Positions 1 through 64,000 of a stretch of 64,000 bases of DNA are shown in pieces (within the stretch, counting starts at the first letter, position 1; every line of letters starts with the position of its first letter). Location of the stretch: contig JBAZKP010000001.1 in assembly GCA_041650735.1 (NCBI GenBank), positions 163,076 through 227,075 on the forward strand, in the 5' to 3' direction. A program made the translations under genes and the position numbers. The notes beneath the pieces were generated by a model. It saw only the letters and a program-made list of their open reading frames with translations, made no database searches and was not told where the DNA came from. This DNA is from an archaeon (GTDB lineage Archaea > Iainarchaeota > Iainarchaeia > Iainarchaeales > JAAZKV01).

Positions 1-1
1 A

Positions 2-376
2 AAAGAACTCTTACTAAAAAAACCTTACTTGAAAGAATTTAAAGTGGAAGAAATGAAAACAGGAATAGGGCTGACAAATTTTTACAAGTTAAGCGAAAAC
101 TTTGAAGGAACAAAACCAATAGAATTTTCTAACAAAGCATTCCGAGAAATATCAAAATTATTTGAAGAAGATTTGCTCTTCGGATTAGCAAGTAAAAAAG
201 CCCAACAAAGATTTTCTGAAAACTCAGGAAAAGAAATCTTTTCTCAAGACATCCTGCCCTTTGAAGAATGCTTGTCCTCAAAAAAATGCTGTTTCACAGG
301 AAAAGCCGCAACAATAAAAGAACTCAACGAACTAATAGACAAAAAAGTAAAACAAATAGAATACGTTGGGTTATAA
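2..376 (+). CDS. Hypothetical protein, C-terminal part (frame open to window edge)
   Basis: ORF track 29..376. The same frame has no stop back to nt 2, so the gene probably begins upstream of the window. No family recognised. Confidence 0.4.
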   Translation, partial: KELLLKKPYLKEFKVEEMKTGIGLTNFYKLSENFEGTKPIEFSNKAFREISKLFEEDLLFGLASKKAQQRFSENSGKEIFSQDILPFEECLSSKKCCFTGKAATIKELNELIDKKVKQIEYVGL

Positions 377-387
377 AATGCTGGAGT

Positions 388-1305
388 CTAGTCTGACAAC
401 ATTGAAATCGAAAGGAAAAAAAGCATAAAAAGATTTATAAAAAAAGCCAGAACAGCAAAAATCTTCAGCCAAAAAAGCTTCTTTTCAATAGGCATATTTT
501 TTGATTTAAAAACAAAAAACGCTAACAATAACACTGTTAAAGAAGAAAAAAAGGCCAAATCAAATATAATAACCCAACTGGAAAAATATCCCCAGTCAAA
601 AAACCCACGCAATGCCCCAAGGAAAAAGAACAACAAGCCATAAAGAACTATTTGCGCCATGTAAAAAGTCGGAAGAGAATAGACACATGTAAGACAAAGC
701 AAACTACCTGGTTTCTTCCTATAAACAAAAACCAAAGCAAGCAAAAGCAAAGGAATTCCCATAATGATTATTATTGAAATCAAAGATGAAATAAAATCAT
801 TATTAGAATCACTAACATAACTACTAGTACCCCTTGGAAGCGCTAAAACAATTGCACAACAAGGTTGAGCATCCCCACAATAATCAGCACCAGACACCCC
901 AATATCATATTTGTTCTGATCAAGAGATTTCAATTTCTCATCAACCAGCTCACCTGTTTGCTTGCAAATAACTTTTGCACTCATTTTTTTCTGGATTGAG
1001 CCAATATACCTAACATAACTACCATTCCCTACCTCTATCCTATTATCATCCCAATACTCCCCTTTCACAAAAAAAATCGAATTAGCATAAAGGTCAACTT
1101 TTGTCACCAAATCCTCAACATCAATCATTTCATCAGCGCGCAAAACAAAATCTAGTGTAGTTGCTTCTCCTGAAGGGTAAGATATTTTTATTGCAGAAGA
1201 AATCAAGTCTCTGTTATCAATGTAACTCGACACCTGAGACGCAAAGCAAAAAGAGCATAAAACCAAAAGAATTAAGAAAAATAAAAAGAACCTATTTTTT
1301 GGCAT
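388..1305 (-). CDS. Hypothetical membrane protein with signal peptide, extracytoplasmic domain and C-terminal multi-TM region
   Basis: N-terminus MPKNRFFLFFLILLVLCSFCFA looks like a signal peptide. The C-terminal ~130 aa form several hydrophobic helices. Contains a Cys pair CGDAQPCC. Confidence 0.55.
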   Translation of the reverse strand: MPKNRFFLFFLILLVLCSFCFASQVSSYIDNRDLISSAIKISYPSGEATTLDFVLRADEMIDVEDLVTKVDLYANSIFFVKGEYWDDNRIEVGNGSYVRYIGSIQKKMSAKVICKQTGELVDEKLKSLDQNKYDIGVSGADYCGDAQPCCAIVLALPRGTSSYVSDSNNDFISSLISIIIIMGIPLLLLALVFVYRKKPGSLLCLTCVYSLPTFYMAQIVLYGLLFFFLGALRGFFDWGYFSSWVIIFDLAFFSSLTVLLLAFFVFKSKNMPIEKKLFWLKIFAVLAFFINLFMLFFLSISMLSD

Positions 1306-1348
1306 GAATAAGATTAAGCGTAAGTGATATTAAAGCCTTTTGAAGGAA

Positions 1349-2155
1349 TCAGAGCTTTGTTCCGTGCCTTGGCTGTTCTCTTAGTCTTGTCCCATAATAA
1401 GGCTTTGGCTTTTCTTTGCGCGGAGCTCTTGCATGAGTAACTTCACTGCTTTTTAGTAAATCAACTCTGAGCAAATAAGCATAGGACTTTGCCTGCTCAA
1501 TAAAAGGAACCAGAAAAACAAGGATTAACAAAAAAGAAGCAATTACTCCTGGCAAACCAGCTAAATCAAGTGCTAACTCAATAAGAATTATCACAAATAA
1601 AAGAATCGATGCTAAAACAAAAATTGCTAACGCAACAAGCGGACTTTCAAACCAAAACTCAATACTCCTCTGAATTCCCTCACCAATTGATGAACCATTA
1701 AGAACAATGCTTTGCGGAGCAAACATTATTACAAGAGATAAAATTAAGTTAATTGCCAATGCAACAAGAACAAGGCCAAAAATCAAGCCAAGTGAACTAA
1801 TAGCATAAAATATTATTGCAAAAACAAGGTAAAGGAAAAAAATCTTTAACGCAGCATCCTTAAACAATGCATTCCAGTAAGTATCAAAATTTATTGTCTG
1901 AACATCCCTGTGAACAGAATAAACAGTTAGTGAAACAAAGAAAGAAAAAATGTATAAGAAAACAAGAGCAATAATCAATCCTATTACACCCAAAAGGCTT
2001 GTATTAAGAGACAAAAAAACCGTGCCAGAACCTAAAAAGAATTGTTGGAATAAAAGAAATAAAGGCAAGAACAAGAATAATACCCCAAAACTAAGCATTA
2101 CCTTGAAATTAGAAACATACTCCTCAATAGCGCGTTTCAAAACAACATCAAGCAT
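1349..2155 (-). CDS. Hypothetical polytopic membrane protein
   Basis: 268-aa ORF dominated by hydrophobic helices, with a basic C-terminal tail. No family recognised. Confidence 0.5.
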   Translation of the reverse strand: MLDVVLKRAIEEYVSNFKVMLSFGVLFLFLPLFLLFQQFFLGSGTVFLSLNTSLLGVIGLIIALVFLYIFSFFVSLTVYSVHRDVQTINFDTYWNALFKDAALKIFFLYLVFAIIFYAISSLGLIFGLVLVALAINLILSLVIMFAPQSIVLNGSSIGEGIQRSIEFWFESPLVALAIFVLASILLFVIILIELALDLAGLPGVIASFLLILVFLVPFIEQAKSYAYLLRVDLLKSSEVTHARAPRKEKPKPYYGTRLREQPRHGTKL

Positions 2156-2265
2156 TTAACCCACCAAATACTACTTTATGCTGGTTAAAAAAGTTTAAAA
2201 AAACACGTAATAAGCAAAAAACAGGGGAAAAACGCAAAAACAATGAAAAAAATAAAAAAAATCCA

Positions 2266-3528
2266 TCACTCAACTAAACAAAGAAATTCCCCTTCAAAAA
2301 AATGAGCTCTTGCTAAAACCAACTTCGCTTTAACCAAATACCCAAAACCTTTTTTTAAGAAAACCGGTTTGTATTCATTTGTTCTCCCATTAAAACCATT
2401 AGTTGCTTTCTCAGAAACAAGGCAAAGAACTTCCCTGCCAACAAGTTCCTTATTTTTTTCCAAAGCAATTTTATCAAAAAATTCTGCTAAATGCCTACTC
2501 CTTTCCTTTTTTTCCAACTCATTCAACTGATTAGGCATTTTCTCCGCAAGAGTTCCTTTTCTTTTCCCAAAACGCGAAACATTAACTACATCAAACCTGA
2601 TTTTTTTAACCAAATCAAGGCTTTTTTTGAAATCCTGTTCTGATTCCCCTGGAAAACCAACAATAATATCAGTGGAAATGCTTATTTGAGGAACAATTTT
2701 TCTTGCATACTCTATGCAAGAAACAAAATCCTTTACAGAATATTTCCTGTTCATAGCCTTAAGCACTTTATCGCTCCCACTCTGCACAGGCAAATGTAAA
2801 AACTGGTACAATCTTTCATCAGAAAATAATTGCATTAATTCTTTTCTTATTTTCAAAAAATGATTAGGATTCATCATGCCTAAACGAATACGAAAATTTC
2901 CCTTATTCTTCAATAATTCCTTTAAGAGTTCAGGAAGAGAAGAATTAATGTCAAAGCCATAACAACCAAGGTCCTGCGAAGTAATCCAAATTTCTTTTGA
3001 GCCTGACTCAAGGGCTTTTTTGAAAGCAAATTTAATGCTTTCAACTGAATAAGAATGCAGATTCTTTCTGGCAAGCCTTGAGGAACAATAAGCACAATTA
3101 CCCAAGCATCCTGTTGAAATAGAAATAATTGAAATCAATTCATGCGATTTAACAGGAATTATTTCAGGCGAAAACTCTTTCTCTTTAACCCCAAGAACCC
3201 TGCACAATAAAGCGAGAGATGTACCCAAAACAATTATTTCTTTAGATATTTTTTGAATAGTTTCATTCTGCGCAGAAGCAAGACACCCCATAACAATAAG
3301 CTTTGATAAAGATTTTTTGTGCTCCAGCAAAAAACAAATCCTTGAAAGCATTCTCTGCTCAGTAACCTGTTTCACTGAACAAGTATTAATTATAACAAAA
3401 TCCGCTTTCTTAAAATCCTTTATTTGCTCAAAATTATTTTCCTTAAGAAAACCCGCTACCTGTTCCGTTTCAGAAAGATTTAATGAACAGCCGTAGCCTT
3501 CAACAAAAAAACTTTTCATTACAATCAC
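2266..3528 (-). CDS. tRNA methylthiotransferase, MiaB/MtaB (CDKAL1-like) radical-SAM family
   Basis: N-terminal UPF0004-type block (FFVEGYGCSLN, INTCSVKQ). Radical-SAM cluster GCLGNCAYCS. C-terminal TRAM-like region. Size is typical at 420 aa. Confidence 0.8.
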   Translation of the reverse strand: MIVMKSFFVEGYGCSLNLSETEQVAGFLKENNFEQIKDFKKADFVIINTCSVKQVTEQRMLSRICFLLEHKKSLSKLIVMGCLASAQNETIQKISKEIIVLGTSLALLCRVLGVKEKEFSPEIIPVKSHELISIISISTGCLGNCAYCSSRLARKNLHSYSVESIKFAFKKALESGSKEIWITSQDLGCYGFDINSSLPELLKELLKNKGNFRIRLGMMNPNHFLKIRKELMQLFSDERLYQFLHLPVQSGSDKVLKAMNRKYSVKDFVSCIEYARKIVPQISISTDIIVGFPGESEQDFKKSLDLVKKIRFDVVNVSRFGKRKGTLAEKMPNQLNELEKKERSRHLAEFFDKIALEKNKELVGREVLCLVSEKATNGFNGRTNEYKPVFLKKGFGYLVKAKLVLARAHFFEGEFLCLVE

Positions 3529-3555
3529 TCAAATAAAGAGACAGGAAAAAGAAAC

Positions 3556-4209
3556 TTATTCGCTTTCTCTATATTTTTTATAAAGTTCTCTTCCGAACAA
3601 AGGAAGCCAACCAGCTATCGCACCTAAAACAAAAAGCAAAAACATGCTTTTCCTTAATTCAGGCCAGTAGTTAACAGGAATCATTTGCTGAACAGTCTGA
3701 GCCTGATTTGCCTGTGCCTGATTAATAAACTCCTGATTAATCTTTGAAACAGTCTGATTACATGACTGTGAATCAGTTTCAGAAATACAAAAATACAATG
3801 AATACTTCGCCCCATTCCTTGAATTCAGGACAGCTATTTCCCCAACATAAAAAGACAAATTAATGTAATACCCTACAAACAGAACTATTAAAATCAAAAC
3901 AAAAAACCATATTCCTGCAGCCTCTTTTGTCTCAAAAAAAGAATTCCACCACTGAATTAAAACAAAAGCCAGAATAAAACCAGCAATAGGAGCAAGGAAA
4001 TACATTACTGAATTCCAGACATCATAAGGCAAAAGCAACCCAATAACAGGAATATTCCTCAAGCCCTGCAAAGCAGAAGGCGCCAAGCAACTAGTACCCT
4101 TAACAGGGTTCAAACAAGCGCCCCCAATGAACCACATTATTAAATAAGAAAAAACAAGCCAAGCCACAACAAGAAGCAGGAATTGTTTTCCATTAAATTT
4201 ATGCGACAA
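3556..4209 (-). CDS. Hypothetical membrane protein
   Basis: 217-aa ORF with about five hydrophobic helices and a Q/N-rich loop. No family recognised. Confidence 0.45.
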   Translation of the reverse strand: MSHKFNGKQFLLLVVAWLVFSYLIMWFIGGACLNPVKGTSCLAPSALQGLRNIPVIGLLLPYDVWNSVMYFLAPIAGFILAFVLIQWWNSFFETKEAAGIWFFVLILIVLFVGYYINLSFYVGEIAVLNSRNGAKYSLYFCISETDSQSCNQTVSKINQEFINQAQANQAQTVQQMIPVNYWPELRKSMFLLFVLGAIAGWLPLFGRELYKKYRESE

Positions 4210-4264
4210 AAAAACACCTTCAACTTAAATATAATCACTAACCAATGATGAGTTTTTAACCTTT

Positions 4265-5260
4265 ATGACGCCCTCTTATTTTAGAAGTGCTTTTATGACA
4301 GAAATGGAACTCCCTTGGGTAGAAAAATACAGACCGCATGGACTGAAAGAAGTTGTTGGTCATGATGAAATAACCCATCGATTAAAAAGTTACGTGGAAA
4401 AAAGAAATATGCCGAACATGCTTTTCGCCGGACCCGCAGGAACAGGAAAAACAAGCTCAAGCATTGCACTTGCACGCGAATTATTCGGTGCAAACTTTGA
4501 ACAAAATTTTCTTGAACTAAACGCATCCGATGACCGAGGAATAGATGTTGTCAGAAATACAATAAAAGATTTCGCACGAACACTAGCATTTGACTCAGGA
4601 TTCAAAATAATTTTTCTTGACGAATGCGATGCCCTGACAACAGATGCCCAGCAAGCGCTAAGAAGAACAATGGAAAAATACACAAAAACATGCCGATTTA
4701 TTTTATCATGCAACTATTCTTCAAAAATACTTGAACCAATCCAAAGCAGATGCGTTGTATACAGATTCAAACCCTTGGGCGCAAAAGATATTGATAAACA
4801 AATTAACCACATAGCAGAAAAAGAAAAACTCCAAGTAGATGAAAAAGCAAAAATTGCCATAAATTATGTTTCACAAGGAGATTTAAGAAAAGCAACAAAT
4901 GTTTTACAAGCAGCTGCCTCCCTTGACAAAAAAATTACTGAAGAAATTGTTTACAACGTATCAAGCAGGGCAAGGCCTGAACAAGTACAAGAAATGATTA
5001 TTCTAGCATTAAAAGGAAAATTCCTTGAAGCAAGAAAAAAACTTGAAGAACTAATGTACGAACAAGGAATGAGCGGAGAAGATATTGTAATGCAGGTATA
5101 CAGGGAAACAATGAACCTTGATGAAAAAGAAATATCTGAAAAACAAAAAATTGAATTAGTTGATACTATAGGAGAATACGATTTTAGAATAGTTGAAGGG
5201 GCAAACGAAAGAATACAATTAGAAGCTTTGTTAGCACAGTTTATGAAATACAAAAAGTGA
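4265..5260 (+). CDS. rfcS: Replication factor C small subunit
   Basis: PWVEKYRP box, Walker [10 protein letters not shown], Walker B FLDECD, sensor SRC. The true start may be the ATG at 4295 (MTEMELPW). Confidence 0.9.
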
Positions 5261-5264
5261 GAAC

Positions 5265-5678
5265 ATGGGAAAACTTTTTTCCGTAAGAGTAAGGAAACGA
5301 ATTCCAGTAAATCTTTCTGCAAAGAATTCACATATAAGAAAACTAATCCGCACCTCAGAAAGGCAAACAGGATGGAAAGCTTTACACTCAAGACCTGTAA
5401 TGAGCGAAAAAGAACAAGCCATTTACCAAGATACAAAAATTACAAGAAAACTAATAAGAATATGCACGGGAAAAGCCCTTGATAATGAAGTAATTTATGA
5501 TAAACAAAAAAGAGCAAATATTCAAAGAGCAATGCAAACCTATGTCAATGCAAAAAATATTGAAAAGCAAAACACAGCGCTAAAAACAATACTTAAAGAA
5601 TTGGGCAGTGAGGCAATGTACAGGGATTTCTTAAAAAAAGTTCACATTGCACAAATTGAAAATCTAAGAAAAATGTGA
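5265..5678 (+). CDS. Hypothetical basic protein
   Basis: 137-aa ORF placed tightly between rfcS and the HAD gene, with a 4-nt overlap downstream. No family recognised and the start is uncertain. Confidence 0.35.
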   Translation: MGKLFSVRVRKRIPVNLSAKNSHIRKLIRTSERQTGWKALHSRPVMSEKEQAIYQDTKITRKLIRICTGKALDNEVIYDKQKRANIQRAMQTYVNAKNIEKQNTALKTILKELGSEAMYRDFLKKVHIAQIENLRKM

Positions 5679-6283
5679 TTCATATGAAAATCATCTGCCT
5701 TGACTTGGAAGGAGTGCTAATCCCTGAATTCTGGGAAGAATTCTCAAAAGCAACAAAAATTCCCGAACTAATGCGAACAACACGTGATGAACCTGATTAT
5801 GATAAATTAATGAAAATGAGGATGCGTGTCCTTAAAGAAAATAAATTAGGGTTAAAAGAAATTAACAAAATTGTTTCAAAAATGAAGCCGTTTAAAGAAG
5901 CGCCAGAATTTGTTTCATGGCTCCGCGAAAGAGCACAACCAGTAATACTAACAGGCTCATATTATGATTACATCATGCCCCTAATTGCAAAACTCAATTA
6001 CCCATTCATAATAGCAAATACTTTAGAGATTTCTCCAAGAGGAGAAGTAATAGGATACAAATTAAGGGAAAAAGACGGGAAAATAGAAATGGTTCGAAGA
6101 TTTCAAGAAGCAGGATACGAAGTAATAGCAATAGGTGATTCATTCAATGATTTAGGAATGCTGAAAGGCGCGAACAAAGGAATTTTGTTTAAAGCGACTC
6201 CAAAACTAATCATAGAAGAAAAAGAATTTCCCCACGCAGAAACATTTGAGGAATTAAAAAAAATACTTGAAAAACTTTTATAA
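5675..6283 (+). CDS. HAD-superfamily phosphatase, ThrH-like (phosphoserine phosphatase / homoserine phosphotransferase type)
   Basis: N-terminus KIICLDLEGVLIPEFWEEF matches the ThrH-type motif I as I recall it. C-terminal GDSFNDLGML is HAD motif IV. The likely real start is the ATG at 5684. Confidence 0.65.
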   Translation: MIHMKIICLDLEGVLIPEFWEEFSKATKIPELMRTTRDEPDYDKLMKMRMRVLKENKLGLKEINKIVSKMKPFKEAPEFVSWLRERAQPVILTGSYYDYIMPLIAKLNYPFIIANTLEISPRGEVIGYKLREKDGKIEMVRRFQEAGYEVIAIGDSFNDLGMLKGANKGILFKATPKLIIEEKEFPHAETFEELKKILEKLL

Positions 6284-6365
6284 GAAATAATTTCTAAGGA
6301 TAAATAAAAATTAATTTCTAACAACATGCAGGAAATTAATTTTTTCAATAATAAGTAATACTTTT

Positions 6366-7637
6366 TCAAAACCACTGATTAATTCTTGTCTGTGATTTAA
6401 AATAAGTTATTAAAGCAGATTTCTTTTTGTACTGCTCAATAGGCACAGTTAGTTTTTTTGATAAAAAATCAAGCGCAAGATCAAAGTTGGAAAATTCTAA
6501 TGGTTTTTCTTTTAACGCAGCACGCACATTCTCTCTAATCTGCCACACCCCAAGAGGAACCGCATAATCTTTCCCAATTTCCCTAAAAACAATCGCAGCA
6601 GCATTAAGTTTTTTCCCATCCAAGTACTCAACAATAGCCAAACGGGAAGCAAAATATGCTCCCTCAGTTTCCTCAGGATAACCCTTTAACCCTGCATTTA
6701 ATTCATAATCCGCCCCAATAGTATACTTTGTTGCGCCCTGTGTCCAAATTCCTCCTGGAAGCCAGCACTCTATTTGTTCAAAACTCCAAGGATAAGGCAT
6801 CAACAAAACCCAAAAATCATTATCAAGGTATTTAGAGTGAAATAACTTAAAACAATCAATAACCTTGTTTTGCGGAAGCCTCTCTTCAATAAAAAATTTT
6901 GAAATATTTGAGTCAACAGCAGTAATACTCCATCTTGTTGGAACAAGTTTCCTGTTCTTTTTTACTCCAAGAGCTCCTGAAGAAAGGACTTTTGCTAAAG
7001 TAGAAACAGGAAAACCTTTTTTGAACAAATCAATTAACGCAGTATTTGATTTAACCGCAGTATCAGAAACATAATAATCAATTTCTTTAGGAATTTTAGG
7101 ATTCTCAATCATCTGTAATTTATCAAGCTTTGCTGAAGGACCTAATGGGGCGGAGAAAGAATCAAAAGAAGTTTCGCTTCTAGGTTTCTCTGCAAGCTTA
7201 ACCTCAAGTTCAAACAAATTAGAAGCCATAGCAACTTCTTGAAACTCCATTAACTCATAATTAGGATTAGAGGCAAGCGAAACAGGAATTGTTTTATAAC
7301 TCCTCAGTAAAGATTCGCGAAAAGAAATTATTTGCTCCTGAGGCAACCCATACCATTTCTCAGGCAAATCACTCATCTCACTAACCTCATTAGGAAGAGC
7401 TGAAAGCGGAGCAACCGCAACTTTCGGATAATTCTGCCAAGAAACAAAAAAACCAGGAGGAGAAGCACCAACAAAATCCGTTCCAACCATAGAAGAAACA
7501 ATTTTTGTGCTACTAAACTGCTTCTCAAGAATAGGGCACTTAGACAAGCCACACAAAAGCTTACCCTTACACTTAATACACAATTCAGGAGAAATCACAA
7601 AACCAACTTCAAAAACAAAAGTATTAATGTTCTTCAA
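6366..7637 (-). CDS. Nre-like archaeal DNA-repair-associated protein (DUF650/DUF651-type), tentative
   Basis: N-terminal Cys cluster CIKCKGKLLCGLSKCP and a ~420-aa size fit my recollection of archaeal Nre proteins. Not verifiable here. Confidence 0.45.
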   Translation of the reverse strand: MKNINTFVFEVGFVISPELCIKCKGKLLCGLSKCPILEKQFSSTKIVSSMVGTDFVGASPPGFFVSWQNYPKVAVAPLSALPNEVSEMSDLPEKWYGLPQEQIISFRESLLRSYKTIPVSLASNPNYELMEFQEVAMASNLFELEVKLAEKPRSETSFDSFSAPLGPSAKLDKLQMIENPKIPKEIDYYVSDTAVKSNTALIDLFKKGFPVSTLAKVLSSGALGVKKNRKLVPTRWSITAVDSNISKFFIEERLPQNKVIDCFKLFHSKYLDNDFWVLLMPYPWSFEQIECWLPGGIWTQGATKYTIGADYELNAGLKGYPEETEGAYFASRLAIVEYLDGKKLNAAAIVFREIGKDYAVPLGVWQIRENVRAALKEKPLEFSNFDLALDFLSKKLTVPIEQYKKKSALITYFKSQTRINQWF

Positions 7638-7729
7638 ATTAATAAGTCTAATGTGTTTTAACCATAAAAGTCAGGGCAAAGAATACCTTTTTATTTCAGT
7701 GAGTCATTTAATTGTTGAAGTGAATGTAA

Positions 7730-8098
7730 ATGAGTTTTGGCGATTTTGCTAGAGAAGCTAAGAAAAACACTCCTCAAAGAATACCATCAGGAAAACCTGA
7801 GAACCTTGTTGAAGCAGCAGAAAGCCAACCAGCACAAAAAAAAGATATTTCTTACAAAGACTCTGAAATCAAGGGATTCGTGCCACAACAAAGAACCAGC
7901 ATGTCAAGAAAAAATATTGATTCAAGATGCGGAAGCATAATAAGAAACATTGCTTCAGAATCAAACATACGCTCCCAAACAGGGGGAGAAGCAACATGGG
8001 AAGAATGCAGGCACAGAAAAAACAGTAATGGCAGAGATTTCTGCTCAGAATACCATTCATTATGCGCAAAAGAAAATTGCCGAAAAGCGCGAAAATAA
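7730..8098 (+). CDS. Hypothetical protein with C-terminal four-Cys motif (paralog A)
   Basis: 122 aa with a charged, probably disordered N-terminal part. C-terminus reads WEECRHRKNSNGRDFCSEYHSLCAKENC, shared with the next gene. Confidence 0.55.
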   Translation: MSFGDFAREAKKNTPQRIPSGKPENLVEAAESQPAQKKDISYKDSEIKGFVPQQRTSMSRKNIDSRCGSIIRNIASESNIRSQTGGEATWEECRHRKNSNGRDFCSEYHSLCAKENCRKARK

Positions 8099-8125
8099 TT
8101 TTCTAAAATCGAGGGTGATTAAAAA

Positions 8126-8590
8126 ATGGCTTTTCAAACACTTGTAGAGGATTCAAGAAGAATGAACGCAAAAATGATTGCAATGGGGCAAAGCATTGAT
8201 ATCCAAAAAATGCCTCGACCAAAAGCAGGAACGGTTTCAGCCAGAAAAGCTACTTATACTCCTGAAGGGAGTGATGTTGAAAAAATGCTTTACCCAAAAA
8301 ACTTTAAAGCAAGAACATACGAAGAAGAACCGCAGAAAAAACTTGAAACAGTAAACCCGGAAATGGTAAAAGAAATACAAGAACAGGTGCAAGAACCTGC
8401 AAAAATAATTGGTGATGATGAAGTAATAGTTAATCCAAAACAACAAGAAAATGAAGAGACCCTAGAAAAACCTTGTTTAGGGCCAGTATGGCAAAGATGC
8501 AGGCACTACAAAGCACAAGGCGAAAGAGCCTTTTGCAGAGAATACTTAGGCTGGTGCGCAAAAGAAAAGTGTTCTAGACCAAAACTGTGA
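8126..8590 (+). CDS. Hypothetical protein with C-terminal four-Cys motif (paralog B)
   Basis: 154 aa. C-terminus VWQRCRHYKAQGERAFCREYLGWCAKEKC aligns residue-for-residue with paralog A. The N-termini are also similar (MSFGDFAREAKK vs MAFQTLVEDSRR). Confidence 0.55.
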   Translation: MAFQTLVEDSRRMNAKMIAMGQSIDIQKMPRPKAGTVSARKATYTPEGSDVEKMLYPKNFKARTYEEEPQKKLETVNPEMVKEIQEQVQEPAKIIGDDEVIVNPKQQENEETLEKPCLGPVWQRCRHYKAQGERAFCREYLGWCAKEKCSRPKL

Positions 8591-8803
8591 AGCCACTACG
8601 CACTATCAAAGATAGTGCATGAGTCAATCGTCTGGTCATGGCGAAACAGGACCGCAAAAGAAAAATGCTCAAGGCCCTCCCCATAAAACAAACCTTATCC
8701 TATTCAGGAAAGTACAGCAAACTTAAGCAAGTATATAAAAATAAACGACAATCGTCCAACCTAATTAGTTGCTTTAAAAACATTTAGCATAAAAAAATCC
8801 ATT

Positions 8804-10546
8804 ATGGATAATGCTGAAAAAGAATACTATGAAAAGTTTTGGCACACAACCGCACACGTATTCGCTAGTGCACTAACAGAACTATATCCTAATGTAAAAA
8901 TCGCTATCGGACCCCCAATAGAACAAGGCTTTCATTACGATTTTGAACTTGACAAAAACATTGATGTAAAAGAAATGGAAAAAATAGAAGAAAAAATGCG
9001 AGAAGTTTTGAAAAGAAAAGAAGAAGTAATTAGAAAAGAAATTCCTGTAAAAGAAGCACTTGAATTATTCAAAGAAAATCCTTACAAAGTAGAAATGATT
9101 AATGATCTGGAAAAAGAAGGCGAAACAAAAATAGGAACTTACACAAACGGAAAATTCACTGACATGTGCAAAGGCCCACACCTAGAATCCACTGCAGAAA
9201 TAGGCGCAGTAAAGTTATTAAAAATTTCAGGAGCATACTGGAAAGGAAACGAAAAAAACAAGCAATTACAACGCATATATGGAATATCATTCAAAACACA
9301 AAAAGAATTAGATGAATGGATTGAAACAAGAAAAAAAGCTGAAGAAAATTCGCATATAAAGCTCGGAAAAGAACTTGATCTTTATTTAATAAGCGAACAA
9401 GTAGGAAAAGGACTCCCAATATGGTGCCCAAACGGTACAATGCTAAGAATGCAATTACAGGATTTATTGGTGAAAGAGCAAATAAAAAGAGGATATTCTT
9501 TTGTTATAACCCCCCACATAGGGAGGCTTGAATTATTCAAAATCTCAGGACACTATGATAATTACAGAGAAATGATGTACGCACCAATAAAAATTGAGGA
9601 TGAAGAATATTTACTCAAGCCAATGAACTGCCCATTCCATATTCAATATTACATGAAAGGGCAACATAGTTACCGTGACCTGCCAATGAGACTAAGCGAA
9701 ATGGGAACTGTTTACAGATACGAAAAAAGTGGGGAACTAAGCGGATTACTAAGAGTAAGAGGATTTACTCAAGATGATGCACACATATTCTGTACAGAAG
9801 ACCAGGTAAAAACAGAATTCAACGGAGTATTTGATTTAGTAATGAAAATAATGGGAATATTAAAACTAAAAGATTTCAGAGTAAGAATCGGCACACGCGA
9901 CCCAACAAGTAGTAAATACATTGGGGACCCGGCGCACTGGGAAAGAGCAACACAAGAAATAATTGAAGTATTGAAAGACAAAAAAATAAATTTTGAAGTC
10001 AATCCAGGAGATGCAGCATTCTATGGTCCAAAAGCTGATATACTTGTAAAAGATGCACTTGGAAGAGAATGGCAAACAGGAACAATCCAACTTGATTACA
10101 ATTTGCCTGAAAGATTCCAATTAGAATACACAGGCCAAGACGGGCAAAAACACAGACCAGTAATGATACACAGAGCACCATTCGGAAGCTTTGAAAGATT
10201 TACAGGAGTAATAATAGAACACTTCGGCGGAGCATTTCCATTATGGCTAAGCCCGGAACAAGTACGAATAATCCCGCTCTCAGATAAATTTATTGATTAC
10301 GCAAAACAAATACATGCAAAGCTCCTTGATGCTGAAGTAAGAGTAAAACTTGATGACAGAAACGAAACACTAGGTTACAGGATAAGAGAAGCACAAAAAG
10401 AAAAAATTCCATACGCACTAATAGTTGGTGCAAAAGAAGCAGAAGCAGGAACAGTGGCAGTAAGGCCAAGAAACGGAAACCAAGAAGTAATGCTACTTGA
10501 GAAATTCATTGAAAAAGCGCTGAAAGAAATAAAAGAAAAAGCATAA
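8804..10546 (+). CDS. thrS: Threonyl-tRNA synthetase, bacterial/eukaryal-type with N2 editing domain, no TGS domain
   Basis: Editing-site motifs HTTAHVF and DMCKGPH. Class II core motifs LKPMNCPFH, FTQDDAHIF and HRAPFGSFERF. C-terminal anticodon-binding domain. Confidence 0.92.
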   Translation: MDNAEKEYYEKFWHTTAHVFASALTELYPNVKIAIGPPIEQGFHYDFELDKNIDVKEMEKIEEKMREVLKRKEEVIRKEIPVKEALELFKENPYKVEMINDLEKEGETKIGTYTNGKFTDMCKGPHLESTAEIGAVKLLKISGAYWKGNEKNKQLQRIYGISFKTQKELDEWIETRKKAEENSHIKLGKELDLYLISEQVGKGLPIWCPNGTMLRMQLQDLLVKEQIKRGYSFVITPHIGRLELFKISGHYDNYREMMYAPIKIEDEEYLLKPMNCPFHIQYYMKGQHSYRDLPMRLSEMGTVYRYEKSGELSGLLRVRGFTQDDAHIFCTEDQVKTEFNGVFDLVMKIMGILKLKDFRVRIGTRDPTSSKYIGDPAHWERATQEIIEVLKDKKINFEVNPGDAAFYGPKADILVKDALGREWQTGTIQLDYNLPERFQLEYTGQDGQKHRPVMIHRAPFGSFERFTGVIIEHFGGAFPLWLSPEQVRIIPLSDKFIDYAKQIHAKLLDAEVRVKLDDRNETLGYRIREAQKEKIPYALIVGAKEAEAGTVAVRPRNGNQEVMLLEKFIEKALKEIKEKA

Positions 10547-10627
10547 ATCACATGCAAAACCTAATCAAATTCGTCGCAGAGAAAGCAAAGAGAATTTTAT
10601 AATACTTATCAAACACAATCTGAAACA

Positions 10628-12082
10628 GTGATACTAATGTCGGAAACAAAACTCCCTGATAAAAACAAGCAACCAAGCGAATGGTATACTGAAATAATCA
10701 AAGAAGCAGAGCTAGCTGATATACGTTATGGAGTAAAAGGGGCAATAGTTTTCCAGCACTGGTCAGTAGAAGCAATGGAACTCATGTATGATTACATGGA
10801 AAAAGACCTCAAAGAAAGAGGACACAAAAACTACTGGTTCCCTACCTTAATTCCTGAAAGTTATTTCTTAAAAGAAGCAGAACACATACAAGGATTCAGT
10901 CCTGAAGTATTCTGGGTAGAAAAAGCAGGAAACGATATTCTTGAAGAAAAACTCGCGCTACGCCCAACATCAGAAACAGCTTTTTACACAATGTTCTCAT
11001 TATGGATACGCTCTTACAAAGACTTACCATTCAAAGCTTATCAGCGTGCAAACATGTTTAGATATGAATCAAAAGCAACAAGACCCTTTTTGCGGAGCAG
11101 GGAATTTCATTGGATAGAAACACATTGTGCTTTCGCAACAGAAGAGGAAGCATTCAAAAGTGTATTAGAAGATATGGAAACCACAAAACGAATAGTGTAT
11201 GGAGTATTTGGGGTGCCAACAATTGTATTCGAAAGACCAGCGTGGGACAAATTCGCAGGAGCAGCAAGAACATTCGGAGCAGATGCAATTACCCCACAAG
11301 GAAGAGTAGTACAGCAACCAAGCACCCACATGATAAACCAGCATTTTACCAAAGTATTTGGAATAAAATTTGTGGACAAAGATGAAAAAGAAAAAACTCC
11401 TTTCACAACATGCTACGGACCTGCAATCTCAAGAATATTCGCTTCAGTTGTTTTAACACATGGAGATAATAAAGGACTGCGCTTTCCATTTGAAATCGCA
11501 CCAAAACAAATCGTGATAATCCCTATACTTGCTGAAAAAGAACCTAAAGTTCTGAAGAAAGCACAAGAAATTATGCAAATACTCAAAGAAAAAGGCTATA
11601 GGGTTGAACTTGATGACACGGACAAGAGGCCTGGAGAAAAATTTTATTACTGGGAAATGAAAGGTGTGCCCCTAAGAATAGAAATAGGCCCAAAGGATTT
11701 GAAGGAAGGGAAAATTGTTGTTTCAAGAAGAGGTGCTGAAAATAAAACAAGTGTTCTTGAAAAAGATATTGCCAAAGAAGTAGAAAAACAAGGAAAAGAA
11801 CTCAGTGAAAACTTAAAAAAACAGGCTATGAAAAGCTTTGAGGGATTAATAAAAGATGTTAAAACAATAGAAGACATAAAGAACATTGTTGGTACTGGAA
11901 TTGCAAGGGCAAACTTTTGCTCCGTGGAAAAAGATGGCACTCCTTGCGCTGAAGTAATTGAAAAAGAAACAGGCGGAAAAGTAAGAGGAACACGAGGAGA
12001 CACAAACGAAAACCCAATTGGTAATTGTGTCATATGCGGAAAAAAAGCCACAAAAGTAGTGTATATTGCCAAAGATTACTAA
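10628..12082 (+). CDS. proS: Prolyl-tRNA synthetase, archaeal/eukaryal type
   Basis: PSEWYTEIIKEAELADIRYGVKG N-terminus, LRPTSET, FRYE and REFHW class IIa motifs, C-terminal Cys-containing domain ending in Y. The likely real start is the ATG at 10637. Confidence 0.92.
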   Translation: MILMSETKLPDKNKQPSEWYTEIIKEAELADIRYGVKGAIVFQHWSVEAMELMYDYMEKDLKERGHKNYWFPTLIPESYFLKEAEHIQGFSPEVFWVEKAGNDILEEKLALRPTSETAFYTMFSLWIRSYKDLPFKAYQRANMFRYESKATRPFLRSREFHWIETHCAFATEEEAFKSVLEDMETTKRIVYGVFGVPTIVFERPAWDKFAGAARTFGADAITPQGRVVQQPSTHMINQHFTKVFGIKFVDKDEKEKTPFTTCYGPAISRIFASVVLTHGDNKGLRFPFEIAPKQIVIIPILAEKEPKVLKKAQEIMQILKEKGYRVELDDTDKRPGEKFYYWEMKGVPLRIEIGPKDLKEGKIVVSRRGAENKTSVLEKDIAKEVEKQGKELSENLKKQAMKSFEGLIKDVKTIEDIKNIVGTGIARANFCSVEKDGTPCAEVIEKETGGKVRGTRGDTNENPIGNCVICGKKATKVVYIAKDY

Positions 12083-12182
12083 TTATACACACCGAAAAAA
12101 AATCTAAATCCAAACAACCAAAAATGAAAGACTTTTTGCCTAGTACAAAAAGCCTTAAATAAAGGAAAACCCTATTTTTTGC

Positions 12183-13871
12183 ATGCCTACTGATTATTTG
12201 GAAGACATCATTGGCCAAGCAAAGGCAAGCACCCAAAAAGAAGAACAAGCGCCTATTGAAGAGCCGGTAAAAGCAAAACCTGAGGACAAGGAAGAACAAT
12301 TAGCGCAGGAAGTAAAACAAAAAGACATGCAGGAATTCAAGCAAACAATGATGGAAGAAACAGAACCAACTCCTGAAGAAAAAACAGCTATTGAAAAAGA
12401 GCTTGATGAAACCAGAAAAATAGAAATAGATGCATACGGGAAAGTAAAAATCTATAAACTCCCTAACAAGCCATTAGCATACTATTTTTTGCCAGCAACA
12501 AGACCAACAGCAGCAGAAAGAAAAGTAATTAACACACTAAAAGAAGCAACTACAAGACTCATCAGCATTGCTCCTTACAAAATAAGGGATCCTGAGGAAA
12601 GAAGAATTATTTACAAGCAAAAAATAATTGAAATAATAAAAAGCAATCCAACATTAAGAATTCCTGAAAGCAGAACCCTATTTTATGCTGATGCTGTTGT
12701 AAGAGAAATGGTAGGCTACGGATTAATAGATGATTTAATCAAAGATGACCAGTTAGAAGAAATAATGATTGTGGGACCAAAAAAACCTGTTTATGTTTTC
12801 CACAGAAAACACGAAATGATGACAACAAACATAGAATTTTTTTCAGAACAAGAAATAGAAGACCTAATAAATAAAATCGCGAGAGAAGTAGGGCGAAGAG
12901 TGGATGTTTCATCCCCTCTGCTTGATGCCAGATTACTTGATGGGTCACGTGTAAACGCAACCATTCCCCCAGCATCAATCTCAGGAGGAACACTAACAAT
13001 AAGAAAATTCAGGGCAGACCCTTACTCACTAATTGATTTAATCAAAATGGGAACATTGAGCAGTGAAGCGGCAGCATTCCTCTGGATGGCAATTGATGGA
13101 TTAGGAACAAAACCAGCGAACATACTAATATCAGGTGGAACAGGTTCAGGAAAAACAACTTTGCTTAACGTGCTTGCTGCATTCGTTCCAGACAGGGAAA
13201 GAATAATAACAATTGAAGACACAGCTGAATTAAACCTGCCAATAAAGCATTGGATAAGATTAGAATCAAGGCCGCCAGGGATAGAAGGAACAGGAGAACT
13301 CAAAATGGATATACTCACAAAAAATTCCTTAAGAATGAGGCCTGACAGAATAATTGTAGGGGAAATAAGGCATGAAGAAGCATTCACTTTATTCACAGCG
13401 ATGAACACAGGGCATGATGGAACGCTAGGAACAGTACACGCAAACAGCCCTGATGAAACACTAATCAGGTTAACAAGCCCCCCAATGAATGTCCCAAACA
13501 TAATGATGTCGGGACTAGATATGATAATCGTAGAACACAGATACTATGACAGAAAAAAAGGAACTATGAGAAGAGTAAGCGAAATCGCAGAAGTTTACGG
13601 AGCACTAGAAGGTCATCCAAAAACACAAACAATATTCCAACGAGACCCAACACGCGACACCTTAGACAAAACACTTGTTGACAGCAAATACCTCAAAGTA
13701 CTACAAAGCTTCACAGGAACAACAAAAGACAAAATTATGTCAGAAATGAATTCAAGAAAAGAATTTTTAGATTCTTTGGTAAACCAAAATATAAGAACAC
13801 TTGGTGAAGTATCAGAAAGAGCAAAAAGATTTGTGCTTGAAAAAAAGAATATTGGTGAAATAAATGGCTGA
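12183..13871 (+). CDS. Type IV pilus/secretion ATPase, FlaI/CpaF/VirB11 family
   Basis: Walker A GGTGSGKTT, IITIEDTAEL, RMRPDRIIVGEIR, His box TGHDGTLGTVHA. The ~190-aa N-terminal extension is E/K-rich. Confidence 0.9.
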   Translation: MPTDYLEDIIGQAKASTQKEEQAPIEEPVKAKPEDKEEQLAQEVKQKDMQEFKQTMMEETEPTPEEKTAIEKELDETRKIEIDAYGKVKIYKLPNKPLAYYFLPATRPTAAERKVINTLKEATTRLISIAPYKIRDPEERRIIYKQKIIEIIKSNPTLRIPESRTLFYADAVVREMVGYGLIDDLIKDDQLEEIMIVGPKKPVYVFHRKHEMMTTNIEFFSEQEIEDLINKIAREVGRRVDVSSPLLDARLLDGSRVNATIPPASISGGTLTIRKFRADPYSLIDLIKMGTLSSEAAAFLWMAIDGLGTKPANILISGGTGSGKTTLLNVLAAFVPDRERIITIEDTAELNLPIKHWIRLESRPPGIEGTGELKMDILTKNSLRMRPDRIIVGEIRHEEAFTLFTAMNTGHDGTLGTVHANSPDETLIRLTSPPMNVPNIMMSGLDMIIVEHRYYDRKKGTMRRVSEIAEVYGALEGHPKTQTIFQRDPTRDTLDKTLVDSKYLKVLQSFTGTTKDKIMSEMNSRKEFLDSLVNQNIRTLGEVSERAKRFVLEKKNIGEING

Positions 13872-14976
13872 ACCGGGAACAAGCATCGACCAGGACGAAG
13901 TTGATAAAATAGTTGAAACAATGAAACGCAAGTACCGTGAAGAAGGAATGCAGTTTGATGAAGTATCAGGCTCACTAAAAGAACTCAGGGGGATAATTGC
14001 AGAAGACACTTACTCAAGAACAGATATAGAAAACAAAGAAGACCTAGAAGATTTTGATTCAAAAATAGCCCAGCAAGTAGGAAATGTATACCTACACATG
14101 AAAGGGATACTAAAGCCAATTCAGATGACTCTAAAAAAAATCCCTTTCAGCGATGAAATCGGCTATTACTTGTACTCAGCAAACATGCCTTATTCAGCAA
14201 ACCAATATTTAGCTTTAACAAGCGCAGCAGGACTAATAGGCGCTTTAGTTGCACTAATCGCAGGACTATTCCTGGGCGCAATGATTGCAGCAACAACAAA
14301 AAATATTTTCTTTGCAACAATAATGCCATTCGCATCAGCAATAGTAATAGGGCTTATTACTCTAATAATAGTTCTTAATATCCCAAAACAAAAAGCAATC
14401 GCACGTGGTAATGCCTGCTCAGTTGAACTCCCTTTCGCATTAAGGCACATGGCTACAGAACTAAGGGCAGGAATAGGATTATACAAAACAATACAAGCAG
14501 TAACAGCAACAAACTATGGAGTATTAAGCGAAGAATTTGCAAGAACAATATCAGAAATAGAAGAAGGCACGGATACAAGCGTTGCATTAAAACACATGGC
14601 TGTAAGAACACAAAGCAAACCACTGAGAACAGCGCTCGGCCACATAATAAGAGCAATGAGAATAGGAGGAAACCTTTCAGCAATAATGAGTGAAATAGCA
14701 AAAGAAGTATCAGATGATTTAAAAAACAAAATAATTTCTTTCTCCCAACAAATGAACTTCTTTGCAGTAATATTTATTTTCTTAGGAATAGTAATGCCAG
14801 TAGCAATAATGATTCTTGGCGCAATAAGAAACTCCCCTATAGCCGCAACAGGTCAAGACCTTTTCAAAGCAGTCCCACTCACCCCACAAGTACTTTTAAT
14901 TTTTTATTTGATTCTCATGCCAATAGTTTTTATATTTATGAATGCGATGGTTTACATGGCCCAACCAAAGATGTGA
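13864..14976 (+). CDS. Pilus platform membrane protein, T2SS-F/TadB-TadC/FlaJ-like (first of two)
   Basis: T2SSF-type cytoplasmic helix block ELPFALRHMATELRAGIGLYKTIQ flanked by TM helices. Overlaps the ATPase gene by 8 nt. Confidence 0.8.
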   Translation: MAEPGTSIDQDEVDKIVETMKRKYREEGMQFDEVSGSLKELRGIIAEDTYSRTDIENKEDLEDFDSKIAQQVGNVYLHMKGILKPIQMTLKKIPFSDEIGYYLYSANMPYSANQYLALTSAAGLIGALVALIAGLFLGAMIAATTKNIFFATIMPFASAIVIGLITLIIVLNIPKQKAIARGNACSVELPFALRHMATELRAGIGLYKTIQAVTATNYGVLSEEFARTISEIEEGTDTSVALKHMAVRTQSKPLRTALGHIIRAMRIGGNLSAIMSEIAKEVSDDLKNKIISFSQQMNFFAVIFIFLGIVMPVAIMILGAIRNSPIAATGQDLFKAVPLTPQVLLIFYLILMPIVFIFMNAMVYMAQPKM

Positions 14977-14980
14977 TTTG

Positions 14981-15895
14981 ATGGAACAAACAATACTTGA
15001 AAAATATGCAGAATGGATGGAGTTCGGAAAAATTAAGTACCCCCCAATTACGTGGATAGGCATAGCAATAGGGGCAACAGTATTAGTAGGAATAATTAGT
15101 TTTGTATTAAGTTCATTAATTATAAAAGAATTAACACTAATACCAATAGCATTCAGCATCGCAACCCTAGTACTAATAATAGGGTACCCTTACATGAAAA
15201 AAGAAACCATTATTGATGGAATAGAAAAAAATTTCAGTGACGCATTAAAACAAATGGCAGATACACTAAAAGCAGGAGACACATATGAAAGTGCGTTAAG
15301 AGAAGTTGTTGATTCTGATTACGGCAGGCTTTCAGAAGAAATGCAATTAGCGCTCCGCAGGTTGGAAGACGGCGAAAACCTTGACACTGCATTAACAGGA
15401 TTTGCAAAAAGAATTGATTCAAGATTAATCAGGAGAACAATAACAATAATATTGGATTCCATAAAAACAGGGGCAAGCTTGGCAGAAATCCTTGACGAAA
15501 TAGCTGAAGATGTCCGCGATTTGCAAAGATTAAAGGAAGACAGAAAATCCAACACAACAATGCAATTTATGTTCATGATTGCTTCAGGAGGATTTATTGC
15601 CCCCTTAATCTTTGGAGAAATAAATGCTGTTGTTGCAGCATTCTCAAACATGGGCGGCCAGGTAACAACCGCAGCACAAATGGCAGCAGCACAAGAAACA
15701 AACAATTTCATAATAATGCTAATCCAAATGTATATCATAATAGAGGTAATTGGCTCAGGGGCAATGATGTCATTAATACGGGAAGGAAAACTCAACAAAA
15801 GCATTATATATATCCCAATTCTCTTATTGTTAGCGTTCATAATGTATTACACCTCTTCAATTGTTGTTAAAGGAATGATATCGGGATCAGTATGA
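14981..15895 (+). CDS. Pilus platform membrane protein, T2SS-F/TadC/FlaJ-like (second of two)
   Basis: FSDALKQMADTLKAGDTYESAL and ITIILDSIKTGASLAEIL T2SSF-like blocks plus TM helices. Start moved from 14942 to the ATG lying 4 nt after the upstream stop. Confidence 0.8.
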   Translation: MEQTILEKYAEWMEFGKIKYPPITWIGIAIGATVLVGIISFVLSSLIIKELTLIPIAFSIATLVLIIGYPYMKKETIIDGIEKNFSDALKQMADTLKAGDTYESALREVVDSDYGRLSEEMQLALRRLEDGENLDTALTGFAKRIDSRLIRRTITIILDSIKTGASLAEILDEIAEDVRDLQRLKEDRKSNTTMQFMFMIASGGFIAPLIFGEINAVVAAFSNMGGQVTTAAQMAAAQETNNFIIMLIQMYIIIEVIGSGAMMSLIREGKLNKSIIYIPILLLLAFIMYYTSSIVVKGMISGSV

Positions 15896-16041
15896 TGGAA
15901 GAAAAAGCACAAGTAAATATAGAATACTTGCTGATAATTGCAGGGGCGGTAGCTGTCGTCACAGTCGTTTCACTTTATGTAAAAACCAGTGCAAATACCG
16001 CAGCACAAACCGCACAACAACAAATCGAACAAAACCCTTAA
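15895..16041 (+). CDS. Short pilin with class III signal peptide (48 aa)
   Basis: Below the ORF-track cutoff; translated by hand as MEEKAQVNIEYLLIIAGAVAVVTVVSLYVKTSANTAAQTAQQQIEQNP. Its ATG overlaps the platform gene stop (ATGA). Q-x-x-x-E-Y-L-L motif followed by a hydrophobic helix. Confidence 0.75.
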   Translation: MEEKAQVNIEYLLIIAGAVAVVTVVSLYVKTSANTAAQTAQQQIEQNP

Positions 16042-16127
16042 AGCAATTTAAAAAAGCCAAAGGTAGGTTTAAAAACCTAAAAAACATTATAATAAATTAG
16101 TTTTATAATTCAAAAGGAGGATTCTCA

Positions 16128-16307
16128 ATGGAACAAAAAGCACAAGGAGCAATAGAATATTTATTGATAATAGGAGCAGCAATCCTAGTAGTAGCAATAG
16201 TAATTGTGGCAATGACCGGAATAGTAGGCACTGGACAACAGACAGGAACATCAGCTACAGGAGACTATAATTCACAACTTGGAGATTTGAACAGCCTAAA
16301 ACAATAA
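16128..16307 (+). CDS. Short pilin with class III signal peptide (59 aa), candidate major pilin
   Basis: Hand translation: MEQKAQGAIEYLLIIGAAILVVAIVIVAMTGIVGTGQQTGTSATGDYNSQLGDLNSLKQ. AGGAGG at 16115-16120 sits 7 nt upstream of the ATG. A hairpin plus T-run terminator lies downstream. Confidence 0.8.
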   Translation: MEQKAQGAIEYLLIIGAAILVVAIVIVAMTGIVGTGQQTGTSATGDYNSQLGDLNSLKQ

Positions 16308-16340
16308 ATCTACGAATGTGAATAATGAATTCATTTAAAA

Positions 16341-16377
16341 AGAAAAGGCTCAATGCCTTTTCTTTTCTATTTTTTTT
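16341..16377 (+). terminator. Hairpin plus oligo-T terminator after pilin gene
   Basis: AGAAAAGGC-ucaau-GCCUUUUCU is a perfect 9-bp stem (16341-16363), followed by a T-rich run to 16377. Confidence 0.6.
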
Positions 16378-16428
16378 GAACAAAATAATTAGGTTTAAAT
16401 ACTTCTTTTCCCTAATATGAATGGTTTT

Positions 16429-16746
16429 ATGGAACGCGGACAAGGCTCAATAGAATATTTATTACTCTTAGCAGCAGCAGTTGTTGTTGTGGGAGTTGTA
16501 GTAGCATTCATAATAAGCACAATAGGACCAGTGCAAGATACAGGGAGCCAACAAACCTATGATTATACCTGCAAAACTTTAGACACAAATAGTTTCCTAT
16601 GCGGATGCTATGAATGCAATCTAAACAAAGGCGGTTACTCCCCTGAATTAAAAATAACCAAAATGGCAAACAAAACGGATTGCGATGCTTTATCAGTTTA
16701 TAAAAATGATTCCTTGCTTCTAGGAAGCAAATGCTCTGGCTGGTAA
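16429..16746 (+). CDS. Pilin with class III signal peptide and Cys-rich C-terminal domain
   Basis: MERGQGSIEYLLLLAAAVVVVGVVVAF leader and helix, then a ~70-aa domain with 7 Cys (CKTLDTNSFLCGCYECN...CDAL...KCSGW). The ORF track starts at 16417; the ATG at 16429 parallels the other pilins. Confidence 0.75.
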   Translation: MERGQGSIEYLLLLAAAVVVVGVVVAFIISTIGPVQDTGSQQTYDYTCKTLDTNSFLCGCYECNLNKGGYSPELKITKMANKTDCDALSVYKNDSLLLGSKCSGW

Positions 16747-16758
16747 AAAGTGTGTTTT

Positions 16759-16932
16759 ATGGAAGAAAAAGCACAAGTATCCTTTGAGTACCTACTTACA
16801 GCAGTATTCGCAATAATGCTCGCGATAAGCGCAGCAATAATAGTTGAAACCTTGAAATCATTAGCCCTACAAGCACAAGCAGACATACTCTCCACAAGAG
16901 CAAGAGTAATAGAAAACATCATGACAAACTAA
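16759..16932 (+). CDS. Short pilin with class III signal peptide (57 aa)
   Basis: MEEKAQVSFEYLLTAVFAIMLAISAAIIV. The first 21 nt are identical to the pilin gene at 15895. The ORF track starts at the GTG at 16750. Confidence 0.7.
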   Translation: MEEKAQVSFEYLLTAVFAIMLAISAAIIVETLKSLALQAQADILSTRARVIENIMTN

Positions 16933-17013
16933 CAAACAAGAGTAACCTGCAAACAAACAATCCTTTTTGCTCTACAATAAAACTTTATAAACAATAAACC
17001 CCTAATTCTAGAA

Positions 17014-18126
17014 ATGCTTACCATTATATTTTACTCATCAATAATAATCTCAATACTTGGATTATTAGCTGCTACATATACTGATTTGAAAGAAAGAATC
17101 GTTCCGAATAAATTAAATTACGGCCTGGCAATAACAGGACTTGTGATATTCGCACTACAATCATATTTCGAAGCAAGTTACTTTCCTTTGCTGTATTCAG
17201 TATGCGGATTATCCTTTGGATTTTTATTCGGCTGGGTAATGTGGAAACTAGGCGTATTTGCAGGAGGAGATGTGAAATTATTTATGGGATTAGGCGCCCT
17301 AAACCCTTTTACTCCAGCACTACTAAAAATAGGGGCTTTTTCAACAGCGAATATTCCTTTATTTCCAATTACATTATTTATTTACTCCTTAATTTCTTTC
17401 CTCCCATACGGCTTATTTGTAATAACATGCAGAGTAAGCAAAAATAAAAAGTTTCAAAAAGAATTATATAAAGAAATGAAACCAAAAATCCTCACAGCAA
17501 TACATGCTTCAATATTCGCTTCCGCAGCATACACTCTTATCACATTCTTTAACCTCAACGCTTTGCTCGTGATAATAATTCTGCTAATATGGGGAATAAT
17601 CGGAGAAAAAAAGAAATTCATCACAATAATTTCAGTAATCTGGGCCTTAATCACAAACCCGGTTTTGCTAACCCAAGCACTCATAGCAGCAATGATATTT
17701 AGTGTAGGATTATATACAATAATTAAACTGCTTTTATCTGCAAGAAAAATTTTGTCAACAGAAATTAATGTGAAAGACCTGGAAGAAGGAATGATTCCTG
17801 CAAAAAGCATTATAAAGAAAGGAAAAAAATTGGAAGAAGTGAACCCATTTGATTTTAAGCAAATAGTAAAATATGCAAAGGAAAAAAACTTTAAAGCAAT
17901 TAAAGAAATGATTATGCCAAAAAAAGAAATAATTTCTTCAAGAAAAGCACGCGGGCTCACGATTGAAGAATTAAAAGAAGTGAAAAAGCTCGCAGCAAAA
18001 GGGCTTATTCCCAAAAAAATTTTTATAAAAGAAAGCATGCCTTTTGTTCCAACAATGCTCTTAGGATATTTGCTCTGCCTAATCCTAGGAGATTATGCAT
18101 TAATGATTTTTTTTGGGGCGATATAA
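17014..18126 (+). CDS. Prepilin/preflagellin peptidase, A24 family (PibD/EppA-like) with long C-terminal extension
   Basis: First catalytic Asp context YTDLKERIVPNKLN, second FAGGDVKLFMGLGA. An additional TM block and a ~110-aa Lys-rich soluble segment precede a final TM helix. Confidence 0.8.
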   Translation: MLTIIFYSSIIISILGLLAATYTDLKERIVPNKLNYGLAITGLVIFALQSYFEASYFPLLYSVCGLSFGFLFGWVMWKLGVFAGGDVKLFMGLGALNPFTPALLKIGAFSTANIPLFPITLFIYSLISFLPYGLFVITCRVSKNKKFQKELYKEMKPKILTAIHASIFASAAYTLITFFNLNALLVIIILLIWGIIGEKKKFITIISVIWALITNPVLLTQALIAAMIFSVGLYTIIKLLLSARKILSTEINVKDLEEGMIPAKSIIKKGKKLEEVNPFDFKQIVKYAKEKNFKAIKEMIMPKKEIISSRKARGLTIEELKEVKKLAAKGLIPKKIFIKESMPFVPTMLLGYLLCLILGDYALMIFFGAI

Positions 18127-18576
18127 ATGAAAAGAGGACAGGCAGCGCTTGAATTCATTTTCCTCATACTTGTTGTGGTTGTTTATATTGTAACAGTTAC
18201 AATGCCCTTAAGCAGAGATACGCAAAGTGCTTTAAGTGATGTGGAAACACTTTCAAGAGCAAACAATGAAACACAAAAAATAATGAATTCAATAAATGAG
18301 CTTTCCATTATTGGAGAAGGATCAAAACAAACCTTAACACTATTCATTCCGGAAAATACATTCATTTATTGTACAGACACAAATATTTCATATGAAGTAA
18401 AATTAAAACAAACACCTTACCCAATACAATGCTCTTCAGGAACCTGTAGGAAAACATTTTTGGTCCCAAGTACAATAACACTTAACTGCAGCTTACAATT
18501 AATAACAGGACCAACAAAAATGAACCTTGTACTTGAAAAAAGTGCGGCAAAAATTGCTTTCACGCAAGGAAGCTGA
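18127..18576 (+). CDS. Pilin-like protein with class III signal peptide (minor pilin candidate)
   Basis: MKRGQAALEFIFLILVVVVYIV N-terminus. Starts 1 nt after the peptidase stop. Confidence 0.65.
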   Translation: MKRGQAALEFIFLILVVVVYIVTVTMPLSRDTQSALSDVETLSRANNETQKIMNSINELSIIGEGSKQTLTLFIPENTFIYCTDTNISYEVKLKQTPYPIQCSSGTCRKTFLVPSTITLNCSLQLITGPTKMNLVLEKSAAKIAFTQGS

Positions 18577-18580
18577 TTAA

Positions 18581-18895
18581 ATGAAAGGACAAATAGCATT
18601 AGAAAGCCTGATTCTAATTCTCGTTGTATTAACAGCAACCATATTAATAACAGGACTCTACATGCAGACACATGATAATACAATGGCAATAAGCATTACA
18701 CGAGAAGAAATACTAAGCCAAATAAGTACTAAGAAAGAAAACATAGTGATTGATTACATTAAAATAGAAAATAATCTCTCAAGCACAGATATAATAATAA
18801 AAACAACTCCTCTGACTTCATTTAACACCGAACAAATAAAACAAAAAATTGCTTCAATGACAAAATACCAAAACCCAAACATAATACTAAAATGA
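18581..18895 (+). CDS. Pilin-like protein with class III signal peptide (minor pilin candidate)
   Basis: MKGQIALESLILILVVLTATILI N-terminus. 4-nt spacer from the upstream gene. Confidence 0.65.
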   Translation: MKGQIALESLILILVVLTATILITGLYMQTHDNTMAISITREEILSQISTKKENIVIDYIKIENNLSSTDIIIKTTPLTSFNTEQIKQKIASMTKYQNPNIILK

Positions 18896-18988
18896 ATACA
18901 AAATCAAGCCATTTCTCCAGAAACACTCATTTCGACACTTAACGAAAAAAAACTTATTCTTTTATTCCTGCCAAAAACTCCTTTCCTA

Positions 18989-19351
18989 ATGAATGATAAA
19001 ACACTTTCAAAAATATGCCTCACAATAACTCTTACAGGAATGCTTTTTCTTGCTTTAACTTATAAACCGGAATTTGAAGAAACAACAGTTTCAAACTTAA
19101 TACAAAAAGAAAATTCCAAAGGAATAATTTTTGGAAAAATTGAATCAATAATAAAAACAGGGCAAACAACAATATTCATCCTAAATGATTCAAATAAAGT
19201 ACTAATTTATTACCCAAAAACAATTGAAATTGAAGAAAATGATTTTGTAAAAGTATATGCGGAAAACAATTCAAAAGAAATTACTGAGGAAAAATATTCT
19301 TCAAAAAAGAAAGAACTAATGCTCTTTGCTTACAAAGTGATAAAAGAATGA
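18989..19351 (+). CDS. Membrane-anchored small protein, possible OB-fold domain
   Basis: N-terminal TM helix (ICLTITLTGMLFLAL) followed by a beta-rich ~80-aa domain. Its stop overlaps the next start (ATGA at 19348-19351). The fold assignment is a guess. Confidence 0.4.
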   Translation: MNDKTLSKICLTITLTGMLFLALTYKPEFEETTVSNLIQKENSKGIIFGKIESIIKTGQTTIFILNDSNKVLIYYPKTIEIEENDFVKVYAENNSKEITEEKYSSKKKELMLFAYKVIKE

Positions 19352-20511
19352 TTCTGCTCTGGTGCCTGCTAGGAGCAGGAATAGGGCTCATTGCAGGTCT
19401 TATTCCTGGATTACATTCAAACAATATAGCTGTTATTTTGGCAGCAACCCCTTTTTTTGGGAAAGAAATAACCGCATTCATGCTAAGCCTCTGCATAACA
19501 CAAGCATTTACTGAATTCATCCCAGCAGTATTTATCGGCGCTCCGGGAGAAAATACTTTTGAAAGTATTCTTCCCGCGCACAGAATGCTAATGCAAGGAA
19601 AAGCGTTTGAAGCAATCTGCCTGACAACAACTGGAGCCCTCACAGCAGTAATCGCAGGCTCACTCCTCACCCCCCTATTTTTTATGTTCATAGAACAAAA
19701 TTCCCAACAAATAATTGCAATAACGCCAATAGTGCTAATTGCCGCACTAATAATGTTTATTGCGGGAGAACAAACAATAAAGAAAAAACTTGTTGTGATA
19801 TTTGTAATAATTGCAGCAGCAAGCCAGGGAATATTATTCAAAGAACAAGTATTCCCTTTAATTACAGGCTACTTTGGGATAGCAGGAACACTTTATTCAT
19901 TAAAAGAAAAACCGTTTAATGCAAAACAAAACACTAATGCTGAAATAAATCCAAAAATAATCCTGGATTCATTAATAGGAATAACTGGCGGAGCGATAGT
20001 ATCCATAATGCCGGGAATAGGCAGCAATACTGCTGCAGGAATAATTAACCTCTTTAGAAAAACAAAAAGCACTGAAAAATACCTGGCCATGCTAGGCGCA
20101 ATAAATGCATCAAATTTCTTTTTCTCCTACGCAACAATGTTAGCACTGGATAAAGCAAGAAATGGGACCATGCTGGCACTACAAGAGAAAATATTTCACA
20201 CAACGGATACACTTTTTTTAGGCACAATAATAATGGTAACTTCTGCAGGAATAGGTGGCTTAGCAGCAATAATTCTTGCAAAAAAAGCGATTATCCTTTT
20301 TGAAGAAAAAGTCACGCAAAAAATGTCAATAGCAACAATAATCCTCATGATAATACTAGTAGGTTTTTTCAATGGAATAACCGGGCTTACAGCAATGGTA
20401 TTTGCAACATCACTAGGCTTATTTACAATAATATCTGGAATAAGAAGAAGCACCTGTATGTCCTCTCTTATAGTACCAGTACTGTTTTTCTATGTTTTTA
20501 CACTAATTTAA
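19348..20511 (+). CDS. TctA-like (DUF112/COG1784-type) polytopic membrane protein
   Basis: Two copies of the G-x-hydrophobic-PG-hydrophobic-(G/H)-S-N signature (GLIPGLHSNN and SIMPGIGSNTAAG) in a ~10-TM protein. Confidence 0.45.
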   Translation: MILLWCLLGAGIGLIAGLIPGLHSNNIAVILAATPFFGKEITAFMLSLCITQAFTEFIPAVFIGAPGENTFESILPAHRMLMQGKAFEAICLTTTGALTAVIAGSLLTPLFFMFIEQNSQQIIAITPIVLIAALIMFIAGEQTIKKKLVVIFVIIAAASQGILFKEQVFPLITGYFGIAGTLYSLKEKPFNAKQNTNAEINPKIILDSLIGITGGAIVSIMPGIGSNTAAGIINLFRKTKSTEKYLAMLGAINASNFFFSYATMLALDKARNGTMLALQEKIFHTTDTLFLGTIIMVTSAGIGGLAAIILAKKAIILFEEKVTQKMSIATIILMIILVGFFNGITGLTAMVFATSLGLFTIISGIRRSTCMSSLIVPVLFFYVFTLI

Positions 20512-20513
20512 TT

Positions 20514-20882
20514 ATGTGGGCAATAAAAAAAAGTGTTCTGCTTAACGCATGCTCTTCAGCAATAAATTTTATTCCTGACGAATTCATGTGCTTTCTAGGA
20601 GGTAATAAAAAAACAAAAATAATAGATGAAATCATTTTTATGCCAACCGAAAATTCAGAGCACTCTGTAAGCGTTAATGAACTCAACATACCATTTGATG
20701 ACACAATTCTAGGAAGCCTGCACTCCCACCCGTTTAGCTCAAACAAGCCAAGCAAGGAAGACAAAAGGTTCTTTAGAAAATATTCTGTTAATGTTATACT
20801 TGGTTACCCCTATTCAATAGAAACCACTGGATTTTACGATGAAAAAGGGGGAGAAATAAAAATAATATTAATAGAAGGATAA
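20514..20882 (+). CDS. JAB/MPN (JAMM) metalloprotease domain protein
   Basis: JAMM motif GSLHSHPFSSNKPSKED (H-x-H-x7-S-x2-D) with an upstream Glu (PTENSEH). 122 aa. Starts 2 nt after the upstream stop. Confidence 0.7.
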   Translation: MWAIKKSVLLNACSSAINFIPDEFMCFLGGNKKTKIIDEIIFMPTENSEHSVSVNELNIPFDDTILGSLHSHPFSSNKPSKEDKRFFRKYSVNVILGYPYSIETTGFYDEKGGEIKIILIEG

Positions 20883-20920
20883 AAACACAAAATTAAAAGG
20901 GCTAAATACATAATCTTATT

Positions 20921-21358
20921 ATGCAAAAAGCGCAAATAAGTTTAGACCTTTTACTTACCCTAATAATAGCAATAATAATAATTTCTTCTTTTAACGGGCT
21001 AACAGAAAACTTCAGGATTGACAAAGAAAAAATGCTTGTAGAGCAACAATTAAATGACATTACCCTAAAAACGGCTTCAGTTATAACTTCAACACAGTCA
21101 CTTGCAGATACAAACTTTTACATTGAACTGGCAATAAACAAAATACAATACGTGGATGAAAAAGGAAACACCCACAACATTTACCCTGATATTGTTTACA
21201 TGCCTGATGATAAAAAATTAGCCCTTTCAACAGTAATATCAACAAAATACGGGTCAATTGACATTAATTCATTCGCATATATTTCAAAAACAAGCAACAC
21301 TGATATTAACACCATTCCAATAAGGACAAAAGGATTCATGGTGATAAAAAATGTATAA
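20921..21358 (+). CDS. Pilin-like protein with class III signal peptide (minor pilin candidate)
   Basis: MQKAQISLDLLLTLIIAIIIISS N-terminus. Confidence 0.6.
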   Translation: MQKAQISLDLLLTLIIAIIIISSFNGLTENFRIDKEKMLVEQQLNDITLKTASVITSTQSLADTNFYIELAINKIQYVDEKGNTHNIYPDIVYMPDDKKLALSTVISTKYGSIDINSFAYISKTSNTDINTIPIRTKGFMVIKNV

Positions 21359-21863
21359 AGGCCAAATATTCTCGACAGATTTACTGTTTGCAATGGTAAT
21401 AATGATTCTCTGCCTTGGAACCATAGTCAGCGCATATGAATTTAATCTTTACAATCAAAAACAACATGACATCCAAAAAGATTTAAAAGAAAAAACAGAA
21501 ACAGCAATAATAATCCTTACAAACTCAGTAGCAAACTGCCAAATAAATGATTTTAATGGACGCACAATGTCATTGGCTTACTCAATAAATACGAACAAAC
21601 TTACAACCCTTGCAGCAAATCCCAAAGCACTAAAAGAAGCTCTCGCGATTCAAGATTTAAACCTGCAAATAAAATTATCAACCAGCGGGATAATCATTAA
21701 TGAAGAAATTAATGCACAAAATATTGTGGGAATAGACCTAAGCATAATGACATGCAATTCAAGCGCAACAATGAGTGACTTAAATGAATGCATAAATTCA
21801 TCAAGCCCGTGCAATAATCCAAACATAAAAATGCAGACACTTAGCCTGAAGGTGGAAAAATGA
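21351..21863 (+). CDS. Pilin-like protein with class III signal peptide (minor pilin candidate)
   Basis: MYKGQIFSTDLLFAMVIMILCLG N-terminus. 8-nt overlap with the upstream gene. Confidence 0.6.
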   Translation: MYKGQIFSTDLLFAMVIMILCLGTIVSAYEFNLYNQKQHDIQKDLKEKTETAIIILTNSVANCQINDFNGRTMSLAYSINTNKLTTLAANPKALKEALAIQDLNLQIKLSTSGIIINEEINAQNIVGIDLSIMTCNSSATMSDLNECINSSSPCNNPNIKMQTLSLKVEK

Positions 21864-22138
21864 AAGGATTCATGTTCTCAATAGAATCCTTTATGGCTGT
21901 TTCGGTGGTTATTCTAGCAACAACCATGCTATGGTACTCAAGCACATTAATCCAACAAGAAACAAATAATATTCAAATACAACAACAAAGCGAAGAAATG
22001 TGCACCATTTATTTTAATCTCCCCCAGCAACAATCAAACCCAAACAATTACACTCAATACTGCGGGAAAGTAATTTCTTACGAATCAGCAACAAAGCAAT
22101 TTTATGACAAAGATATTTGTATAGGAGTGGTAAAATGA
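21860..22138 (+). CDS. Pilin-like small protein (minor pilin candidate)
   Basis: MKGFMFSIESFMAVSVVILATT N-terminus. ATGA overlap with the upstream gene. Confidence 0.5.
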   Translation: MKGFMFSIESFMAVSVVILATTMLWYSSTLIQQETNNIQIQQQSEEMCTIYFNLPQQQSNPNNYTQYCGKVISYESATKQFYDKDICIGVVK

Positions 22139-22539
22139 AAACAAAAGGTTTTGCTGGAGCAATACTCATGCTTGCAATACTCTTGTCAGTTGCACTCCTC
22201 TTAAACGCAAATAACGAAACACGAAACGCTCCCTCCTACAAAGAAATTCTGCCCGAAGCAAAAATTGTGCTAAATAATTATGAATTAGCACTCAAACAAG
22301 CTGTGCGGGATTGTGATTGGGAATTAAGTAAAGATGAAATACGTGCATGCATTGACAGTAGCGCCACTGCCTTATTATTAAAAAGCAATTCCTTAAATAT
22401 GTTCAAATGCTCAAAAACCAATGCGACAAACCACTCAATGAAAAAATTTTATATTGACCTGAACTGTTCCGAAATAGTCGAGAAAAACTGGAAAACAAGC
22501 ATAAAACTTGATGTCAACAAAAGAATCTACATAGGCTAA
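22135..22539 (+). CDS. Pilin-like protein (minor pilin candidate)
   Basis: MKTKGFAGAILMLAILLSVALLL N-terminus. ATGA overlap at 22135-22138 and GGAG upstream. The ORF track starts earlier, at 22117. Confidence 0.5.
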   Translation: MKTKGFAGAILMLAILLSVALLLNANNETRNAPSYKEILPEAKIVLNNYELALKQAVRDCDWELSKDEIRACIDSSATALLLKSNSLNMFKCSKTNATNHSMKKFYIDLNCSEIVEKNWKTSIKLDVNKRIYIG

Positions 22540-22600
22540 AATTAAATACCCAAACAATACAAAATGGAAGTTTTTATTCCTTTCTACAAGGTAATTATTT

Positions 22601-24352
22601 ATGAATGCAAAAAAACGAATTGCTGTCATAGACTATGATTCATGCAACTATGACAAATGCGGCAATTACTTGTGCGAAAAAGTGTGCCCTGTGAACAGAA
22701 CAGGCAAAAAGTGCATTACCCATGAAGAACTAAAAAAACCAGTAATTTCTGAAGAACAATGCATAGGATGCGAAATATGCCAAAACAGATGCCCGTTCAA
22801 AGCAATAAGCATAGTAAATCTTTCATTCAACCTTAATGAGCCAATACATTCTTTTGGAAAAAACATGTTCCGCCTCCATGGATTGCCTTCCCCCCAACAA
22901 AAATCAGTTCTTGGGCTCTTAGGAAGAAACGGGATAGGAAAAACAACTATTGCAAAAATATTTTCAGGAACAATAGTGCCGAACCTAGGGGAAAAGGAAG
23001 CAAACAAACAAAAAGTAATTGATTATTATAGAGGAAAAGAAATGCAAGAATTTTTCAAAAAATTATATGCAGGAGAACTAAAAGTTTCATTAAAACCACA
23101 AAATATTGAAATGATGAAACTAAATGGGACAGTAAGAGAATTGCTCGAAAAAATTGATGAAAAAAAAATGCTTGACAAAGTTGCCAAAGAACTTAATATT
23201 GAAAACATACTTGAAAGAAACGCTTCCCAGCTATCAGGAGGAGAATTTCAGAAAATTGCAATAGCTGCCACGGGGCTAAAAAATGCTGATTTATATTTTT
23301 TTGATGAACCCAGCTCGTTCCTTGATATAAGAGAAAGAATCAGGGCGGCAAAATTCATAAGATCATTAGCTGAAACTGCAGCAGTAATAGTAATAGAACA
23401 CGATTTAGTTCTCCTTGATTACCTTTCAGATTACGTGAACCTGATGTATGGAAAACCAAGAGTATATGGTTTTGTTTCAAAAGTAAAAACAAACAGGGAA
23501 GGAATAAATATTTACCTTGATGGTTACTCAAAAGACGAAAACTACCGCTTCAGGGACAACGAAATCAATTTCTTTTCACACCAAAGAAACGAGAAAAAAG
23601 AGCGAAAAGAAAAAATAATTGAATGGTCTGAAATGCAAAAAAAACTTGGAGAATTTGAACTAAATGTAGAACAAAATAGTGTAAAGAAAAATGAAATAAT
23701 AGGAATAGTTGGGCCTAACGGAATTGGAAAAACAACTTTTATGAAAATACTTGCCGGAGAACTAAAACCAGAAAATACAACCCTTGAAACAAGCGTAAGA
23801 ATTTCCTACAAGCCCCAATATATTTCATACACTGGAGAAAAAACTGTATATGAATTATTTGAAGCAGGAACAGTCCCTGAAATAAAACAAACCCTATTAA
23901 AGCACTTGGAACTGGAAGAACTGCTTGAAAAAAAAGCAAAAAATCTTTCAGGAGGAGAATTACAAAGATTATCAATTGCTTTATGCCTAAGCAAAAAAGC
24001 CGATTTATACCTGCTTGATGAACCATCAGCCTACCTTGATATAGAACAAAGACTTGCAGTTGGAAAAGCAATAAAAAATCACATTGACATAACAGATTGC
24101 TCTGCACTAGTAATTGACCATGATTTGTCATTTATTGATTATTTAAGCGACAAAATAATGGTTTTTTCTGGAGAACCTGCAAAAAAAGGAAAAGCAGAGG
24201 GCCCATTCAGGGTTGATGACGGAATGAACAAACTACTGAAATACCTTAATATCACAATGCGTAGAGAAAAAGAATCCAAAAGACCGCGTATAAATAAACA
24301 AGACTCGGTACTTGACAGGGAACAAAAACAATCAGGAAAATATTATAATTAA
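22601..24352 (+). CDS. abce1: ABCE1 / RNase L inhibitor-type ribosome recycling ATPase
   Basis: N-terminal 4Fe-4S ferredoxin Cys clusters (CPVNRTGKKC, CIGCEICQNRCP). Two ABC cassettes: GRNGIGKTT and GPNGIGKTT, plus LSGGE twice. Confidence 0.93.
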   Translation: MNAKKRIAVIDYDSCNYDKCGNYLCEKVCPVNRTGKKCITHEELKKPVISEEQCIGCEICQNRCPFKAISIVNLSFNLNEPIHSFGKNMFRLHGLPSPQQKSVLGLLGRNGIGKTTIAKIFSGTIVPNLGEKEANKQKVIDYYRGKEMQEFFKKLYAGELKVSLKPQNIEMMKLNGTVRELLEKIDEKKMLDKVAKELNIENILERNASQLSGGEFQKIAIAATGLKNADLYFFDEPSSFLDIRERIRAAKFIRSLAETAAVIVIEHDLVLLDYLSDYVNLMYGKPRVYGFVSKVKTNREGINIYLDGYSKDENYRFRDNEINFFSHQRNEKKERKEKIIEWSEMQKKLGEFELNVEQNSVKKNEIIGIVGPNGIGKTTFMKILAGELKPENTTLETSVRISYKPQYISYTGEKTVYELFEAGTVPEIKQTLLKHLELEELLEKKAKNLSGGELQRLSIALCLSKKADLYLLDEPSAYLDIEQRLAVGKAIKNHIDITDCSALVIDHDLSFIDYLSDKIMVFSGEPAKKGKAEGPFRVDDGMNKLLKYLNITMRREKESKRPRINKQDSVLDREQKQSGKYYN

Positions 24353-24356
24353 AAAA

Positions 24357-24809
24357 CTAATCAAAAAAAGCTCTTTGGGAAATAGGGGCAAGAATACTTT
24401 TAAGTATCCTTGAAGAATTAACAAACTTAAAATCAGAATGCTCTTTACTCAAATATACTTTTCCTTTCGTTTTACAAAAGAAAATAGTTAATTCAACAGT
24501 TGATTTTTTTCCACGAAAAAGCTCTGAAAAAGTCACTTTCTTCAGAACACTTAAAGAAGAACACATACAACCAGTTTCTTCAAAAAGCTCTCTCCTAATG
24601 GCTTGATTTGCTGTTTCCTTTCCCTCTGCTTTCCCGCCAGGAAGCTGCCATTTACCCACATAAAGAGAGTTATTACCGCTACGCTTCAAAAGAAGAACCC
24701 TACCACGAGAATCCTTTACTATAGCCTCAACTATTTTCACAGAAGACTTTGCTTTTGAATCCCCCTTTTTTTTACTAAATTTTGCTGACATGCAGACTAA
24801 TACAGGCAT
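24357..24809 (-). CDS. NUDIX hydrolase
   Basis: Nudix box GGKAEGKETANQAIRRELFEETG. Confidence 0.8.
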   Translation of the reverse strand: MPVLVCMSAKFSKKKGDSKAKSSVKIVEAIVKDSRGRVLLLKRSGNNSLYVGKWQLPGGKAEGKETANQAIRRELFEETGCMCSSLSVLKKVTFSELFRGKKSTVELTIFFCKTKGKVYLSKEHSDFKFVNSSRILKSILAPISQRAFFD

Positions 24810-24847
24810 AAAGTGAATTTAAAACTATTTCTCGGCAAAAAGACTTT

Positions 24848-25882
24848 ATGAGAATACTAAAAATAGACCAAAAACAAAGGGAAATTACATGCATCCCAGA
24901 ATCTATGGACGATTTATGGCACCTCGAAAAAATAATTGACAAAGGGGACATTATTTATGGTTCAGCTGACAGGAAAATAAAGCCAAGCAAAGAAGGAGAA
25001 AAAGCTGAAAGAATAAAACTATTTATTGAGTTACAGGCTGAGGAAGCACATTTCCAAGAATACAGCGAAAACCTGCGAATTAACGGCATAATACTTGGAG
25101 GAAAACCTGAAGAATTCATTGAACTAAAAACCCACCAAAGCATTGAAATCAAAACAGGGGAAAAAATAAAAATACAAAAAAAAGAATTAATGAAATGGCA
25201 AATAGAGCGATTAAAAAAAGCAGAACAAACAAGTGTTGCATCAAAACTGCTTATTGTATTGCTTGATGACGAACAAGCAGAACTCGCGTTTGTCAACCAA
25301 TACTCAATAAACAAAAAAGCAATAGTAAAAGAAAACAAAAAAGGAAAACGATTTGAACAAGAAAAAAGCAATTATTTTGATACAATACTTGAAAAAATCA
25401 AGCTCTTAGAGCCAAAAAAAATCCTTCTCGTTGGACCAGGATTTGTGAAAGAAAACCTAAAAAAATTCATTGACGACAAAAAAATAAAAGGATTCCCTGC
25501 TTTGCTTGTTGAAACAACAAATTCAGTGGGCGAAACGGGATTTAACGAAATTATTTCACAAGGAAAACTCGAAAAAATAGAACACAAACTCCAATTATCA
25601 AAAGAATCCCAAACAATACAAGATTTTTTGGCAAAAATCTCAAAAGGGAAAGCGGAATATGGCAAAGAAAAAGTAAAAGAAGCAATTCAGCTAGGAGCTG
25701 CAGAAAAACTCATACTTGCAGAAACTTATTTAATGCAAAACAGGGCAGAAGCAGAAGAAATGCTTGCACTTGCGGAAAAATACGGGTGTGAAACAGAAAT
25801 CATTTCCTCGCGCAACACACAAGAAAAACAAATACAAGGCTTCGGCGGAATAGTTGCAACGCTAAGATACAAATTGGAATGA
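24848..25882 (+). CDS. pelA: Pelota (Dom34) mRNA surveillance / ribosome rescue factor
   Basis: N-terminus MRILKIDQKQREITCIPESMDDLWHL and an eRF1-like central and C-terminal layout (LLVGPGFVKE). 344 aa. Confidence 0.85.
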   Translation: MRILKIDQKQREITCIPESMDDLWHLEKIIDKGDIIYGSADRKIKPSKEGEKAERIKLFIELQAEEAHFQEYSENLRINGIILGGKPEEFIELKTHQSIEIKTGEKIKIQKKELMKWQIERLKKAEQTSVASKLLIVLLDDEQAELAFVNQYSINKKAIVKENKKGKRFEQEKSNYFDTILEKIKLLEPKKILLVGPGFVKENLKKFIDDKKIKGFPALLVETTNSVGETGFNEIISQGKLEKIEHKLQLSKESQTIQDFLAKISKGKAEYGKEKVKEAIQLGAAEKLILAETYLMQNRAEAEEMLALAEKYGCETEIISSRNTQEKQIQGFGGIVATLRYKLE

Positions 25883-25886
25883 GATT

Positions 25887-26537
25887 ATGCTTAATCACCC
25901 CATAAAAAAAGAAGAATACAAACTCTTGCTCAAACTCGACAAAAAAGTCTATCCTACCGCTAACCCAATAAATAAAAAAATTTTAAACAATTGGTATGCA
26001 AAAAACCCTGAATTCGGGATAATGTTTAAAGAGAAAGGAAAGCTTCTCGGGATTTGTGCAGCAATTCCCTTAAATGAAAAAGGGTGGGAAAAACTAACAA
26101 ACGGCAAACTGGCTGAAGCAGGGCTTAAAGAAAACACAATATTTGATAATAAGCGAGACCGAGAAATAGGGATACATATTTACCATATTGAAAAAATCGA
26201 CGCCCAGGCAAAACAAATTTATATTGAAAGCCTCAAGGCACTGAGAAAAATACTTATCGAGCTAAGAAAAAATAACCCCACGCTCAAAGCAATTGGCTTT
26301 TCAGGATTGTGTGTGACAAAGGAAGGAATCAATTTATTTGAAAACAAATTGAATTGCTCTGAAAAAACTTTTATAAACAAAGAAAACATATTTGAAAATG
26401 AAAAAGGGCAAATAATTGTAAAAGCAAATAAAACAGGCAAAATATGTGCGCCCAAAGAATACAAATACAAAAACAGGTGCAAAATGCTTGTTACTACCCC
26501 TAAAGAAAAAAGTATTGTGTGGAAGTATCTTCAATAA
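25887..26537 (+). CDS. Hypothetical protein, possibly GNAT-like
   Basis: 216 aa. Weak resemblance to an acetyltransferase fold (GFSGLCVTKEGINLFENKL). Not a secure call. Confidence 0.3.
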   Translation: MLNHPIKKEEYKLLLKLDKKVYPTANPINKKILNNWYAKNPEFGIMFKEKGKLLGICAAIPLNEKGWEKLTNGKLAEAGLKENTIFDNKRDREIGIHIYHIEKIDAQAKQIYIESLKALRKILIELRKNNPTLKAIGFSGLCVTKEGINLFENKLNCSEKTFINKENIFENEKGQIIVKANKTGKICAPKEYKYKNRCKMLVTTPKEKSIVWKYLQ

Positions 26538-26539
26538 AA

Positions 26540-26899
26540 TTACTCAGCCCTAAGCTCAAACCATTCAACTTTCTTTTCCTTCACAAGTTCTTTTACTCTT
26601 TTTTGGGACTCATTTAATTGACTCTTATTGGTTTTGAATTCCACAAAAACAATTTTATCATCTTCAAAGGAAAGGCCATCAACAGGTTTGCCTATGAAAC
26701 GAAAATTCTGAGAATTATAAGGAAATTTTTCGCTAAAAGGAATCCATTGCTCGGTAAGCTGACCATATTTAACACTCTGTGATTGCTTTGAAAACAATAA
26801 ATCCTCATAGTTGCTTTTTAAAGATAAAAATAATTTTCCTAAAAAAAATAAAGCAACCAGCAGGAAAACAATTATAATTCCAAAAACAAGCTCAAACAT
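26540..26899 (-). CDS. Membrane-anchored endonuclease related to archaeal Holliday junction resolvase (COG4741/Endonuc_Holl-like)
   Basis: N-terminal TM helix. Then GQLTEQWIPFSEKFPYNSQNFRFIGKPVDGLSFEDDKIVFVEFKTNKSQLNESQ, which matches the family pattern as I recall it. Confidence 0.65.
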   Translation of the reverse strand: MFELVFGIIIVFLLVALFFLGKLFLSLKSNYEDLLFSKQSQSVKYGQLTEQWIPFSEKFPYNSQNFRFIGKPVDGLSFEDDKIVFVEFKTNKSQLNESQKRVKELVKEKKVEWFELRAE

Positions 26900-26932
26900 A
26901 AAATCACTATCCTACTTGCAATTTAACTTTAT

Positions 26933-28522
26933 TTAAATCTTCTTAGACATGTAAGGCCCTTCTTTTTTGTATCCAAAGTTTTTGCTATAATATTCTTTTA
27001 CTCCCAAACCTGAAATAATCACAATTTTCTTTGCATCAAACCTTTCTTTAGCCAATCTTTCACCCTCAATCATTAATTCCTTACCAATACCTTGATGCTG
27101 GGAACTCTCCACGCTTTTTTCTCCAAGAGGCAAAGCTTTCCCATAAACATGCAATTCTCTAATTAAAACGGTTTTTGAAGTAATTTCTTTCATAAAAGGT
27201 TTTGTAGGATTACGAAGGCGCAAAAAGCCAAACAGAGAATCTTTTGATTCAAAAGAAACAAAAGCTTCCTCACCATTACTCGCATGATAAAATTCTTTGC
27301 AAAGCTTTGCATCAGAAACATCAGCTGTTTTCTCAAATCTACTCTGCAACCCAACTTCCCTGCACCTAATACAATTGCATTTCTTTCCCTGTTTATGAAG
27401 TTCTTCTTCAACAAGCTGGCGCAAATTTGTTTTCATTACCCCTGCAGAAATAACTGTACTCGGAATATCACGGTTAACACGCATAACCCTAACCCACTTA
27501 GGAATCTCTGACTTAATTTCGGCCAACATTTTTGCAGCTTTCAACTCATCAAGAGGAACATAACTACCTTTTTTCCATTCATCATAAAGCTTTGTGCCCT
27601 TTATAACAAGACAAGGATAAAACTTTACCATATCAGGCTTAAATTTGGGATTAGAAAAAATTTTTTTAAAATTTTTTAAATCTTTTTTATAACTGCTCCC
27701 AGGCAAACCAGGCATTAAATGATAAAGAACCTTGAAAGCAGAATCCTTCAATAACTGCGTTGAATCAACAACATCTCTTACAGAATGCCCCCTGTTAATT
27801 TTTTTATAAATAACATCATCAGGATTCTGCACCCCCAACTCAATCCTTGTGCCTCCGAGATTCAACATCTGGATTATTTCTTTCTCCCGGCACAAATCAG
27901 GCCTTGTCTCAAAAGTTATTCCAACTATTCTTCGAGCAGATTTTTCAGACAAAAGCTTTGCTTTATTAAGAGAAATAGTTTTTTTTCCTATTACCGCATC
28001 AAGACTTTTTTTTACCACGCTTTCCTGTTGCTTTTTTGGAAGAGCAGTAAAAGAACTCCCTTGAAAAATAATTTCTATTTTTTGGGCATTATTGCCTGTC
28101 AAATCAAGCTGTTTTATTCTGTTGGAAACAATTTCAAAAGCATCAAAGCCCAAGCGTTGGGCACGCAAAGCACTAGGCTCAAAACCAGTATAAGATTTAG
28201 GAGAGGATTTATCTCCGAGAGAAGAAGGGCAATAAATGCAGCTCCCAGGACAAGGAAAAGGGGGAAGCATCACAGCAACCACCTGAACCCCTGATAAGCT
28301 TCGCGTAGGCTTAACAGACAATAAAGACTTTATTTTTTCTGAAGGGTTTTTTGCTTGTGCTAAAATAAACGGAAAAGAAGGCATTTCATTTAATCCTAAT
28401 TTTTTGCTCCAAAAAAAGCGCCTTAACTCTAATTCTTTTTGCGAACTAACAACCCCCGAAGAAATTTCTTCAATTATTTTATTCGCATACAAATATTCCT
28501 GTTCAGAATGATTCTTTTTCAT
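26933..28522 (-). CDS. elp3: Elp3-type tRNA uridine(34) modification enzyme (radical SAM + GNAT)
   Basis: Radical-SAM cluster CPGSCIYCP. Conserved RIELGVQ, LMPGLPG and KFYP blocks. C-terminal acetyltransferase domain (QHQGIGKELM). Confidence 0.88.
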   Translation of the reverse strand: MKKNHSEQEYLYANKIIEEISSGVVSSQKELELRRFFWSKKLGLNEMPSFPFILAQAKNPSEKIKSLLSVKPTRSLSGVQVVAVMLPPFPCPGSCIYCPSSLGDKSSPKSYTGFEPSALRAQRLGFDAFEIVSNRIKQLDLTGNNAQKIEIIFQGSSFTALPKKQQESVVKKSLDAVIGKKTISLNKAKLLSEKSARRIVGITFETRPDLCREKEIIQMLNLGGTRIELGVQNPDDVIYKKINRGHSVRDVVDSTQLLKDSAFKVLYHLMPGLPGSSYKKDLKNFKKIFSNPKFKPDMVKFYPCLVIKGTKLYDEWKKGSYVPLDELKAAKMLAEIKSEIPKWVRVMRVNRDIPSTVISAGVMKTNLRQLVEEELHKQGKKCNCIRCREVGLQSRFEKTADVSDAKLCKEFYHASNGEEAFVSFESKDSLFGFLRLRNPTKPFMKEITSKTVLIRELHVYGKALPLGEKSVESSQHQGIGKELMIEGERLAKERFDAKKIVIISGLGVKEYYSKNFGYKKEGPYMSKKI

Positions 28523-28577
28523 AAAAAAAATAATAAAACAATTATAGTTAAAAAATATTCAACAACTAAAAAATCAA

Positions 28578-29375
28578 TCAATTAATGTAAAAAGAAAAAA
28601 GACTGTTAATAAAATAACTGGGAAGCATGGAAAAGGAATAAAACGGCAAACCATACATTACTGTTTCAAGCTTGCTTTTCAAAGTCGGCTTAGCATTAAC
28701 CTTAAAGGCAAATTCCTTTGAGGTATCCTCAAAAGCAATACTTACAACAAACTCTTTTTCCCCTTGAAGGCGAGGATAAACAGAAATCTTTTCCTGAAGA
28801 TTACCTCTCCTAGGCACAACAACCTGCTTCGAATATTTTTCATTATTCAAAGGATTCTTATTCATCCAATTATTAGGTAAATTTGTAGAAACAACAAAAA
28901 CTGCGTCAGAATCAGATTTATTTATAAAAAACAAATTATATTCTGCAATAGAATTAACATTAGTTGAAGCTTCTGAAATATCTGCAGGAGAAACATCCAA
29001 AGCATTCTTCAAAACCTCAAAAGACAAAGGAACCTTGTCACTCTTTACAGGCCCAGAAAGCTCTACTGTAAAAGGATAATTACCTACAGGCGCATTCTCT
29101 GGAACATAAATAAACATCTTAAGGGACTCCATTTCAACTTTAACCTCATAATCAAATCCTGTTGAAAGAGAAGTTACAAGCTGAAGATTCTCATATTTAT
29201 CAACAAGTTCTTTTGAAAAAATTAGTTCAATTGTATTGCCAACCGCAACAGTCCCAACAAAATTAGTTTCATCAAGCGACAACGTCTTGGACAACGGATC
29301 AATAAGCCTTACAGCAAAAACACTGCCTGAAAAAAGGAGAATCAAAACCAATAAAAGGAATGACTTTTTAAACAT
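28578..29375 (-). CDS. Secreted/surface protein, hypothetical
   Basis: Signal peptide MFKKSFLLLVLILLFSGSVFA, beta-rich body and hydrophobic C-terminus. No family recognised. Confidence 0.5.
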   Translation of the reverse strand: MFKKSFLLLVLILLFSGSVFAVRLIDPLSKTLSLDETNFVGTVAVGNTIELIFSKELVDKYENLQLVTSLSTGFDYEVKVEMESLKMFIYVPENAPVGNYPFTVELSGPVKSDKVPLSFEVLKNALDVSPADISEASTNVNSIAEYNLFFINKSDSDAVFVVSTNLPNNWMNKNPLNNEKYSKQVVVPRRGNLQEKISVYPRLQGEKEFVVSIAFEDTSKEFAFKVNAKPTLKSKLETVMYGLPFYSFSMLPSYFINSLFSFYIN

Positions 29376-29423
29376 ACTAAACCAAACTAATTAGATAAAG
29401 AATAGAATAAAAAGGTTATTCTT

Positions 29424-30041
29424 ATGCCTCAAACGGAAGAGAAAAAAAATACTATTGAAGAAAAAACACGCTTCGAAATGACAAAAAGGCACCATAAAGA
29501 AACATATGAAGAAGCCAAAAAAATGGGTAGAATGGATGATGATTTTATTCCATTATGTGATTATATTGCTTCAACAAAAAATTATTTCACTTCCAGCTCA
29601 TGCGCAGGAAGAATAGCACTAATTGGATTAAGTGAAGAAGAAACCAAGCAGGAAAGCGCATTCTATAGAAAATGGCACAGAACGATAAAAACAAAAGAAG
29701 TACTTGATGCAGTAAAAGGATTCAAAGGAAAAGTGCTCTGGTTCAAACAAGAACCACTTATTTTGCATTTAGGCACAAATACACTGGAAAACGCAAAAAA
29801 AGTACTATCCTTATGCGAAAAAACCGGAATAAAAAGAGCAGGAATAAAAGTTGCAAAAAACGGGAAATTCATAATAGAAATGCTTGGCACACAAAATGTT
29901 AACGCCCCAATAAAAGAAGGAAAAATAATTGCGGAAAAAAAGTACTTAATTTATTTAGTGAAAAAAGCAAACGAAAAATTCAAGAAAAACCAGGAACTAA
30001 TAAAAAAACTGGAAAAACAAGCAAAAGAGGATTTGGAATAA
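29424..30041 (+). CDS. taw3: tRNA wybutosine-synthesizing protein 3 homolog (Taw3/TYW3 methyltransferase)
   Basis: Characteristic TSSSCAGRIALI motif (SSCSGRI-type) and a ~200-aa size. Confidence 0.7.
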   Translation: MPQTEEKKNTIEEKTRFEMTKRHHKETYEEAKKMGRMDDDFIPLCDYIASTKNYFTSSSCAGRIALIGLSEEETKQESAFYRKWHRTIKTKEVLDAVKGFKGKVLWFKQEPLILHLGTNTLENAKKVLSLCEKTGIKRAGIKVAKNGKFIIEMLGTQNVNAPIKEGKIIAEKKYLIYLVKKANEKFKKNQELIKKLEKQAKEDLE

Positions 30042-30056
30042 AAAGGTCTGAGAAAA

Positions 30057-30563
30057 ATGAAAAGATTGTTTATTGCAATAGAAATATCAAAAAAAATCAA
30101 GGAACAAATAACAACAGAACTGATTAAGCCATTGGAAAATGTAAAAAAAGTTCCACAAGAAAACCTGCACATAACCCTATGTTTTATTGGAGATGCAAAT
30201 GAGGAAAAAGAAAAACAAATAATTAAAGCACTGGAAAAAATTGAATTCAAAAAATTCAATTCCTTGGTTGGAGGAGCAGGACACTTCAATGAAAGAGTAT
30301 TCTGGGCGAGTGTGGAATCAATCCAATTATATGAACTCGCAGAGCAAATAAGCAAAATACTAGGGACTGACAATGAGTTTAACGGGCACATAACAATTGC
30401 CCGGGCAAATGACGGAACGGATTTCAAAAAAGAGTTTTCCAAAATACGCGGAAAAAAAATCAACCAAACACTTAAAGTTAAAAGTTTCTTTTTAATTGAA
30501 AGTAAGCCAACAATGGAAGGAAGCGTTTACTCAAAAGTAAAAGAATTCAAGGCAAAAGCTTGA
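30057..30563 (+). CDS. RNA 2',3'-cyclic phosphodiesterase / 2'-5' RNA ligase (LigT/ThpR, 2H family)
   Basis: Two H-x-T/S motifs: LHITLCFIG and GHITIAR. Confidence 0.75.
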   Translation: MKRLFIAIEISKKIKEQITTELIKPLENVKKVPQENLHITLCFIGDANEEKEKQIIKALEKIEFKKFNSLVGGAGHFNERVFWASVESIQLYELAEQISKILGTDNEFNGHITIARANDGTDFKKEFSKIRGKKINQTLKVKSFFLIESKPTMEGSVYSKVKEFKAKA

Positions 30564-30610
30564 AAGTTGAATAAAATAAAAAACCTTGAAGAAAATTTTA
30601 CTTAATCATG

Positions 30611-32140
30611 TTACTGAAGTTCTGAGATTGTGGAAAGAACTTTTTCAGGATTATAGTAATAACTTTCAATTACTTCAAGTACTTCTAATGGTTTTCTTAT
30701 GTTCTCGCGGAGCATCCATTCAAGAATGAGTTTTCTTACCTCAATCTCTTTCTTTAAATCATTTTTCGTAAGCGAACTATGCTGAGCCATTTCCTCTAAC
30801 ACACGGCTCTGTATTTCTGTGCGCTTCAAAATATCATTAGCATCATCAAAATCAAACAAGATTCCTGACAAAACCTTATCATCCATCCTAGATAATTCAA
30901 CAATCTGCAATACACGACGCTGCATCCCTTTCTCCTTTGAATAATGTCTCTGCATTATAACAATAAAATCAAGCAAAGGGAGCATTGATTGGGGAACAGA
31001 AAGAGGGCGCTCTTGAAGTTTAACCAAAGTTTCTCGGGCATTATTAGCATGAATAGTGCCAAGACACCCTTGGTGACCAGTATCCATTGCAGTAAAAAAA
31101 GTCAAAGCCTCAGCGCCCTGTACTTCCCCAACAATAATCCTGTCAGGCCTCATCCGCATAGAATTTTTTAACAAAGAATGCATTGTTACTTCAGCACCTG
31201 AAGAAGTTCTGGCTTCAAGCGCAACCCAATTCTCTCTCCCAAGCAAAGATAATTCAATAGTATCCTCAATAGAAACGACTCTTTCATTCAGCCTTATAAA
31301 ATTTGAAAGAATATTCAAGAAAGTAGTTTTACCAGAAGCAGTTCCCCCCGCAACAAGAATATTCTTTGGATAAATACCAAGCCCATCAACCATGAGCCAA
31401 AGAAAAGCAGCTGCCTCCGAAGTAATTGTCTTGCTCTCAATCAAATCAAGAATTGTTAATGGAATTGAAGAAAATTTTCTTATAGTAAGAGTCATTCCTG
31501 TAGGAGAGACATCCGGCAAAGTAGCATTAACTCTGGAACCGTCAGGAAGACGAGCATCAAGCAAAGCATTAGTTGAATCAAACTTACGGTTAATAGTCAA
31601 AGCAATTCTCTGAATAATATCAACAAGTGCCTTTTGCTGAACAGCCACGTTAGTTTTACACATACCATACTTTTTGTGAAAAACAAAAATATTTTCAGGA
31701 CCATTAATCATTAATTCTTCCAAATCATCATCAAGGGAAAAAAAAGATAATTGCTTAAGCCCAATAGAGTTATACAAAACATATTCTGAAAAAAGAATTT
31801 TATTTGAAACAAATTTTACTTTTGAAACCAATTTAACCATTGATTCAAGCAAAGAAACAAATAACTGTTTTGAAGGAAGCTTTTCAACAAGACTATTAAC
31901 CTGAACAACGGAAACAATGCTATCAACAAACAAATCATTAAAATCCGGTGCAGTACCATCAAATTCTTTCCTTAAAATACCTCCCTTATGAATAGCCTTA
32001 ACCAAAAAATCCGCAAAAGCCTTTTCCTTATCAGACAAACTAATAGGCTTGACATCATAAAAATTAGTGGACAAACCCTGATGAATATCAGCTAAAAAAC
32101 TTGAATCAATCTTCTTCATTTTTACTTCACTGAACTTCAT
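30611..32140 (-). CDS. Second FlaI/CpaF/VirB11-family secretion ATPase (orphan paralog)
   Basis: Walker A GGTASGKTT, VVSIEDTIEL, RMRPDRIIVGEVQ, TGHQGCLGTIHA. Clearly paralogous to 12183..13871, but no platform or pilin gene is adjacent. Confidence 0.85.
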   Translation of the reverse strand: MKFSEVKMKKIDSSFLADIHQGLSTNFYDVKPISLSDKEKAFADFLVKAIHKGGILRKEFDGTAPDFNDLFVDSIVSVVQVNSLVEKLPSKQLFVSLLESMVKLVSKVKFVSNKILFSEYVLYNSIGLKQLSFFSLDDDLEELMINGPENIFVFHKKYGMCKTNVAVQQKALVDIIQRIALTINRKFDSTNALLDARLPDGSRVNATLPDVSPTGMTLTIRKFSSIPLTILDLIESKTITSEAAAFLWLMVDGLGIYPKNILVAGGTASGKTTFLNILSNFIRLNERVVSIEDTIELSLLGRENWVALEARTSSGAEVTMHSLLKNSMRMRPDRIIVGEVQGAEALTFFTAMDTGHQGCLGTIHANNARETLVKLQERPLSVPQSMLPLLDFIVIMQRHYSKEKGMQRRVLQIVELSRMDDKVLSGILFDFDDANDILKRTEIQSRVLEEMAQHSSLTKNDLKKEIEVRKLILEWMLRENIRKPLEVLEVIESYYYNPEKVLSTISELQ

Positions 32141-32200
32141 AAAACCACTTGCAAACGCAAATATATAAAGAAAAGTAGTATAATAACTTAAGCGCCTTAA

Positions 32201-33574
32201 ATGAGAGGACAGGATAAAATGAATTCTTTATACAAAAAAGTGCTGAAAAAAATTACCCCCTCTGCAAAAGAAATACGTGCTGAGAAAAAGCTTGTTGAAG
32301 AAATAAGGCACAAATTAACAAAAATAAAAGGAAAACACTCCCACTTAGAATGGTGCGGAAGCAGTGCAAGAGGAACACACCTAAAAGGAGACAAAGACCT
32401 TGATTTATTTATAATGTTTGAAAAAGAACTGCCTGCAGAACAATTAGAGCAAGAAGGAATAAGAATAGCAAAAACTATTTTCCGCGGCCACAAATGGGAA
32501 AAAGCATACTCGCAACACCCTTATTTGAGAGGAGAAATAAATGGTTTTGAAGTGGAAATTGTTCCAAGTTACATTGTTCCAAGCGGAAAAGAAAAACAAA
32601 GTGCTGTAGACAGAACACCATTTCACAACAAATATTTATTGAAAAAATTTTCTGAAAAACAAAAACAAGATGCAAGATTATTAAAACAATTTTTGAAAGG
32701 AATAAATGCTTACGGAGCTGATTTGAAAAACTGCGCTCTCCCAGGATATGGAGTGGAACTGCTGATAGTGTATTATGGCTCATTTGATAAAGCAATAAAA
32801 GCAATTGCAGGATGGAAAGAAAAAGAAACTATTTTACTTGAAAAAAGAGAAAGAAATCCAAGAGAAGATTTTTTCACACCTTTAATAATAATTGACCCAG
32901 TAGATGAAAACAGAAACGTTGCCTCAGCACTATCAGAAAAACAGTACGAAAAAATGAAATTAGCAGCACAAAAATTCCTGGAAAAACCTTCAGAGAAATT
33001 CTTTTTCGGTACAAGCATTACCATATGGTCAAAACAAAAAATAATTGAAGAACTAAAAAAAAGAGAATTCATGGCAATACAAGCAGAATTTCCTAAAAAA
33101 ATCCTTTCTGATTTGGTTTGGGGACAATTAAGAAGATACTTGAGAAAAGCAGCAAACCAATTAGAGGAAAAAGATTTTATTGTCAAAAAAACTGATTTGT
33201 GGAGCGATGAAGATAAGGTATTTTTCTTGTATGAATTAAAAGAACTTAATCTTTCAAAAACAAAAAAAGTATTTGGCCCGCCTGTTAGTGATAAAGAAAA
33301 TGTGAAAAAGTTCCTTGAAAAAAAGAGGAAAATAATTTCAGGACCAAAAAAAGAAAATGGGAGAATCCTTCTTGAAGTGGAAAGAGAAAAAACTAATGCA
33401 AAACAAGTTCTTCAAGAATATGTTAATGAATGCAAAACACAGGAAAGCGACGGAATGAAGGTATGTTTACGAAAAGCAAAAGTGTTAACAGAAAAAGATC
33501 TTTTAGAACACTACAAAGGAGCATTAGCAGAACACCTTACAAAATACTTTGAAGGAAAAGAAGCTTTCGAATAA
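32201..33574 (+). CDS. cca: CCA-adding tRNA nucleotidyltransferase, archaeal class I
   Basis: [21 protein letters not shown] nucleotidyltransferase motif, DRTPFH block, ~450 aa. The real start may be the ATG at 32219. Confidence 0.88.
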
Positions 33575-33585
33575 AAGGCAATACT

Positions 33586-34155
33586 ATGAATGCAGTAACA
33601 AAAATAATTGGGGATATACGCGCAGTAAAGAAAAATGATCCTGCGGCAAAAAACTATGTCGAAGTAATTCTCTGCCACACCCCATTATGGACAATAATTG
33701 CTTATAGGTTAATGCATCCTTTGGCAAAAATAAAAATCCCTATAATGCCAAGATTTGTAATGACAATAGCCAAAATAATAACAGGCGTTGAAATACACCC
33801 CTCCGCAAAAATTGGAAAAAACTTTTTCATTGACCACGGAATAGGGGTGGTAATAGGGGAAACAACAATTATCGGAGACAATTGCATATTATTTCAAAAT
33901 GTTACACTCGGGGGGACAGGAAAACATTCCGGGAAAAGGCACCCCACAATAGGCAACAATGTTCTTATCGGGGTGGGAGCAACACTCTTAGGTCCAATCA
34001 GCATAGGGAATAATGTAAAAATAGGAGCAGAAACATTCATTATAATGCACAATACACCATCCAATTGTACGGTTGTAGGAGTACCGGGAAAAATTGTCCG
34101 ACTGAACGGAAAAAAAGTGTTAATAAAACTCAAACCAACACATTTGAAAAAATAA
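33586..34155 (+). CDS. cysE: Serine O-acetyltransferase
   Basis: [19 protein letters not shown]-terminal block, [21 protein letters not shown] and hexapeptide repeats. Confidence 0.85.
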
Positions 34156-34165
34156 AGGTGAAAAA

Positions 34166-34405
34166 ATGGAAGAAAAAGAAATAACAATAGGGGCAAAATG
34201 CTTTAACTATAAACATCCTGAAAAATTCTATGAAATAATAGGGGTTGCAAAACATTCAGAAACACTGGAAGACCTAGTTCTTTACAAAGCATTATATGAA
34301 AGCGATTTTTCATATGGACAAATATGGGCAAGGCCAAAAAAAATGTTTTTGGAAAAAATAGTAAAAGAAGGAAAAGAAATTTCAAGGTTTACGCTCGTGA
34401 AGTGA
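34166..34405 (+). CDS. DUF1653-family small protein
   Basis: YKHPEKFYEIIGVAKHSETLEDLVLYKALY...IWARPKKMF matches the DUF1653 pattern as I recall it. Confidence 0.6.
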   Translation: MEEKEITIGAKCFNYKHPEKFYEIIGVAKHSETLEDLVLYKALYESDFSYGQIWARPKKMFLEKIVKEGKEISRFTLVK

Positions 34406-34460
34406 GCAAGATTTAAAAAGAATGAAAACATAAGTATTGTAAAGAAAGAATGAGACTAAA

Positions 34461-34815
34461 GGTGATTTTGTGGGACGATATGGCGGTGTATCAAAACAAG
34501 CAGCAAAAATACGACAAAGAATAGCAAGAACTCGAAGAGTACCACTAAGCAAAGTCAGGGAAGACACGGTTCTTAAAGGACTAACCATGAGACCAATCCC
34601 CATTCCAAAAAATGCAAACCCTGGAAGTGCAGTAAGAGTACTTTCACCCGTTAGATACTTTCCAAATGATGGTCTACCAAGAGCTGTTGGTGTGGAAAAG
34701 GCATTAACCCTGTTGAAAAGACAAACTTTTACAAAAAGAAGTAGACCAACAAAACAAGAAATACTAAGAGGAAAAAAACAAAGTTTCGGCAAAGGAACTT
34801 TTAGAGCAAAACACC
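34461..34815 (+). ncRNA. Candidate structured RNA, possibly a reduced RNase P RNA
   Basis: Gap in a compact genome where both strands are open and no ATG-started gene exists. CR-I-like AAGCAAAGUCAGGG (34548-34560) can pair with AACCCUGUUG (34706-34715) as a P4-like helix carrying a bulged U. CAGUAAGAG at 34630-34638. Terminal 9-bp pairing GGUGaUUUUG / CAAAACACC. The full fold was not resolved by eye. Confidence 0.35.
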
Positions 34816-34837
34816 AAGGAAACTAGTAACAATTACC

Positions 34838-35173
34838 TCAAAGCTCAATCAAAATAATACTCAAAACACCAACAGCAATACCAATTTTGTTGATGAAAGA
34901 CAAATCTTCTTTAAAATAAAGAACACCAACCAGAACAACAGCAATAAGATTCAAAATAGTTAAAACAGAAATCGCTTTTGATAAAAAACCATACTTTAAG
35001 GAAAACGCCCAAAACACAGTGCCAATAAAATAAATCACAAAACCAAGAATTAGAATCCAATTACTCTCACCCAAACTCCACTTCTTGAAAAACACATCTC
35101 CAACCACCTCAAGAAAAGTTGCAACAAGAATTAAACTAAAAAAAATTATTTTCAAAACAAATTCTTCAGCCAT
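34838..35173 (-). CDS. Small 4-TM transporter, SMR/DMT (EmrE/ArnE-like)
   Basis: 111 aa with four TM helices. Conserved early Glu (FLEVVGDVFFKKW). Confidence 0.55.
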   Translation of the reverse strand: MAEEFVLKIIFFSLILVATFLEVVGDVFFKKWSLGESNWILILGFVIYFIGTVFWAFSLKYGFLSKAISVLTILNLIAVVLVGVLYFKEDLSFINKIGIAVGVLSIILIEL

Positions 35174-35194
35174 AATACAATACCTATTAAAAAT

Positions 35195-35887
35195 CTAAAT
35201 TGGATCATAACCTAACATTTTTTCAGCTTTTGAAATATCAACCGTATCAAGCTTATCCGCAACATTAAATGCTTCAAACCAAAAAGTACCTTTTGCTTCA
35301 ATTGATTTTACTACCCCATTAATTGCGTTCGCCACACTAACTTTTGTGCCATGCGGACCCTCTTTACCACCAATTCTTGGAAACCTTAACAAAATTATTT
35401 GAATTTTTTTTCTAAGCCCATAAAAAGCCAAAATATTTTCTCCAATCACCTTGCTTTGAGAATACATCAAATCACACTCCTTGCAATTAAAGTCATCCGC
35501 TTTCAAATACATAGGAGCAGTTTGCTGAGTCTCCTTAGTAGGCAACTTTACTGGTATCCCTCTCTCAACACCATAATATGCAGTTGAGCTAATGAAAACC
35601 ATTTTTTTAACTCCAACTTCTATTGCCGCTTTAACAACATTCATTGTTCCGACACAATTAATCATAAAATAAGCATCAAAAGATTTGCTTTCAACAGGTT
35701 TTGTTATTGCGGCGCAATGAACAACAATATCACAACCCTTCATTGCGTTTCTTAATTTAGAATAATCCAAAACATCATTACCTTCAACGAGATCATAATT
35801 CACTACTTGGTATGACTTCATGAGCCGCTCAACCAAAGGTTTCCCAAAATAACCAGAACCGCCCGTAACTAAAATCTTCATAAACAC
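35195..35887 (-). CDS. NAD-dependent epimerase/dehydratase family protein (short SDR)
   Basis: Rossmann motif KILVTGGSGYFG. Extended-SDR-like YSQSK catalytic block. Confidence 0.7.
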   Translation of the reverse strand: MFMKILVTGGSGYFGKPLVERLMKSYQVVNYDLVEGNDVLDYSKLRNAMKGCDIVVHCAAITKPVESKSFDAYFMINCVGTMNVVKAAIEVGVKKMVFISSTAYYGVERGIPVKLPTKETQQTAPMYLKADDFNCKECDLMYSQSKVIGENILAFYGLRKKIQIILLRFPRIGGKEGPHGTKVSVANAINGVVKSIEAKGTFWFEAFNVADKLDTVDISKAEKMLGYDPI

Positions 35888-35933
35888 AACACCAAAATTA
35901 CTTCATAAAAAACTATTTACTTGCATTACAAAG

Positions 35934-36022
35934 CGGGCCTGGAGGGAATCGAACCCCCATCCCGAGATATCTTCTTTTTTAAAGCCGAAGTCTCGTCGCT
36001 TGATCCATTGGCACACAGGCCC
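35934..36022 (-). tRNA. tRNA-Arg(UCG) with 16-nt intron at canonical 37/38 position
   Basis: Hand fold: acceptor GGGCCUG/CAGGCCC, D arm UGCC-AAUGGAUCA-AGCG, anticodon stem CGAGA/UCUCG, loop CUUCGG[intron]A, T arm GGGGG-UUCGAUU-CCCUC, discriminator G. Intron is 35969-35984. BHB: 4-bp helix CUUC/GAAG flanked by the 3-nt bulges GGC and AUA. No encoded CCA. Confidence 0.8.
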
Positions 36023-36069
36023 CGCTTAATTAGAAGCAATTTCTTTACCTATTTTTTGAGGTTTCAAAG

Positions 36070-36085
36070 AACCTTTATAAAGGTT
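36070..36085. promoter_or_regulatory. Palindromic TATA-like element between divergent tRNA-Arg and Zn-ribbon/EF-1beta genes
   Basis: Perfect 16-nt palindrome AACCTTTATAAAGGTT. It lies roughly equidistant from the tRNA 5' end (36022) and the ATG at 36137. Confidence 0.45.
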
Positions 36086-36136
36086 GCTTCTTAGAAAATA
36101 ATTAGTAAGTTGTTTATTTAATACTTGGTGAAAAAC

Positions 36137-36292
36137 ATGAAAACATGCACATCCTGTAATAAAGTTGTAACAGGCAAGCACTCTGAATTCAAGTGCCCTA
36201 GCTGTGGCAAAAGCACTATAGTAAGATGCGAACATTGCAAACAAACCTCAAAAACATATGTTTGCAAAGAATGCGAATTCGAAGGACCATAA
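36137..36292 (+). CDS. Zn-ribbon protein (COG2888-like, conserved partner of aEF-1beta)
   Basis: Below the ORF-track cutoff. Hand translation: MKTCTSCNKVVTGKHSEFKCPSCGKSTIVRCEHCKQTSKTYVCKECEFEGP, with four CxxC pairs. Sits directly upstream of EF-1beta, as in many archaea. Confidence 0.6.
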   Translation: MKTCTSCNKVVTGKHSEFKCPSCGKSTIVRCEHCKQTSKTYVCKECEFEGP

Positions 36293-36312
36293 CTTCTCAA
36301 AGGTGACTATAC

Positions 36313-36570
36313 ATGGGAATGGCAATGGTTATATTCAAAGTATTTGCTGACCCCGAGAACCTGGATAAAGTAGAAACAGGGTTACGAGGATTAACTGAAG
36401 GAACTTTCAGGGACTTGAAAAGAGAACCAATCGGATTCGGGATAGAAGTAATAAGAGTAGGATATTTGATACCTGACAAAGTAGATGGAGCAATGACAAA
36501 ACTAGAAGATGCTGTAAAAAAAGTAGAAGGAATAAACCAAGCAGAAGTAGAAATGCTAACACTAATATAA
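36313..36570 (+). CDS. ef1b: Translation elongation factor aEF-1 beta
   Basis: 85 aa. FKVFADPENLD...REPIGFGIEVIRV...EVEMLTLI matches the aEF-1beta pattern. Confidence 0.8.
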   Translation: MGMAMVIFKVFADPENLDKVETGLRGLTEGTFRDLKREPIGFGIEVIRVGYLIPDKVDGAMTKLEDAVKKVEGINQAEVEMLTLI

Positions 36571-36651
36571 AAAAAGCTTTTGTAACTAATTAATTGACTT
36601 CATACGCTTAAACTACACTAATTTTATTGGTTTTGTAACCAAAAGTAATTT

Positions 36652-38700
36652 ATGATAACCTCTCTAACTCTGAAAAACTGGCGCACACACAAAGAAACCA
36701 CGCTCGAATTTGGAAAAGGCACAAACGTAATAGTAGGAGTAATGGGTTCAGGAAAAAGCTCAATAGTTAACGCAATAAGCTATTCTCTATTCGGTACATT
36801 CCCTTCACTCAAAAACAAAAGCGTCACACTCAAAGAAATAATAATGAACAAACCAAACCAGGAAAACAATACAGAAACAAAACTTTTATTTGAAACAGAA
36901 GAAAAAAAATTCAAAGTAGAAAGAATCATAAAACTTGATGGCACAAATGAGGCAAAACTATACGAAGGAACAAGGCTTATCGCAGGACCAAAACAAAAAG
37001 ATGTTAATGAAAAAGTGGAAAAAATCCTTGGGTTAAATTATGAATTATTCAGCAGAGCGGTATATGCTGAACAAAACGAGCTGGATTTTTTTCTAAAATT
37101 ATCTCCTTCAGAGAGGAAAAAAAAATTTGATGAACTCCTGGAAATCCAAAAATATGAGGAAGCCAGAAAAAATTCAATTTCACTGCAAAATGAACTTATA
37201 AAAACAAACAAACAAAGCAAAGAATTCATAGAACAACAAAAAGAAACCATCAAAAGCCACGAAGAAGAAAAACTGGAAAAAATGCTTCAAGAAGAAGAAA
37301 AAATAATCCTTGAACTTGAAAAAGAAATTACTGCAACAAAAAATGAAATTCAACTGGTGGAAAAAGAGTTTAACGAACTAGCAGAAAAAGAAAAACAAAG
37401 CAAAATACTGGAAGAACTTGTCGTAAAAATGAAATCACGAATAGAAACCTTAAAAGAAGATGCTGCAAAAAGCGAAAAACTGTCACTCAAAGAAATTGCC
37501 GCTGAAATCGAAAAAACACTAAAAGAAATAACCCAATTAAATGAAAAAATCCGTCTAAAAGAAGAGGAAAGCAAAACCCTTGACACAGAAATCAAAAAGA
37601 ACGGGGAAGAACTCAGCGTAATGCAATACAAAGAAAAGAAATTTACTCAAGAAGAAAAAGAAATAAACTCTCTAAAAGGGGAATGTCCCACATGCAAACG
37701 CGAGTTGGATGAAAAACATAAAAAAGAGCTTATTGCAAAAATAATTGGAAAAAAAGAAAAAATAACAGAAGAAGAAAAAATACTTGCTGAAAAAAACAAA
37801 AAACTCTGTGAAAAAATAGGAGCTGTTAAAAAAGAAAATGAAATAATGAAAAAAGAAAATGATGAAAAAAAAAGGAACTTGTACAAATTAGAGGCTACAC
37901 AAAAACAGGTTTTTGAATTTGAGAACAAGAAAAAACAATTAATTATGCTGGAAGAAGAACTGCCAAAAATAAAAAAACAGCTTGAGGAAATGGGTTTTGA
38001 CAAGAAAAAACTTGATATTGTACGTGAACAAATATACAAGAAAAAATCAGCAATCAGTGTAGCTGAAACAAAAATCAAATCAAAACAAGAACTGAGGAAA
38101 AGTTATGAAAATACACTGCAAAAAATACTTCAAATAAAGAAAAACATGAACGAAATGGAAAAAGAAATCCTAAAAACAGAGGAAGCTGCGAAAAAAATGG
38201 GGGTATTTGCGAACTGCCTGATTGCAACCCAAGTTGAACTAAGAGAATCAATGCTTGAAACAACAAACCAGGCAATGACCAGCATCTGGCAGACCATATA
38301 CCCTTACAAGGATTTTACTGATGCAAAACTATGCGTGGTTGAAGAAGGATATGATTTACAGGTAAAAACACGGAACAACGGATGGGTAAGAGTAGAAGGA
38401 GTATTATCCGGAGGAGAAAGAAGCGCAGCGGCACTATGCATAAGAATAGCATTCGCACTTGTTTTGACTAAAAAACTTTCAATGCTAATACTTGATGAAC
38501 CTACACATAACTTAGATACAAACGCTGTATCAAAATTAAGTGAAATGCTGCGCGAAGAACTGCCAAAAATTGTTGAACAAATCTTTGTGATAACACACGA
38601 CAAACAATTAGAGAACGCAGCATCAAGCAACCTGTATTTGCTGGCAAGAAACAAGGATGAAGACGGGGCAACACAAAGCGAAAACATACAAGCTTACTAA
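36652..38700 (+). CDS. rad50: Rad50 DNA double-strand break repair ATPase
   Basis: N-terminal LKNWRTHKETTLEFGKGTNVIVGVMGSGKSS, central Zn hook GECPTCKREL within coiled coil, signature LSGGERS, Walker B LILDEPT, D-loop/H-loop FVITHD. Confidence 0.88.
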   Translation: MITSLTLKNWRTHKETTLEFGKGTNVIVGVMGSGKSSIVNAISYSLFGTFPSLKNKSVTLKEIIMNKPNQENNTETKLLFETEEKKFKVERIIKLDGTNEAKLYEGTRLIAGPKQKDVNEKVEKILGLNYELFSRAVYAEQNELDFFLKLSPSERKKKFDELLEIQKYEEARKNSISLQNELIKTNKQSKEFIEQQKETIKSHEEEKLEKMLQEEEKIILELEKEITATKNEIQLVEKEFNELAEKEKQSKILEELVVKMKSRIETLKEDAAKSEKLSLKEIAAEIEKTLKEITQLNEKIRLKEEESKTLDTEIKKNGEELSVMQYKEKKFTQEEKEINSLKGECPTCKRELDEKHKKELIAKIIGKKEKITEEEKILAEKNKKLCEKIGAVKKENEIMKKENDEKKRNLYKLEATQKQVFEFENKKKQLIMLEEELPKIKKQLEEMGFDKKKLDIVREQIYKKKSAISVAETKIKSKQELRKSYENTLQKILQIKKNMNEMEKEILKTEEAAKKMGVFANCLIATQVELRESMLETTNQAMTSIWQTIYPYKDFTDAKLCVVEEGYDLQVKTRNNGWVRVEGVLSGGERSAAALCIRIAFALVLTKKLSMLILDEPTHNLDTNAVSKLSEMLREELPKIVEQIFVITHDKQLENAASSNLYLLARNKDEDGATQSENIQAY

Positions 38701-38744
38701 ACCTATTAGTCTGTAGAAAAAGCAATTAAAATAAAAAATCAGAA

Positions 38745-38951
38745 TTAAACTAATTTAGCTGCTTCTTTTTTCTTAGCTACTCTTACAATATAGCCCGCAA
38801 GAATATTTCTTGCTGTTTTTGACAATTTCAAATCAGTTATCTCATTAAGGGAAACTTTATTCTTGTTAAAATCCATTCCAAACTTAGTAGGAAACTCTTC
38901 CAACAAAACTTCTCCTTTATACTTTAATTGTTTAGCAACAGATTTACCCAT
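38745..38951 (-). CDS. rps17e: Ribosomal protein S17e
   Basis: LLEEFPTKFGMDFNKNKVSLNEITDLKLSKTARNILAGYIVR parallels the S17e consensus (YPxKFTxDFExNK...RNRIAGYITR). Confidence 0.75.
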   Translation of the reverse strand: MGKSVAKQLKYKGEVLLEEFPTKFGMDFNKNKVSLNEITDLKLSKTARNILAGYIVRVAKKKEAAKLV

Positions 38952-38965
38952 AAAACCACCAATAA

Positions 38966-39172
38966 TTAAAACAACTCAATTCTCTTAATATTCCCATTAG
39001 GGAATTTTCTTAAAACACTTAAAGGCAAAACCTTCTGGTTAAGCTCTTTCTCTGCAACCTGAAGCATACTCAACTCGGATGTCCTCTTAACTAAAGGAGG
39101 GGCACCCAAAGATAACTGCAAGCTCCTTGCACTCAAAACTCTTGTTAATTCAAACCTTGTAAGCCTAACCAT
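38966..39172 (-). CDS. rpoK: DNA-directed RNA polymerase subunit K (Rpb6/omega homolog)
   Basis: The last 68 codons of the 209-aa track ORF read MVRLTRFELTRVLSARSLQLSLGAPPLV, the RpoK signature (LTRFERARxxGxRAxQxSxGAP). The upstream part of the track ORF is antisense to the Nudix gene and its promoter. Confidence 0.75.
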   Translation of the reverse strand: MVRLTRFELTRVLSARSLQLSLGAPPLVKRTSELSMLQVAEKELNQKVLPLSVLRKFPNGNIKRIELF

Positions 39173-39281
39173 CAAACCCACCAGAATACATAACTCTCGT
39201 AAAGCAACCTTTAAAAAAGTAGGGTTTAGGCTTGCAAAACACATGCAAAGTATTTTAAGAATAAAAGCCCGAATCCTAATC

Positions 39282-39746
39282 ATGGCAAAAATAATGACCC
39301 TGGGGTTTATCCTCAAAAACGAGGACATACTGTTAGGAATGAAGAAAAGAGGCTTTGGGGCAGGAAGATGGAATGGCTTCGGCGGAAAATTACACGAAGA
39401 AGAAACAATAGAACAAGCACTAATACGCGAATTTAAAGAAGAATGTGAAATAAAAATAACAAAAAGCAAAAAACTTGGGATAATTAATTTTGAGTTCAAA
39501 GGAAAACCAGAAGTACTTGAAGTCCATATCTTCAAAATCCTTGAATATGAAGGAGAACCAAAAGAAACAGAAGAAATGAAGCCACAATGGTTCAAAACCA
39601 GTCAAATACCTTATGAATCAATGTGGTCAGATGACCCCTACTGGATGCCATTATTCCTAAAAGAAAAAAAATTTATTGGACACATTTTGTTTGATGAAAA
39701 AGAACAAGTGCTGAAATCTGAAATAAAAGAAACGGATAAAATTTAG
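39282..39746 (+). CDS. NUDIX hydrolase, MutT/MTH1-like
   Basis: GRWNGFGGKLHEEETIEQALIREFKEECEI Nudix box. C-terminal PYWMPLFL block resembles MTH1. The ORF track starts at 39243. Confidence 0.78.
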   Translation: MAKIMTLGFILKNEDILLGMKKRGFGAGRWNGFGGKLHEEETIEQALIREFKEECEIKITKSKKLGIINFEFKGKPEVLEVHIFKILEYEGEPKETEEMKPQWFKTSQIPYESMWSDDPYWMPLFLKEKKFIGHILFDEKEQVLKSEIKETDKI

Positions 39747-39749
39747 GGT

Positions 39750-41366
39750 TCAGGCAAAAGCCCGGTAAGTTTTCTTTTGAACTGACTTAAAAGAAACAAT
39801 TTCCGGCTGAGGAAGCTTTGTTTGCTCTGAAAAATCCTTGGCAAGCTTCAAAGAAGAAAACCCTTTTACTGAAGCAAAACTCTTACCCGCATGCAGAACA
39901 CGATAACCATTTTTTTCTGAAAATTCTTTGAACTTTGCAATAGTTGCTTCTTGAACAGAAACAATGTTTTTTGCCAAAGAAGTTGAAAAAAACTTTGAAT
40001 TAGAATTCGTTAACTGAGAAGGAAGCTCGGACAAAACCTGGGAAAGCACAGAATACATCGCTTTTGAATAAAAATAACCAAAACTCTTCTGTGAAACAAA
40101 ATCTTTTTCAAAAAAATCAATAACCTTACGAAAAGCAAATAATTTATTATTAGCCAAGCGAACCTCCTTTGAAAAAAAACTCTCTTTATTCAAGCAAAAC
40201 CAGTTAAGTTCATGAACAGAAACAGGAATTGAATTATTATCAGCTAAAGAAGAATTCTTGCTTTGAAGAACCTGTTTTGAAGAAACAAGAACCGCTTTTT
40301 CCCCTTCAACCAAGCGTTTTGCATCCATCAAAGGAACCAACGCAAAATCATCCCTAAAAAAAGGGCCAACAGGAAAAGAATTCAGGAAAAACTCTTTTCT
40401 TTTTGAAACACGCTGGTCCTTAAAAGGCATTGAATTGTGAAAATTCATTGCAAAGTTAGAGGAAGATGATTCAAAAAACAAATTATCCTCCTTAAACTGA
40501 ATCTTAATCATGGAAGAAGGCAACAAATTTCTTGCATCAAGCACAACAGGGGAACAACAAGAACAATTCTTTGTTTCAGGACCAATATTGAAAAAAGTAT
40601 TTGAAAATAGTTCCGCCCAAACAAGAGAAAAATCAATTTTTGAAGTAGCATCATATGAAAAAGGAGAATAATCTTTTTCTGAAAAAAACTTTTCGCCGGA
40701 ATCGAAAGAAAGCATTTCCCCGTGCTTGAAAAAAACGTTCTCTAAAAATAACTCAACACGCTCTTCTTTAGTTAAAGGAATTTTTTCTATGGGGAGAGAA
40801 AGAACCTCAGACCAAGCTGCTTGTTCAACCAAAAACAAAGAATCCTGCTCACTTAACCTCAAGGCTTGGGGAAAAGAAATTTCTTTAATAAGAAAAAAAC
40901 TAAGATCTTTAGGAGAAGAACCTTGAGGGTTATGGCTAGTATTAACCATTAAGAAACCTTGTTGTTCAAAAGAATCAAAATAACTCCAATTTCTTTCCAA
41001 TAAAAATGCTCTTTGTGGTTCAAGCACCAAAGGCTTTTTGTTCAAATACAGGGAAAGCGCATTACTGATTTTTTTTAATTCAGCAAAAGAAGAAGCGTGA
41101 AGATACAAAAGATTATTTTTTTCAGAAATATTAAAACCTTTAAAACCAAGGGAAAGAATTAATTCAATTAATTTCTCACTTGAAATGGAAGAAGAAAACA
41201 AAGCAAGAGGGTAAAACTTGTACCTTTTAACAACCCGCTCCCCCTTATTTGAAAACTCAGTAAGTATCTCTGCCTTTGGCTCATTATAAGAAACCCTTGT
41301 TAGATAAATGGGTTTATTCGCAACGCTAACCGCTTGTGCGGAGCTAACCATGCTGTGTTGAGGCAT
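39750..41366 (-). CDS. Truncated, probably catalytically inactive family-B DNA-polymerase-like protein
   Basis: Motif-level similarity to Pyrococcus-type PolB. N-terminal YKFYPLALF and LEPQRAFLLERNW. Motif A region IDFSLVWAELFSNTFFNIGPET. Motif B KSFGYFYSKAMYS. Motif C EKNGYRVLHAGKSFA, where DTD is replaced by GKS. No recognisable exonuclease motifs, and the protein ends ~35 aa after motif C. Confidence 0.45.
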   Translation of the reverse strand: MPQHSMVSSAQAVSVANKPIYLTRVSYNEPKAEILTEFSNKGERVVKRYKFYPLALFSSSISSEKLIELILSLGFKGFNISEKNNLLYLHASSFAELKKISNALSLYLNKKPLVLEPQRAFLLERNWSYFDSFEQQGFLMVNTSHNPQGSSPKDLSFFLIKEISFPQALRLSEQDSLFLVEQAAWSEVLSLPIEKIPLTKEERVELFLENVFFKHGEMLSFDSGEKFFSEKDYSPFSYDATSKIDFSLVWAELFSNTFFNIGPETKNCSCCSPVVLDARNLLPSSMIKIQFKEDNLFFESSSSNFAMNFHNSMPFKDQRVSKRKEFFLNSFPVGPFFRDDFALVPLMDAKRLVEGEKAVLVSSKQVLQSKNSSLADNNSIPVSVHELNWFCLNKESFFSKEVRLANNKLFAFRKVIDFFEKDFVSQKSFGYFYSKAMYSVLSQVLSELPSQLTNSNSKFFSTSLAKNIVSVQEATIAKFKEFSEKNGYRVLHAGKSFASVKGFSSLKLAKDFSEQTKLPQPEIVSFKSVQKKTYRAFA

Positions 41367-41434
41367 GACAAAAAAGGATTTTCAGGGACTTATAAAGGAT
41401 TTGGAGGTTCCATGCCGGTGGTTAGGAAAACAAT

Positions 41435-42967
41435 TTACAAAAAGGCTTCAACATCTTTTTCTTTTTCCTCTTTATCAGACTGGAAGGCTCTTGCGGAGTC
41501 CTCTAAAGTTGTTTCATGCCTGCTAGGGGCAGAAGAACGCAAACGAACCTTAAAAAAAGTAGGAGCATTAACAGCTTCCCCAACAACAAGAGCTTCTCCT
41601 ACCCTAAGAGAAGAAATTATTCCCATACTTGAATTATCCAACCCTTCACAGGATTCAGAAATATGCTTCAAGTCATAAGGATTGGTTACACGCAAAATAA
41701 TATTTGTATTACAATTCGCCAAAGTGGTTGTATCAAGGCGCTTAGGCCTCTGTGAAATAACAACAAGAGAAGCACCAAACTTTCTGCCCTCCCTTGCAAT
41801 TGTACGCAAATAGGATCTGGCAACAGCATGCTCTGCAGCAATCCCTTCAGGAACAAAATTGTGCGCCTCTTCCACAAACAAAGCAAAAGGAGGAATCCTT
41901 TTTGAATGCCCTCTCCGCTCATGAAACAATTTATTTGAAATATAAGCAACAAGAACCTGCTTCTTTTTTTCAGAAATAACTGAATTCAAATCAATTACAA
42001 GCAACTGGCCGGGCTTGACAAAATCAACTATTGCAGGCTCATCAATTTTTCCAAACAAACCAAGGTCCTCTAATTCTGAAACAATTCCATGCAAAGAAGC
42101 AGCAGTTTTTTCATTATCAATATTCTGTATCTCAGCTCTTACCGCGCTCAAATCAAAAGGACCAGCACCTGATTTCATTTCAGCTGATAATTTAGAAAGA
42201 ACTTTCCCTAATTCACGCTTCTGATTAGGCGATAAGTCCACAATAGAAGAAACCATGTAAATACTCATTTTTGAGCAAGCAATCCTTATTTTTGAGCCGT
42301 CAATTATTTTTGTTTTAGAAGAAAAATCCTGAAACGCGGAGCCCTGTTTAACAGGTTCACCAAAACAAGAATACTCACCATGGGTATCAAAAACAACTAC
42401 CCCAATCTGTCCCTGCTCTTTCTTCCTGCTCAAAAGCTCTTCAAGCAAAACACTCACAAAATAACTCTTGCCTGCACCACTAGTGGCAATAATTGCCAAG
42501 TGTTTCTGCAAAAGCTTTGACAAATTTGCTTTCAACTCAACATCATGAAACTGAAGCTTTCCAAGATTCAAACCATCAGACTGCAAACCAAGAAACTTTT
42601 TTATCCTCTCATTATCAGCGTTAAAAACTTTTGTCCCTGGAGAAGGCGGAAAAGTTGGCCTTTGAATTAATTTTTCTGTAAAAACCCCAAGAGGCCTTGC
42701 TTTTGCAATAAGGAATTCCCACTCAGCAGCAGGAAAATTCTTTTCAAGCTCCTCCCCAATAATTTTCACTGAATCAGGACGCTCAAAATAACGATTCGTC
42801 TTAATTACATCCTCAACAAGCAACATCATAGTGCCTTCAGAGTACTCAAGCTCCACAAACATTCCCTTATGCGCCTTACCATTATTCACAACAAAAGCAA
42901 CAGTGCTCGGCGAAGGGCCATCCATAGTAGAAACAATTGTTCCTAACTGTTCATGCATAAAAATCAT
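41435..42967 (-). CDS. herA: HerA-type hexameric DNA translocase/helicase (DUF87 ATPase)
   Basis: Walker A ATSGAGKSYFVSVLLEELL, VVFDTHGEY, Walker B LFVEEAHNFVP, LVVISQRP. Confidence 0.88.
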   Translation of the reverse strand: MIFMHEQLGTIVSTMDGPSPSTVAFVVNNGKAHKGMFVELEYSEGTMMLLVEDVIKTNRYFERPDSVKIIGEELEKNFPAAEWEFLIAKARPLGVFTEKLIQRPTFPPSPGTKVFNADNERIKKFLGLQSDGLNLGKLQFHDVELKANLSKLLQKHLAIIATSGAGKSYFVSVLLEELLSRKKEQGQIGVVVFDTHGEYSCFGEPVKQGSAFQDFSSKTKIIDGSKIRIACSKMSIYMVSSIVDLSPNQKRELGKVLSKLSAEMKSGAGPFDLSAVRAEIQNIDNEKTAASLHGIVSELEDLGLFGKIDEPAIVDFVKPGQLLVIDLNSVISEKKKQVLVAYISNKLFHERRGHSKRIPPFALFVEEAHNFVPEGIAAEHAVARSYLRTIAREGRKFGASLVVISQRPKRLDTTTLANCNTNIILRVTNPYDLKHISESCEGLDNSSMGIISSLRVGEALVVGEAVNAPTFFKVRLRSSAPSRHETTLEDSARAFQSDKEEKEKDVEAFL

Positions 42968-43200
42968 TTCCTTGATTTGATAACTAATTTTCTCGGTACA
43001 CCCAATTCTTTTCTTAATTCTAAAAAACTTCCAATATGGGCTGTGCGCTTCAACACATTTGAGGATTTGCTCCTTTTAGAAGCCTCTCTTAAAGTTTTTC
43101 TTGCCCGCAAATTAACTATACGCGCATTCTCAATAATTTTTTCATTCTCCGACATTGGAAGAAAACTAGGACGCTTTGGCCTAACTCTTTTTATTTGCAT
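42964..43200 (-). CDS. Small basic protein translationally coupled to herA, possible HTH
   Basis: Its stop overlaps the herA start (ATGA at 42964-42967). The C-terminal LELRKELGVPRKLV looks HTH-like. The start is uncertain: 43200 overlaps the HAD gene, and an alternative ATG lies at 43155. Confidence 0.35.
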   Translation of the reverse strand: MQIKRVRPKRPSFLPMSENEKIIENARIVNLRARKTLREASKRSKSSNVLKRTAHIGSFLELRKELGVPRKLVIKSRK

Positions 43201-43867
43201 TCAAACCACCCAAAACCCTGTACAATTCATCCAGAGACTTTATCTCAAACTCTGGCTTTGCATTCGCATAATCAATTACTTTACCCAAACGATTTATTAG
43301 GCAATTGTGCATCCTTACTTTTTGAGAACCAATAATATCGGAACGCAAAGAATCACCAACCATTAAAGCTTCATCTGGTTTTATTTTGAACTCCTTTAAT
43401 ACAGGCAGGAAAGATTCTGTATCAGGCTTAACGAAGCCAATATCAAAACTATAAAAAACTGTATCAAAATAATTACTAATATTCAAGGAAGACTCTATTT
43501 TTGCTGCAGCAATGCTTTCGTTATTTGAAAGCAAAACAAGCTTATAACCCTGTTTTTTCAGCTTCAATAAATTTTTTTCAACATCAGGAAAAAACCTTAT
43601 TTTATCCATCCTGTTTCCGTAAACTTCGGCAAGCTCCTGCTCAAGCACAACATTATCCCCTTGGTTAAATGTCTTGAAAAAATCCTTCCTTAATTCCTCA
43701 AAAGAAGAATACTTTTTCAGCTGAACCCCTTTCTCATACTTCTCAATAAACCTAGGCAAAGACAACCCCTCCTTCCTTGTCAAAGCAGACAAGTGAACAA
43801 AATCAATTGTTGCAGGAATAAGAGTATTCCACAAATCAAAAACAATTACCTTAATCATACAAATCAC
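43181..43867 (-). CDS. HAD-superfamily hydrolase
   Basis: Motif I VIVFDLWNTLI, motif II LLSNNE, motif IV VGDSLRSD. Confidence 0.65.
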   Translation of the reverse strand: MICMIKVIVFDLWNTLIPATIDFVHLSALTRKEGLSLPRFIEKYEKGVQLKKYSSFEELRKDFFKTFNQGDNVVLEQELAEVYGNRMDKIRFFPDVEKNLLKLKKQGYKLVLLSNNESIAAAKIESSLNISNYFDTVFYSFDIGFVKPDTESFLPVLKEFKIKPDEALMVGDSLRSDIIGSQKVRMHNCLINRLGKVIDYANAKPEFEIKSLDELYRVLGGLNANKKS

Positions 43868-43878
43868 TAAAAATCAAA

Positions 43879-44958
43879 TTAATTAAAAGGCCTATTATTC
43901 CTCCTCATCCTTACTTTCCCACCCAGCTTATCCACAAGCCTATCATAAACAACACTTATTTCCTGCTCATTCAGCCCCGCACGCAAATCTGCTTCAATCA
44001 AAACACTGGGAAAAGAATATTCTTTATGCAAAGAACTCAAAGAACAAACAATTCCTGAAATATCTTCAGCACAATTATGAATCTCTTTTGCGTTTTTGCA
44101 CAAAAACTCAACACGCAATGGTTTGTCATACAAAGAACATTTTAAATAAAAAACAAAAATACTTTCAGCCCAAGCCTTATCATAATCCTTCAAAATAGCA
44201 TGACTGGAAATATTATTTGTATAAGGAAACGCAAAAGTCCTTTCACCCTGCGCAAGATAATAATCCAAAAGAGAAGCATCAAAGGAACCTGCAAGCAAAG
44301 AAGGATTAATCTGCATTTTGCTTTTAGGAAGAATTTCTTCCTGCAAAAGCTGGCGAAACCTTGTGCCGCGGGAATCCTCAACGCACGCAACAAGAGAACA
44401 AGCATTTTCCTCCGCTGTTTTGTAAAGCTTCTGGAATAATTTCAAAATTGATTCATATTCCTCATTAATCCCTGAATCTTTTCTCGGCTTATCCTGATAC
44501 TGGGGAACAATTGAACCATCAATGAACAAATAATCAGGCTTAAATTTTTTTATTAACTCAATTGAGCAAGAAACCTCTTGCTCCAATCTAACCAAGGAAA
44601 CACTTTGCTGTTCTTCATCCTTTTCTAATCCAGAACGAAGAATAACCGGCTCAGGAAAAGAAAAAGGAGCAGGAAAATACTTTGTCTCAGACAACACCCC
44701 ATTTTTATATTTGAAAAAAACGCCCGCAGTTTTAATTAAAACAAGGTCAATAAAAGAAAGTTTTTTTGAAACAAACCCAGAATCAACGCCCGCAACAGAA
44801 CAAGACAAAAGCTTCTTCTCAATAGGAACAACAATCTCTTCAAAACCATTAGGGGAAAGAGAAGACTTCAAAGGAGCCAATAATGAAGAAAGCCTGTCAT
44901 TAAAGGAATTCCTTTCATTAATAGCAAAAACTGCTTTCTCAAAAAAACTATTAAACAC
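43879..44958 (-). CDS. nurA: NurA 5'-3' nuclease
   Basis: NurA-type acidic motifs AGVDSG, RLEQE and YLFIDGSIVP. ~360 aa. Sits in an operon with herA. Confidence 0.8.
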   Translation of the reverse strand: MFNSFFEKAVFAINERNSFNDRLSSLLAPLKSSLSPNGFEEIVVPIEKKLLSCSVAGVDSGFVSKKLSFIDLVLIKTAGVFFKYKNGVLSETKYFPAPFSFPEPVILRSGLEKDEEQQSVSLVRLEQEVSCSIELIKKFKPDYLFIDGSIVPQYQDKPRKDSGINEEYESILKLFQKLYKTAEENACSLVACVEDSRGTRFRQLLQEEILPKSKMQINPSLLAGSFDASLLDYYLAQGERTFAFPYTNNISSHAILKDYDKAWAESIFVFYLKCSLYDKPLRVEFLCKNAKEIHNCAEDISGIVCSLSSLHKEYSFPSVLIEADLRAGLNEQEISVVYDRLVDKLGGKVRMRRNNRPFN

Positions 44959-45211
44959 AAAACCAACTCTATATATTAAAATGCTAAATAGAGAAGAAGA
45001 GACTGGAGGTATTTAAAGTTAATTCAAGCAAACTGCCGGCTTGCAACAAAGGATTTCCAGTACACAACCCATTCATTTAGACTTTTAGCACAAAGCAAAG
45101 CAAAAAGCAACATTTATAAGGAAAACAAGCTTCTAATTGTGCAGATTTTTAAAGAGCAGGCCGAGGGAAAAATTCCTGTTAAGCATGCTTTTCCTGCGCA
45201 GGTGTTGGACT

Positions 45212-45565
45212 ATGAAAGCAAAATTCGATATAAGAACAATAAGAAGTTCTTGGAAGCCCCCATTCAAAAAAGAAATTACTGATGAGGCTTTTGAGGTAGA
45301 AGAAGGGCAAGAATTTGATAGGGTAAAAGGAAACGGTAATGATGAAGTTGTGTACCAGTTACTAAGAATAGCGGGAGACAAAGCAGTTGTCAAATATTCA
45401 AGATTATTTACTATGAAAGTGCCTAATCCAGGGGATAAACAAATAGTGCTGGATAAAGACGCCCCAATGGAAATGACATACATGTGGGGGGAAGACGGAA
45501 CCACAAAAAAAATTACTTACAAAGGGATAGTAAAGGAACCACAGGAAACCCAGCAGACGATTTAA
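45212..45565 (+). CDS. Hypothetical small beta-rich protein
   Basis: The ORF track starts at the GTG at 45137; the first ATG is at 45212 (MKAKFDIRTI). No family recognised. Confidence 0.4.
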   Translation: MKAKFDIRTIRSSWKPPFKKEITDEAFEVEEGQEFDRVKGNGNDEVVYQLLRIAGDKAVVKYSRLFTMKVPNPGDKQIVLDKDAPMEMTYMWGEDGTTKKITYKGIVKEPQETQQTI

Positions 45566-45609
45566 ACAAAACAACAAATATAAAAACCTTCATATGAATA
45601 CTATTTCAT

Positions 45610-45915
45610 ATGAAGTCTCTTCATTACCCATACAAATGCATGGAAATACTCGGAAATGAACTGAGAAGCCAAATAATACTCCTTCTCCAAAAAAAACCAA
45701 TGACAGTACAGGAAATCTGCTCTTCCTTGGAAAAAGAACAAAGCTTAGTAAGCCACGCACTAAAACAATTAAGGGAATGCAATTTTGTTGACTATAAAAA
45801 AGAAGGTAAAAAAAATGCTTATTTCATAAAATCAGACATTTTTACAAAAAACAAAAACAAACCACTATTTGAAATATTTCAAGAACACGCAGAAAAATAC
45901 TGTAAGCACAAATAA
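45610..45915 (+). CDS. ArsR/SmtB-family winged-helix transcription regulator
   Basis: LGNELRSQIILLLQKKPMTVQEICSSLEKEQSLVSHALKQLRECNFV is a typical ArsR wHTH layout. Directly upstream of nifS/iscU. Confidence 0.65.
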   Translation: MKSLHYPYKCMEILGNELRSQIILLLQKKPMTVQEICSSLEKEQSLVSHALKQLRECNFVDYKKEGKKNAYFIKSDIFTKNKNKPLFEIFQEHAEKYCKHK

Positions 45916-45930
45916 ATAAGGTGGAAAAAA

Positions 45931-47124
45931 ATGAAAGAAATATATTTGGATTACTCAGCAACTACCCCTATAAGAAAAGAGGTTTTGAAAGAAGCACTAC
46001 CTTATTTTTCGGAAAAATTTGGAAACCCATCAAGCTTTCACTCGAAAGGGCTAGAAACAAAAAAGGCAATGCAAAATGCAAGGCAAAAAATTGCAAAAAT
46101 AATGCACTGCAAACCGGAAGAAATAATTTTTACGGGAAGCGGAACAGAAAGCATTAATTTAGCGCTCAAAGGAATTGCATTCAAAACAATACTTGAAGGA
46201 AAAAGAGGAATCTTCATTACACAAAGAACAGAACACCACGCGGTGCTAGAAACCTTGCACTGGCTTGAAAAACTAGGGTTTAGCATAATTTACGCAAAAA
46301 TAGATGAAACAGGAAAAATTGATTTAGAATATTTGAAAAAAATCCTTGGAGAAAACAAAGGAAAAGTCCTACTCACAACAATAATGTATGCAAATAATGA
46401 AATAGGAACAATACAACTAATAAAAAAAATAGCAGAACTATGCCACGCAAATGAAACAATTCTCCATACTGATGCCTGCCAAGGAGCTGAATATTTGAAC
46501 ACGAACACACAAGAACTTGGAATAGATATGATGACAATAAACGGAAGCAAAGTATATTCATTCAAAGGAACAGGAATATTATACAAAAAACAAGGAGTAA
46601 AATTAGAGCCGCTAATACATGGAGGGGCACACGAATTTGGATTAAGAGCAGGAACGGAAAACGTTCCAGGAATAGTTGCACTTGCAAAAGCGCTTGAACT
46701 AGCAGAAAAAGAAAAGAAAAAAGAACGTGCAAGAGTAACCAAATTAAGAGATTACTTAATAAAAAAAATTGAAAAAGAAATACCCCAAGTCCTCCTAAAT
46801 GGAGACAGAACACAAAGGCTTCCAAACAATGTAAATATTTCATTCAAAGGAATAGAAGGAGAAAGCGCTTTGTTGAGATTAAATGAAAAAGGAATAAGAG
46901 TAAGCACAGGCTCTGCCTGCTCCTCACAATCCTTGGACCCAAGTCATGTGCTAATAGCAATAGGAAGAAACCACGAAACCGCGCACGGAAGCATAAGATT
47001 TTCACTAGGAAAAGACACAACAAAAAAAGAAATTGATTACACAATAAAAGAACTAAAAAAAACAATTAATTTTTTGAGAAAAATAAGCCCTTTATGGAAA
47101 AAAAATAAGGAAGTGAAAAAATGA
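45931..47124 (+). CDS. iscS: Cysteine desulfurase (NifS/IscS class I)
   Basis: IYLDYSATTP N-terminus, FTGSGTESIN, HTDACQ, the PLP-Lys region INGSKVY and the active-site loop STGSACSS. Confidence 0.9.
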   Translation: MKEIYLDYSATTPIRKEVLKEALPYFSEKFGNPSSFHSKGLETKKAMQNARQKIAKIMHCKPEEIIFTGSGTESINLALKGIAFKTILEGKRGIFITQRTEHHAVLETLHWLEKLGFSIIYAKIDETGKIDLEYLKKILGENKGKVLLTTIMYANNEIGTIQLIKKIAELCHANETILHTDACQGAEYLNTNTQELGIDMMTINGSKVYSFKGTGILYKKQGVKLEPLIHGGAHEFGLRAGTENVPGIVALAKALELAEKEKKKERARVTKLRDYLIKKIEKEIPQVLLNGDRTQRLPNNVNISFKGIEGESALLRLNEKGIRVSTGSACSSQSLDPSHVLIAIGRNHETAHGSIRFSLGKDTTKKEIDYTIKELKKTINFLRKISPLWKKNKEVKK

Positions 47125-47540
47125 AAATAGAAGGAAATGATTGGTTTTATTCAAAAGAAGTGAAAAAACACTTTCTTGAACCAAAAAACTTTTTAAAAAA
47201 CGAAAAAGAAATAAAAGATTTTAATGGATATGGAAAAGTTGGAAATGTTAAATGCGGAGACTTAATGGAAATGTGGATAAAAGTAAGAAATGAAAAAATA
47301 ATTGATGTGAAATGGAAAACCTTTGGATGTGCCTCAGCAATTGCAAGCACAAGCATGTTATCAGAAATGATAAAAGAAAAAAAAGGAATGAAAATAGAGG
47401 ATGCATTAAAAATCACGGGAAAAGATATTATGGAAAGATTAGGAGGATTACCATCCATAAAAGTACACTGCTCTGTCCTAGGCGACCAAGCACTAAGAGC
47501 CGCAATAAAAAACTACCAAGAAAAATCAAAAAAGGCATAA
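47121..47540 (+). CDS. iscU: Fe-S cluster scaffold protein IscU/NifU-like
   Basis: Three conserved Cys contexts: GNVKCGD, FGCASAIAS and KVHCSVL. ATGA overlap with iscS. Confidence 0.88.
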   Translation: MKIEGNDWFYSKEVKKHFLEPKNFLKNEKEIKDFNGYGKVGNVKCGDLMEMWIKVRNEKIIDVKWKTFGCASAIASTSMLSEMIKEKKGMKIEDALKITGKDIMERLGGLPSIKVHCSVLGDQALRAAIKNYQEKSKKA

Positions 47541-47577
47541 TGGAAAAGTATTAATCCTCGCACTGTACAAGTATTTC

Positions 47578-47994
47578 ATGCCTCAAATTGTTTTAAGCGC
47601 AAAAAAACCTTTTCAAGTGAGCGCAAGCAAGGAAAAACTAGTTTTCGGAAAATGGATGACAAGCTACTTAGCAACTGAAAAAGAACCTTTCTTCAAAGAA
47701 ACTCTTATTAGGCAGACAAAAGAATTAAGAAACGCGGCAGAAAAAGCAAATAGAACAAGAAAAGAAGAAGGAGCAGGAAGCACTGCAACCCTCAGGGCGG
47801 ACAAAGAAGTGTATAGACAAGCAATGAGCTATTCTGAAACATATTGGAAACATATGAGGGAAAAAATGGTCGCAGACCCGAAAAATGCTGGAAAATACAA
47901 AAAATCTATGAGAAAAGCAGAAGAAGACTTCAACCACTTCTCAAACAAATACGAGTTCCTGAGAATCCTGCTAAGCGGTCAAAAAGAAGCTTAA
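47578..47994 (+). CDS. Hypothetical protein
   Basis: 138 aa, helical and charged. No family recognised. Confidence 0.4.
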   Translation: MPQIVLSAKKPFQVSASKEKLVFGKWMTSYLATEKEPFFKETLIRQTKELRNAAEKANRTRKEEGAGSTATLRADKEVYRQAMSYSETYWKHMREKMVADPKNAGKYKKSMRKAEEDFNHFSNKYEFLRILLSGQKEA

Positions 47995-48032
47995 AACAAC
48001 TAAATTTAAACACTTCTTGAGAGAATTAAATT

Positions 48033-48374
48033 ATGGAACTGGTACAATACATTATAGTAAATGCTTCCTTAGGCATGAATAAAGGAAAAATTGCCGCACA
48101 AGTGGCACACTCAGCTGTATCTGTACTTGAAAAAGTTGATGAAGAAACCATTTCAGAATGGAAAAACCAAGGAATGAAAAAAATTGTTTTAAAAGTTAAA
48201 AGCACGGAAGAATTATTAGAATTATTTGAGAAAACAAAAAAACACTTTCCCTGCACATTAATAACTGATGCAGGAAAAACACAAATAGCCTCAGGCTCAA
48301 AAACATGCTTTGCATGCGGGCCGGTAAATGAAGAAGAAGCACAAAAATATTTTAAAGAATTAAAACTACTTTAA
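48033..48374 (+). CDS. pth: Peptidyl-tRNA hydrolase, archaeal Pth2 type
   Basis: QYIIVNASLGMNKGKIAAQVAHSAV and ITDAGKTQIASGSKTCFACGP match Pth2. Confidence 0.85.
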   Translation: MELVQYIIVNASLGMNKGKIAAQVAHSAVSVLEKVDEETISEWKNQGMKKIVLKVKSTEELLELFEKTKKHFPCTLITDAGKTQIASGSKTCFACGPVNEEEAQKYFKELKLL

Positions 48375-48402
48375 AACGTCAAAAAATCTTTTTGGTGAAA
48401 AA

Positions 48403-49173
48403 ATGCGTTCAGGATTCATGAAACATATTTCTGATTTGGTTAAGCAATCAGACCTGATAATTGAATTACTTGATGCGCGACACCCCGAAGCAACAAGAAA
48501 CCCTATCCTCGAAAATATGATTAAAACACAAAAGAAAAAATTATTACTCGTAATAAACAAATCGGATCTTATGCCAAAAGACGAAATGGAACAAAAAAAA
48601 GCAAGTATTGCATCAGAATCGGGAGTAAAAACAATTTTCATTTCAGCGCTTGAGCGAGACGGAATTAATATGATAAGAAGAGAAATCAGCGTTGATTCCA
48701 AAGGAACAGAAAAATTTATTATAGGAATAATTGGTTATCCTAATGTCGGCAAAAGCACCCTAATTAATGCATTAGCAGGAAAAGGAAGAGGAAGAGTAGC
48801 GACCTCAAGAAAAGCAGGACTCACAAGAGGAATAGCGAGAGTAAAAATATCAGACGGATTATACCTAATTGATTCGCCCGGAATAATTCCATTCAAAGAA
48901 GAAGAATTCACTTTATTTTTAGTTGAATCAAAAAACCCTAACCAATTAAAAGATGTTGAAACAAATGCTGTGAAATTAATTCAATTAATGGGGAAAGAAA
49001 AAATCGCGAAATTTTACAAAATTGAACAGGAAAAAATAGAAGAAAAGGATGAAGAAGAAATGCTTGAAGAAATTGCGTACAAAAAAGCATTCCTAATGAA
49101 AGGCGGAAAACCAGATATGGGAAAAGCAGCACGCGATCTACTCGAAAGATACCAAAAACACGAGTTGATATAA
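48403..49173 (+). CDS. Circularly permuted GTPase (YlqF/YawG/Nug-like ribosome biogenesis GTPase)
   Basis: G4 LVINKSDL precedes G1 GYPNVGKSTLINAL and G3 LIDSPG. DARHP motif at the N-terminus. Confidence 0.75.
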   Translation: MRSGFMKHISDLVKQSDLIIELLDARHPEATRNPILENMIKTQKKKLLLVINKSDLMPKDEMEQKKASIASESGVKTIFISALERDGINMIRREISVDSKGTEKFIIGIIGYPNVGKSTLINALAGKGRGRVATSRKAGLTRGIARVKISDGLYLIDSPGIIPFKEEEFTLFLVESKNPNQLKDVETNAVKLIQLMGKEKIAKFYKIEQEKIEEKDEEEMLEEIAYKKAFLMKGGKPDMGKAARDLLERYQKHELI

Positions 49174-49201
49174 ACACTAAAGAAGCTTGTTAACTGAAAA
49201 A

Positions 49202-49963
49202 CTAAGCACTAGATTTATTAAAAAATACCCAAAAATATTTTGACCCTTTAATCTTATGTAAATTATTTGCTTTTGCAGCAGCATAAAACTGACTCCTCAT
49301 TTTTTGGATCTCGACAGAGGTTAACCCGCGACTCTCTAGATAAGTATTGGACAAATTAGGATTATATTCAGGTCTCAAAAGAGAGACCGCATCAAGCCCT
49401 TGGCTTTTTGCATGTGCAACAATTTCGCCCAACAAATAATTCTGCCAAGGCTCATGCAATTGCTCATTTAAGTCAGCAACAAGTTTTTCAGGATTAACAT
49501 ATTTTTTACCGGGCCCCTGAATGCTCGTTACTGCACAAACTGGGGCAGGCAAGTCCCTGCGAAAAGGATGATTCATGTGTGGTTCAATGCTTGAAGTCAA
49601 AACAAATCTTACCTTAAAAACATTTACAGGGGATTTTAATCCTGGCAAAGGTATTTTCTTTCCAAAAACCCTGATTAATTTCCTCGGCAACCAACCAGAA
49701 AAAGCAAGCATAACAAGACTTTCTGAAGCAGCATGCGAAAAATTCACCCGATATTTATCAACCCTTGTTTCCGGAAATGTTGACATAAATTTTCTGTAAC
49801 TACTAGCAGGAGCCTGCGAAGGGATATCAAACTTTGTCTGCAAAAGCTCTGAGACTTTATTCCACCTCAAACTTGTTCTAGCCCCCAAAAAAACAGCTTT
49901 GGAAAAACTTATTGCCTTTCTATGTACACTCGTGCTAGATAAATAATTAATTCTCTTTTTCAT
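49202..49963 (-). CDS. Hypothetical protein (compositionally atypical)
   Basis: 253 aa. Visibly more G+C and more Arg/Ser/Pro than neighbouring Lys-rich genes. No family recognised. Confidence 0.45.
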   Translation of the reverse strand: MKKRINYLSSTSVHRKAISFSKAVFLGARTSLRWNKVSELLQTKFDIPSQAPASSYRKFMSTFPETRVDKYRVNFSHAASESLVMLAFSGWLPRKLIRVFGKKIPLPGLKSPVNVFKVRFVLTSSIEPHMNHPFRRDLPAPVCAVTSIQGPGKKYVNPEKLVADLNEQLHEPWQNYLLGEIVAHAKSQGLDAVSLLRPEYNPNLSNTYLESRGLTSVEIQKMRSQFYAAAKANNLHKIKGSKYFWVFFNKSSA

Positions 49964-50206
49964 ATATAAGTAAAGATCTCTCTATAATAAAACCTTTTGC
50001 TTAAAAAAATAAGAATAAATGCTAAAAAAAATCAAAGCTGTTTAACCAAGTCAATTAACTGTTTTATTTGGACTTTTTTTTTCAAAGATTTTTCTTTCTC
50101 CAAGCGAAGCTTTAACTCGTAAATAATATCATCATTTGTCAGGCGCATAAATCAATGAAACAAAAAAAGGGTTAAAAAGGAATGCAAAAAAGCAAAACAA
50201 TTTAAA

Positions 50207-50614
50207 TCAAGGTTTAATAGAAACCTGTACCCCTGCAAGGAGCTGGAGGGAAATAGAACATTTTTTTGCCTCCTCAAGAGAAACCATAAAATTTTTTCCA
50301 GCATTATGAAAATGCTCTGCTTTAATAAAAAGCCAACCCTCATGAGGAATCTTCCAAGCAATAAAAAACTCTGCACCCGCAGTTTTTGCCCAATTAATCT
50401 CATCATTCATAGTAACAAGAGGAATAGCAAGATAATTTCCTCTCCAAGCCTTGCACTCAAAAGCAAGAATTTTACCCTGTTTCAAAGCAACAACATCAGG
50501 ACTAGGCAAAGGACTAACACCAGAACCAGCAACGCGAAGAACAGCAAAACCATAATCAAAAAGAGTATGAATTAATTCTCTCTCCGCATTAGCACCCTTA
50601 TTATAATGAGCCAT
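50207..50614 (-). CDS. hjc: Holliday junction resolvase Hjc
   Basis: KGANAERELIHTLFDYGFAVLRVAGSG...PDVVALKQGKILAFECKAW matches the Hjc catalytic layout (E...D...ExK). Confidence 0.75.
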   Translation of the reverse strand: MAHYNKGANAERELIHTLFDYGFAVLRVAGSGVSPLPSPDVVALKQGKILAFECKAWRGNYLAIPLVTMNDEINWAKTAGAEFFIAWKIPHEGWLFIKAEHFHNAGKNFMVSLEEAKKCSISLQLLAGVQVSIKP

Positions 50615-50664
50615 AACAACAGGAAAAGAAATTTGAAATACTTAAACGTATCGCGTAACAAAAA

Positions 50665-50862
50665 CTAAACATAAAGCCCTTTAGGGGAAATACTATCCTT
50701 GGCAGAAAGATCAACACGCTGGTCCTTTACACGATTGCGCTTCTCCTCACGAGAAAGCTTCTTCTTCGAAGTAGCAACAGAGTTCCGCTGATTAAGCAAC
50801 CTGCGCCTCTCTTTTGAGGCTTCGCTGAAAGGATTTTTCTTATCCATAAGAAGAATACTCAA
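50665..50862 (-). CDS. Hypothetical small basic protein
   Basis: 65-aa R/K-rich ORF on the same strand as hjc. An alternative start lies at 50847 (MDKKNPF). No family recognised. Confidence 0.3.
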   Translation of the reverse strand: MSILLMDKKNPFSEASKERRRLLNQRNSVATSKKKLSREEKRNRVKDQRVDLSAKDSISPKGLYV

Positions 50863-50867
50863 TTCAA

Positions 50868-51032
50868 CTATTTAAGGGCTCTTCTAACCTTACCAACAGA
50901 GGATACTTCCTCATCCTGATTCCTAGTCAAAGAAACCTTTATATTATAAGCCCACTTCTTGAGCTTTTTGCCCAAAGGAAGCCTTGAACCATTACCCGGA
51001 TTCCTTGAGCCCTCATACATAAATTTAGCCAT
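50868..51032 (-). CDS. Hypothetical small protein (54 aa)
   Basis: Terminal part of the 205-aa track ORF, beginning at MAKFMYEGSRNPGNG. The remainder of that ORF is antisense to the DUF167 gene. Function unknown. Confidence 0.25.
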   Translation of the reverse strand: MAKFMYEGSRNPGNGSRLPLGKKLKKWAYNIKVSLTRNQDEEVSSVGKVRRALK

Positions 51033-51186
51033 AATCCCACCTAAACAAATTTTCTTAAACAAGGTTAAGTTTAAATTCCCTTCATTTAACAACTTTCTTG
51101 ATAAGAAAGCCTTAAAGGTGGCAAAGCCCAATGAGGGCTGTTTAGAAGCGTTTGAAAACGCTTTTTGAATGGTTTGTGTTAATAAA

Positions 51187-51465
51187 ATGGAAACGATAAT
51201 TAACGCGAAGATTTTAACTGGAAAACAAAAATTCAGTGTGGTATTTAACAAAGAAAAAAATTTACTAATTGTTGAAGCTACTGAGAAACCAGAAAACAAT
51301 AAAGCAAATAAAGAAATCTTGAAAAAATTGAAGAAATACTTCAAAGCGGACATAGAAATTGTTTCCGGATTAAAAAGCAAAGAAAAAACAATAAAAGTTG
51401 CATTACCAGAAAACAAGGTAATGAAAAAACTTGAAACACAAGCTAATTCTATAAAACCTTTATAG
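51187..51465 (+). CDS. DUF167 (YggU/UPF0235) family protein
   Basis: VEATEKPENNKANKEILKKLKKYFKADIEIVSGLKSKEKTIKV fits the DUF167 pattern (PxxGKAN..l..fLak.l....v.i.sG..sr.K.v.i). Confidence 0.6.
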   Translation: METIINAKILTGKQKFSVVFNKEKNLLIVEATEKPENNKANKEILKKLKKYFKADIEIVSGLKSKEKTIKVALPENKVMKKLETQANSIKPL

Positions 51466-51529
51466 GAAAAACCGTTAAACGGCAAAAAAACTTATTAAAA
51501 AAATAGTTATAAAAAGGAGAAGTGAAATT

Positions 51530-52882
51530 ATGGCTAAAACATATTTGAGCGCAGTAAAATACGAAATACTCGCTAATTACGAAGTACAAGGAGTTGTAGA
51601 AAAACCTGATATAGTGGGTGCGATATTTGGACAATGCGAAGGATTACTTGGAGAAGACATGGATCTTAAGGAATTACAACAAAGCGGAAAAATAGGGAGA
51701 ATAGAAATCACTGTAAAAAAAGGAAAAGGAACAACAACAGGAGAAGTAATAATCCCTAGTTCCCTTGACCAAGTAAAAACAAGCATACTTGCGGCAACTG
51801 TTGAAACAGTTGAAAAAGTAGGTCCATTTGAAGCAAAAGTAAAAGTAATGAAAATACAGGATACAAGAAAAGAAAAAAGAGAAACAATAACAGACAGGGC
51901 AAAAGAACTCCTTAAACACATGCAGCAAACAGAAGGCGCACTTGAAAGCACTGAACTAGCAGATACAATAAAATCTGAAATAAGAACAGAAAAAATTGTG
52001 TTATTCAGAGGACTACAAGCAGGACCAGAGGTAGAAACTGCTGAAGAAATAATAATAGTTGAAGGAAGAGCAGATGTTCTGAAACTATTAAGCTACGGAA
52101 TAAACAATGCAGTAGCAATGAACGGCGGAAACATTGATACCCCACTAATACAATTATGCAGGGAAAAAACAACAACTGTATTAATTGATGGGGACAGAGG
52201 AGGAGAACTAAACGCAAAAAAACTTGCCTCGCTCACAAAAATTGATTTCGTAGCAAAAGCCCCTGATGGAAAAGAAGTGGAGGAATTAGTGCAAAAAGAA
52301 ATTCTTTTAGCATTAAAAAGAAAAGTTCCTTACACACAAGCATTCACAGAAACAGGTTACGCGCCAACATTCCAACCAAGACCAAGATTTGAACACTCAA
52401 GACCATTCATACCAAGAGACAACAGACAAAGTTTTGGTAGAAACAATTTTAGACCAAACAATTTTGGGAGACCAAGATTTGAACAAGGAAGAAATGAAAG
52501 GAGCTTTGAAAGAAGACCATTCAATAACTTCAGACCAAGATTCCAGGAAAACTATACTCCATTCCACCAACAAACAACACCAATACAAAGAGAAGAACCA
52601 GTTCCTCAAAAAATCCTTGACATGAAAAAAGACTTTGACAAGATGAAAGGCAAATCAAAAGCAAGATTGCTCGATGAAAAGAACAAAAAAATCAAGGAAG
52701 TAGAGGTAAAGGACATGCTTGAAGCAATCCAAAACTCAAAGAAAAAAATCCACTTAGTAATGTTTGATGGAATAATAACAAACAGATTAGTGGAAGCAGC
52801 AGATGCAAAAGGCATTGCAGCGGTTGTAGGAGTAAAAAAAGGAAATATTGCTCCACAAAAAGTAAAAGCATACACAATGTAA
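51530..52882 (+). CDS. dnaG: Archaeal DnaG (TOPRIM primase / exosome-associated protein) with low-complexity insert
   Basis: N-terminus KYEILANYEVQGVVEKPDIVGAIFGQCEGLLG, TOPRIM IIVEGRADV and IDGDRGGEL. A ~70-aa R/F/N/P-rich segment carries repeated RPRF. Confidence 0.85.
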   Translation: MAKTYLSAVKYEILANYEVQGVVEKPDIVGAIFGQCEGLLGEDMDLKELQQSGKIGRIEITVKKGKGTTTGEVIIPSSLDQVKTSILAATVETVEKVGPFEAKVKVMKIQDTRKEKRETITDRAKELLKHMQQTEGALESTELADTIKSEIRTEKIVLFRGLQAGPEVETAEEIIIVEGRADVLKLLSYGINNAVAMNGGNIDTPLIQLCREKTTTVLIDGDRGGELNAKKLASLTKIDFVAKAPDGKEVEELVQKEILLALKRKVPYTQAFTETGYAPTFQPRPRFEHSRPFIPRDNRQSFGRNNFRPNNFGRPRFEQGRNERSFERRPFNNFRPRFQENYTPFHQQTTPIQREEPVPQKILDMKKDFDKMKGKSKARLLDEKNKKIKEVEVKDMLEAIQNSKKKIHLVMFDGIITNRLVEAADAKGIAAVVGVKKGNIAPQKVKAYTM

Positions 52883-52901
52883 AAAAAATAAAATTAGAAA
52901 A

Positions 52902-52935
52902 AGTGAAGGAAAAATCCTTCACTTTACTTTTTTTT
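52902..52935. terminator. Bidirectional hairpin terminator between convergent genes
   Basis: AGUGAAGGA-aaaa-UCCUUCACU is a perfect 9-bp stem (52902-52923). T-run on the + strand and A-run on the other side. Lies between dnaG (+) and the 52942..53403 (-) gene. Confidence 0.6.
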
Positions 52936-52941
52936 AAAAAA

Positions 52942-53403
52942 TTACTTCCTTCTAAAAGGCCTTGAAACTGACTCAACTTCTTCTATAGGGATAACCACTG
53001 TCTTATTGAATAACAAGAACAATGAAAACATAAATAACACAGCCCAAAAGAAGAACCCTGCTATCGGACCAACCAAAGCTGTTACAGCCTGCCTAGAAGT
53101 CATGCTAGTCTGTGCGCCAGGAATCTGTGCACCAGTTATCTCGTACAAAGAATCCTTGCAATCATTATATCTCATCTCAGCAAACAACTGTTCAGCGCTA
53201 CTCAAGCTTGAAAGGTCTTTAACCCCAGAAAACTCAACACACTTATTAAAGTCCCGAACTGATTGCCAAGAATCAAACATTACTGCAGCTGACTTCACCA
53301 GCATCAAAACAGTAATTATTCCAAGAAAAATCCCGAGAACCTGCGTCCACTGGAAATCCTTACTCCCCAGCCTAAAAAGAATTGTTTTCCGCAAAACCAT
53401 CAC
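52942..53403 (-). CDS. Hypothetical membrane protein
   Basis: 153 aa with an N-terminal and a C-terminal TM helix pair and a Cys-containing loop. No family recognised. Confidence 0.45.
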   Translation of the reverse strand: MMVLRKTILFRLGSKDFQWTQVLGIFLGIITVLMLVKSAAVMFDSWQSVRDFNKCVEFSGVKDLSSLSSAEQLFAEMRYNDCKDSLYEITGAQIPGAQTSMTSRQAVTALVGPIAGFFFWAVLFMFSLFLLFNKTVVIPIEEVESVSRPFRRK

Positions 53404-53526
53404 CTTGAGTAAATTAATGGAAAACTTCTATATAAACCTTCTTCAAAGCGAAAAAAACCTAAAAGTCAAGGTTTAAAAAAACACTGCGGAAAAACTTCTT
53501 TACTAACAAAGTTAATAAAAAAAATT

Positions 53527-53599
53527 GGGCCGGTGGTCTAGCGGTTATGACATCACCCTTACAAGGTGAGAGTCGTCGGTTCGAATCCGATTCGGCCCA
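53527..53599 (+). tRNA. tRNA-Val(UAC), intron-less
   Basis: Hand fold: acceptor GGGCCGG/UCGGCCC, D arm GUCU-AGCGGUUA-UGAC, anticodon stem UCACC/GGUGA with loop CUUACAA, T arm GUCGG-UUCGAAU-CCGAU, discriminator A. Followed by a T7 run. No encoded CCA. Confidence 0.9.
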
Positions 53600-53652
53600 T
53601 TTTTTTATTAAACCAGAAAAGATATTAAAGCACTTAAAACATCAATATTGAC

Positions 53653-55371
53653 ATGAAAAAGCTAATATTATTACTAATAATACTTCTTTTCTCAGCAATT
53701 GTTTTTGCTGAAGAAAGCTTTTACCCAACAACAATAGGAAAACTAAACGCTGAAGCAAAGCTTGACGGAAACGGAACAATCACAGGATTAAAAGAAGGAG
53801 AAGAAGTAAAATTCCAAACACTAACTTTCCAGGAAAGCTCATTCCAAACAATACAAGTAATAAAAGAAGCTCTTTACATTAATGGAAAAACTATTTACCC
53901 GAAATATGTGCTAGATGAATTTGGAAACAAATATGTCTCATTCATAATAACAGAAAACGGGAACTTTAATTACGAACTAATTGCGGATGTAAGCACAACC
54001 TCATTAATATCTGCAATGAGTGATTATAACCTTACAACACCGGATGAAAAAGTAAAACTATACACTGAGCCAAGTGAAAAAGTTGAAAGCGGTTCTACGG
54101 AAATACAAACAGTGTCTAAAAACAAATTAATAACAAATAGTTTCCTTGATTCACTAAACAAAACAATTATTTGGGTAAATGATTACGTTGAATACGCACA
54201 AGGAGATGATTTTTACAAATATTATGTACTGCAAAGATCTGCAACAGAAACACTATTAAGCAAAAAAGGGGTTTGTGATGAATTTGCAAACCTTGGAGCA
54301 GGATTATTAAGAGCAAAAGGAATACCAACAAGACTAGCAATAGGAATAACTTTTGATGGAAAAGCATGGGGAAACCACGCATGGATAGAAGTATACCACG
54401 AAAAATTTGGATGGATACCATCAGACCCAACATTCAGAGAATCAGGATTCGTTGATGCAACCCACATAAAAATGGGTTCATTTAGTGATGTTACACTCTC
54501 ACTCGCAAAAGCATACTTTCCAACAACATCAAGCGTTTCATTCTACACACAAACAATGCCGCAAATAGAAATAAAGAGCAAAGAATACTTCAATACAGTA
54601 GAACTCACTTCAAGCACAAATGAACTCAAAGCAAATAAATGGAATGATATTTCCTTAACAGTAACAAACAAAAGCAACAGCACAGTAACAACCCCAATAA
54701 GCATCAAAGAATCATACAGCGAATTAATAGTTCAGGAGAAAAAAAAATCAATAATATTAAACCCGGGAGAATCAAAAACTATTTTATTTAAAATATTCCC
54801 AAACCTTGATTTAAATGCAAACCAAATAGCAAAAGGAACAATAACATTCAACAGTCTTTCAACACCCTACCAAAAAGAAATCACAATAAACCCGGGAATA
54901 AATAGTGATTTGGGAGAAGTAATTGTAAATGATATTACTCCAATAGCGCATGAAGGAAAACTGCAAATACAAGTAATAACAACAAATTTTTACCCAACTG
55001 AAAAAACAATTGATTTGAATATATTCAGTGATTCCTTTAAATCAAACACAAGCGAAACACTGCCAGGGTTTAGTAGCAAAACAATCCTAAAAGATATAGA
55101 AGATTACAATTCAGACATATATTATGTAACAGTAACAACCCCTACAAATATTTTCACCCAAACAATTGTGCCTGAAAAACAAAAAATAATTATTGCGCCA
55201 GAACCACTGGTAAAAGAAACAGTAATAGAGCAAAAAATTCAAAATGACGGAAAACAACCAGAAATAGGAGAAACTATAGCAGAAAACCCTATAATCCTTG
55301 TAGTTGCCCTACTCTTAGGAGTAGCAATAGTGCTCCTAGGATTATTCTGGGTAAACAAAAGATACGTTTAA
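53653..55371 (+). CDS. Surface-anchored transglutaminase-like (cysteine protease fold) protein
   Basis: Signal peptide. Transglutaminase core GVCDEFANLGAGLLRAKGIPTR...GNHAWIEVY...GWIPSDPT (Cys-His-Asp). Then beta-sandwich-like repeats and a C-terminal TM anchor. Confidence 0.72.
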   Translation: MKKLILLLIILLFSAIVFAEESFYPTTIGKLNAEAKLDGNGTITGLKEGEEVKFQTLTFQESSFQTIQVIKEALYINGKTIYPKYVLDEFGNKYVSFIITENGNFNYELIADVSTTSLISAMSDYNLTTPDEKVKLYTEPSEKVESGSTEIQTVSKNKLITNSFLDSLNKTIIWVNDYVEYAQGDDFYKYYVLQRSATETLLSKKGVCDEFANLGAGLLRAKGIPTRLAIGITFDGKAWGNHAWIEVYHEKFGWIPSDPTFRESGFVDATHIKMGSFSDVTLSLAKAYFPTTSSVSFYTQTMPQIEIKSKEYFNTVELTSSTNELKANKWNDISLTVTNKSNSTVTTPISIKESYSELIVQEKKKSIILNPGESKTILFKIFPNLDLNANQIAKGTITFNSLSTPYQKEITINPGINSDLGEVIVNDITPIAHEGKLQIQVITTNFYPTEKTIDLNIFSDSFKSNTSETLPGFSSKTILKDIEDYNSDIYYVTVTTPTNIFTQTIVPEKQKIIIAPEPLVKETVIEQKIQNDGKQPEIGETIAENPIILVVALLLGVAIVLLGLFWVNKRYV

Positions 55372-55436
55372 ACAAAAAAAGCAGGTTTTTAAACAATACT
55401 TGGAACGAGATAATTATTGGGGCAAATAACGGTTCT

Positions 55437-55642
55437 GCGATCGTTGTCTAGTGGTTATGATTCGTCCTTGCCAGAACCTTGTTAAGGTTCGCGACCTAGC
55501 AAAGCAAAAGCTTTGCAAGGCATAGTAAAATGCAATGCATTTTACCATGAAGAATTTGCCCATTGCTAAAGCAATGGACAGAAAGCGAACGAAACAGGTT
55601 TGCAGCTAGGACGGGGCCCGGGTTCAATTCCCGGCGGTCGCA
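55437..55642 (+). tRNA. tRNA-Gly(GCC) with 134-nt intron at 37/38
   Basis: Hand fold: acceptor GCGAUCG/CGGUCGC, D arm GUCU-AGUGGUUA-UGAU, anticodon stem CGUCC/GGACG, loop UUGCCA[intron]A, T arm CCGGG-UUCAAUU-CCCGG, discriminator A. Intron is 55474-55607. BHB-like: UUGC/GCAG helix, bulges CAG and CUA, outer helix AACCU/AGGUU. Confidence 0.85.
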
Positions 55643-55646
55643 TTAA

Positions 55647-56552
55647 TTATCTCTTTCTTTTCTTCTTTGCTAATTTCCTGGCAGGAGCTTTCTTTTTGTG
55701 TGAAAGCACTTTACGTGCAAGGATTCTCCTAACGCTCTCAGAGGATTCTTTATGAGAATTAAGCTGTAAGAACAAATCCACAAAAGCATAATGATATGCA
55801 ATCAAAGCAGGACCTAAAGCGAAAACAACAGCCACCTTGAAACCTAATGACATGGAAATTGAATCAATAAAGAAATAACTAAGCACTAAAGTTGAGATTG
55901 TCCCAAGCACAATTGTGAGAAAACAAAATAACAAGAAAGACAATGCACCAATAAATATTAAGGAACTAAATACCTGATAAAACCTATTATGGGTTAAAGC
56001 CCAAGAAGCCTTAACAGCCCCCTTCAAACTAATATCTTTATAACAAAAAATGGTTGTAGAAAACAAAATCCTTATCGCGTTGTAAATAACTAAAATAAAA
56101 TAAGCCGCAAGACAAAGCCAAGCTACTGTGAAAAGCAATTCGTTCTGCACTAATAAATAATAGTAATAAACAAAAGCTGAAGCAACAATAAGCAACAACT
56201 GAATAATCCTAAAAGAAGAATGAATATTCCAAACAAAAGCGTAAAATAATTCAACAAACACTAGGAAAAACATGTCAACTAATTTGGAAACAGTAATCTT
56301 ACAAGTACTAACCCTTCTTTCACTCAAACAAAACTGGATCAAAACAATTACCCCTAAAATTACGGTAACATAAAGAATATCATACAGAGCATAAGCAATA
56401 GGAAGAGTCTGTTTTGAATAAACCCCTGCAGAGAAAATCTGGGGCAACAAAAGTAGAAAAGGCAAAGAAACCCAAAAAAAGACTAAATACCAAAGAGCCT
56501 TATCCAAGGAAATCCAGGAATATGCTGAACCAATAAGGTTTCTAAAATTCAC
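55647..56552 (-). CDS. Hypothetical polytopic membrane protein with basic C-terminal tail
   Basis: 301 aa, about 7 TM helices. The tail reads KKKAPARKLAKKKRKR. No family recognised. Confidence 0.5.
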   Translation of the reverse strand: MNFRNLIGSAYSWISLDKALWYLVFFWVSLPFLLLLPQIFSAGVYSKQTLPIAYALYDILYVTVILGVIVLIQFCLSERRVSTCKITVSKLVDMFFLVFVELFYAFVWNIHSSFRIIQLLLIVASAFVYYYYLLVQNELLFTVAWLCLAAYFILVIYNAIRILFSTTIFCYKDISLKGAVKASWALTHNRFYQVFSSLIFIGALSFLLFCFLTIVLGTISTLVLSYFFIDSISMSLGFKVAVVFALGPALIAYHYAFVDLFLQLNSHKESSESVRRILARKVLSHKKKAPARKLAKKKRKR

Positions 56553-56601
56553 CTAAAAAACACCATAACCAATAGGTTTTTCCTATTTAAAAGAATTACC
56601 T

Positions 56602-57240
56602 TCAAAACAAAACTTTGTCAAGCAAAGGTTTTATTTGCCCAAAAACATCAGGAATGGGTTTATTTGCATCAATAATATGAATATTCTCATTAGGCAACAA
56701 TTTCGGCAACTGCAAATAATATTTTCTTAAATTTTTTACAAAATCAAGTTGCCTAAAATTATCTGTTTGCTTTCTTTTCTCAGAAACCTCAGAATTAATT
56801 CTCCTCACAGCTTCTTCAGGATTAACATCAAAAATCAAAGCAAGATTAGGCGCTAAAAAACCCTTGTTAGCATTAAAAACCTCGTTGAAATCACTGCCCT
56901 GGACTGTTTGATAAGCAATACTCCCATACTTGTATCTGTCAGCAAGAACAACAAAATTTTTTTCCAAAGCGGGAGCAATAATATTTTCTATATGCCATGC
57001 TCTGTCATCAATAAAAGCTTGAAAAATTTCCTCAGCCAAATCATTAGGGGCCTTCTGTTTTTTAAAAAGCTCACGAACCTTTAAACCAAAAGGACCATTA
57101 GTTGGCTCATCAGTCACAAGAATATTATCATACTTCTTACTCTTACCATAAATATATTCAAAGCTTTTCCTAATCATGGTTCCTTTGCCAGAACCGGGGC
57201 CGCCATCAAAAGCAATAAAAGTTCCCGCCATAAAACTCAC
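56602..57240 (-). CDS. Thymidylate-kinase-like nucleotide kinase (second paralog)
   Basis: P-loop FDGGPGSGKGT and DRYKYGSIAYQ (DRY-type motif). Divergent lid region. Confidence 0.6.
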   Translation of the reverse strand: MSFMAGTFIAFDGGPGSGKGTMIRKSFEYIYGKSKKYDNILVTDEPTNGPFGLKVRELFKKQKAPNDLAEEIFQAFIDDRAWHIENIIAPALEKNFVVLADRYKYGSIAYQTVQGSDFNEVFNANKGFLAPNLALIFDVNPEEAVRRINSEVSEKRKQTDNFRQLDFVKNLRKYYLQLPKLLPNENIHIIDANKPIPDVFGQIKPLLDKVLF

Positions 57241-57248
57241 TAAAAAAA

Positions 57249-57926
57249 TTATTTTACCAAAACTTTTTTAACTTCACTCCAAATTAATTCATGAATCTCA
57301 TTAATAGGTTTCAAGGCATTAGCTCTTACACAATCAATTTTTTTCCAACCCAAACGCTCAATATTCCTATCATACTCTTTCATAAAAGAACGCTGAAAAT
57401 CTAAATCTAACTCATGCTGGTCACGCTTAGCACCCTTCTTATAACTCTCAGCCCTATTAGCATTATCAAGCAGTTTCTCTGAAACATCAACAGGAACATA
57501 AAGAACAAAAACAGAATCCGGCTGAGGCAATCTTTCACACACCTGCTTAATCCACGCCCAAACAGAATCCCTCTGCTCTTTAGGAGTTAAAGCTGTTTGA
57601 TAACAAAGAGTAGAAGAAAAATATCTTGAAAGAATAACAAAAGAACCTTCATTAAGAATTTTTTCTATCTCCCACTTAGATTCATAAAAATCAGTCATGT
57701 AAAGCATAGCAACAAATTCAGGAGGAATAGAGGCTTTATCTCCATACTCGCCACGCAAATAAGCATCAACAACCTTTCCAAAAGAAACCTCATGCTTTGG
57801 AAAATGCAAATGAACAACTTTTTTTCCCTCTTTTTCCAAGCGCTCGGCTAAAAGTTTTAATTGAGTACTCTTACCAGAAGACTCACCACCCTCTAGAACA
57901 ATTAATTTACCCCTCATAAAAACCAA
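57249..57926 (-). CDS. tmk: Thymidylate kinase
   Basis: P-loop LEGGESSGKSTQ and SRYFSSTLCYQ. Overall Tmk length and layout. Confidence 0.78.
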   Translation of the reverse strand: MVFMRGKLIVLEGGESSGKSTQLKLLAERLEKEGKKVVHLHFPKHEVSFGKVVDAYLRGEYGDKASIPPEFVAMLYMTDFYESKWEIEKILNEGSFVILSRYFSSTLCYQTALTPKEQRDSVWAWIKQVCERLPQPDSVFVLYVPVDVSEKLLDNANRAESYKKGAKRDQHELDLDFQRSFMKEYDRNIERLGWKKIDCVRANALKPINEIHELIWSEVKKVLVK

Positions 57927-58020
57927 AAGAAATTGAAATTAACTCCTTAAAAAAGAATTGCTTGAAAGTAAAGCCAAAACCAATGTTTAAAAAAGAAACT
58001 AAATGGAAATTAAATTATAC

Positions 58021-58095
58021 AGTGGCAAAGCCACTATCGCGCTATTGATAAATAGCGCCACGGTGTGAATCGCACCGTCCCGCCGAAACGGGACA
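58021..58095 (+). other. GC-rich array of four perfect hairpins abutting the 5' end of tRNA-Gly(UCC) (structured leader or unknown small RNA)
   Basis: GUGGC-aaa-GCCAC; GCGCUAUU-gaua-AAUAGCGC; GGUGUG-aau-CGCACC; GUCCCG-ccgaaa-CGGGAC. A single A then precedes tRNA position 1. TATA-like TTTAAAAAA lies ~30 nt upstream of 58021. Confidence 0.4.
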
Positions 58096-58247
58096 GCGTC
58101 TGTGATGTAATGGTAGCATAAAAGCCTTCCATCGGCCTTACTAAGGCCGGCGAAAGTATTTGCCCTTTCTACGAAAGGACAGAAAACTACGATGGTTGAA
58201 AAATCAAATGCTAGCTTTTTGTCGGGGTTCAAATCCCCGCGGGCGCA
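58096..58247 (+). tRNA. tRNA-Gly(UCC) with 81-nt intron (boundaries inferred)
   Basis: Hand fold: acceptor GCGUCUG/CGGGCGC (two G-U pairs), D arm AUGU-AAUGGUA-GCAU, anticodon stem AAAGC/GCUUU, loop CUUCCA[intron]A, T arm CGGGG-UUCAAAU-CCCCG, discriminator A. Intron taken as 58132-58212. The central BHB helix is poor (2 of 4 pairs). Confidence 0.75.
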
Positions 58248-58268
58248 CTTAAAATATTTTTAAAAAAA

Positions 58269-58883
58269 TTAAACTCCCAAATTAAGTTGTAGCTGTGAAC
58301 CATGTTTGAGTTCATAAACAAAACGAGTTGCACTAATTACAGCCATACTAAAAACGGCTTTTCTTTCACTTTCAGTTCGAACCTTAAAAAGACCATATTT
58401 CATTAAACGCTCAATCTCTAACTGCAAAATTTTTTCCGGGGAAACCCTACGATAAAGAACGCTTGGATGAACCTTTAATTTTTCTGCGCGGAACTTTAAC
58501 CTATCATAAGCGCCAGTGGATTGAAACCTAAGCTTGCCAGAATCCTGAAAATAACTCCTCAAATTATACATCACTTTAATCGGATCCTTAACACGCAAAG
58601 ACTCAACATGAAAAGCTTCCCCGACCGACAAAACATAATTAGGAGAGCCAGCACCCGAAAAACCTCTTTTTTGCCGCGCAGCATTCTCCAAGTTAGAAGT
58701 TATTAGGCTTAACGAATCGGAAGAAAAATTTGCAAGAGGGTCAGGCAAACGCTTAATTTCCCGCCTTACAACATTAGCAGAAACTTTTTCATACTCCAAA
58801 CGAGGCTTTTTCTTTTTAGCTTCAGCATCCTGCGCCTGCTTCATAGCCACTTTGGCCCAAAGCTTACTTGTTGCAACACTCAT
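58269..58883 (-). CDS. Hypothetical protein (compositionally atypical)
   Basis: 204 aa. Richer in G+C and in Arg/Ser than its neighbours. No family recognised. Confidence 0.45.
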   Translation of the reverse strand: MSVATSKLWAKVAMKQAQDAEAKKKKPRLEYEKVSANVVRREIKRLPDPLANFSSDSLSLITSNLENAARQKRGFSGAGSPNYVLSVGEAFHVESLRVKDPIKVMYNLRSYFQDSGKLRFQSTGAYDRLKFRAEKLKVHPSVLYRRVSPEKILQLEIERLMKYGLFKVRTESERKAVFSMAVISATRFVYELKHGSQLQLNLGV

Positions 58884-58967
58884 GAAATAATTACTGCAAA
58901 GAAAGTATTTATTACTAACCTAAAACGGATAGTTAAATTATTAACCAATTCCAATTAATGCATCATA

Positions 58968-59294
58968 ATGATAAAAGAAAAAAAGCTTAAAGGAAACCAA
59001 AAAATTGCGCTGGAAAGAATTTACAGGTTATTTGAACTAGCGAAAAAAAACGAGAAATACGCTAAAAGGTACTTAACACTGGCAAAAAGAATAGGGGAAA
59101 AATGCAGGGTAAGCATACCAAAGGAATTAAAGGAAAAATACTGCAAAAAATGCTTTTCAATGAAAATAACCCTAAAAGAACAAAAACCGTTTTTAATAGT
59201 AAAATGCTCTGAATGCGGGCATGAAAAAAAATTTGGGTTAAAGGAAAAAACAAGCCAAAATGAAAAACGCAAAACTGGCAAAAAAACAAGCTAA
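58968..59294 (+). CDS. rnp4: RNase P protein component 4 (Rpp21/Rpr2 family)
   Basis: IALERIYRLFELA...YAKRYLTLAKRIGEKCRVSIPKELKEKYCKKC...VKCSECGH matches archaeal Rpp21, including the Zn ribbon. Confidence 0.82.
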   Translation: MIKEKKLKGNQKIALERIYRLFELAKKNEKYAKRYLTLAKRIGEKCRVSIPKELKEKYCKKCFSMKITLKEQKPFLIVKCSECGHEKKFGLKEKTSQNEKRKTGKKTS

Positions 59295-59395
59295 GACCAA
59301 GCTTTTTAAAGGTTTTCAAAGAGGTTTTCTGTAATAAGTCTACTAGCTCTCGCTCCGGCGATTGAGCACATTGGACTGAAAAGTTAGGTGATTCA

Positions 59396-59980
59396 ATGGG
59401 AATACATGATGTGCCAGCAGAGTACTTAATCGAAGAAACTGCAAAAAAACTCTCAGAAGAAATAGAAAACCCTGTATGGGTAGATTATGTTAAAACGGGG
59501 GTGCACAATGAAAGAGCACCACAAAGACAAGACTGGTTCTATGTAAGAATGGCAAGTATATTATACAGAGCATTCAAATGGGGAACAATAGGAACAGAAT
59601 CACTTAGAACTTATTACGGTGGAAGAAGAAACAAAGGAGTAAAAAAAGAGCACCATTACAAAGCAAGCGGAAAAGTAATCAGAACATGCGTACAAAACCT
59701 TGAAAAAAAAGGTTACTTGGAAAAAGCACAACCAAAAGGAAGAAAAGTAAGCATAAAAGGATTCCAATTACTAAATGAAATGGCTAAAATAGCAGAAAAG
59801 AATCTTACTGAAGGAAAATATGCTAAAAAACAGAAAGAGAGAAAAGCATTTGATGAAAAGAAAAAGAAAGAAGTGCAAGACACATTAAAAATGCAGGACA
59901 GAGGACACGGACACGTACAAAAAGCGGATAACAAAAAACAATCACAGAAATCCATAAAGAAAAAAGAAGGAAGTGAGTAA
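59396..59980 (+). CDS. rps19e: Ribosomal protein S19e with Lys-rich C-terminal extension
   Basis: VHDVPAEYLIEETAKKLSEE...VDYVKTGVHNERAPQRQDWFYVRMASILYR...LRTYYGG. AGGTGAT Shine-Dalgarno-like sequence upstream. A ~50-aa K/E-rich tail extends beyond the usual length. Confidence 0.85.
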   Translation: MGIHDVPAEYLIEETAKKLSEEIENPVWVDYVKTGVHNERAPQRQDWFYVRMASILYRAFKWGTIGTESLRTYYGGRRNKGVKKEHHYKASGKVIRTCVQNLEKKGYLEKAQPKGRKVSIKGFQLLNEMAKIAEKNLTEGKYAKKQKERKAFDEKKKKEVQDTLKMQDRGHGHVQKADNKKQSQKSIKKKEGSE

Positions 59981-59982
59981 TA

Positions 59983-60243
59983 ATGGCCCGACACAAAGAA
60001 AAAGACTTTAAGGACTTCATGATAAGTGAAAGAAAAAAAATAGGGTCAGGACTTACAAATGCTCCTGTATGGCTAATGCAAAAAGCCGGAAAAAGAATAT
60101 GGAATACAAAGCAAAAAAGAACTTGGAAAAACATTGATATGAAAATGAGGTACTTCGAGGCAAAACAAAAACAACAAAATAAAACAAAAAAAAGCGGGGA
60201 CCACAAAAGAAAATCAAAACCAGTTACCGTAAAGGTAGAATGA
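59983..60243 (+). CDS. rpl39e: Ribosomal protein L39e (extended)
   Basis: NAPVWLMQKAGKRIWNTKQKRTWKN resembles the L39e core (RRVPxWVxxKTxxxxxxxxxRxWRR). Its position between S19e and L31e is conserved. Carries N- and C-terminal basic extensions. Confidence 0.55.
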   Translation: MARHKEKDFKDFMISERKKIGSGLTNAPVWLMQKAGKRIWNTKQKRTWKNIDMKMRYFEAKQKQQNKTKKSGDHKRKSKPVTVKVE

Positions 60244-60254
60244 GGTGAAAAAAC

Positions 60255-60614
60255 ATGGCTCAAGATTTTAAGGAAAAAACAATAACAATTAATTTAAGAA
60301 AAGTGTTTAACAAACCACTCACAAAAAGGGCAATAAGCGCAAAATACGCCTTAAAACAAGCGGTTGAAAAAGAAACAAGACTCAAAAAAATACTCATAAG
60401 CAACAAGGTTAATGAAATGCTTTGGGCAAAAGGCAAATTCAATGCACCAAGAAAAATTACAATAAAAGTTATAAAAGAAAAAGATACAGGAAGAGTAATG
60501 CTACCTGAAGAAAAATATGAAACAAAACAAGAAAAGAAAAAAGAGACAAAAACCGAAAAAAAGGAAGAACCAAAAAAAGAAACTACTGAAACAAAAACTG
60601 CAAAAAAAGAATAA
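60255..60614 (+). CDS. rpl31e: Ribosomal protein L31e with Lys/Glu-rich tail
   Basis: KTITINLRKVF...KRAISAKYALKQAV...NEMLWAKGKFNAPRKITIKV matches the L31e pattern. Confidence 0.75.
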   Translation: MAQDFKEKTITINLRKVFNKPLTKRAISAKYALKQAVEKETRLKKILISNKVNEMLWAKGKFNAPRKITIKVIKEKDTGRVMLPEEKYETKQEKKKETKTEKKEEPKKETTETKTAKKE

Positions 60615-60624
60615 AAAAAATCAT

Positions 60625-60672
60625 GAGGGCTGGAAAAGCTAATTAAAGCCCTCTTTTATATTTTTATTAAAA
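60625..60672 (+). terminator. Hairpin plus T-rich tract after rpl31e
   Basis: GAGGGCU...AGCCCUC is a 7-bp stem (60625-60653), followed by TTTTATATTTTTATT. Confidence 0.45.
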
Positions 60673-60683
60673 GGGTTAATCAA

Positions 60684-61337
60684 ATGAATATCGCAAGAAT
60701 AAGAATTCTAGGTTCAAATTACACAGGATTATTTGCAATAACCAACGATTCCATATGCTTTGTGCCACAACAAATAGAAGAAAAAGCACTGCAAAAAATA
60801 GAGGAAACCCTAGAAGTAAAAACAATAAAAGCGAGCATATACGGAAGCGCACTATTAGCGGTATTTGCAAAAATGAATAACAAACAAATATACTTGCCTG
60901 ATTTTGTGCACGGAAAAGAGCTTGAAGCAATTGAAAAAGAAATCAAAGTAAAACTAATTACAACAGAAAACGCATTAGGAAACATGATAGAACTCAATGA
61001 CACAGGGGCTATTGTTTCAAAAACACTGCAAAAAAAAGCAATAGAAGAACTAAAAGAAAGCGGACTCAAAGTACTTCAAATGAATATTGCAGGAATAGAT
61101 GTGGTAGGGTCATGCATTGTTGCAACAAACAAGGGATTTGTAGTTAATCCAAATATTACAAAAGAAGAAGCCGAAAAAATACAAGAAACATTAGGAGTAA
61201 AAGGGGGCTCATCAACAGCAAACACAGGGGATATTTTCATAAGAAACTCTGTATTAGCAAACAAAAAAGGAATAATCATGGGCGAAAGCACCACTCCATA
61301 TGAAATAAACAGAATAGAAGAAGCACTAGAAGGATAA
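60684..61337 (+). CDS. eif6: Translation initiation factor 6 (aIF6)
   Basis: MNIARIRILGSNYTGLFAITNDSICFVP and the pentein repeat pattern. 217 aa. Confidence 0.85.
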   Translation: MNIARIRILGSNYTGLFAITNDSICFVPQQIEEKALQKIEETLEVKTIKASIYGSALLAVFAKMNNKQIYLPDFVHGKELEAIEKEIKVKLITTENALGNMIELNDTGAIVSKTLQKKAIEELKESGLKVLQMNIAGIDVVGSCIVATNKGFVVNPNITKEEAEKIQETLGVKGGSSTANTGDIFIRNSVLANKKGIIMGESTTPYEINRIEEALEG

Positions 61338-61408
61338 GCTAAATATGCCAAAAAAATCAATTGGATAGGTATTTATTTATTATTAAGGAAACATCAGTAG
61401 GTGAAAAA

Positions 61409-61588
61409 ATGAAAACGTATGAAGCAAAAGGAACATTCACAAAAAAAGGGGAAAATCAAAAATTTACAACAACCCTAACAGCAGAAAACGAAAAAATGGC
61501 TAACGAAAAAATCTTTGCCCAAATGGGAAGCAAACAAAACATAAAAAGGCCCTACATAAAAATAGATTCAATAAAGGAGACGAAGTAA
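61409..61588 (+). CDS. rplX: Ribosomal protein LX (L18Ae/L20A family)
   Basis: MKTYEAKGTFTKKGENQKFTTTLTAENEKMANEKIFAQMGSKQNIKRPYIKIDSIKE parallels LX. GGTGA lies upstream of the ATG at 61409. The ORF track starts at the TTG at 61361. Confidence 0.65.
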   Translation: MKTYEAKGTFTKKGENQKFTTTLTAENEKMANEKIFAQMGSKQNIKRPYIKIDSIKETK

Positions 61589-62058
61589 TGGATGAAAAAG
61601 AAACAAAACGAGAAGTTACTGAAGCACAACTAACACAAATGGCACGGCAAGAAGAAAACTCATTAATGACCAAACAAGCAGTCCTTGAAAAAATAAGCTC
61701 CATGCTAAAGGATACGCTTAATGCAAAAGACATCTTAAAAGAAGTTCAAAAAACAAACGGAAAAGTACTCATAAACATAGGTGCAACAATACTAATAGAA
61801 GCAGAAGCAAAAGACATTAAAAAATGCAAACGAGGATTTGCAGAAAACGCATACAAAGAAGAAAACCTTGAAGAAACACTCAAATGGCTGGAAAAGAAAG
61901 AAGACCAACTGCAAAAACAACTAACAAAACTAGGACAAGAGTATTCTGAAGCACAACAAAGACTTACAAGCATTATAGGAATATTGAAACAAATAGATTC
62001 CGAGAAACGAAAACTAATAGAACAAAGAAAAAGACAGCCAATAACAATATCTAAATAA
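61588..62058 (+). CDS. pfdA: Prefoldin alpha subunit
   Basis: Coiled coil, then a beta-hairpin block (GKVLINIGATILIEAEAKD...), then coiled coil. Sits in the conserved eif6-rplX-pfdA-ftsY order. Confidence 0.65.
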   Translation: MDEKETKREVTEAQLTQMARQEENSLMTKQAVLEKISSMLKDTLNAKDILKEVQKTNGKVLINIGATILIEAEAKDIKKCKRGFAENAYKEENLEETLKWLEKKEDQLQKQLTKLGQEYSEAQQRLTSIIGILKQIDSEKRKLIEQRKRQPITISK

Positions 62059-62090
62059 AACTAAATTACTTTTTTATTCAAAAAAAAGAG

Positions 62091-63695
62091 ATGAAGACTA
62101 TGTTCGGATTCCTCAAACAAAAAATAGCTGATTTTGGAAATAAACTCAAAGAAACTGTTTCAAAAGAAGAAAAAAAACAACCAACTGAAAAAGAAGCGCA
62201 AGAACAGGAAAAAAAAGAAACTGCGCCAGTGAAAACAGAAACTAAAACACAAGAAACAAAACCTGAAGTGAAAAAAGAAGAAACAACCATAAAAGAAAAA
62301 GAAACAAAAAAAGAGGAATTAAAAGAAAACGTAAAAATTGAAGAAAAAACCGTTGAAAAAAAAACAGGGTTATTAGGAAAAATATTTGGAATAGGAAAGA
62401 AAAAAGAAGAAAAAACCGTTGAAAAAGAAAAGAAAACAAAAGAAGAGGTTGCGGAAGAACTAGAGAAAAAATTGTTTGAGGATATTGAAAAAGAAATAAA
62501 AAAAGAGGAACAAGAAAGCCCTAAAGAAACGACAAAGATTGAGGAAAAACCCTTTGTAAAAGCAAAAGAAGAACCCCAAAAAAAAGAAATTGTAAAAACA
62601 ATCGAAATCAAAGAACTCGAAAAAATTGTTCAAGAAGAAAAAGAACAACCACAAATAGAACCCCTGAAAAAAGAAGAAAAAATAGTTGAAGAAGAGGAAG
62701 AAATACAAACTGAAGAAGAAAAAGATGAGGAAATAAAGGAAATAGCAGCGGAGAAAATAGAAAAACCAAGAGATATTAAAATAAAAAGCATTGAAGAAGA
62801 CAAAAGAGAATTAAAAACAAAAGTCGGGATAACAGGAGGATTAAAAGGATTAATTTTTGGAGGAGTAGAAATAAACGAAAAACAAATAGAGGATCTACTT
62901 TGGGAACTAGAACTAAGCTTAATTGAAAGTGATGTAGAACAGGATGCGGCAAAAGAAATTACAAAACAAATAAAACAAAGAATAGTCGGAATGAAGGTGC
63001 CAGCAAAAAACATTGATGAATACTTAAAAGAACAAATAAAAGAAATACTCGCAGAAATGATGAAAACAGAAAAAATCAATCTTTTAGAGGAAACAGTGAA
63101 ACACAAGCCCTTGAAAATACTCATGCTCGGACCAAACGGAGCAGGAAAAACAACAAGCATAGCAAAATTAGTTAATTACTTTCAAAAAAACAAAAAAACA
63201 TGCATAGTTGCAGCAGCAGATACTTTTAGGGCAGGAGCAATAGACCAGCTAGAAGAACACGCAAAAAAACTAAATATAAGAGTAATAAAACAACAATACG
63301 GAGCGGACCCGGCAGCAGTGGCATTTGATGCAGTAAAAGCAGCAGAAGCAGGAAAAATTGATGTAGTAATAATTGATTCGGCAGGAAGACAAGAAACAAA
63401 CAAAAACCTAATGGAAGAACTCAGAAAAATAGAAAGAGTAACAACCCCTGATTTGAAATTATATGTAGGAGAAGCTTATGTGGGCCAAACGCTCTTAGAA
63501 CAAGTAAACGAATTTGAGGAAATAGCAGGAATAGATGGATTTATTTTAACAAAAATTGATACGGATGCAAAAGGAGGAACAGCAATTTCACTTTTATACA
63601 AAACAAAAAAACCAATACTCTTTGTAGGAACAGGACAAGGATACAATGATTTTAAAGAATTCACGCCAGGATTCATCCTGGAAAGAATAATATAG
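62091..63695 (+). CDS. ftsY: Signal recognition particle receptor FtsY with long E/K-rich N-terminal domain
   Basis: NG domain: LGPNGAGKTTSIAKL, AADTFRAGAIDQL, IIDSAGR, LTKIDTDAKGG. The first ~240 aa are low-complexity E/K-rich. Confidence 0.92.
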   Translation: MKTMFGFLKQKIADFGNKLKETVSKEEKKQPTEKEAQEQEKKETAPVKTETKTQETKPEVKKEETTIKEKETKKEELKENVKIEEKTVEKKTGLLGKIFGIGKKKEEKTVEKEKKTKEEVAEELEKKLFEDIEKEIKKEEQESPKETTKIEEKPFVKAKEEPQKKEIVKTIEIKELEKIVQEEKEQPQIEPLKKEEKIVEEEEEIQTEEEKDEEIKEIAAEKIEKPRDIKIKSIEEDKRELKTKVGITGGLKGLIFGGVEINEKQIEDLLWELELSLIESDVEQDAAKEITKQIKQRIVGMKVPAKNIDEYLKEQIKEILAEMMKTEKINLLEETVKHKPLKILMLGPNGAGKTTSIAKLVNYFQKNKKTCIVAAADTFRAGAIDQLEEHAKKLNIRVIKQQYGADPAAVAFDAVKAAEAGKIDVVIIDSAGRQETNKNLMEELRKIERVTTPDLKLYVGEAYVGQTLLEQVNEFEEIAGIDGFILTKIDTDAKGGTAISLLYKTKKPILFVGTGQGYNDFKEFTPGFILERII

Positions 63696-64000
63696 CCTTA
63701 GAAACCAATACTAATTATGCCAATAATACAAAAAATAAAAAGAACTGTTAGAAGAAACTTAACAAAACTAAGTTTTAGGCCAAAAATAATTGTAAACCAA
63801 AATACTAGAAAAAGGCAATTACAGTGGAAAGGAAAAATAAGGGAAAAACAAATAATAGTAAAAAAAGTCGAACCCCAGAAGAACACTTACTAGAAAAAGC
63901 GAGAAGAAGAACCTTAATAAAAAACTTGGATAAATTACAAAGCAACTCGTACGAACTAAGAGTCGCAAAAAGATACCCTGCGTTGAATCAAAAAAGAGTA

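Follow-up and report, generated by a model that had tools for sequence, protein, structure and literature searches.

Genes A and B, two adjacent short genes in a 64,000-nucleotide stretch of archaeal DNA (hereafter the window; G+C content, 34.6%), belong to an undescribed protein family, without described relatives, that is confined to the Iainarchaeota as far as could be seen. With slightly better than even confidence, we propose that members of this family combine a disordered, motif-bearing body with a metal-held C-terminal module built on four cysteines (the Cys4 module), that the gene was duplicated and its peptides partitioned between the two copies, and that the products have an adaptor role. 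The features on which this reading is based are listed below, with positions counted along the window.

6366 to 7637, minus strand: archaeal Nre gene, divergent from A and separated from it by a gap of 92 bp (Pfam Nre_N, 1e-83; Nre_C, 6e-33)
7730 to 8098, plus strand: gene A, a Cys4-family paralogue of the A type (122 aa, pI 9.5), an open reading frame with full-length homologues, in the A clade (97/95)
7730 to 7768, plus strand: shared N-terminal motif in A, MSFGDFAREAKKN, a family-wide motif, from the merged A-B alignment
7844 to 7885, plus strand: A-specific peptide DISYKDSEIKGFVP, residues 39-52, with Y42 and P52 invariant
7931 to 7957, plus strand: GSIIRNIAS motif of A, residues 68-76, taken as ancestral
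7997 to 8095, plus strand: Cys4 module of A, W90 to K122, reading W-x2-C93-x11-C105-x6-C112-x4-C117 and then the basic tail RKARK
8111 to 8119, plus strand: Shine-Dalgarno-like GAGGGTGAT, 6 nt 5' of the ATG of B, read from the sequence
8126 to 8590, plus strand: gene B, a Cys4-family paralogue of the B type (154 aa), an open reading frame with full-length homologues
8126 to 8164, plus strand: shared N-terminal motif in B, MAFQTLVEDSRRM, at the start of a predicted helix (residues 2-19)
8174 to 8224, plus strand: B-specific, near-invariant peptide MIAMGQSIDIQKMPRPK, residues 17-33, from a 64-sequence alignment
8288 to 8305, plus strand: B-specific LYPKNF, residues 55-60, with L55, Y56, P57, N59 and F60 invariant
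8405 to 8419, plus strand: IIGDD motif of B, residues 94-98, equivalent of the h-I-D-x motif (NLIDAT, IIDGE) of distant members
8489 to 8587, plus strand: Cys4 module of B, W122 to L154, reading W-x2-C125-x11-C137-x6-C144-x4-C149 and then the tail SRPKL
8600 to 8618, plus strand: perfect 8-bp hairpin, GCACTATC-AAA-GATAGTGC, 10 nt 3' of the stop of B, read from the sequence

Both open reading frames were recovered with the coordinates, lengths and sequences that an earlier note on this DNA (the original prediction) had given for its two adjacent genes of 122 and 154 aa. A has 31 full-length homologues (41-85% identity) and B has 65, which cover 99-100% of it at 40-84% identity. Conservation of this extent is much more than chance would give, and marks A and B as genuine, conserved genes; they look expressed, and appear to be under purifying selection. 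Homologues of the A and B types adjoin each other on shared contigs. As the intergenic gap between A and B is only 27 nt, the two genes are probably carried by a single transcript, of which the hairpin at 8600-8618 may be the 3' end. No RNA-seq runs came up for this locus, and the one DNA run that was near-identical to it is a metagenome from a landfill, probably the sample of origin. Nre, on the other strand, is a putative DNA-repair protein that ends in a PIP box (6369-6392, minus strand): its final residues are KSQTRINQWF, of which QTRINQWF has the canonical PCNA-interacting form Q-x2-I-x2-W-F.

Compared with each other by BLASTP, A and B align over their C-terminal 33 residues only (45% identity, E = 1e-9), that is, over the Cys4 module. 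The spacing C-x11-C-x6-C-x4-C, as originally described, was correct and is found in 152 of the 156 family members, most of which end in a tail of five residues. The consensus proposed for this C-terminal segment did capture a shared module, with one miscount (it reads R-H-x8-F-C, not x9), while the RH, F, EY and AKE residues then thought invariant turned out to be kept among close relatives only, the family-wide invariant positions being the tryptophan, the four cysteines and one lysine. Thus, W90, C93, K97, C105, C112 and C117 are invariant in A, as are W122, K129, C137, C144 and C149 in B, where C125 is near-invariant. The module is basic, with a charge of +4 to +6 (about +4, net, in A). In the AlphaFold2 model of B, computed from the 64-sequence alignment, it was the sole confidently modelled part (pLDDT 82-85; strands at residues 128-131, 134-137 and 142-144), the body being of low confidence and largely unstructured; a domain-only model (48 sequences) showed the same three-strand topology with moderate confidence (pLDDT 67). 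The module thus most likely folds, according to these models, as a small three-stranded beta unit around one metal held by the four cysteines. This metal is probably zinc, given the size of the domain, its beta-hairpin character, the lack of an Fe-S signature and the nature of its weak structural neighbours.

These weak neighbours came from a Foldseek search with the domain-only model, which gave no significant match; the top non-significant ones were a BED finger, a [4Fe-4S] small subunit, eS31, a TnpB finger and PHF5A, all Cys-rich metal mini-domains, and they are a hint at the kind of domain, no more. One of them, 2y8n_B (E = 5.8), is a small glycyl-radical enzyme subunit that binds [4Fe-4S]. 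It agrees with the four invariant cysteines lacking a CxxC knuckle in pointing to another possibility, namely that the cysteines hold a [4Fe-4S] or [2Fe-2S] cluster and that the proteins serve as electron carriers or as small regulators that sense redox state or O2/NO. We regard this as unlikely: the signatures CxxCxxCxxxCP and HiPIP C-x2-C-x~16-C-x~13-C are absent and no Fe-S family was matched in Pfam or NCBIfam at E <= 10, a 30-residue beta mini-domain with a Lys/Arg-rich surface is more typical of zinc fingers, and no redox partner genes lie nearby. To our knowledge, moreover, the 11/6/4 spacing falls outside all known cluster motifs (ferredoxin, HiPIP, Wbl, EndoIII-type).

The original prediction could assign the spacing to no zinc-finger or Fe-S motif, and indeed no described family, zinc ribbons and HiPIP included, was matched. 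Pfam and NCBIfam gave nothing for A or B, noise only when all 95 close members were searched at E <= 10, and the family-library scans of the distant members were likewise without matches. Neither the full-length nor the domain-only profile found anything meaningful among PDB sequence profiles (a match to CWC15, E = 0.085, was discarded as it falls in a low-complexity linker), and no description of the Cys4 family was found in the literature. The most frequent sub-threshold match was zf-CCCH_8, which lies on the Cys module in 16 of the 95 close members (best E, 0.41; about 10.3 bits versus a cut-off of 34.6). This match, together with C1-C2-C3 spacings (x11, x6) within the general CCCH range and three short predicted beta strands as in zinc ribbons, would be accounted for if the module were a very diverged zinc finger of a known class (zinc ribbon, or CCCH-like and RNA-binding), missed by the searches since the domain is so short. 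With regard to zinc ribbons, A and B resemble the archaeal C4 types (haloarchaeal CPxCG mu-proteins, Rpo12, Spt4-type) in being small archaeal proteins with a domain of about 30 residues, four Cys ligands, predicted short beta strands and a basic surface. They differ from them in that the four conserved cysteines form no CxxC (or CPxCG) knuckle and are spaced 11/6/4, in that the domain ends a long disordered, motif-bearing arm, and in that no ribbon family was significantly matched by sequence or fold in Pfam, NCBIfam, PDB or Foldseek searches. With regard to CCCH RNA-binding fingers (zf-CCCH_8, ZAP finger 3), the module shares the long knuckle-less spacing, a glycine before the second cysteine, and aromatic and basic residues conserved between the ligands. 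When tested against the ligand pattern C-x4-15-C-x4-6-C-x3-H, it fits the first two spacings, but in all members the fourth ligand is a cysteine after x4, not a histidine after x3, and three strands are predicted. CCCH fingers have little beta structure and are essentially eukaryotic and viral. A known finger in diverged form is, overall, quite improbable.

The first residues of A and B, which had been noted as similar, do represent a family-wide motif, M-[APSG]-[FL]-x2-h-h-x2-[AS]-[KR]-[KR], present in 131 of 156 members; in the respective alignments the conserved pattern is MAF..VED.RRMN for B and M.F.D....AKKN for A. Beyond this motif, the B alignment (64 sequences) contains MIAMGQSIDIQKMPRPK, in which M17, M20, G21, Q22, S23, I26, Q27, P30, R31 and K33 are invariant, then LYPKNF, which ends the block of residues 51-60 (AlphaFold2 pLDDT 78), and then IIGDD, where I95 and D97 are conserved in at least 90% of the sequences and G96 is near-invariant in a 20-sequence subset. 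In the A alignment the conserved body peptides are DISYKDSEIKGFVP (D39, I40, S41, D44, S45, E46, I47 and G49 near-invariant) and HGSIIRNIASES. The GSIIRNIAS motif of A has counterparts elsewhere in the family, in the form of HCNIIKNVV in single-copy B-like genes and of GSI[IV]KK[IV] in distant members. One distant member (P0120) contains IIDGE twice, so that repeats of a motif are possible.

The charged N-terminal parts of A and B had been described as probably disordered; AlphaFold2 does predict disorder, and the near-invariant linear motifs found inside these parts indicate that they are not mere spacers. Because of these motifs, the disordered body would be functional rather than filler. 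The opposite view is that the proteins, which are small and mostly predicted to be disordered, are fast-evolving, lineage-specific filler with no specific role, or that the four cysteines form two structural disulfides without metal. Both versions seem very improbable: near-invariant peptides across more than 60 sequences and retention in all sampled lineages argue for strong selection, and neither a signal peptide nor a TM segment is present. Cytoplasmic disulfides are unusual in mesophilic anaerobes. The body recalls disordered hub or adaptor proteins, such as the PCNA-interacting small archaeal proteins, in its invariant short peptides set between variable, low-confidence linkers, in motifs that can be repeated or split between paralogues, and in the location of the genes beside those of the PCNA-binding Nre and of RFC. 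It differs from the PCNA-interacting proteins in having no canonical PIP box (Q-x2-[ILMV]-x2-[FWY]-[FWYLM] occurs in 0 of 158 members, versus 2.1 expected in shuffles, and a PIP-box hypothesis was dropped), and none of its short motifs matches a described one.

A and B had been described as tandem paralogs that share their C-terminal motif. The paralogy was borne out, and it is not limited to the C-terminus: A and B are tandem duplicates that arose within one lineage, with the ancestral motifs divided between the copies. In single-copy relatives (170-194 aa) the B-type peptides occur together with DDRHCNIIKNVV, which is aligned with HGSIIRNI of A in the merged alignment; at locus L004, for example, a single gene separates Nre from ThrRS. 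Comparison of the motif content showed that (i) in all 13 two-copy genomes the HGSII motif is present in A and absent from B, (ii) in the same 13 genomes MGQSxDIQKxPRPK, LYPxNF and IIGDD are present in B, while A is devoid of the first two, and (iii) both motif sets occur together in single-copy B-like genes from three species (L004, L027, L031), as well as in the split gene of L007. Complementary motifs in 13 of 13 genomes, together with single-copy genes that have both sets, are the pattern expected of tandem duplication followed by complementary motif loss. In the maximum-likelihood tree, the A-type genes form one clade (97/95) and the A-type, B-type and B-like single-copy genes together another (95/94), nested among other Iainarchaeota single-copy genes; the B side is weakly resolved (81/94). 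One single-copy A-like gene, in L028, shows the later loss of one copy in some lineages.

The split gene deserves separate mention. At L007 (5001-5526), as well as at L008 and L025, a single-copy B-like gene is split into overlapping ORFs of 92 and 95 aa at a homopolymer of ten A's (near 5267-5276 in L007), and the 92-aa product occurs on 16 contigs from several sources; this could be a fixed frameshift, homopolymer slippage or a recurrent assembly error. Nre, too, is replaced there, by methyltransferase and AAA genes.

In order to delimit the family, a profile of A and B was compared with 1.84 billion representative proteins, which gave 75 clusters at E <= 1e-3, nearly all of proteins of 78-240 aa; a further search with the broad alignment returned known members only. 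The wider family has a single architecture, namely the N-terminal M-[APSG]-[FL]-x2-h-h-x2-[AS]-[KR]-[KR]-N-x-P, then a motif body with at least one h-I-D-x motif (NLIDAT, IIDGE, IIGDD) and often GSI[IV]KK[IV], and then the C-terminal W-x2-C-x11-C-x6-C-x4-C with a short basic tail. When species-representative genomes were scanned (four scans, with the subfamily alignments), 33 loci were recovered. Where the locus titles are informative, most name Candidatus Iainarchaeum, ainarchaeum or Forterrea (Iainarchaeota), the complete AR10 genome included, and many others read only "archaeon" or "uncultured archaeon". The family was seen in every Iainarchaeota lineage sampled. The original prediction had considered that the motif might lack conservation outside its own genome and had pointed to DPANN metagenomes for its distribution; the motif proved to be widely conserved in other genomes, and was seen in Iainarchaeota only rather than throughout DPANN. 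Three loci (L041, L042 and L044) have MAG titles of Chloroflexi/Chloroflexota or Falkowbacteria; they contain the archaeal HerA / Cys4 / Rad50-like block, L044 also with the dead PolB-like gene described below, and their Cys4 proteins fall within the Iainarchaeota clade. Mis-binning of the contigs or mislabelling of the MAGs is the probable cause.

Two other candidate clues to the origin or function of the family were set aside. A viral or anti-phage defence origin was rejected, as PADLOC gave a single sub-threshold match (PDC-S06 on P0054; E = 0.0012, 15.5 bits), PHROGs gave matches only at E >= 0.047, and IMG/VR viral contigs contained no family relatives. The sole fusion, P0109 (238 aa), consists of a truncated RmlD/epimerase N-terminus (Pfam RmlD_sub_bind, 4-173 of 287), the HCNII motif and a Cys4 module; it looks like a chimeric or frameshifted ORF and was not retained as a functional clue.

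The gene neighborhoods fall into three lineages. In that of the window (18 non-redundant loci), the order is RFC small subunit, Nre on the minus strand, A, B, ThrRS and then a T2SSE/T2SSF pilus locus; the divergent arrangement of Nre is kept in the 18 loci, and in the window ProRS is additionally present beside ThrRS. ThrRS lies directly downstream of A-B, on the same strand, in 13 loci, and in the 5 loci devoid of ThrRS, A-B directly precedes the T2SSE/T2SSF pilus genes. In the second lineage (6-7 loci), the order is NurA, HerA, the Cys4 gene and then a gene whose product is about 500 aa long; a Rad50-like SMC_N gene is close by. The product of about 500 aa has 30% identity (E = 2e-68) to the dead PolB-like gene at 39750-41366 of the window, and at L011 (4875-5216), L040 and L043 the Cys4 gene lies between herA and this dead PolB-like gene. 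The dead PolB-like protein is unrelated to the Cys4 proteins; its gene adjoins the Cys4 gene in the second lineage and is 31 kb away from A-B in the window. Members of the second lineage have an additional C-terminal peptide, FMEANFFDFKKYLK, which the window copies lack. In the third lineage, which includes AR10, the neighbors are variable and unrelated (M32 peptidase, LemA, phytoene synthase, Pus10, lipoyl synthase), so the family has no universally linked partner. The gene is therefore found among DNA-repair genes in two of the three lineages, an association that is suggestive only, since the whole block is syntenic within each lineage and the adjacency may be inherited.

The downstream genes offer a different explanation, in which A and B would act as a scaffold or cofactor of aminoacyl-tRNA synthetases (ThrRS, ProRS), or would assist or regulate the Epd/Tad-type pilus ATPase. 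It draws on the position of A-B directly 5' of ThrRS (13 loci) or, where ThrRS is lacking, of T2SSE/T2SSF (5 loci), and on a distant member at L013 located among MetRS, ThrRS, AspRS and class Ib aaRS genes. We nevertheless consider it improbable, as B and thrS are kept apart by a hairpin and a distance of about 210 nt, and members of the HerA and AR10 lineages have no aaRS or pilus genes nearby. The case for ThrRS as a conserved partner was further weakened when the adjacency seen at L013 proved absent from its nearest relatives, L046 and L047.

Several observations were made on this part of the locus. The L013 member (P0124; 4025-4645, 206 aa) is very divergent and may be a third paralogue type, not an orthologue of A or B; the ThrRS of L013 is 74% identical to that of the window. 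ThrRS itself occurs, among close relatives, as two very different types at the same syntenic position downstream of A-B (e.g., L015, 6902-8398, versus L001, 6779-8467): those of L001, L004, L013, L019, L020, L022 and L028 are 74-85% identical to the ThrRS of the window, and those of L005, L007, L015, L027, L029 and L030 only 48-57%. The neighboring Nre is 85% identical in both L001 and L015. Sequence comparison suggests that thrS was replaced in place by a xenologue. In L015, thrS is split into ORFs of 521 and 73 aa.

With the adaptor reading in mind, each protein would consist of three parts, an N-terminal amphipathic helix motif, a largely disordered body that carries the peptides, and the C-terminal module of about 30 residues. 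An ancestral single gene would have carried all the peptides until tandem duplication in the window lineage, after which A kept HGSIIRNI and carries DISYKDSEIKGFVP, and B kept MIAMGQSIDIQKMPRPK, LYPKNF and IIGDD. The protein would be anchored to nucleic acid or to some fixed partner by its basic Cys4 knob, leaving the linear peptides to bring in other proteins, as in an adaptor or hub. The best reading of the predicted fold and of the motifs is thus a basic binding knob stabilised by zinc and carried on a tether that bears the motifs. As to the field of action, DNA repair or replication is the likeliest candidate, with a probability well below even, as the gene has Nre and RFC for neighbors in the window lineage and is flanked by HerA-NurA and the dead PolB-like gene in the second; against this, ThrRS and the type IV pilus locus are equally close to the gene. 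A more elaborate version, which we find rather unlikely, is that Cys4 is a new nucleic-acid-binding finger and that the family is an organiser of DNA-break repair specific to the Iainarchaeota, lodged on DNA by its basic finger and joining HerA-NurA, the phylum-specific dead PolB-like protein and Nre/PCNA by means of its invariant peptides, the duplication having split recruitment between two specialised adaptors.

The genomes of DPANN archaea are tiny, and a large proportion of their genes is lineage-specific and of no assigned role; a family of 80-200 aa proteins that should be easily expressed and appears to be under strong selection in all sampled Iainarchaeota lineages is a tractable entry to phylum-specific biology. 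The knuckle-less C-x11-C-x6-C-x4-C module, if it binds metal as predicted, would extend the catalogue of metal-binding mini-domains. The split of motifs between tandem paralogues would be a clean natural case of subfunctionalisation in a disordered protein, and the partition would show which peptides are separate functional units. Should the link with HerA-NurA, the dead PolB-like protein and Nre be true, it would suggest a DNA-repair assembly specific to the phylum.

Finally, LAGLIDADG homing-endonuclease inteins were found in two of the neighboring genes of some Iainarchaeota relatives, that for HerA (1121 aa; L011, 1351-4716, and L040) and that for the pilus ATPase T2SSE (990 aa; L004, 9154-12126). 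The corresponding genes of the window are free of inteins.

Follow-up and report, generated by a model that had tools for sequence, protein, structure and literature searches.

Epd-like pili (clade 1 or system 1) are archaeal type IV pili, defined in PMC4858521, PMC6668835 and bioRxiv 10.64898/2026.04.22.720090, and in M. maripaludis the Epd pilus mediates surface attachment. The same organism is naturally transformable, for which epdA/C/F/H/I/J/K/L and eppA are essential, as is each of two adjacent genes, MMJJ_13020 (a single-TM OB-fold protein) and MMJJ_13030 (an 11-TM TctA-like protein) (PMC10133366). A TctA-like homologue is also essential for transformation in Methanoculleus thermophilus; the idea that the TctA-like protein forms a DNA channel is only a hypothesis of that study, which does not report on piliation of the OB or TctA mutants (PMC10133366). 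Elsewhere, archaea use type IV machinery to scavenge substrates, the Sulfolobus bindosome being an example. A cell-associated life is common among DPANN archaea, whose genomes are reported to encode type IV pili.

The locus described here occupies positions 12183-22539 of a 64-kb window (the whole stretch of DNA analysed) from a small Iainarchaeota-like (DPANN) archaeon. Its gene set matches the published Epd-like pilus, sister of the bacterial Tad system, and its identity as an Epd/Tad-type pilus cluster of a fairly ordinary kind is near certain. Gene content and the published definitions thus agree with the earlier note, in which the locus was called a Tad/Epd-like type IV pilus locus. An ORF check of this region revealed 17 tightly packed genes, all on the + strand, with a widest intergenic gap of 109 nt. 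All ORFs listed previously were found on this strand at their coordinates, but the implied count of 14 omitted three non-pilin genes (18989-20882) within the same borders. Several junctions overlap. The 8-nt overlap ATGGCTGA at 13864-13871 joins the ATPase stop to the start of platform gene 1, and ATGTATAA at 21351-21358 joins the genes of L3 and L4 (the six larger pilin-like proteins are designated L1-L6). The ATGA overlaps at 21860-21863 (L4/L5) and 22135-22138 (L5/L6), which flank the L5 gene at either end, were likewise placed correctly before, while that between platform gene 2 and pilin 1 lies at 15892-15895 and not at 15893-15897, off by one. An additional ATGA, absent from the earlier list, couples the OB-fold and TctA-like genes (19348-19351).

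The assembly ATPase (12183-13871, 562 aa) is CpaF/TadA/EpdL-like and matches Pfam T2SSE with E = 7.6e-44. It carries a Walker A motif GGTGSGKTT at residue 318, an Asp box at 345, a Walker B-like motif at 386 and a His box at 410. Among PDB sequences it matches CpaF best (2.3e-75), followed by A. fulgidus GspE (1.9e-68) and FlaI (1e-57); the earlier note had called it FlaI/CpaF-type. Platform protein 1 (13864-14976, 370 aa, TadB/TadC-like or EpdJ/K-like) and platform protein 2 (14942-15895, 317 aa, or 304 aa from the alternative start at 14981) each contain a single T2SSF domain (E = 2e-19 and 5e-18, respectively). The two are paralogous, with 27% identity over 181 aa (E = 2e-16), and platform protein 2 is kept in every related locus reaching that far. 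Two separate TadB/TadC-like proteins had been recognized from the outset; the split platform, although then taken as unusual, is not so: it is one of the traits that define Epd-like systems. The prepilin peptidase (17014-18126, 370 aa) is of the long EppA-like form. The A24 assignment made earlier holds (Peptidase_A24, 2.9e-15), with further matches to Arc_PepC (6.5e-10) and Arc_PepC_II (3.3e-8). Its alignment with the NCBIfam EppA model spans the full length, at a score far below the cut-off, and the protein has at least eight hydrophobic segments and candidate catalytic residues Asp24 (DLK) and Asp86 (GGDVK).

Four short pilins share, as previously claimed, the leader M-E-x-(K/R)-(A/G)-Q-x-x-x-E-Y-L-L (4/4). 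The gathering score of PF04021 (Class_IIIsignal), 23.7, is exceeded by three of them and by L1, while pilin 4 and L2 remain below it. Pilin 1 (15892-16041, MMEEKA↓QVNIEYLL..., ~43 aa mature, 23.9 bits; arrows mark predicted cleavage positions) also gives a weak Flp_Fap match (E = 0.037) and has orthologues in every related locus reaching that far. Pilin 2 (16128-16307, MEQKA↓QGAIEYLL..., ~54 aa mature, 25.6 bits) is a candidate for the major subunit. Its N-terminus is near-invariant among relatives, several of which carry the gene in duplicate, and it is preceded by TTTATA at -26 and by GGAGG ahead of the start codon. A terminator-like hairpin of 12 pairs with a T-run follows it (16338-16377, + strand) and is the strongest such site on this strand of the locus; such sites are no more numerous here than expected from shuffled sequence, and the terminator is a hint only. 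A very weak Arch_flagellin match of pilin 2 was also recorded (E = 0.092). Pilin 3 (16417-16746, ~101 aa mature, 28.1 bits) probably starts at 16429 (MERG↓QGSIEYLL...), with TTTAAA at -23, and has a Cys-rich C-terminal part with six Cys in the protein. Pilin 4 (16750-16932, ~52 aa mature, probable start 16759, MEEKA↓QVSFEYLL...) reaches only 10.3 bits with PF04021. It is linked to the pilin 1 family by a profile-profile match of 97.8% probability, and is 36-88% identical to its orthologues, 64-88% in closer relatives.

An archaellum, or an archaeal type IV system of some other non-Epd kind, could be argued from the Arch_flagellin match of pilin 2 and from the ATPase, which gives a long alignment (E = 3.8e-84) with the FlaI model of NCBIfam. 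The FlaI score of 283 bits is, however, far under the 550-bit cut-off, CpaF outranks FlaI among the PDB matches, two single-domain genes encode the platform, the subunits are Flp-like peptides of 43-54 aa and not archaellins, and the peptidase is the long EppA form. The earlier note took FlaF, FlaG, FlaH or FlaCDE genes as the mark of an ordinary archaellum; profile searches detected no FlaF/G/H/CDE/X-like protein encoded by the 17 genes or by those flanking them. Archaellum identity is refuted by this gene content, and a non-Epd system of any kind is exceedingly improbable.

The larger pilin-like proteins are connected to the short ones through their N-termini, where profile homology chains pilin 1 to L1, L2, L3, L4 and L5. 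L1 (18127-18576, MKRG↓QAALEF..., 149 aa) scores 25.8 bits with PF04021, above the gathering score, and its residues G4, Q5, E9, F10 and Cys102 are invariant in 53 homologues. Its AlphaFold model (pLDDT 91) has a pilin-like architecture, in which a helix at 2-61 precedes a beta domain of eight strands, and an identical protein is named by NCBI "class III signal peptide-containing protein". L2 (18581-18895, MKG↓QIALES..., 104 aa, 18.1 bits) aligns in hhalign with L1 (93%) and with the pilin 1 family (88%), and (K/N)GQxxxE is kept in 12 orthologues. L3 (20921-21358, MQKA↓QISLDL..., 145 aa), for which Pfam gave no match, is linked to L1 at 95.5% over 61 columns, with KGQISLD kept in 7 orthologues. 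L4 (21351-21863, MYKG↓QIFSTDL..., 170 aa) is linked to L3 at 95% over 56 columns; KGQIFSxD is conserved among its orthologues, and the AlphaFold model (pLDDT 68) places a helix at 9-60 ahead of an alpha/beta domain. L5 (21860-22138, MKG↓FMFSIES..., 92 aa) matches L4 at 92.7% over 25 N-terminal columns and shares KG(F/L)xFSxE with its orthologues. L6 (22135-22539, MKTKG↓FAGAIL..., 134 aa) has one N-terminal hydrophobic segment and four Cys, lacks an acidic residue at +5, and gave no hhalign profile link to the other pilins. With (K/R)GF and the hydrophobic segment present in 6 orthologues, it is tentatively regarded as pilin-like.

When every ORF of 45 aa or more on either strand of the 64-kb window was scanned with a simple class-III motif, 15 matched. 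Ten of them are exactly the ten locus genes, nine with D/E at +5/+6; the remaining five, antisense or internal ORFs, all lack the acidic residue. This clustering is far beyond chance. Of the ten class-III assignments proposed earlier, nine are borne out by profile evidence, while L6 has the conserved KG↓F motif and hydrophobic segment only. Loss of the cleavage context in homologues, or membership in an unrelated family, would have spoken against the larger proteins. The (K/R)G↓Q or KG↓F context is kept in identified orthologues of all six, at 20-55% identity, and no unrelated family claims any of them in profile searches.

The three genes located mid-locus change its most likely function. The product of 18989-19351 (120 aa, one N-terminal TM segment) is probably an OB-fold protein, a transitive call made through hhalign. 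The window copy has no direct Pfam match, PF01336 is matched by 3 of 13 positional orthologues (best E = 5.8e-8), and the close group of orthologues aligns with the distant group at 90.6%, which in turn aligns with bacterial OB proteins beside TctA at 96%. The protein is probably extracytoplasmic. Its gene is preceded by a 93-nt spacer that lacks both a TATA-like box and a T-run; in this it differs from the spacers upstream of pilin 2, pilin 3 and the peptidase. The next gene (19348-20511) encodes a TctA-like polytopic membrane protein of 387 aa with ~10-11 TM segments, a candidate translocator of DNA or solute, that matches PF01970 over its full length (E = 8.2e-30) and has full-length methanogen homologues at 25-30% identity. 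TctA is the permease of tripartite transporters working with an extracytoplasmic binding protein; profile searches found neither TctB nor TctC in the locus. Two nucleotides further, a small cytoplasmic JAMM/JAB metalloprotease (20514-20882, 122 aa) scores 29.3 bits with Prok-JAB against a gathering score of 25. Its motif H-x-H-x7-S-x2-D is intact here and in 9 orthologues, and the gene follows TctA in Iainarchaeota-like loci only.

Placement of the OB/TctA pair between two minor-pilin blocks was observed in 12 of the 13 related genome loci reaching far enough, and in metagenome loci L036, L037, L043, L046 and L087. The pair itself, OB then TctA, turns up on many DPANN-like contigs, in 24 of 67 loci. 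It extends to Anaerolineae-like bacteria, in which its OB member is a lipoprotein and hence faces outward. Across the phylum, synteny extends over more than 20 kb (Nre, ThrRS ... ABCE1, Nudix, Pelota ... second ATPase) and takes in plainly unrelated genes (ThrRS, ABCE1, Pelota); the ThrRS-ATPase adjacency is about as conserved as that of TctA, so co-localization alone is no proof of functional coupling.

For this reason, the pilus might serve adhesion or host attachment only, with the OB-fold, TctA-like and JAB genes being unrelated housekeeping or transport genes held in place by frozen gene order. Such an account is in keeping with the attachment role of the M. maripaludis pilus, with the cell-associated life of many DPANN archaea, and with TctA homologues that lie away from pilus genes in Nanoarchaeota, Aenigmatarchaeota, Methanobrevibacter, Methanocorpusculum and most other DPANN contigs. 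We nevertheless regard it as rather unlikely. The OB/TctA genes are not at the cluster edge but inserted between minor-pilin blocks that run on the same strand, their junctions either overlap or span 2 nt, and the spacer ahead of them is not promoter-like; in L034, an independent lineage, pilin-like genes likewise immediately precede OB-TctA; in M. maripaludis one phenotype depends jointly on these two protein types and this pilus type; and no large adhesin-like protein (DUF2341/PilY-like) was found in the locus by profile searches. The host-attachment organelle of a reduced episymbiont, put forward before, is one plausible reading, perhaps not the best.

We favour, at a probability of roughly one half, an Epd-like pilus with an embedded OB-fold/TctA-like module acting as a pilus-dependent DNA-uptake and adhesion apparatus. 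PF01336-type OB folds mostly bind nucleic acids, and the sole known phenotype of the OB/TctA pair is loss of DNA transformation. Both points weigh against a further alternative, in which the two proteins are accessory pilus parts or a bindosome-like nutrient-uptake device, not a DNA channel. There, a pilus-like structure would present the receptor and the outward-facing OB protein would replace TctC as the binding partner of a secondary transporter for oligonucleotides, oligosaccharides or organic acids; or else the pair would be required for pilus assembly itself. The absence of TctB and TctC, the constancy of an outward-facing OB partner of TctA even in bacteria, and the Sulfolobus precedent fit the former. 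As to the latter, piliation of the M. maripaludis mutants is unreported, so that faulty pilus biogenesis would account for their lost transformation as well. A third point against this alternative is that most OB-TctA pairs have no pilus genes nearby, so the pair can work, or at least be encoded, independently of a dedicated pilus cluster. Altogether, this alternative appears improbable.

If the DNA-uptake reading is true, the cluster may be a pilus-driven uptake machine and not an attachment fibre alone. Its assembly can be outlined from gene content and established type IV pilus biology. The ten prepilins would enter the membrane and be cleaved by the EppA-like aspartic peptidase behind (K/R)(G/A), so that Gln (or Phe) becomes residue +1 and Glu/Asp stands at +5/+6. 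The CpaF-like hexameric ATPase, acting through the two-protein TadB/TadC-type platform, would polymerize at least one short Flp-like pilin into a thin filament. L1-L2 and the translationally coupled L3-L4-L5-L6 would be minor pilins that prime or tip it; L6, without the acidic residue, may speculatively sit at the tip as GspK does. The filament would bind extracellular DNA, and also surfaces or cells, and hand DNA to the membrane-anchored, outward-facing OB-fold protein, from which the TctA-like protein would move DNA or a DNA-derived product into the cell. The adjacent JAMM protease may have an accessory role. No dedicated retraction ATPase is present in the locus, which counts against DNA uptake.

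Compared with the transformation system of M. maripaludis, the product of 18989-19351 is likened to MMJJ_13020 by architecture only, and that of 19348-20511 to MMJJ_13030 at the family level only. In M. maripaludis the modules are dispersed over three separate loci, whereas here, and in the examined Iainarchaeota-like relatives, they form one cluster.

The pilus locus (12183-22539) is a single co-directional cluster of 10.4 kb, comprised of 17 ORFs that all lie on the + strand, with spacers of at most 109 nt and overlaps at six junctions. Profile searches of the locus recovered a T2SSE ATPase, two T2SSF platform proteins, an A24 peptidase with both archaeal C-terminal domains, and PF04021 class III signals. 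The observation made on this DNA in an earlier note is real and its family assignment is right; the start/stop overlaps reported there are also correct, except for one displaced by a single position, the first ATGA being located at 15892-15895. The same note passed over three non-pilin genes lying inside the cluster (18989-20882), which code for a putative OB-fold protein, a TctA-like membrane protein and a JAMM/JAB protein. Parts of the pilus locus are already annotated piecemeal in public records; what sets it apart is the conserved fusion of a pilus cluster with an OB-fold/TctA-like pair implicated in archaeal natural transformation. Scans of the locus for bacterial-type promoters and terminators gave matches at chance level overall.

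The window has a GC content of 0.34, is archaeal and carries introns in tRNA genes. Two long tRNA genes, 35933-36022 (-) of 90 nt and 58096-58247 (+) of 152 nt, are consistent with archaeal tRNA introns, the latter being found by Rfam only and not by ARAGORN. The closest relatives of the locus ATPase, at 56-83% identity, belong to MAGs labelled 'Candidatus Iainarchaeum', 'ainarchaeum' or 'archaeon', and several proteins of the locus have 100% identical counterparts in an NCBI 'MAG: archaeon'. Iainarchaeota are a phylum of DPANN, a group now classified as the kingdom Nanobdellati. The whole gene order of the locus is kept in 23 related genome loci. Elsewhere in the window, a DNA-end-processing neighbourhood (36652-44958) includes Rad50 (36652-38700, +), HerA/DUF87 (41435-42967, -) and NurA (43879-44958, -), with a 538-aa ORF without a Pfam match (39750-41366, -) between the Rad50 and HerA/NurA genes. 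A tandem pair of thymidylate kinase paralogues, 212 and 225 aa long, is located at 56602-57926 (-).

We are highly confident that the locus encodes an Epd-like pilus. This group bears three names, clade 1 (Makarova et al. 2016), system 1 (2026 TFF survey) and Epd-like (Denise et al. 2019); it was recognized as the archaeal source of bacterial Tad (Denise et al. 2019) and previously recorded in methanogens, Thermococcales and some DPANN. It is characterized by two homologous platform genes with one T2SSF domain each (PMC6668835; 2026 preprint). In the present locus, the platform is encoded by two paralogous genes (E = 2e-16), 13864-14976 and 14942-15895, with one PF00482 domain each. The earlier suggestion that a split platform is unusual was mistaken, as this feature is diagnostic of the Epd-like group. 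Epd-like ATPases form a CpaF-like clade (arCOG01819), separate from those of FlaI and clade 2/4 PilB. The locus ATPase (12183-13871), compared with solved structures, matches CpaF best (257 bits), followed by AfGspE (234) and FlaI (199), and on the FlaI equivalog model it reaches 283 bits against a cut-off of 550; on these scores it probably belongs to the CpaF-like clade. An archaellum would comprise a FlaI equivalog, one FlaJ with two domains, FlaH, FlaF/FlaG, FlaCDE or FlaX, and archaellins. It was rejected on the FlaI score, on the split platform, and because KaiC-like, FlaF/G and archaellin (PF01917) models gave nothing above threshold; the search for archaellum accessory genes that the earlier note had proposed as a refutation found none in the locus.

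The Epd-like peptidase is a dedicated long form of about 9 TM and EppA type (arCOG02300). Besides Peptidase_A24, Arc_PepC and Arc_PepC_II, the 370-aa peptidase of the locus (17014-18126) has two Asp motifs and eight or more hydrophobic segments. Its alignment with the NCBIfam EppA model covers the full length but scores 38 bits, where the cut-off is 450; it is therefore EppA-like by architecture and not an equivalog. Three accessories, a FleN/MinD ATPase, a DUF2341 PilY-like adhesin and a surface transglutaminase-like peptidase, gave no Pfam match among the 17 locus genes; they are described as 'often' present with Epd-like pili and are not strictly defining. Surface transglutaminase-like peptidases were linked to clade 1 pili by Makarova et al. 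(2016). A 572-aa protein with a Transglut_core domain is encoded at 53653-55371 (+), 31 kb from the locus.

A second T2SSE-family ATPase of 509 aa (30611-32140, -), 44% identical over 384 aa to that of the locus, is an orphan with no platform gene alongside, and a 509-aa T2SSE gene occupies the same relative position on the contig of a relative (P0076 locus). It could be a second motor of the pilus, for example for retraction. Near it, at 28578-29375 (-), lies a gene for a possible surface protein of 265 aa, which has a Sec-type signal peptide and a hydrophobic segment at its C-terminus and matches nothing in Pfam. The pilus ATPase gene itself is interrupted in five relatives (L009, L013, L015, L016 and L017), while the window copy is without an intein; in L009 the ATPase ORF (10001-12973) extends to 990 aa, the insert, after about residue 430, carrying Intein_splicing, LAGLIDADG and HTH domains.

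Epd-like pilins are short (about 50-70 aa), have no globular domain, carry Gln at +1 and belong to DUF361/PF04021. Of four short pilins encoded in the locus (15892-16041, 16128-16307, 16417-16746 and 16750-16932), three are 49-60 aa long and one has 109 aa, all with a (K/R)(A/G)|Q site; their mature lengths are 43-54 residues, and about 101 in pilin 3. PF04021 scores above the gathering threshold in three of the four. The sequence A/G|Q-x-x-x-E-Y, common to all four, is both an EppA-type signal and the Flp processing motif, and the match to Pfam Flp_Fap is marginal (E = 0.037, with 14.3 bits where the gathering score is 32.2). The strongest candidate for a major subunit is pilin 2, on account of a TATA-like box at -26, a GGAGG, a strong hairpin-plus-T-run downstream, a near-invariant N-terminus and its duplication in relatives. 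A search of PDB with its sequence returned nothing meaningful. A metagenome contig (L036, Ga0247842_10000232) carries a near-identical copy of the whole locus in which most proteins are 92-99% identical at the amino acid level; lower values for pilin 2 (79%), pilin 3 (88%) and the larger pilin-like protein L4 (88%) suggest that exposed subunits diverge fastest between strains.

A further trait described for the group is a set of several (at least five) minor pilins that are encoded in the locus and have class III signals. Candidates are six larger pilin-like proteins, L1 (18127-18576), L2 (18581-18895), L3 (20921-21358), L4 (21351-21863), L5 (21860-22138) and L6 (22135-22539), each with exactly one N-terminal hydrophobic segment. 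A simple class III motif scan, run on both strands of the 64 kb over all ORFs of 45 aa or more, gave 15 matches. Ten of them are the ten pilin and pilin-like genes of the locus, nine with Asp/Glu at +5/+6, and the remaining five are antisense or internal ORFs without the Asp/Glu residue, so the clustering is not due to chance. PF04021 is above threshold in L1 and just below it in L2. Orthologues of L1-L6 are only 20-55% identical, yet the cleavage context is kept in each: KGQxxxEF in L1, (K/N)GQxxxE in L2, KGQISLD in L3, KGQIFSxD in L4, KG(F/L)xFSxE in L5 and (K/R)GF in L6. N-terminal profile-profile comparisons (hhalign) form a chain that joins the pilin 1 family to L1 (81%) and L2 (88%), L1 to L2 (93%) and L3 (95.5%), L3 to L4 (95%) and L4 to L5 (93%). 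L1-L5 can be taken as minor pilins on these Pfam or hhalign links and on the conserved cleavage motifs. Assignment of L6 is tentative because it has neither a profile link to other pilins nor the acidic residue. Nine of the ten class III N-termini claimed previously are in this way supported by profiles, and L6 is the one left in doubt.

The L1 family has 53 retrievable homologues, with G4, Q5, E9 and F10 invariant and cysteines conserved. Its AlphaFold model (pLDDT 91) consists of an N-terminal helix of 60 residues and, after it, a beta domain of eight strands, the 'lollipop' architecture of pilins. The model of L4 has the same layout and is weak (pLDDT 68), because a protein-database search, which among L3-L6 covered L4, returned only 5 proteins and the alignment is shallow. 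Foldseek comparison of the L1 model with PDB gave no match better than E = 0.04, profile and sequence searches of PDB with the L1 family gave nothing meaningful, and a structure search with the low-confidence L4 model gave no matches. L3-L6 and their orthologues match no Pfam or NCBIfam family. The proposal that the six larger proteins belong to no named family stands in the sense that no Pfam/NCBIfam model covers L3-L6 and that the globular domains of L1 and L4 have no solved-structure match.

Two of the three genes between L2 and L3, those for the OB-fold and TctA-like proteins, link the locus to work on natural transformation. In a transposon screen of Methanococcus maripaludis JJ for transformation-defective mutants, most matches were the Epd genes epdA, C, F, H, I, J, K, L and eppA (Fonseca et al. 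2023, PMC10133366). In-frame deletion of MMJJ_13020 (OB-fold, 1 TM) or MMJJ_13030 (TctA-like, 11 TM) abolished transformation and was complemented, and a TctA-like homologue is essential in Methanoculleus thermophilus too (PMC10133366). Identifiable ComEC homologues are reported to be lacking in archaea, and Fonseca et al. suggested that the archaeal DNA transporter still missing is the TctA-like protein (PMC10133366). That channel role is a hypothesis, and piliation of the OB/TctA mutants was not reported (PMC10133366). The pair may instead belong to the pilus as an accessory, or take up some other ligand in the manner of a bindosome.

The architecture of the M. maripaludis pair, a single-TM OB-fold gene adjoining a TctA-like gene without TctB/TctC, is present in our locus, the OB call being transitive. 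The OB gene (18989-19351) codes for 120 aa with one N-terminal TM helix. PF01336 (OB-fold) matches 3 of 13 positional orthologues, all three among the more distant ones (best E = 5.8e-8), and in hhalign profile comparison the close and distant orthologue groups are linked at 90.6%, by which the window protein is assigned, transitively, a predicted OB-fold. The distant group is in turn linked at 96% to OB proteins of Anaerolineae-like bacteria encoded beside TctA. Lipoprotein signal peptides on two of these bacterial proteins, together with the charge distribution flanking the archaeal TM helix, which suggests N-in/C-out, indicate that the OB domain points outward. The OB stop overlaps the start of the TctA-like gene (19348-20511), whose product is a full-length family member of 387 aa and about 10-11 TM, matched by PF01970 along its full length (104 bits). 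Pfam gave no match to TctB or TctC in the locus, and sequence and profile searches of PDB with TctA found nothing meaningful; full-length homologues at 25-30% identity occur in Methanocorpusculum and Methanobrevibacter. The JAMM/JAB gene (20514-20882) starts 2 nt after the TctA gene and codes for 122 aa with an H-x-H-x7-S-x2-D motif intact in all orthologues. It shows neither a RadC-family match nor a signal peptide; in bacteria, a JAB gene of RadC type is induced during competence, which may offer a lead to its role. Pilin 2, pilin 3 and the peptidase are each preceded, at about 23-30 nt, by a TATA-like box. Neither such a box nor a T-run occurs in the 93-nt spacer between L2 and the OB gene, as would be compatible with transcripts reading through from the peptidase-L1-L2 unit.

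The OB, TctA and JAB genes are wedged between the L1-L2 and L3-L6 blocks in the window and in 12 of the 13 related genome loci that extend far enough, all in one co-directional cluster with the pilus; in M. maripaludis the core machinery, the pilin/peptidase cluster and the OB/TctA pair are spread over three loci. The same arrangement with the pilus was found in metagenome loci, down to 32% TctA identity, in a scan based on a 6-sequence alignment. The order OB gene then TctA is widespread: with a narrow HMM it was detected in 24 of the 67 metagenome loci whose upstream sequence was long enough, usually away from pilus genes. Pilus genes are near TctA in only 5 of 26 metagenome loci with at least 5 kb upstream, and all five are Iainarchaeota-like. 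TctA homologues of Nanoarchaeota, Aenigmatarchaeota, Methanobrevibacter and Methanocorpusculum have no pilus neighbours, and adjacency of TctA and pilus genes as a general rule was rejected, since other archaeal homologues have unrelated neighbours. Gene order is kept over more than 20 kb across the phylum, including the unrelated ThrRS, ABCE1, Nudix and Pelota genes. Synteny was consequently rejected as proof of function: unrelated flanking genes are equally syntenic, which makes conserved adjacency weak evidence on its own.

On a 5-kb contig of a different archaeal lineage (L034, 652-4319; GC 0.42), a TctA gene (31% identical) is overlapped by an OB-fold gene that scores above the Pfam threshold. 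Three ORFs with pilin-like N-termini, one of them ...MKG|QIFLIIA, lie directly upstream of this pair, which hints at an independent gain of the adjacency. Downstream of its TctA is a gene for an AP_endonuc_2/xylose-isomerase-like TIM barrel. In three Anaerolineae-like contigs (L031 5072-7332, L032 6470-9326 and L033 7063-9329), a PF01336 OB-fold protein directly precedes a TctA homologue of about 440 aa; these OB partners are lipoproteins or Zn-ribbon + TM proteins. OB and TctA are on this basis an apparent cross-domain two-gene module without TctB/TctC. In an Aenigmatarchaeota contig (L026 7449-11197), the TctA homologue directly follows SecF/SecD-like genes, which take the place of the OB-fold gene. 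Neither TctA nor OB-fold partners are mentioned in the 2016 census and the 2026 survey of archaeal type IV systems, and our literature search found no paper describing co-localisation of a pilus with OB/TctA.

Combining these observations, a working scheme can be proposed. The EppA-like peptidase would remove leaders of 3-8 residues after (K/R)(G/A), and the CpaF-like ATPase would polymerise the short Flp-like pilins via the two-protein platform, with minor pilins priming or capping the filament. Drawing on Methanococcus genetics and gene neighbourhood, the filament would capture DNA and pass it to the OB-fold protein as receptor and the TctA-like protein as translocator; alongside DNA uptake it may also serve in adhesion to surfaces or partner cells. 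For the complete statement, an Epd-like pilus locus together with pilus-driven DNA uptake, we estimate a probability of about 0.5. A more specific version is put forward tentatively: a 'competence operon' of Iainarchaeota, in which the Epd-like pilus might act with an outward membrane-anchored OB-fold DNA receptor, a TctA-like DNA translocase (a functional analogue of ComEC) and a JAMM protease, possibly serving transformation and/or DNA scavenging for nucleotides in a host with a reduced genome.

DNA import in archaea is an open question, and the sole candidate so far is the TctA-like protein with its OB-fold partner from the Methanococcus transposon screen (PMC10133366). The presence of OB/TctA inside an Epd-like cluster across a DPANN phylum gives a second, independent line, that of gene neighbourhood, for a functional link between the pilus and the pair. 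If the competence operon is true, the joining of modules that Methanococcus keeps apart would supply independent evidence from comparative genomics for the pilus and OB/TctA being one machine. It would also predict that members of a poorly understood DPANN lineage take up environmental DNA, a matter of consequence for their nucleotide economy and for horizontal gene transfer. Should the link be frozen synteny only, the locus is simply another, ordinary Epd-like pilus cluster. In addition, the compact 17-gene cassette offers itself for heterologous reconstitution or structure prediction.

Compared with known systems, the locus resembles the Epd pilus of M. maripaludis in its ATPase (probably of the CpaF family), two single-T2SSF platform genes, dedicated long-form EppA-type peptidase with Arc_PepC, very short major-type pilins without a globular domain and with Gln at +1, and at least five class III minor pilins. 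In M. maripaludis, however, separate loci carry epdJKL, the epd/eppA cluster, the major pilin genes and the OB/TctA pair, whereas here everything is in one cluster, major-type pilins included. The locus further differs from described Epd systems in having no DUF2341/PilY-like adhesin, FleN/MinD ATPase or transglutaminase-like peptidase, and from the M. maripaludis pilus in L3-L6, which match no Pfam/NCBIfam model, and in the embedded OB-fold, TctA-like and JAB genes. With the M. maripaludis transformation set it shares the Epd pilus, the OB-fold and the TctA-like components, with the OB-fold gene adjoining the TctA-like gene; the merging into one cluster and the intact JAMM protease after TctA set it apart. 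Other transformation genes of that set (thermonuclease, PC4, MinD-like, M50 peptidase, ArtE; PMC10133366) were not found among the subset of window ORFs scanned with Pfam.

The locus resembles bacterial Tad/Flp systems in an ATPase whose closest solved structure is CpaF, a split platform of TadB/TadC type, the order ATPase-platform-platform-pilin, and pilins that are about 45-55 aa long and carry the Flp processing motif G/A|xxxxEY. In bacteria, Flp pili mediate DNA uptake according to the account in PMC10133366, which cites Angelov et al. 2015. Unlike in Tad, the host is archaeal, the peptidase has archaeal C-terminal domains, Flp_Fap is marginal, and the secretin RcpA/CpaC, TadZ, TadD and TadE/F/G have no Pfam or NCBIfam match in the locus; in view of the absence of these components, the pilus is a relative of the ancestor of Tad and not a Tad member. 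Similarly, the TctA-like protein agrees with TctABC transporters in belonging to Pfam TctA over its full length, but it is shorter, is without TctB/TctC and has a single-TM OB-fold protein as its constant partner. In its logic the proposed uptake would parallel bacterial competence (Com/T4P + ComEA + ComEC): DNA is caught by a retractile or short pilus, retained by a membrane-anchored DNA receptor and brought into the cell through a polytopic channel. There is no homology between the proposed receptor or channel and ComEA or ComEC; an outward-facing OB-fold domain is also a feature of ComEC.

Follow-up and report, generated by a model that had tools for sequence, protein, structure and literature searches.

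In archaea, the genes of the HerA-NurA machinery are canonically arranged in the order herA-mre11-rad50-nurA. In the window analyzed here, a stretch of 64,000 nucleotides from an archaeon of the Iainarchaeota, the gene that directly follows herA is ORF X (39750..41366, minus strand), which starts with ATG, ends with a stop codon at 39750-39752, and encodes a protein of 538 residues. A preliminary description, made from the letters of the DNA, had regarded this protein as a truncated and inactivated relative of family B DNA polymerases (PolBs) and its arrangement with herA as new. This raises the question of whether X is indeed a PolB-derived pseudo-polymerase and, if so, what such a protein does beside the genes for HerA and NurA. 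In this study, we have addressed the question through the protein family of X, its relationship to PolBs, the conservation of its individual parts, and the gene order around it in related genomes.

RESULTS

The protein family of ORF X

When X was searched on its own, it matched no Pfam family at E ≤ 1 and no NCBIfam family at E ≤ 10, and a single-sequence search of the PDB gave no match. None of its homologs harbors a precomputed Pfam domain, and as the family has neither a Pfam nor an NCBIfam model, hundreds of its proteins are annotated only as hypothetical. The family comprises at least 232 representative clusters at E ≤ 1e-3 (166 at E ≤ 1e-10), and its members were found only in Iainarchaeota-type MAGs. 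Among the 232 clusters, the 150 representatives that were listed are all 546 residues or shorter, and the ORF is intact in 62 species-level genomes, with identities down to 27%. Conservation was counted on an alignment of 113 family members, a column being taken as conserved when at least 80% of the members agreed.

These results demonstrate that X is a real gene under selection. The preliminary description had pointed out that homologs with an intact DTD motif together with exonuclease and thumb domains would indicate an artifact; a DxD triplet is present in 0 of the 113 aligned members, and the listed members are all short (≤546 residues). Intact DTD motifs, exonuclease domains, and thumbs are thus absent from the relatives, so that X is not a product of faulty assembly or annotation, and the number of clusters (232), the uniformly short listed members, and the intact ORFs in 62 genomes rule out an artifact or a pseudogene.

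Relationship to family B DNA polymerases

Profiles of the X family searched against the PDB gave lists headed only by PolBs, which were colinear with X over the regions of motifs A, B, and C. The best match was 5mdn, with an E value of 0.009 for a profile of 31 sequences and 8e-4 for a profile of 113 sequences, and Escherichia coli Pol II was also matched. With hhalign, residues 182-276 of X were aligned with residues 330-434 of the Pyrococcus furiosus (Pfu) PolB (p = 2.7e-4), and with hmmsearch, the motif A region was aligned with residues 352-438 of 5mdn and the C-terminal palm with residues 520-581. An AlphaFold (AF2) model of X (pLDDT, 84.1; pTM, 0.82) led to 231 Foldseek matches at E ≤ 1e-3, of which the best 50 were all family B polymerases; the best match had an E value of 7e-11, a probability of 1.0, and a query-normalized TM-score of 0.49. 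The resemblance of the 538-residue ORF to family B polymerases had been proposed from short motifs, with profile and structure searches named as the appropriate check. Profile searches, hhalign (at the p value given above), and AF2 modeling with Foldseek all detected PolB homology, and our results show that X retains the N-terminal domain, palm, and fingers of a PolB.

Motifs and deleted domains

The PolB-type N-terminal domain (residues ~20-125; 40992..41309, minus strand) adopts a beta-rich fold in the AF2 model and harbors YKFYPLALF at residues 49-57 and LEPQRAFL at residues 115-122. Among the 113 members, 12 columns of this domain reach the 80% threshold; F51, P53, P117, R119, F121, and L122 belong to them. 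Earlier, YKFYPLALF (49-57) and LEPQRAFLLERNW (115-127) had been paired with Pfu residues 34-42 and 113-126; these positions hold and fall on the conserved columns F51, P53, R119, F121, and L122, while their residue-by-residue equivalence is what we infer.

The domain is followed by a linker or exonuclease remnant (residues 126-164; 40875..40991, minus strand), in which residues 147-149 are modeled with low confidence. The distance from R119 to the aspartate of motif A, D245, is 126 residues in X, compared with 286 residues from R119 to D405 in Pfu PolB, and thus X is shorter by about 160 residues in this interval, corresponding to a deletion of the exonuclease domain. The Exo I, II, and III motifs, located in Pfu PolB at positions 140, 210, and 311, were sought in X, and none is present, in agreement with the absence of exonuclease motifs noted previously.

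The pre-palm helices and the motif A strand (residues 165-267; 40566..40874, minus strand) constitute the region aligned to Pfu PolB by hhalign and to 5mdn by hmmsearch. Motif A, IDFSLVW, starts at residue 244 and aligns with LDFRALYPS, and D245 is equivalent to Pfu D405, which corroborates the motif A assignment made previously. The SLYPS segment is not kept. D245 is an aspartate in 84 members (74%), so that a residual metal site in X is possible.

The fingers (residues 397-453; 40008..40178, minus strand) consist of two long helices in the AF2 model, residues 397-421 and 429-453. The equivalent of motif B (KxxxNSxYG) in alignments with 5mdn, Pol II, and Pol2 is QVLSELPSQ at residues 443-451, a degenerate version in which the positions of the Lys, Asn, Tyr, and Gly residues vary across the 113 members. 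This revises the placement of motif B at KSFGYFYSKAMYS (427-439) in the preliminary description, as the HMM alignments put it about 16 residues later on the same finger helix.

In the C-terminal palm (residues 454-538; 39753..40007, minus strand), the AF2 model displays a helix, the motif C hairpin, one further helix, and one strand, after which the chain ends. The motif C region aligns as "yrvlhankk" of X with "IEVIYGDTD," and translation of the motif C position (39879..39887, minus strand) gives G494-K495-S496 instead of D-T-D, just as had been described. Across the 113 members, the triplet is never DxD and takes about 100 different forms, and the hairpin contains no conserved acidic residue at all. 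X has 42 residues after motif C, compared with 232 in Pfu PolB, and consequently lacks both the KxY motif and the thumb. The earlier account was correct that there is no thumb, only one helix and one strand following the hairpin, but the chain extends 42 residues past motif C rather than about 35.

The 80% threshold is reached by none of the columns of the fingers, the motif C hairpin, and the C-terminal palm, compared with 20 columns in the cysteine-clamped insert described below, and conservation within X is lowest in the fingers and around motifs B and C. Our results show that selection no longer maintains the residues of motifs B and C that bind metal and dNTP. The loss of catalytic residues, exonuclease domain, and thumb supports the reading of X as a polymerase-derived pseudoenzyme. 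We also considered a split polymerase whose thumb is encoded elsewhere and rejected it, as the catalytic positions are unconstrained and there is no adjacent thumb-like gene.

A cysteine-clamped insert in the palm

The most conserved and most unusual part of X, which the preliminary description had overlooked, is an insert in the palm that is clamped by cysteines. The N-terminal foot is the triad C268-S-C270-C271 (40554..40565, minus strand), which translates to CSCC. The insert itself (residues 272-384; 40215..40553, minus strand) consists of a conserved core (residues 274-360) and a variable low-complexity linker (residues 361-384), and its C-terminal foot, HELNWFC(391)LNKES (40179..40214, minus strand; translation checked), carries the fourth cysteine, C391. 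Each of the four cysteines is present in 112 of the 113 members, and W389 is present in 108. The insert spans 100 to 120 residues between motif A and the fingers, and the distance from motif A to motif B is accordingly 198 residues in X versus 83 in Pfu PolB. Residues conserved in at least 80% of the members include N280, S300, H310, R319, E325, P332, G334, P335, D348, A349, and L352, and the invariant polar residues are H310, R319, and D348. The cysteine-clamped insert is the best-conserved part of X.

Modeled alone, the insert reached a pLDDT of 82, and its best Foldseek match was the B-domain of Gins51 (5ghr_B; E = 0.06; probability, 1.0; target-normalized TM-score, 0.70). The majority of the best 50 matches were GINS subunits. 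We therefore looked for the signature of a GINS B-domain, a small beta-rich fold with GPF...VP(L/W)xxAxxL. Sequence matches to the Psf2 B-domain by hmmsearch were weak (E = 1.1 to 1.5), a search of PDB sequences with the insert yielded matches at chance level only, and hhalign against a provisional sequence of human PSF2 gave a weak p value of 0.029 over 31 columns. The insert thus weakly resembles a GINS B-domain, below significance in both structure (E = 0.06) and sequence (p = 0.029). A Foldseek search of viral predicted structures with the insert gave no meaningful match.

The position of the insert is reminiscent of the eukaryotic Pol epsilon core, whose P-domain is associated with the CysX [4Fe-4S] "iron staple" (PMC6582351); in the published view, CysX and the P-domain occur only in Pol epsilon. 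In both proteins, an inserted domain interrupts the palm after motif A and ahead of the fingers, and the cysteines are arranged 3+1. In Pol2, the order is D640, C665, C668, C677, about 85 residues, and C763, followed by "QRENPFYV" (numbering verified), and the counterpart in X is D245, C268, C270, C271, about 100 to 120 residues, and C391, followed by "LNKESFFS." A weak hhalign match places WFC391 of X on IVC763 of Pol2. A comparison of the insert profile with a profile of 45 Pol epsilon sequences gave p = 0.61, the single-sequence comparison also gave no signal in the insert, and Pol epsilon was not among the best 50 Foldseek matches of the insert. With no signal between insert and P-domain, we retain only the positional parallel, and Pol epsilon, unlike X, is an active, full-length enzyme.

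Gene neighborhood

herA (41435..42967, minus strand; 510 residues; PF01935, E = 1.6e-28) ends 68 nt upstream of X on the same strand, which confirms that X lies directly downstream of it. Further upstream are a gene for a HAD-family phosphatase (43181..43867, minus strand; PF00702, E = 7e-26) and nurA (43879..44958, minus strand; 359 residues; PF09376, E = 5.3e-10), the latter being the first gene of the cluster. Downstream, and convergent with X, is rad50 (36652..38700, plus strand), which encodes 682 residues with SMC_N, AAA_23, and Rad50 zinc hook matches and has the EF-1beta gene as its upstream neighbor. We counted the neighbors of X in 62 related loci, among which 54 species-level genomes have enough upstream sequence to show herA. 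Whether the gene recurs after herA was a survey that had been suggested earlier; in all 54 informative genomes herA is upstream of X on the same strand, even at X identities of 27 to 30%. nurA is present in 46 of the 54 clusters and the HAD phosphatase gene in 31, and rad50 is convergent and within 0.1 to 3.2 kb downstream of X in 53. At a single locus (L038), no herA match was obtained although 6.3 kb of sequence is available upstream.

The gap between herA and X is shorter than 300 nt in 24 of the 54 genomes and at least 300 nt in 30. The longer gaps that were examined contain one to three genes without an evident link to DNA repair. We considered these as hidden partners and set them aside, as by eye they look unrelated to one another (asparaginase/GatD-like, NUDIX-like, cation-antiporter-like, and amidinotransferase-like genes and a small basic ORF). 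In the 68-nt gap of the window, a TTTATAA box is located about 30 nt ahead of the start codon of X, and this TATA-like element raises the possibility that X has its own promoter. The genes for S17e, EF-1beta, IscS/NifU, and Hjc also keep their order around X, and a 10-kb block, including translation genes, is syntenic. As unrelated neighbors keep their order too, part of the adjacency of herA and X may reflect inherited synteny rather than an operon. The genes for the RFC small subunit and a Toprim/DnaG-like protein in the window are 10 to 35 kb from X and unlinked to it. An origin of X as the PolB of a mobile element or casposon was considered and rejected, the region being a conserved housekeeping one (RFC, aminoacyl-tRNA synthetases, and ribosomal proteins) and the position of X constant across the phylum. 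A search of the accessible literature found no description of a PolB-like pseudoenzyme in a HerA-NurA cluster, in agreement with the earlier judgment that the arrangement is new.

DISCUSSION

X is best explained as a family B DNA polymerase derivative that has lost catalysis, and we favor, with a probability of roughly 0.55, the view that it serves end resection as a DNA-binding or adaptor subunit. X would be a noncatalytic subunit of the Iainarchaeota HerA-NurA machinery for the resection of double-strand-break ends, and it probably communicates with Rad50. The N-terminal domain, palm, and fingers inherited from PolB may form a grip for single-stranded or junction DNA. The cysteine-clamped insert, putatively binding Zn or an Fe-S cluster, could provide a docking surface for HerA, NurA, Rad50, or a RecJ/GAN-type nuclease, the GINS B-domain being a protein-protein interaction module. 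The functional link between X and end resection rests on gene order within one phylum.

Alternatively, X could be a scaffold of the replisome instead of a repair factor, in which a dead PolB tethers replication proteins, comparable to the inactive C-terminal PolB module of eukaryotic Pol epsilon in CMG. Its GINS-B-like insert would bind GINS partners such as GAN/RecJ or MCM, and the proximity to herA would be inherited synteny. The best fold matches of the insert are GINS subunits, above all the B-domain of Gins51, which binds GAN, there are weak sequence matches of the insert to Psf2, and the use of inactive PolB modules as scaffolds has an established precedent (PMC7544198; PMC4104785). The whole 10-kb block around X is syntenic, translation genes included, and many genomes have genes between herA and X. 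We nevertheless regard this role as rather unlikely, because X has herA upstream of it, on the same strand, in each of the 54 informative genomes, including those with X identities of only 27 to 30%, whereas the RFC small subunit and Toprim/DnaG-like genes of the window are 10 to 35 kb away and unlinked, and the GINS similarity of the insert is not statistically significant. A retained activity as a polymerase or nucleotidyl transferase with a noncanonical active site, after the fashion of PolB2/Dpo2 or of a split PolB, is highly improbable. It is true that PolB2 was predicted to be inactive and proved active (PMC8764526; PMC7544198) and that the motif A aspartate of X is kept in 74% of the members, but the motif C hairpin has no conserved acidic residue and a DxD in 0 of 113 members, the Lys, Asn, and Tyr of motif B are unconserved, constraint is weakest in the fingers and the motif C region, and the KxY motif and thumb are absent with no thumb-like gene adjacent.

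A third alternative places X within end resection as a replacement for the universal Mre11 nuclease, which would have been lost in Iainarchaeota, with X bridging Rad50 with HerA-NurA and the metal-stapled insert as the interface. X does follow herA at the place that belongs to mre11 in the canonical cluster, and both the window and the related loci that were inspected have rad50 standing alone beside the EF-1beta gene. In the 924 kb around the X clusters (the window and 64 loci), we found neither the motif chain of a calcineurin-type phosphoesterase nor a tblastn match to Pfu Mre11. However, these 924 kb cover only the regions around X, and mre11 may be encoded elsewhere in the genome. X also lacks a set of acidic residues arranged as in a nuclease (the polar positions that are invariant in the insert are H310, R319, and D348), and no known Rad50-binding motif was identified in it. 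We consider a replacement of Mre11 quite improbable. In a protein search with Pfu Mre11, the best 120 matches listed came nearly exclusively from hyperthermophilic Euryarchaeota, Thermococcales among them, and included no protein of Iainarchaeota, a result with no bearing on Mre11 in Iainarchaeota, and a search of the literature for Mre11 in Diapherotrites/Iainarchaeota found nothing.

Inactive polymerase homologs of the scaffold type are already known in PolB2 and in the C-terminal half of Pol epsilon, and each of these has shed light on the wiring of replication or repair machines. As a noncatalytic PolB derivative, the X family is the most reduced one for which we found evidence. Exonuclease domain, thumb, and catalytic carboxylates are all absent from it, yet it is conserved across a whole DPANN phylum with a fixed place in an end-resection cluster. 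This raises the questions of what a bare PolB N-terminal domain with palm and fingers contributes to HerA-NurA, whether archaea can run Rad50, HerA, and NurA without a linked mre11, or without any, and whether a cysteine-stapled palm insertion, thought to be a specialty of Pol epsilon, is recurrent in archaea as well. If the 3+1 cysteine staple of X were to bind an Fe-S cluster, by analogy it would be the archaeal counterpart of the CysX/P-domain module, which is regarded as unique to eukaryotic Pol epsilon.

Among the closest known relatives in fold are the archaeal PolB1/PolB3-type polymerases, such as those from Pyrobaculum calidifontis (5mdn) and P. furiosus (2jgu/3a2f), which have the same fold in the N-terminal domain, palm, and fingers. 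After motif A, Pfu PolB has a hairpin flanked by cysteines (C429 and C443) at the same site as the cysteines of X; in X, the insert of 100 to 120 residues splits this hairpin, and the protein has 538 residues compared with about 775. X further differs from active PolBs in that it has no exonuclease domain, KxY motif, or thumb, that motifs B and C are degenerate, and that it gives no Pfam PolB match. X resembles all PolBs too distantly to be placed reliably in a tree.

PolB2 keeps an exonuclease-like domain and a thumb, and X has neither. Like X, PolB2 is an archaeal PolB paralog with a disrupted exonuclease site and a noncanonical motif C (Rogozin 2008; Makarova 2014, PMC4104785), and it is thought to act in repair with proteins encoded beside it (PMC4104785). 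However, PolB2 keeps one aspartate in motif C and has measurable polymerase activity (PMC7544198), whereas X has no conserved aspartate there. PolB2 is linked to inactivated RadA paralogs and arCOG07300 (PMC4104785), while X is found in a nurA-HAD-herA context without a RadA-like gene. X, unlike PolB2, harbors a cysteine-clamped insert. A PolB fold kept purely as a scaffold after the loss of catalysis is also seen in the C-terminal module of eukaryotic Pol epsilon (Tahirov 2009, PMC2669801); that module is fused, has other insertions, and has no herA-nurA context, whereas X is free-standing. With the canonical herA-mre11-rad50-nurA cluster, the X locus shares the joint encoding of HerA, NurA, and Rad50, and it differs in having no mre11 nearby, X after herA, rad50 on the opposite strand, and often a HAD phosphatase gene between nurA and herA. 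The HAD phosphatase of the window gave a subthreshold match to PNK3P (polynucleotide 3'-phosphatase) with an E value of 5e-4.

Relationship of X to family B DNA polymerases

The gene under study is an ORF at 39750..41366 on the minus strand, with an ATG start and 538 codons, exactly as first described; its product is referred to as X, and X together with its homologues as the family. A TTTATAA box located ~30 nt upstream of the ATG may, judging from its sequence, represent a promoter specific to this gene. X matched no Pfam or NCBIfam model, and no PDB sequence was found by a single-sequence search. When profiles of 31, and later 113, family members were searched against all PDB sequences, the best matches were family B polymerases, with Pyrobaculum PolB (5mdn) moving from an E value of 0.009 to 8e-4 and E. 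coli Pol II also present; Pol alpha was matched at chance level only (E ~1.1-1.2). These matches consisted of two colinear blocks, one at motif A and the other from motif B to motif C. By hhalign, the family aligned with the PolB of Pyrococcus furiosus (Pfu), X residues 182-276 on Pfu 330-434 (p=2.7e-4); the Pfu query agrees with PDB 3a2f_A over residues 1-775. An AlphaFold2 model built from the family alignment (pLDDT 84.1, pTM 0.82) gave 231 Foldseek matches in the PDB at E<=1e-3 (best E=7e-11, probability 1.0), the best 50 of which were family B polymerases without exception. The likeness to PolB claimed in the preliminary description is thus borne out by three independent lines, and the enzymes closest to X by fold are those of the archaeal PolB1/B3 type.

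The domain anatomy of X was deduced from the secondary structure of the model, the profile and hhalign alignments and landmark positions in Pfu. The PolB N-terminal domain corresponds to residues ~20-125. The two segment pairs that had been recognized here by eye, X 49-57 and 115-127, nearly coincide with Pfu 34-42 and 113-126, and fall on the near-invariant family columns F51, P53, P117, R119, F121 and L122. R119 and the aspartate of motif A are 126 residues apart in X versus 286 in Pfu, and the ~160 residues that are absent are those of the exonuclease core (Exo I, II and III at Pfu 140, 210 and 311), in agreement with the reported lack of exonuclease motifs. Motif A (IDFSLVW, D245 equivalent to Pfu D405) was correctly assigned. 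Motif B had been placed at KSFGYFYSKAMYS (427-439), and this was wrong: KxxxNSxYG falls at 443-451 (QVLSELPSQ) in every HMM alignment, and 'AKARWY' pairs with 'NSKFF'. The alignment of YRVLHAGKSFA with (I/V)xV(I/L)YxDTDSxF upholds the assignment of motif C, and therefore G494-K495-S496 occupies the position of DTD. Past the motif C hairpin there are only one helix and one strand before the chain ends at 538. The early end had been noted, with a distance of ~35 aa that needs correction to 42 residues, versus 232 in Pfu; the KxY motif (Pfu 592) and, as stated, the whole thumb are consequently absent. Profiles and model together show X to have a predicted PolB fold that lacks the exonuclease domain, the thumb and any conservation of the catalytic residues.

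Conservation of the polymerase site and of a cysteine-clamped insert

Conservation was counted over 113 diverse family members. D-x-D occurs at motif C in none of them (0/113), with ~100 different triplets found there, so no relative retains the intact DTD whose replacement by GKS had been noticed in X. The Lys, Asn, Tyr and Gly positions of motif B are variable, and D245 is Asp in 84/113 members. At a threshold of 80% conservation or more, the N-terminal domain has 12 conserved columns and the segment comprising a Cys triad, an insert and C391 has 20, and the fingers, the pre-motif-C helix, the motif C hairpin and the C-terminal palm have none. As read from these columns, the polymerase site of X is not under selection, a pattern indicating that the family consists of putative pseudo-polymerases that retain the fold and not the chemistry. 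Residual polymerase activity of X is very unlikely because of this pattern.

The insert was not recognized in the preliminary description. Motif A and motif B are separated by 198 residues in X versus 83 in Pfu, and the 100-120 extra residues (272-384) lie exactly in the hairpin of the palm that is closed in Pfu by C429 and C443. In X, three cysteines before the insert (C268, C270 and C271) and one after it (C391) lie at the foot of this hairpin, each of the four being present in 112/113 members, and the majority of the residues that are invariant in the family are located in the insert itself (N280, S300, H310, R319, E325, P332, G334, P335, D348, A349 and L352). X carries, in short, a Cys4-clamped, highly conserved insert. 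Modeled alone, the insert reached a pLDDT of 82.

X has its insert at the site of the P-domain of yeast Pol epsilon, and its cysteines follow the 3+1 pattern of the CysX [4Fe-4S] 'iron staple' of that enzyme. This module is stated to be unique to Pol epsilon, whose catalytic subunit Pol2 has the order D640, C665, C668, C677, ~85 residues, C763 and then the fingers (PMC6582351). We checked the Pol2 sequence against PDB 4m8o. The full X profile was weakly similar to a Pol epsilon profile of 45 sequences (p=0.037), with WFC391 on IVC763 and an alignment running through the fingers and motif B. The insert profile showed no similarity to the same 45-sequence profile (p=0.61), and Pol epsilon was not among the best 50 Foldseek matches of the insert. 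As no similarity was detected at the level of the insert, the parallel is treated as positional; from profiles and models, it would be either convergent or diverged beyond detection.

The best Foldseek match of the insert was the Gins51 C-terminal domain (5ghr_B; E=0.06, probability 1.0, rmsd 2.6, TM 0.70 normalized to the 55-residue target), and GINS subunits made up the majority of its best 50 matches. Independent profile searches reached the Psf2 B-domain (E=1.1-1.5), and hhalign with a human PSF2 sequence aligned PVGPFF...VPLxDAKxL (p=0.029). Since no single result is significant alone, these sequence and model comparisons are suggestive of a weak resemblance to the GINS B-domain. GINS B-domains are protein-protein interaction modules, and that of Gins51 binds the RecJ-like nuclease GAN.

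Distribution of the family and conserved gene order

A large protein collection contained 71 clear homologues of X, all annotated 'hypothetical' and, where the source was named, from Diapherotrites/Iainarchaeota-type archaea; their lengths are 466-594 aa, with the exception of one 313-aa fragment. An exhaustive profile search retrieved 232 representative clusters at E<=1e-3 (166 at E<=1e-10), and all 150 matches listed of the 232 were <=546 aa. Shortness thus characterizes the family as a whole and is not the product of an annotation or assembly error, which the preliminary description had considered. Scanning one genome per GTDB species identified 62 X loci, almost all labeled Candidatus Iainarchaeum, 'ainarchaeum', Forterrea or unclassified archaeon. 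X is present in every Iainarchaeota-type genome recovered here.

In the window, X is preceded on the same strand by herA (41435..42967; PF01935, E=1.6e-28), a HAD-family hydrolase gene (43181..43867) and nurA (43879..44958; PF09376, E=5.3e-10). A convergent rad50 with a zinc hook lies downstream (36652..38700, plus strand), and genes for ribosomal protein S17e and a NUDIX hydrolase are situated between rad50 and X. The placement of X after herA proved to be recurrent: both genes occur in 54 of the 62 species-level loci, and in 54/54 herA is upstream on the same strand, with gaps of <300 nt in 24 loci, 300-1000 nt in 16 and 1-2.9 kb in 14. Genes between herA and X are found in more than half of the genomes; by eye, those inspected bear no resemblance to each other. 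nurA occurs in 46 loci, the HAD gene is placed between it and herA in 31 of 54, and rad50 is present in 54, being downstream and convergent in 53 at 0.1-3.2 kb. Among the 8 loci without herA, 7 are without upstream sequence; the sole true exception is L038 (X at 6320-7828), with >6 kb of upstream sequence and no detectable herA. X is thus fixed downstream of herA in a nurA-herA-X/rad50 neighborhood.

rad50 stands alone, with EF-1beta as its upstream neighbor, in the window and in related loci. No Mre11-type phosphoesterase was detected in the window and 64 related loci (924 kb) with motif-chain regular expressions or with tblastn using Pfu Mre11, a query checked against PDB 1ii7. No Iainarchaeota were among the best 120 matches of Pfu Mre11 in the large protein collection.

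Possible function of X

We infer from gene order, which covers one phylum and in which unrelated neighbors are syntenic too, that X may be a non-catalytic subunit of the end-resection machinery. Its N-terminal domain, palm and fingers would grip single-stranded DNA or a single-strand/double-strand junction, and the insert, presumably metal-stapled, would serve as a docking surface for a partner. A role as replisome scaffold, like that of the inactive half of Pol epsilon, seems unlikely, with the weak GINS resemblance of the insert as the sole point in its favor. It is an attractive idea that X replaces Mre11 outright, but we consider this more doubtful still; the absence of mre11 was observed over the cluster neighborhoods.

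Two groups come closest to a non-catalytic X in concept: the PolB2 proteins, termed 'inactivated', and the inactive module of Pol epsilon. X differs from active PolB enzymes in motifs B and C, in the exonuclease domain and thumb and in matching none of the Pfam models. It also differs from PolB2, which is encoded in another operon and retains one motif C Asp (PMC4104785, PMC7544198). We found no paper on a gene resembling PolB, either in herA-nurA clusters or in Iainarchaeota; the arrangement had been called undescribed, and in a searchable literature that is incomplete this is absence of evidence. X would be a polymerase-derived pseudoenzyme of an already known kind, new in its architecture and genomic association.

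Other features of the window

The window is an ordinary AT-rich archaeal chromosome segment (34-37% GC) that encodes, among others, an RFC small subunit, NreA, ThrRS, ProRS, type IV pilus genes, ABCE1, Pelota, the CCA-adding enzyme, IscS/NifU, a Toprim/DnaG-like protein, thymidylate kinases, S19e, eIF6 and FtsY. The HAD gene (43181-43867, minus strand) has a sub-threshold match to PF08645, polynucleotide kinase 3'-phosphatase (E=5e-4, 20.2 bits versus a cut-off of 22), and its product could be a DNA 3'-end-cleaning phosphatase recruited into a resection operon. A 78-aa basic ORF (42964-43200, minus strand) bridges the space between the HAD gene and herA, extending into the end of the former and the start of the latter; since it had no Pfam match and no tblastn match in related loci, it is possibly not a genuine gene. 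The NUDIX gene (39243-39746, plus strand) is separated from the 3' end of X by 3 nt, an arrangement seen only in the window and its closest relatives (L003-L008); in L001 and L019, the distance to a NUDIX gene is ~7 kb. A small, very basic, Arg-rich ORF (117-130 aa) without Pfam annotation lies between herA and X in L001 (9587-9976, plus strand), with similar ones in L016, L019, L037, L041 and the contig of the homologue P0057; the 68-nt gap of the window contains no such ORF.

A tRNA predicted by Rfam spans 152 nt (58096-58247, plus strand) and was not reported by ARAGORN, and a tRNA-Arg(TCG) is 90 nt long (35933-36022, minus strand); both are probably intron-containing archaeal tRNAs. Two thymidylate kinase paralogues are adjacent on the minus strand (56602-57240 and 57249-57926; PF02223, E=6e-33 and 3e-25). 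The NreA homologue (6366-7637, minus strand; Nre_N and Nre_C domains) and the RFC small subunit (4265-5260, plus strand), each ~35 kb from the herA-X cluster, show that further archaeal accessory genes for repair and replication are retained in this organism.
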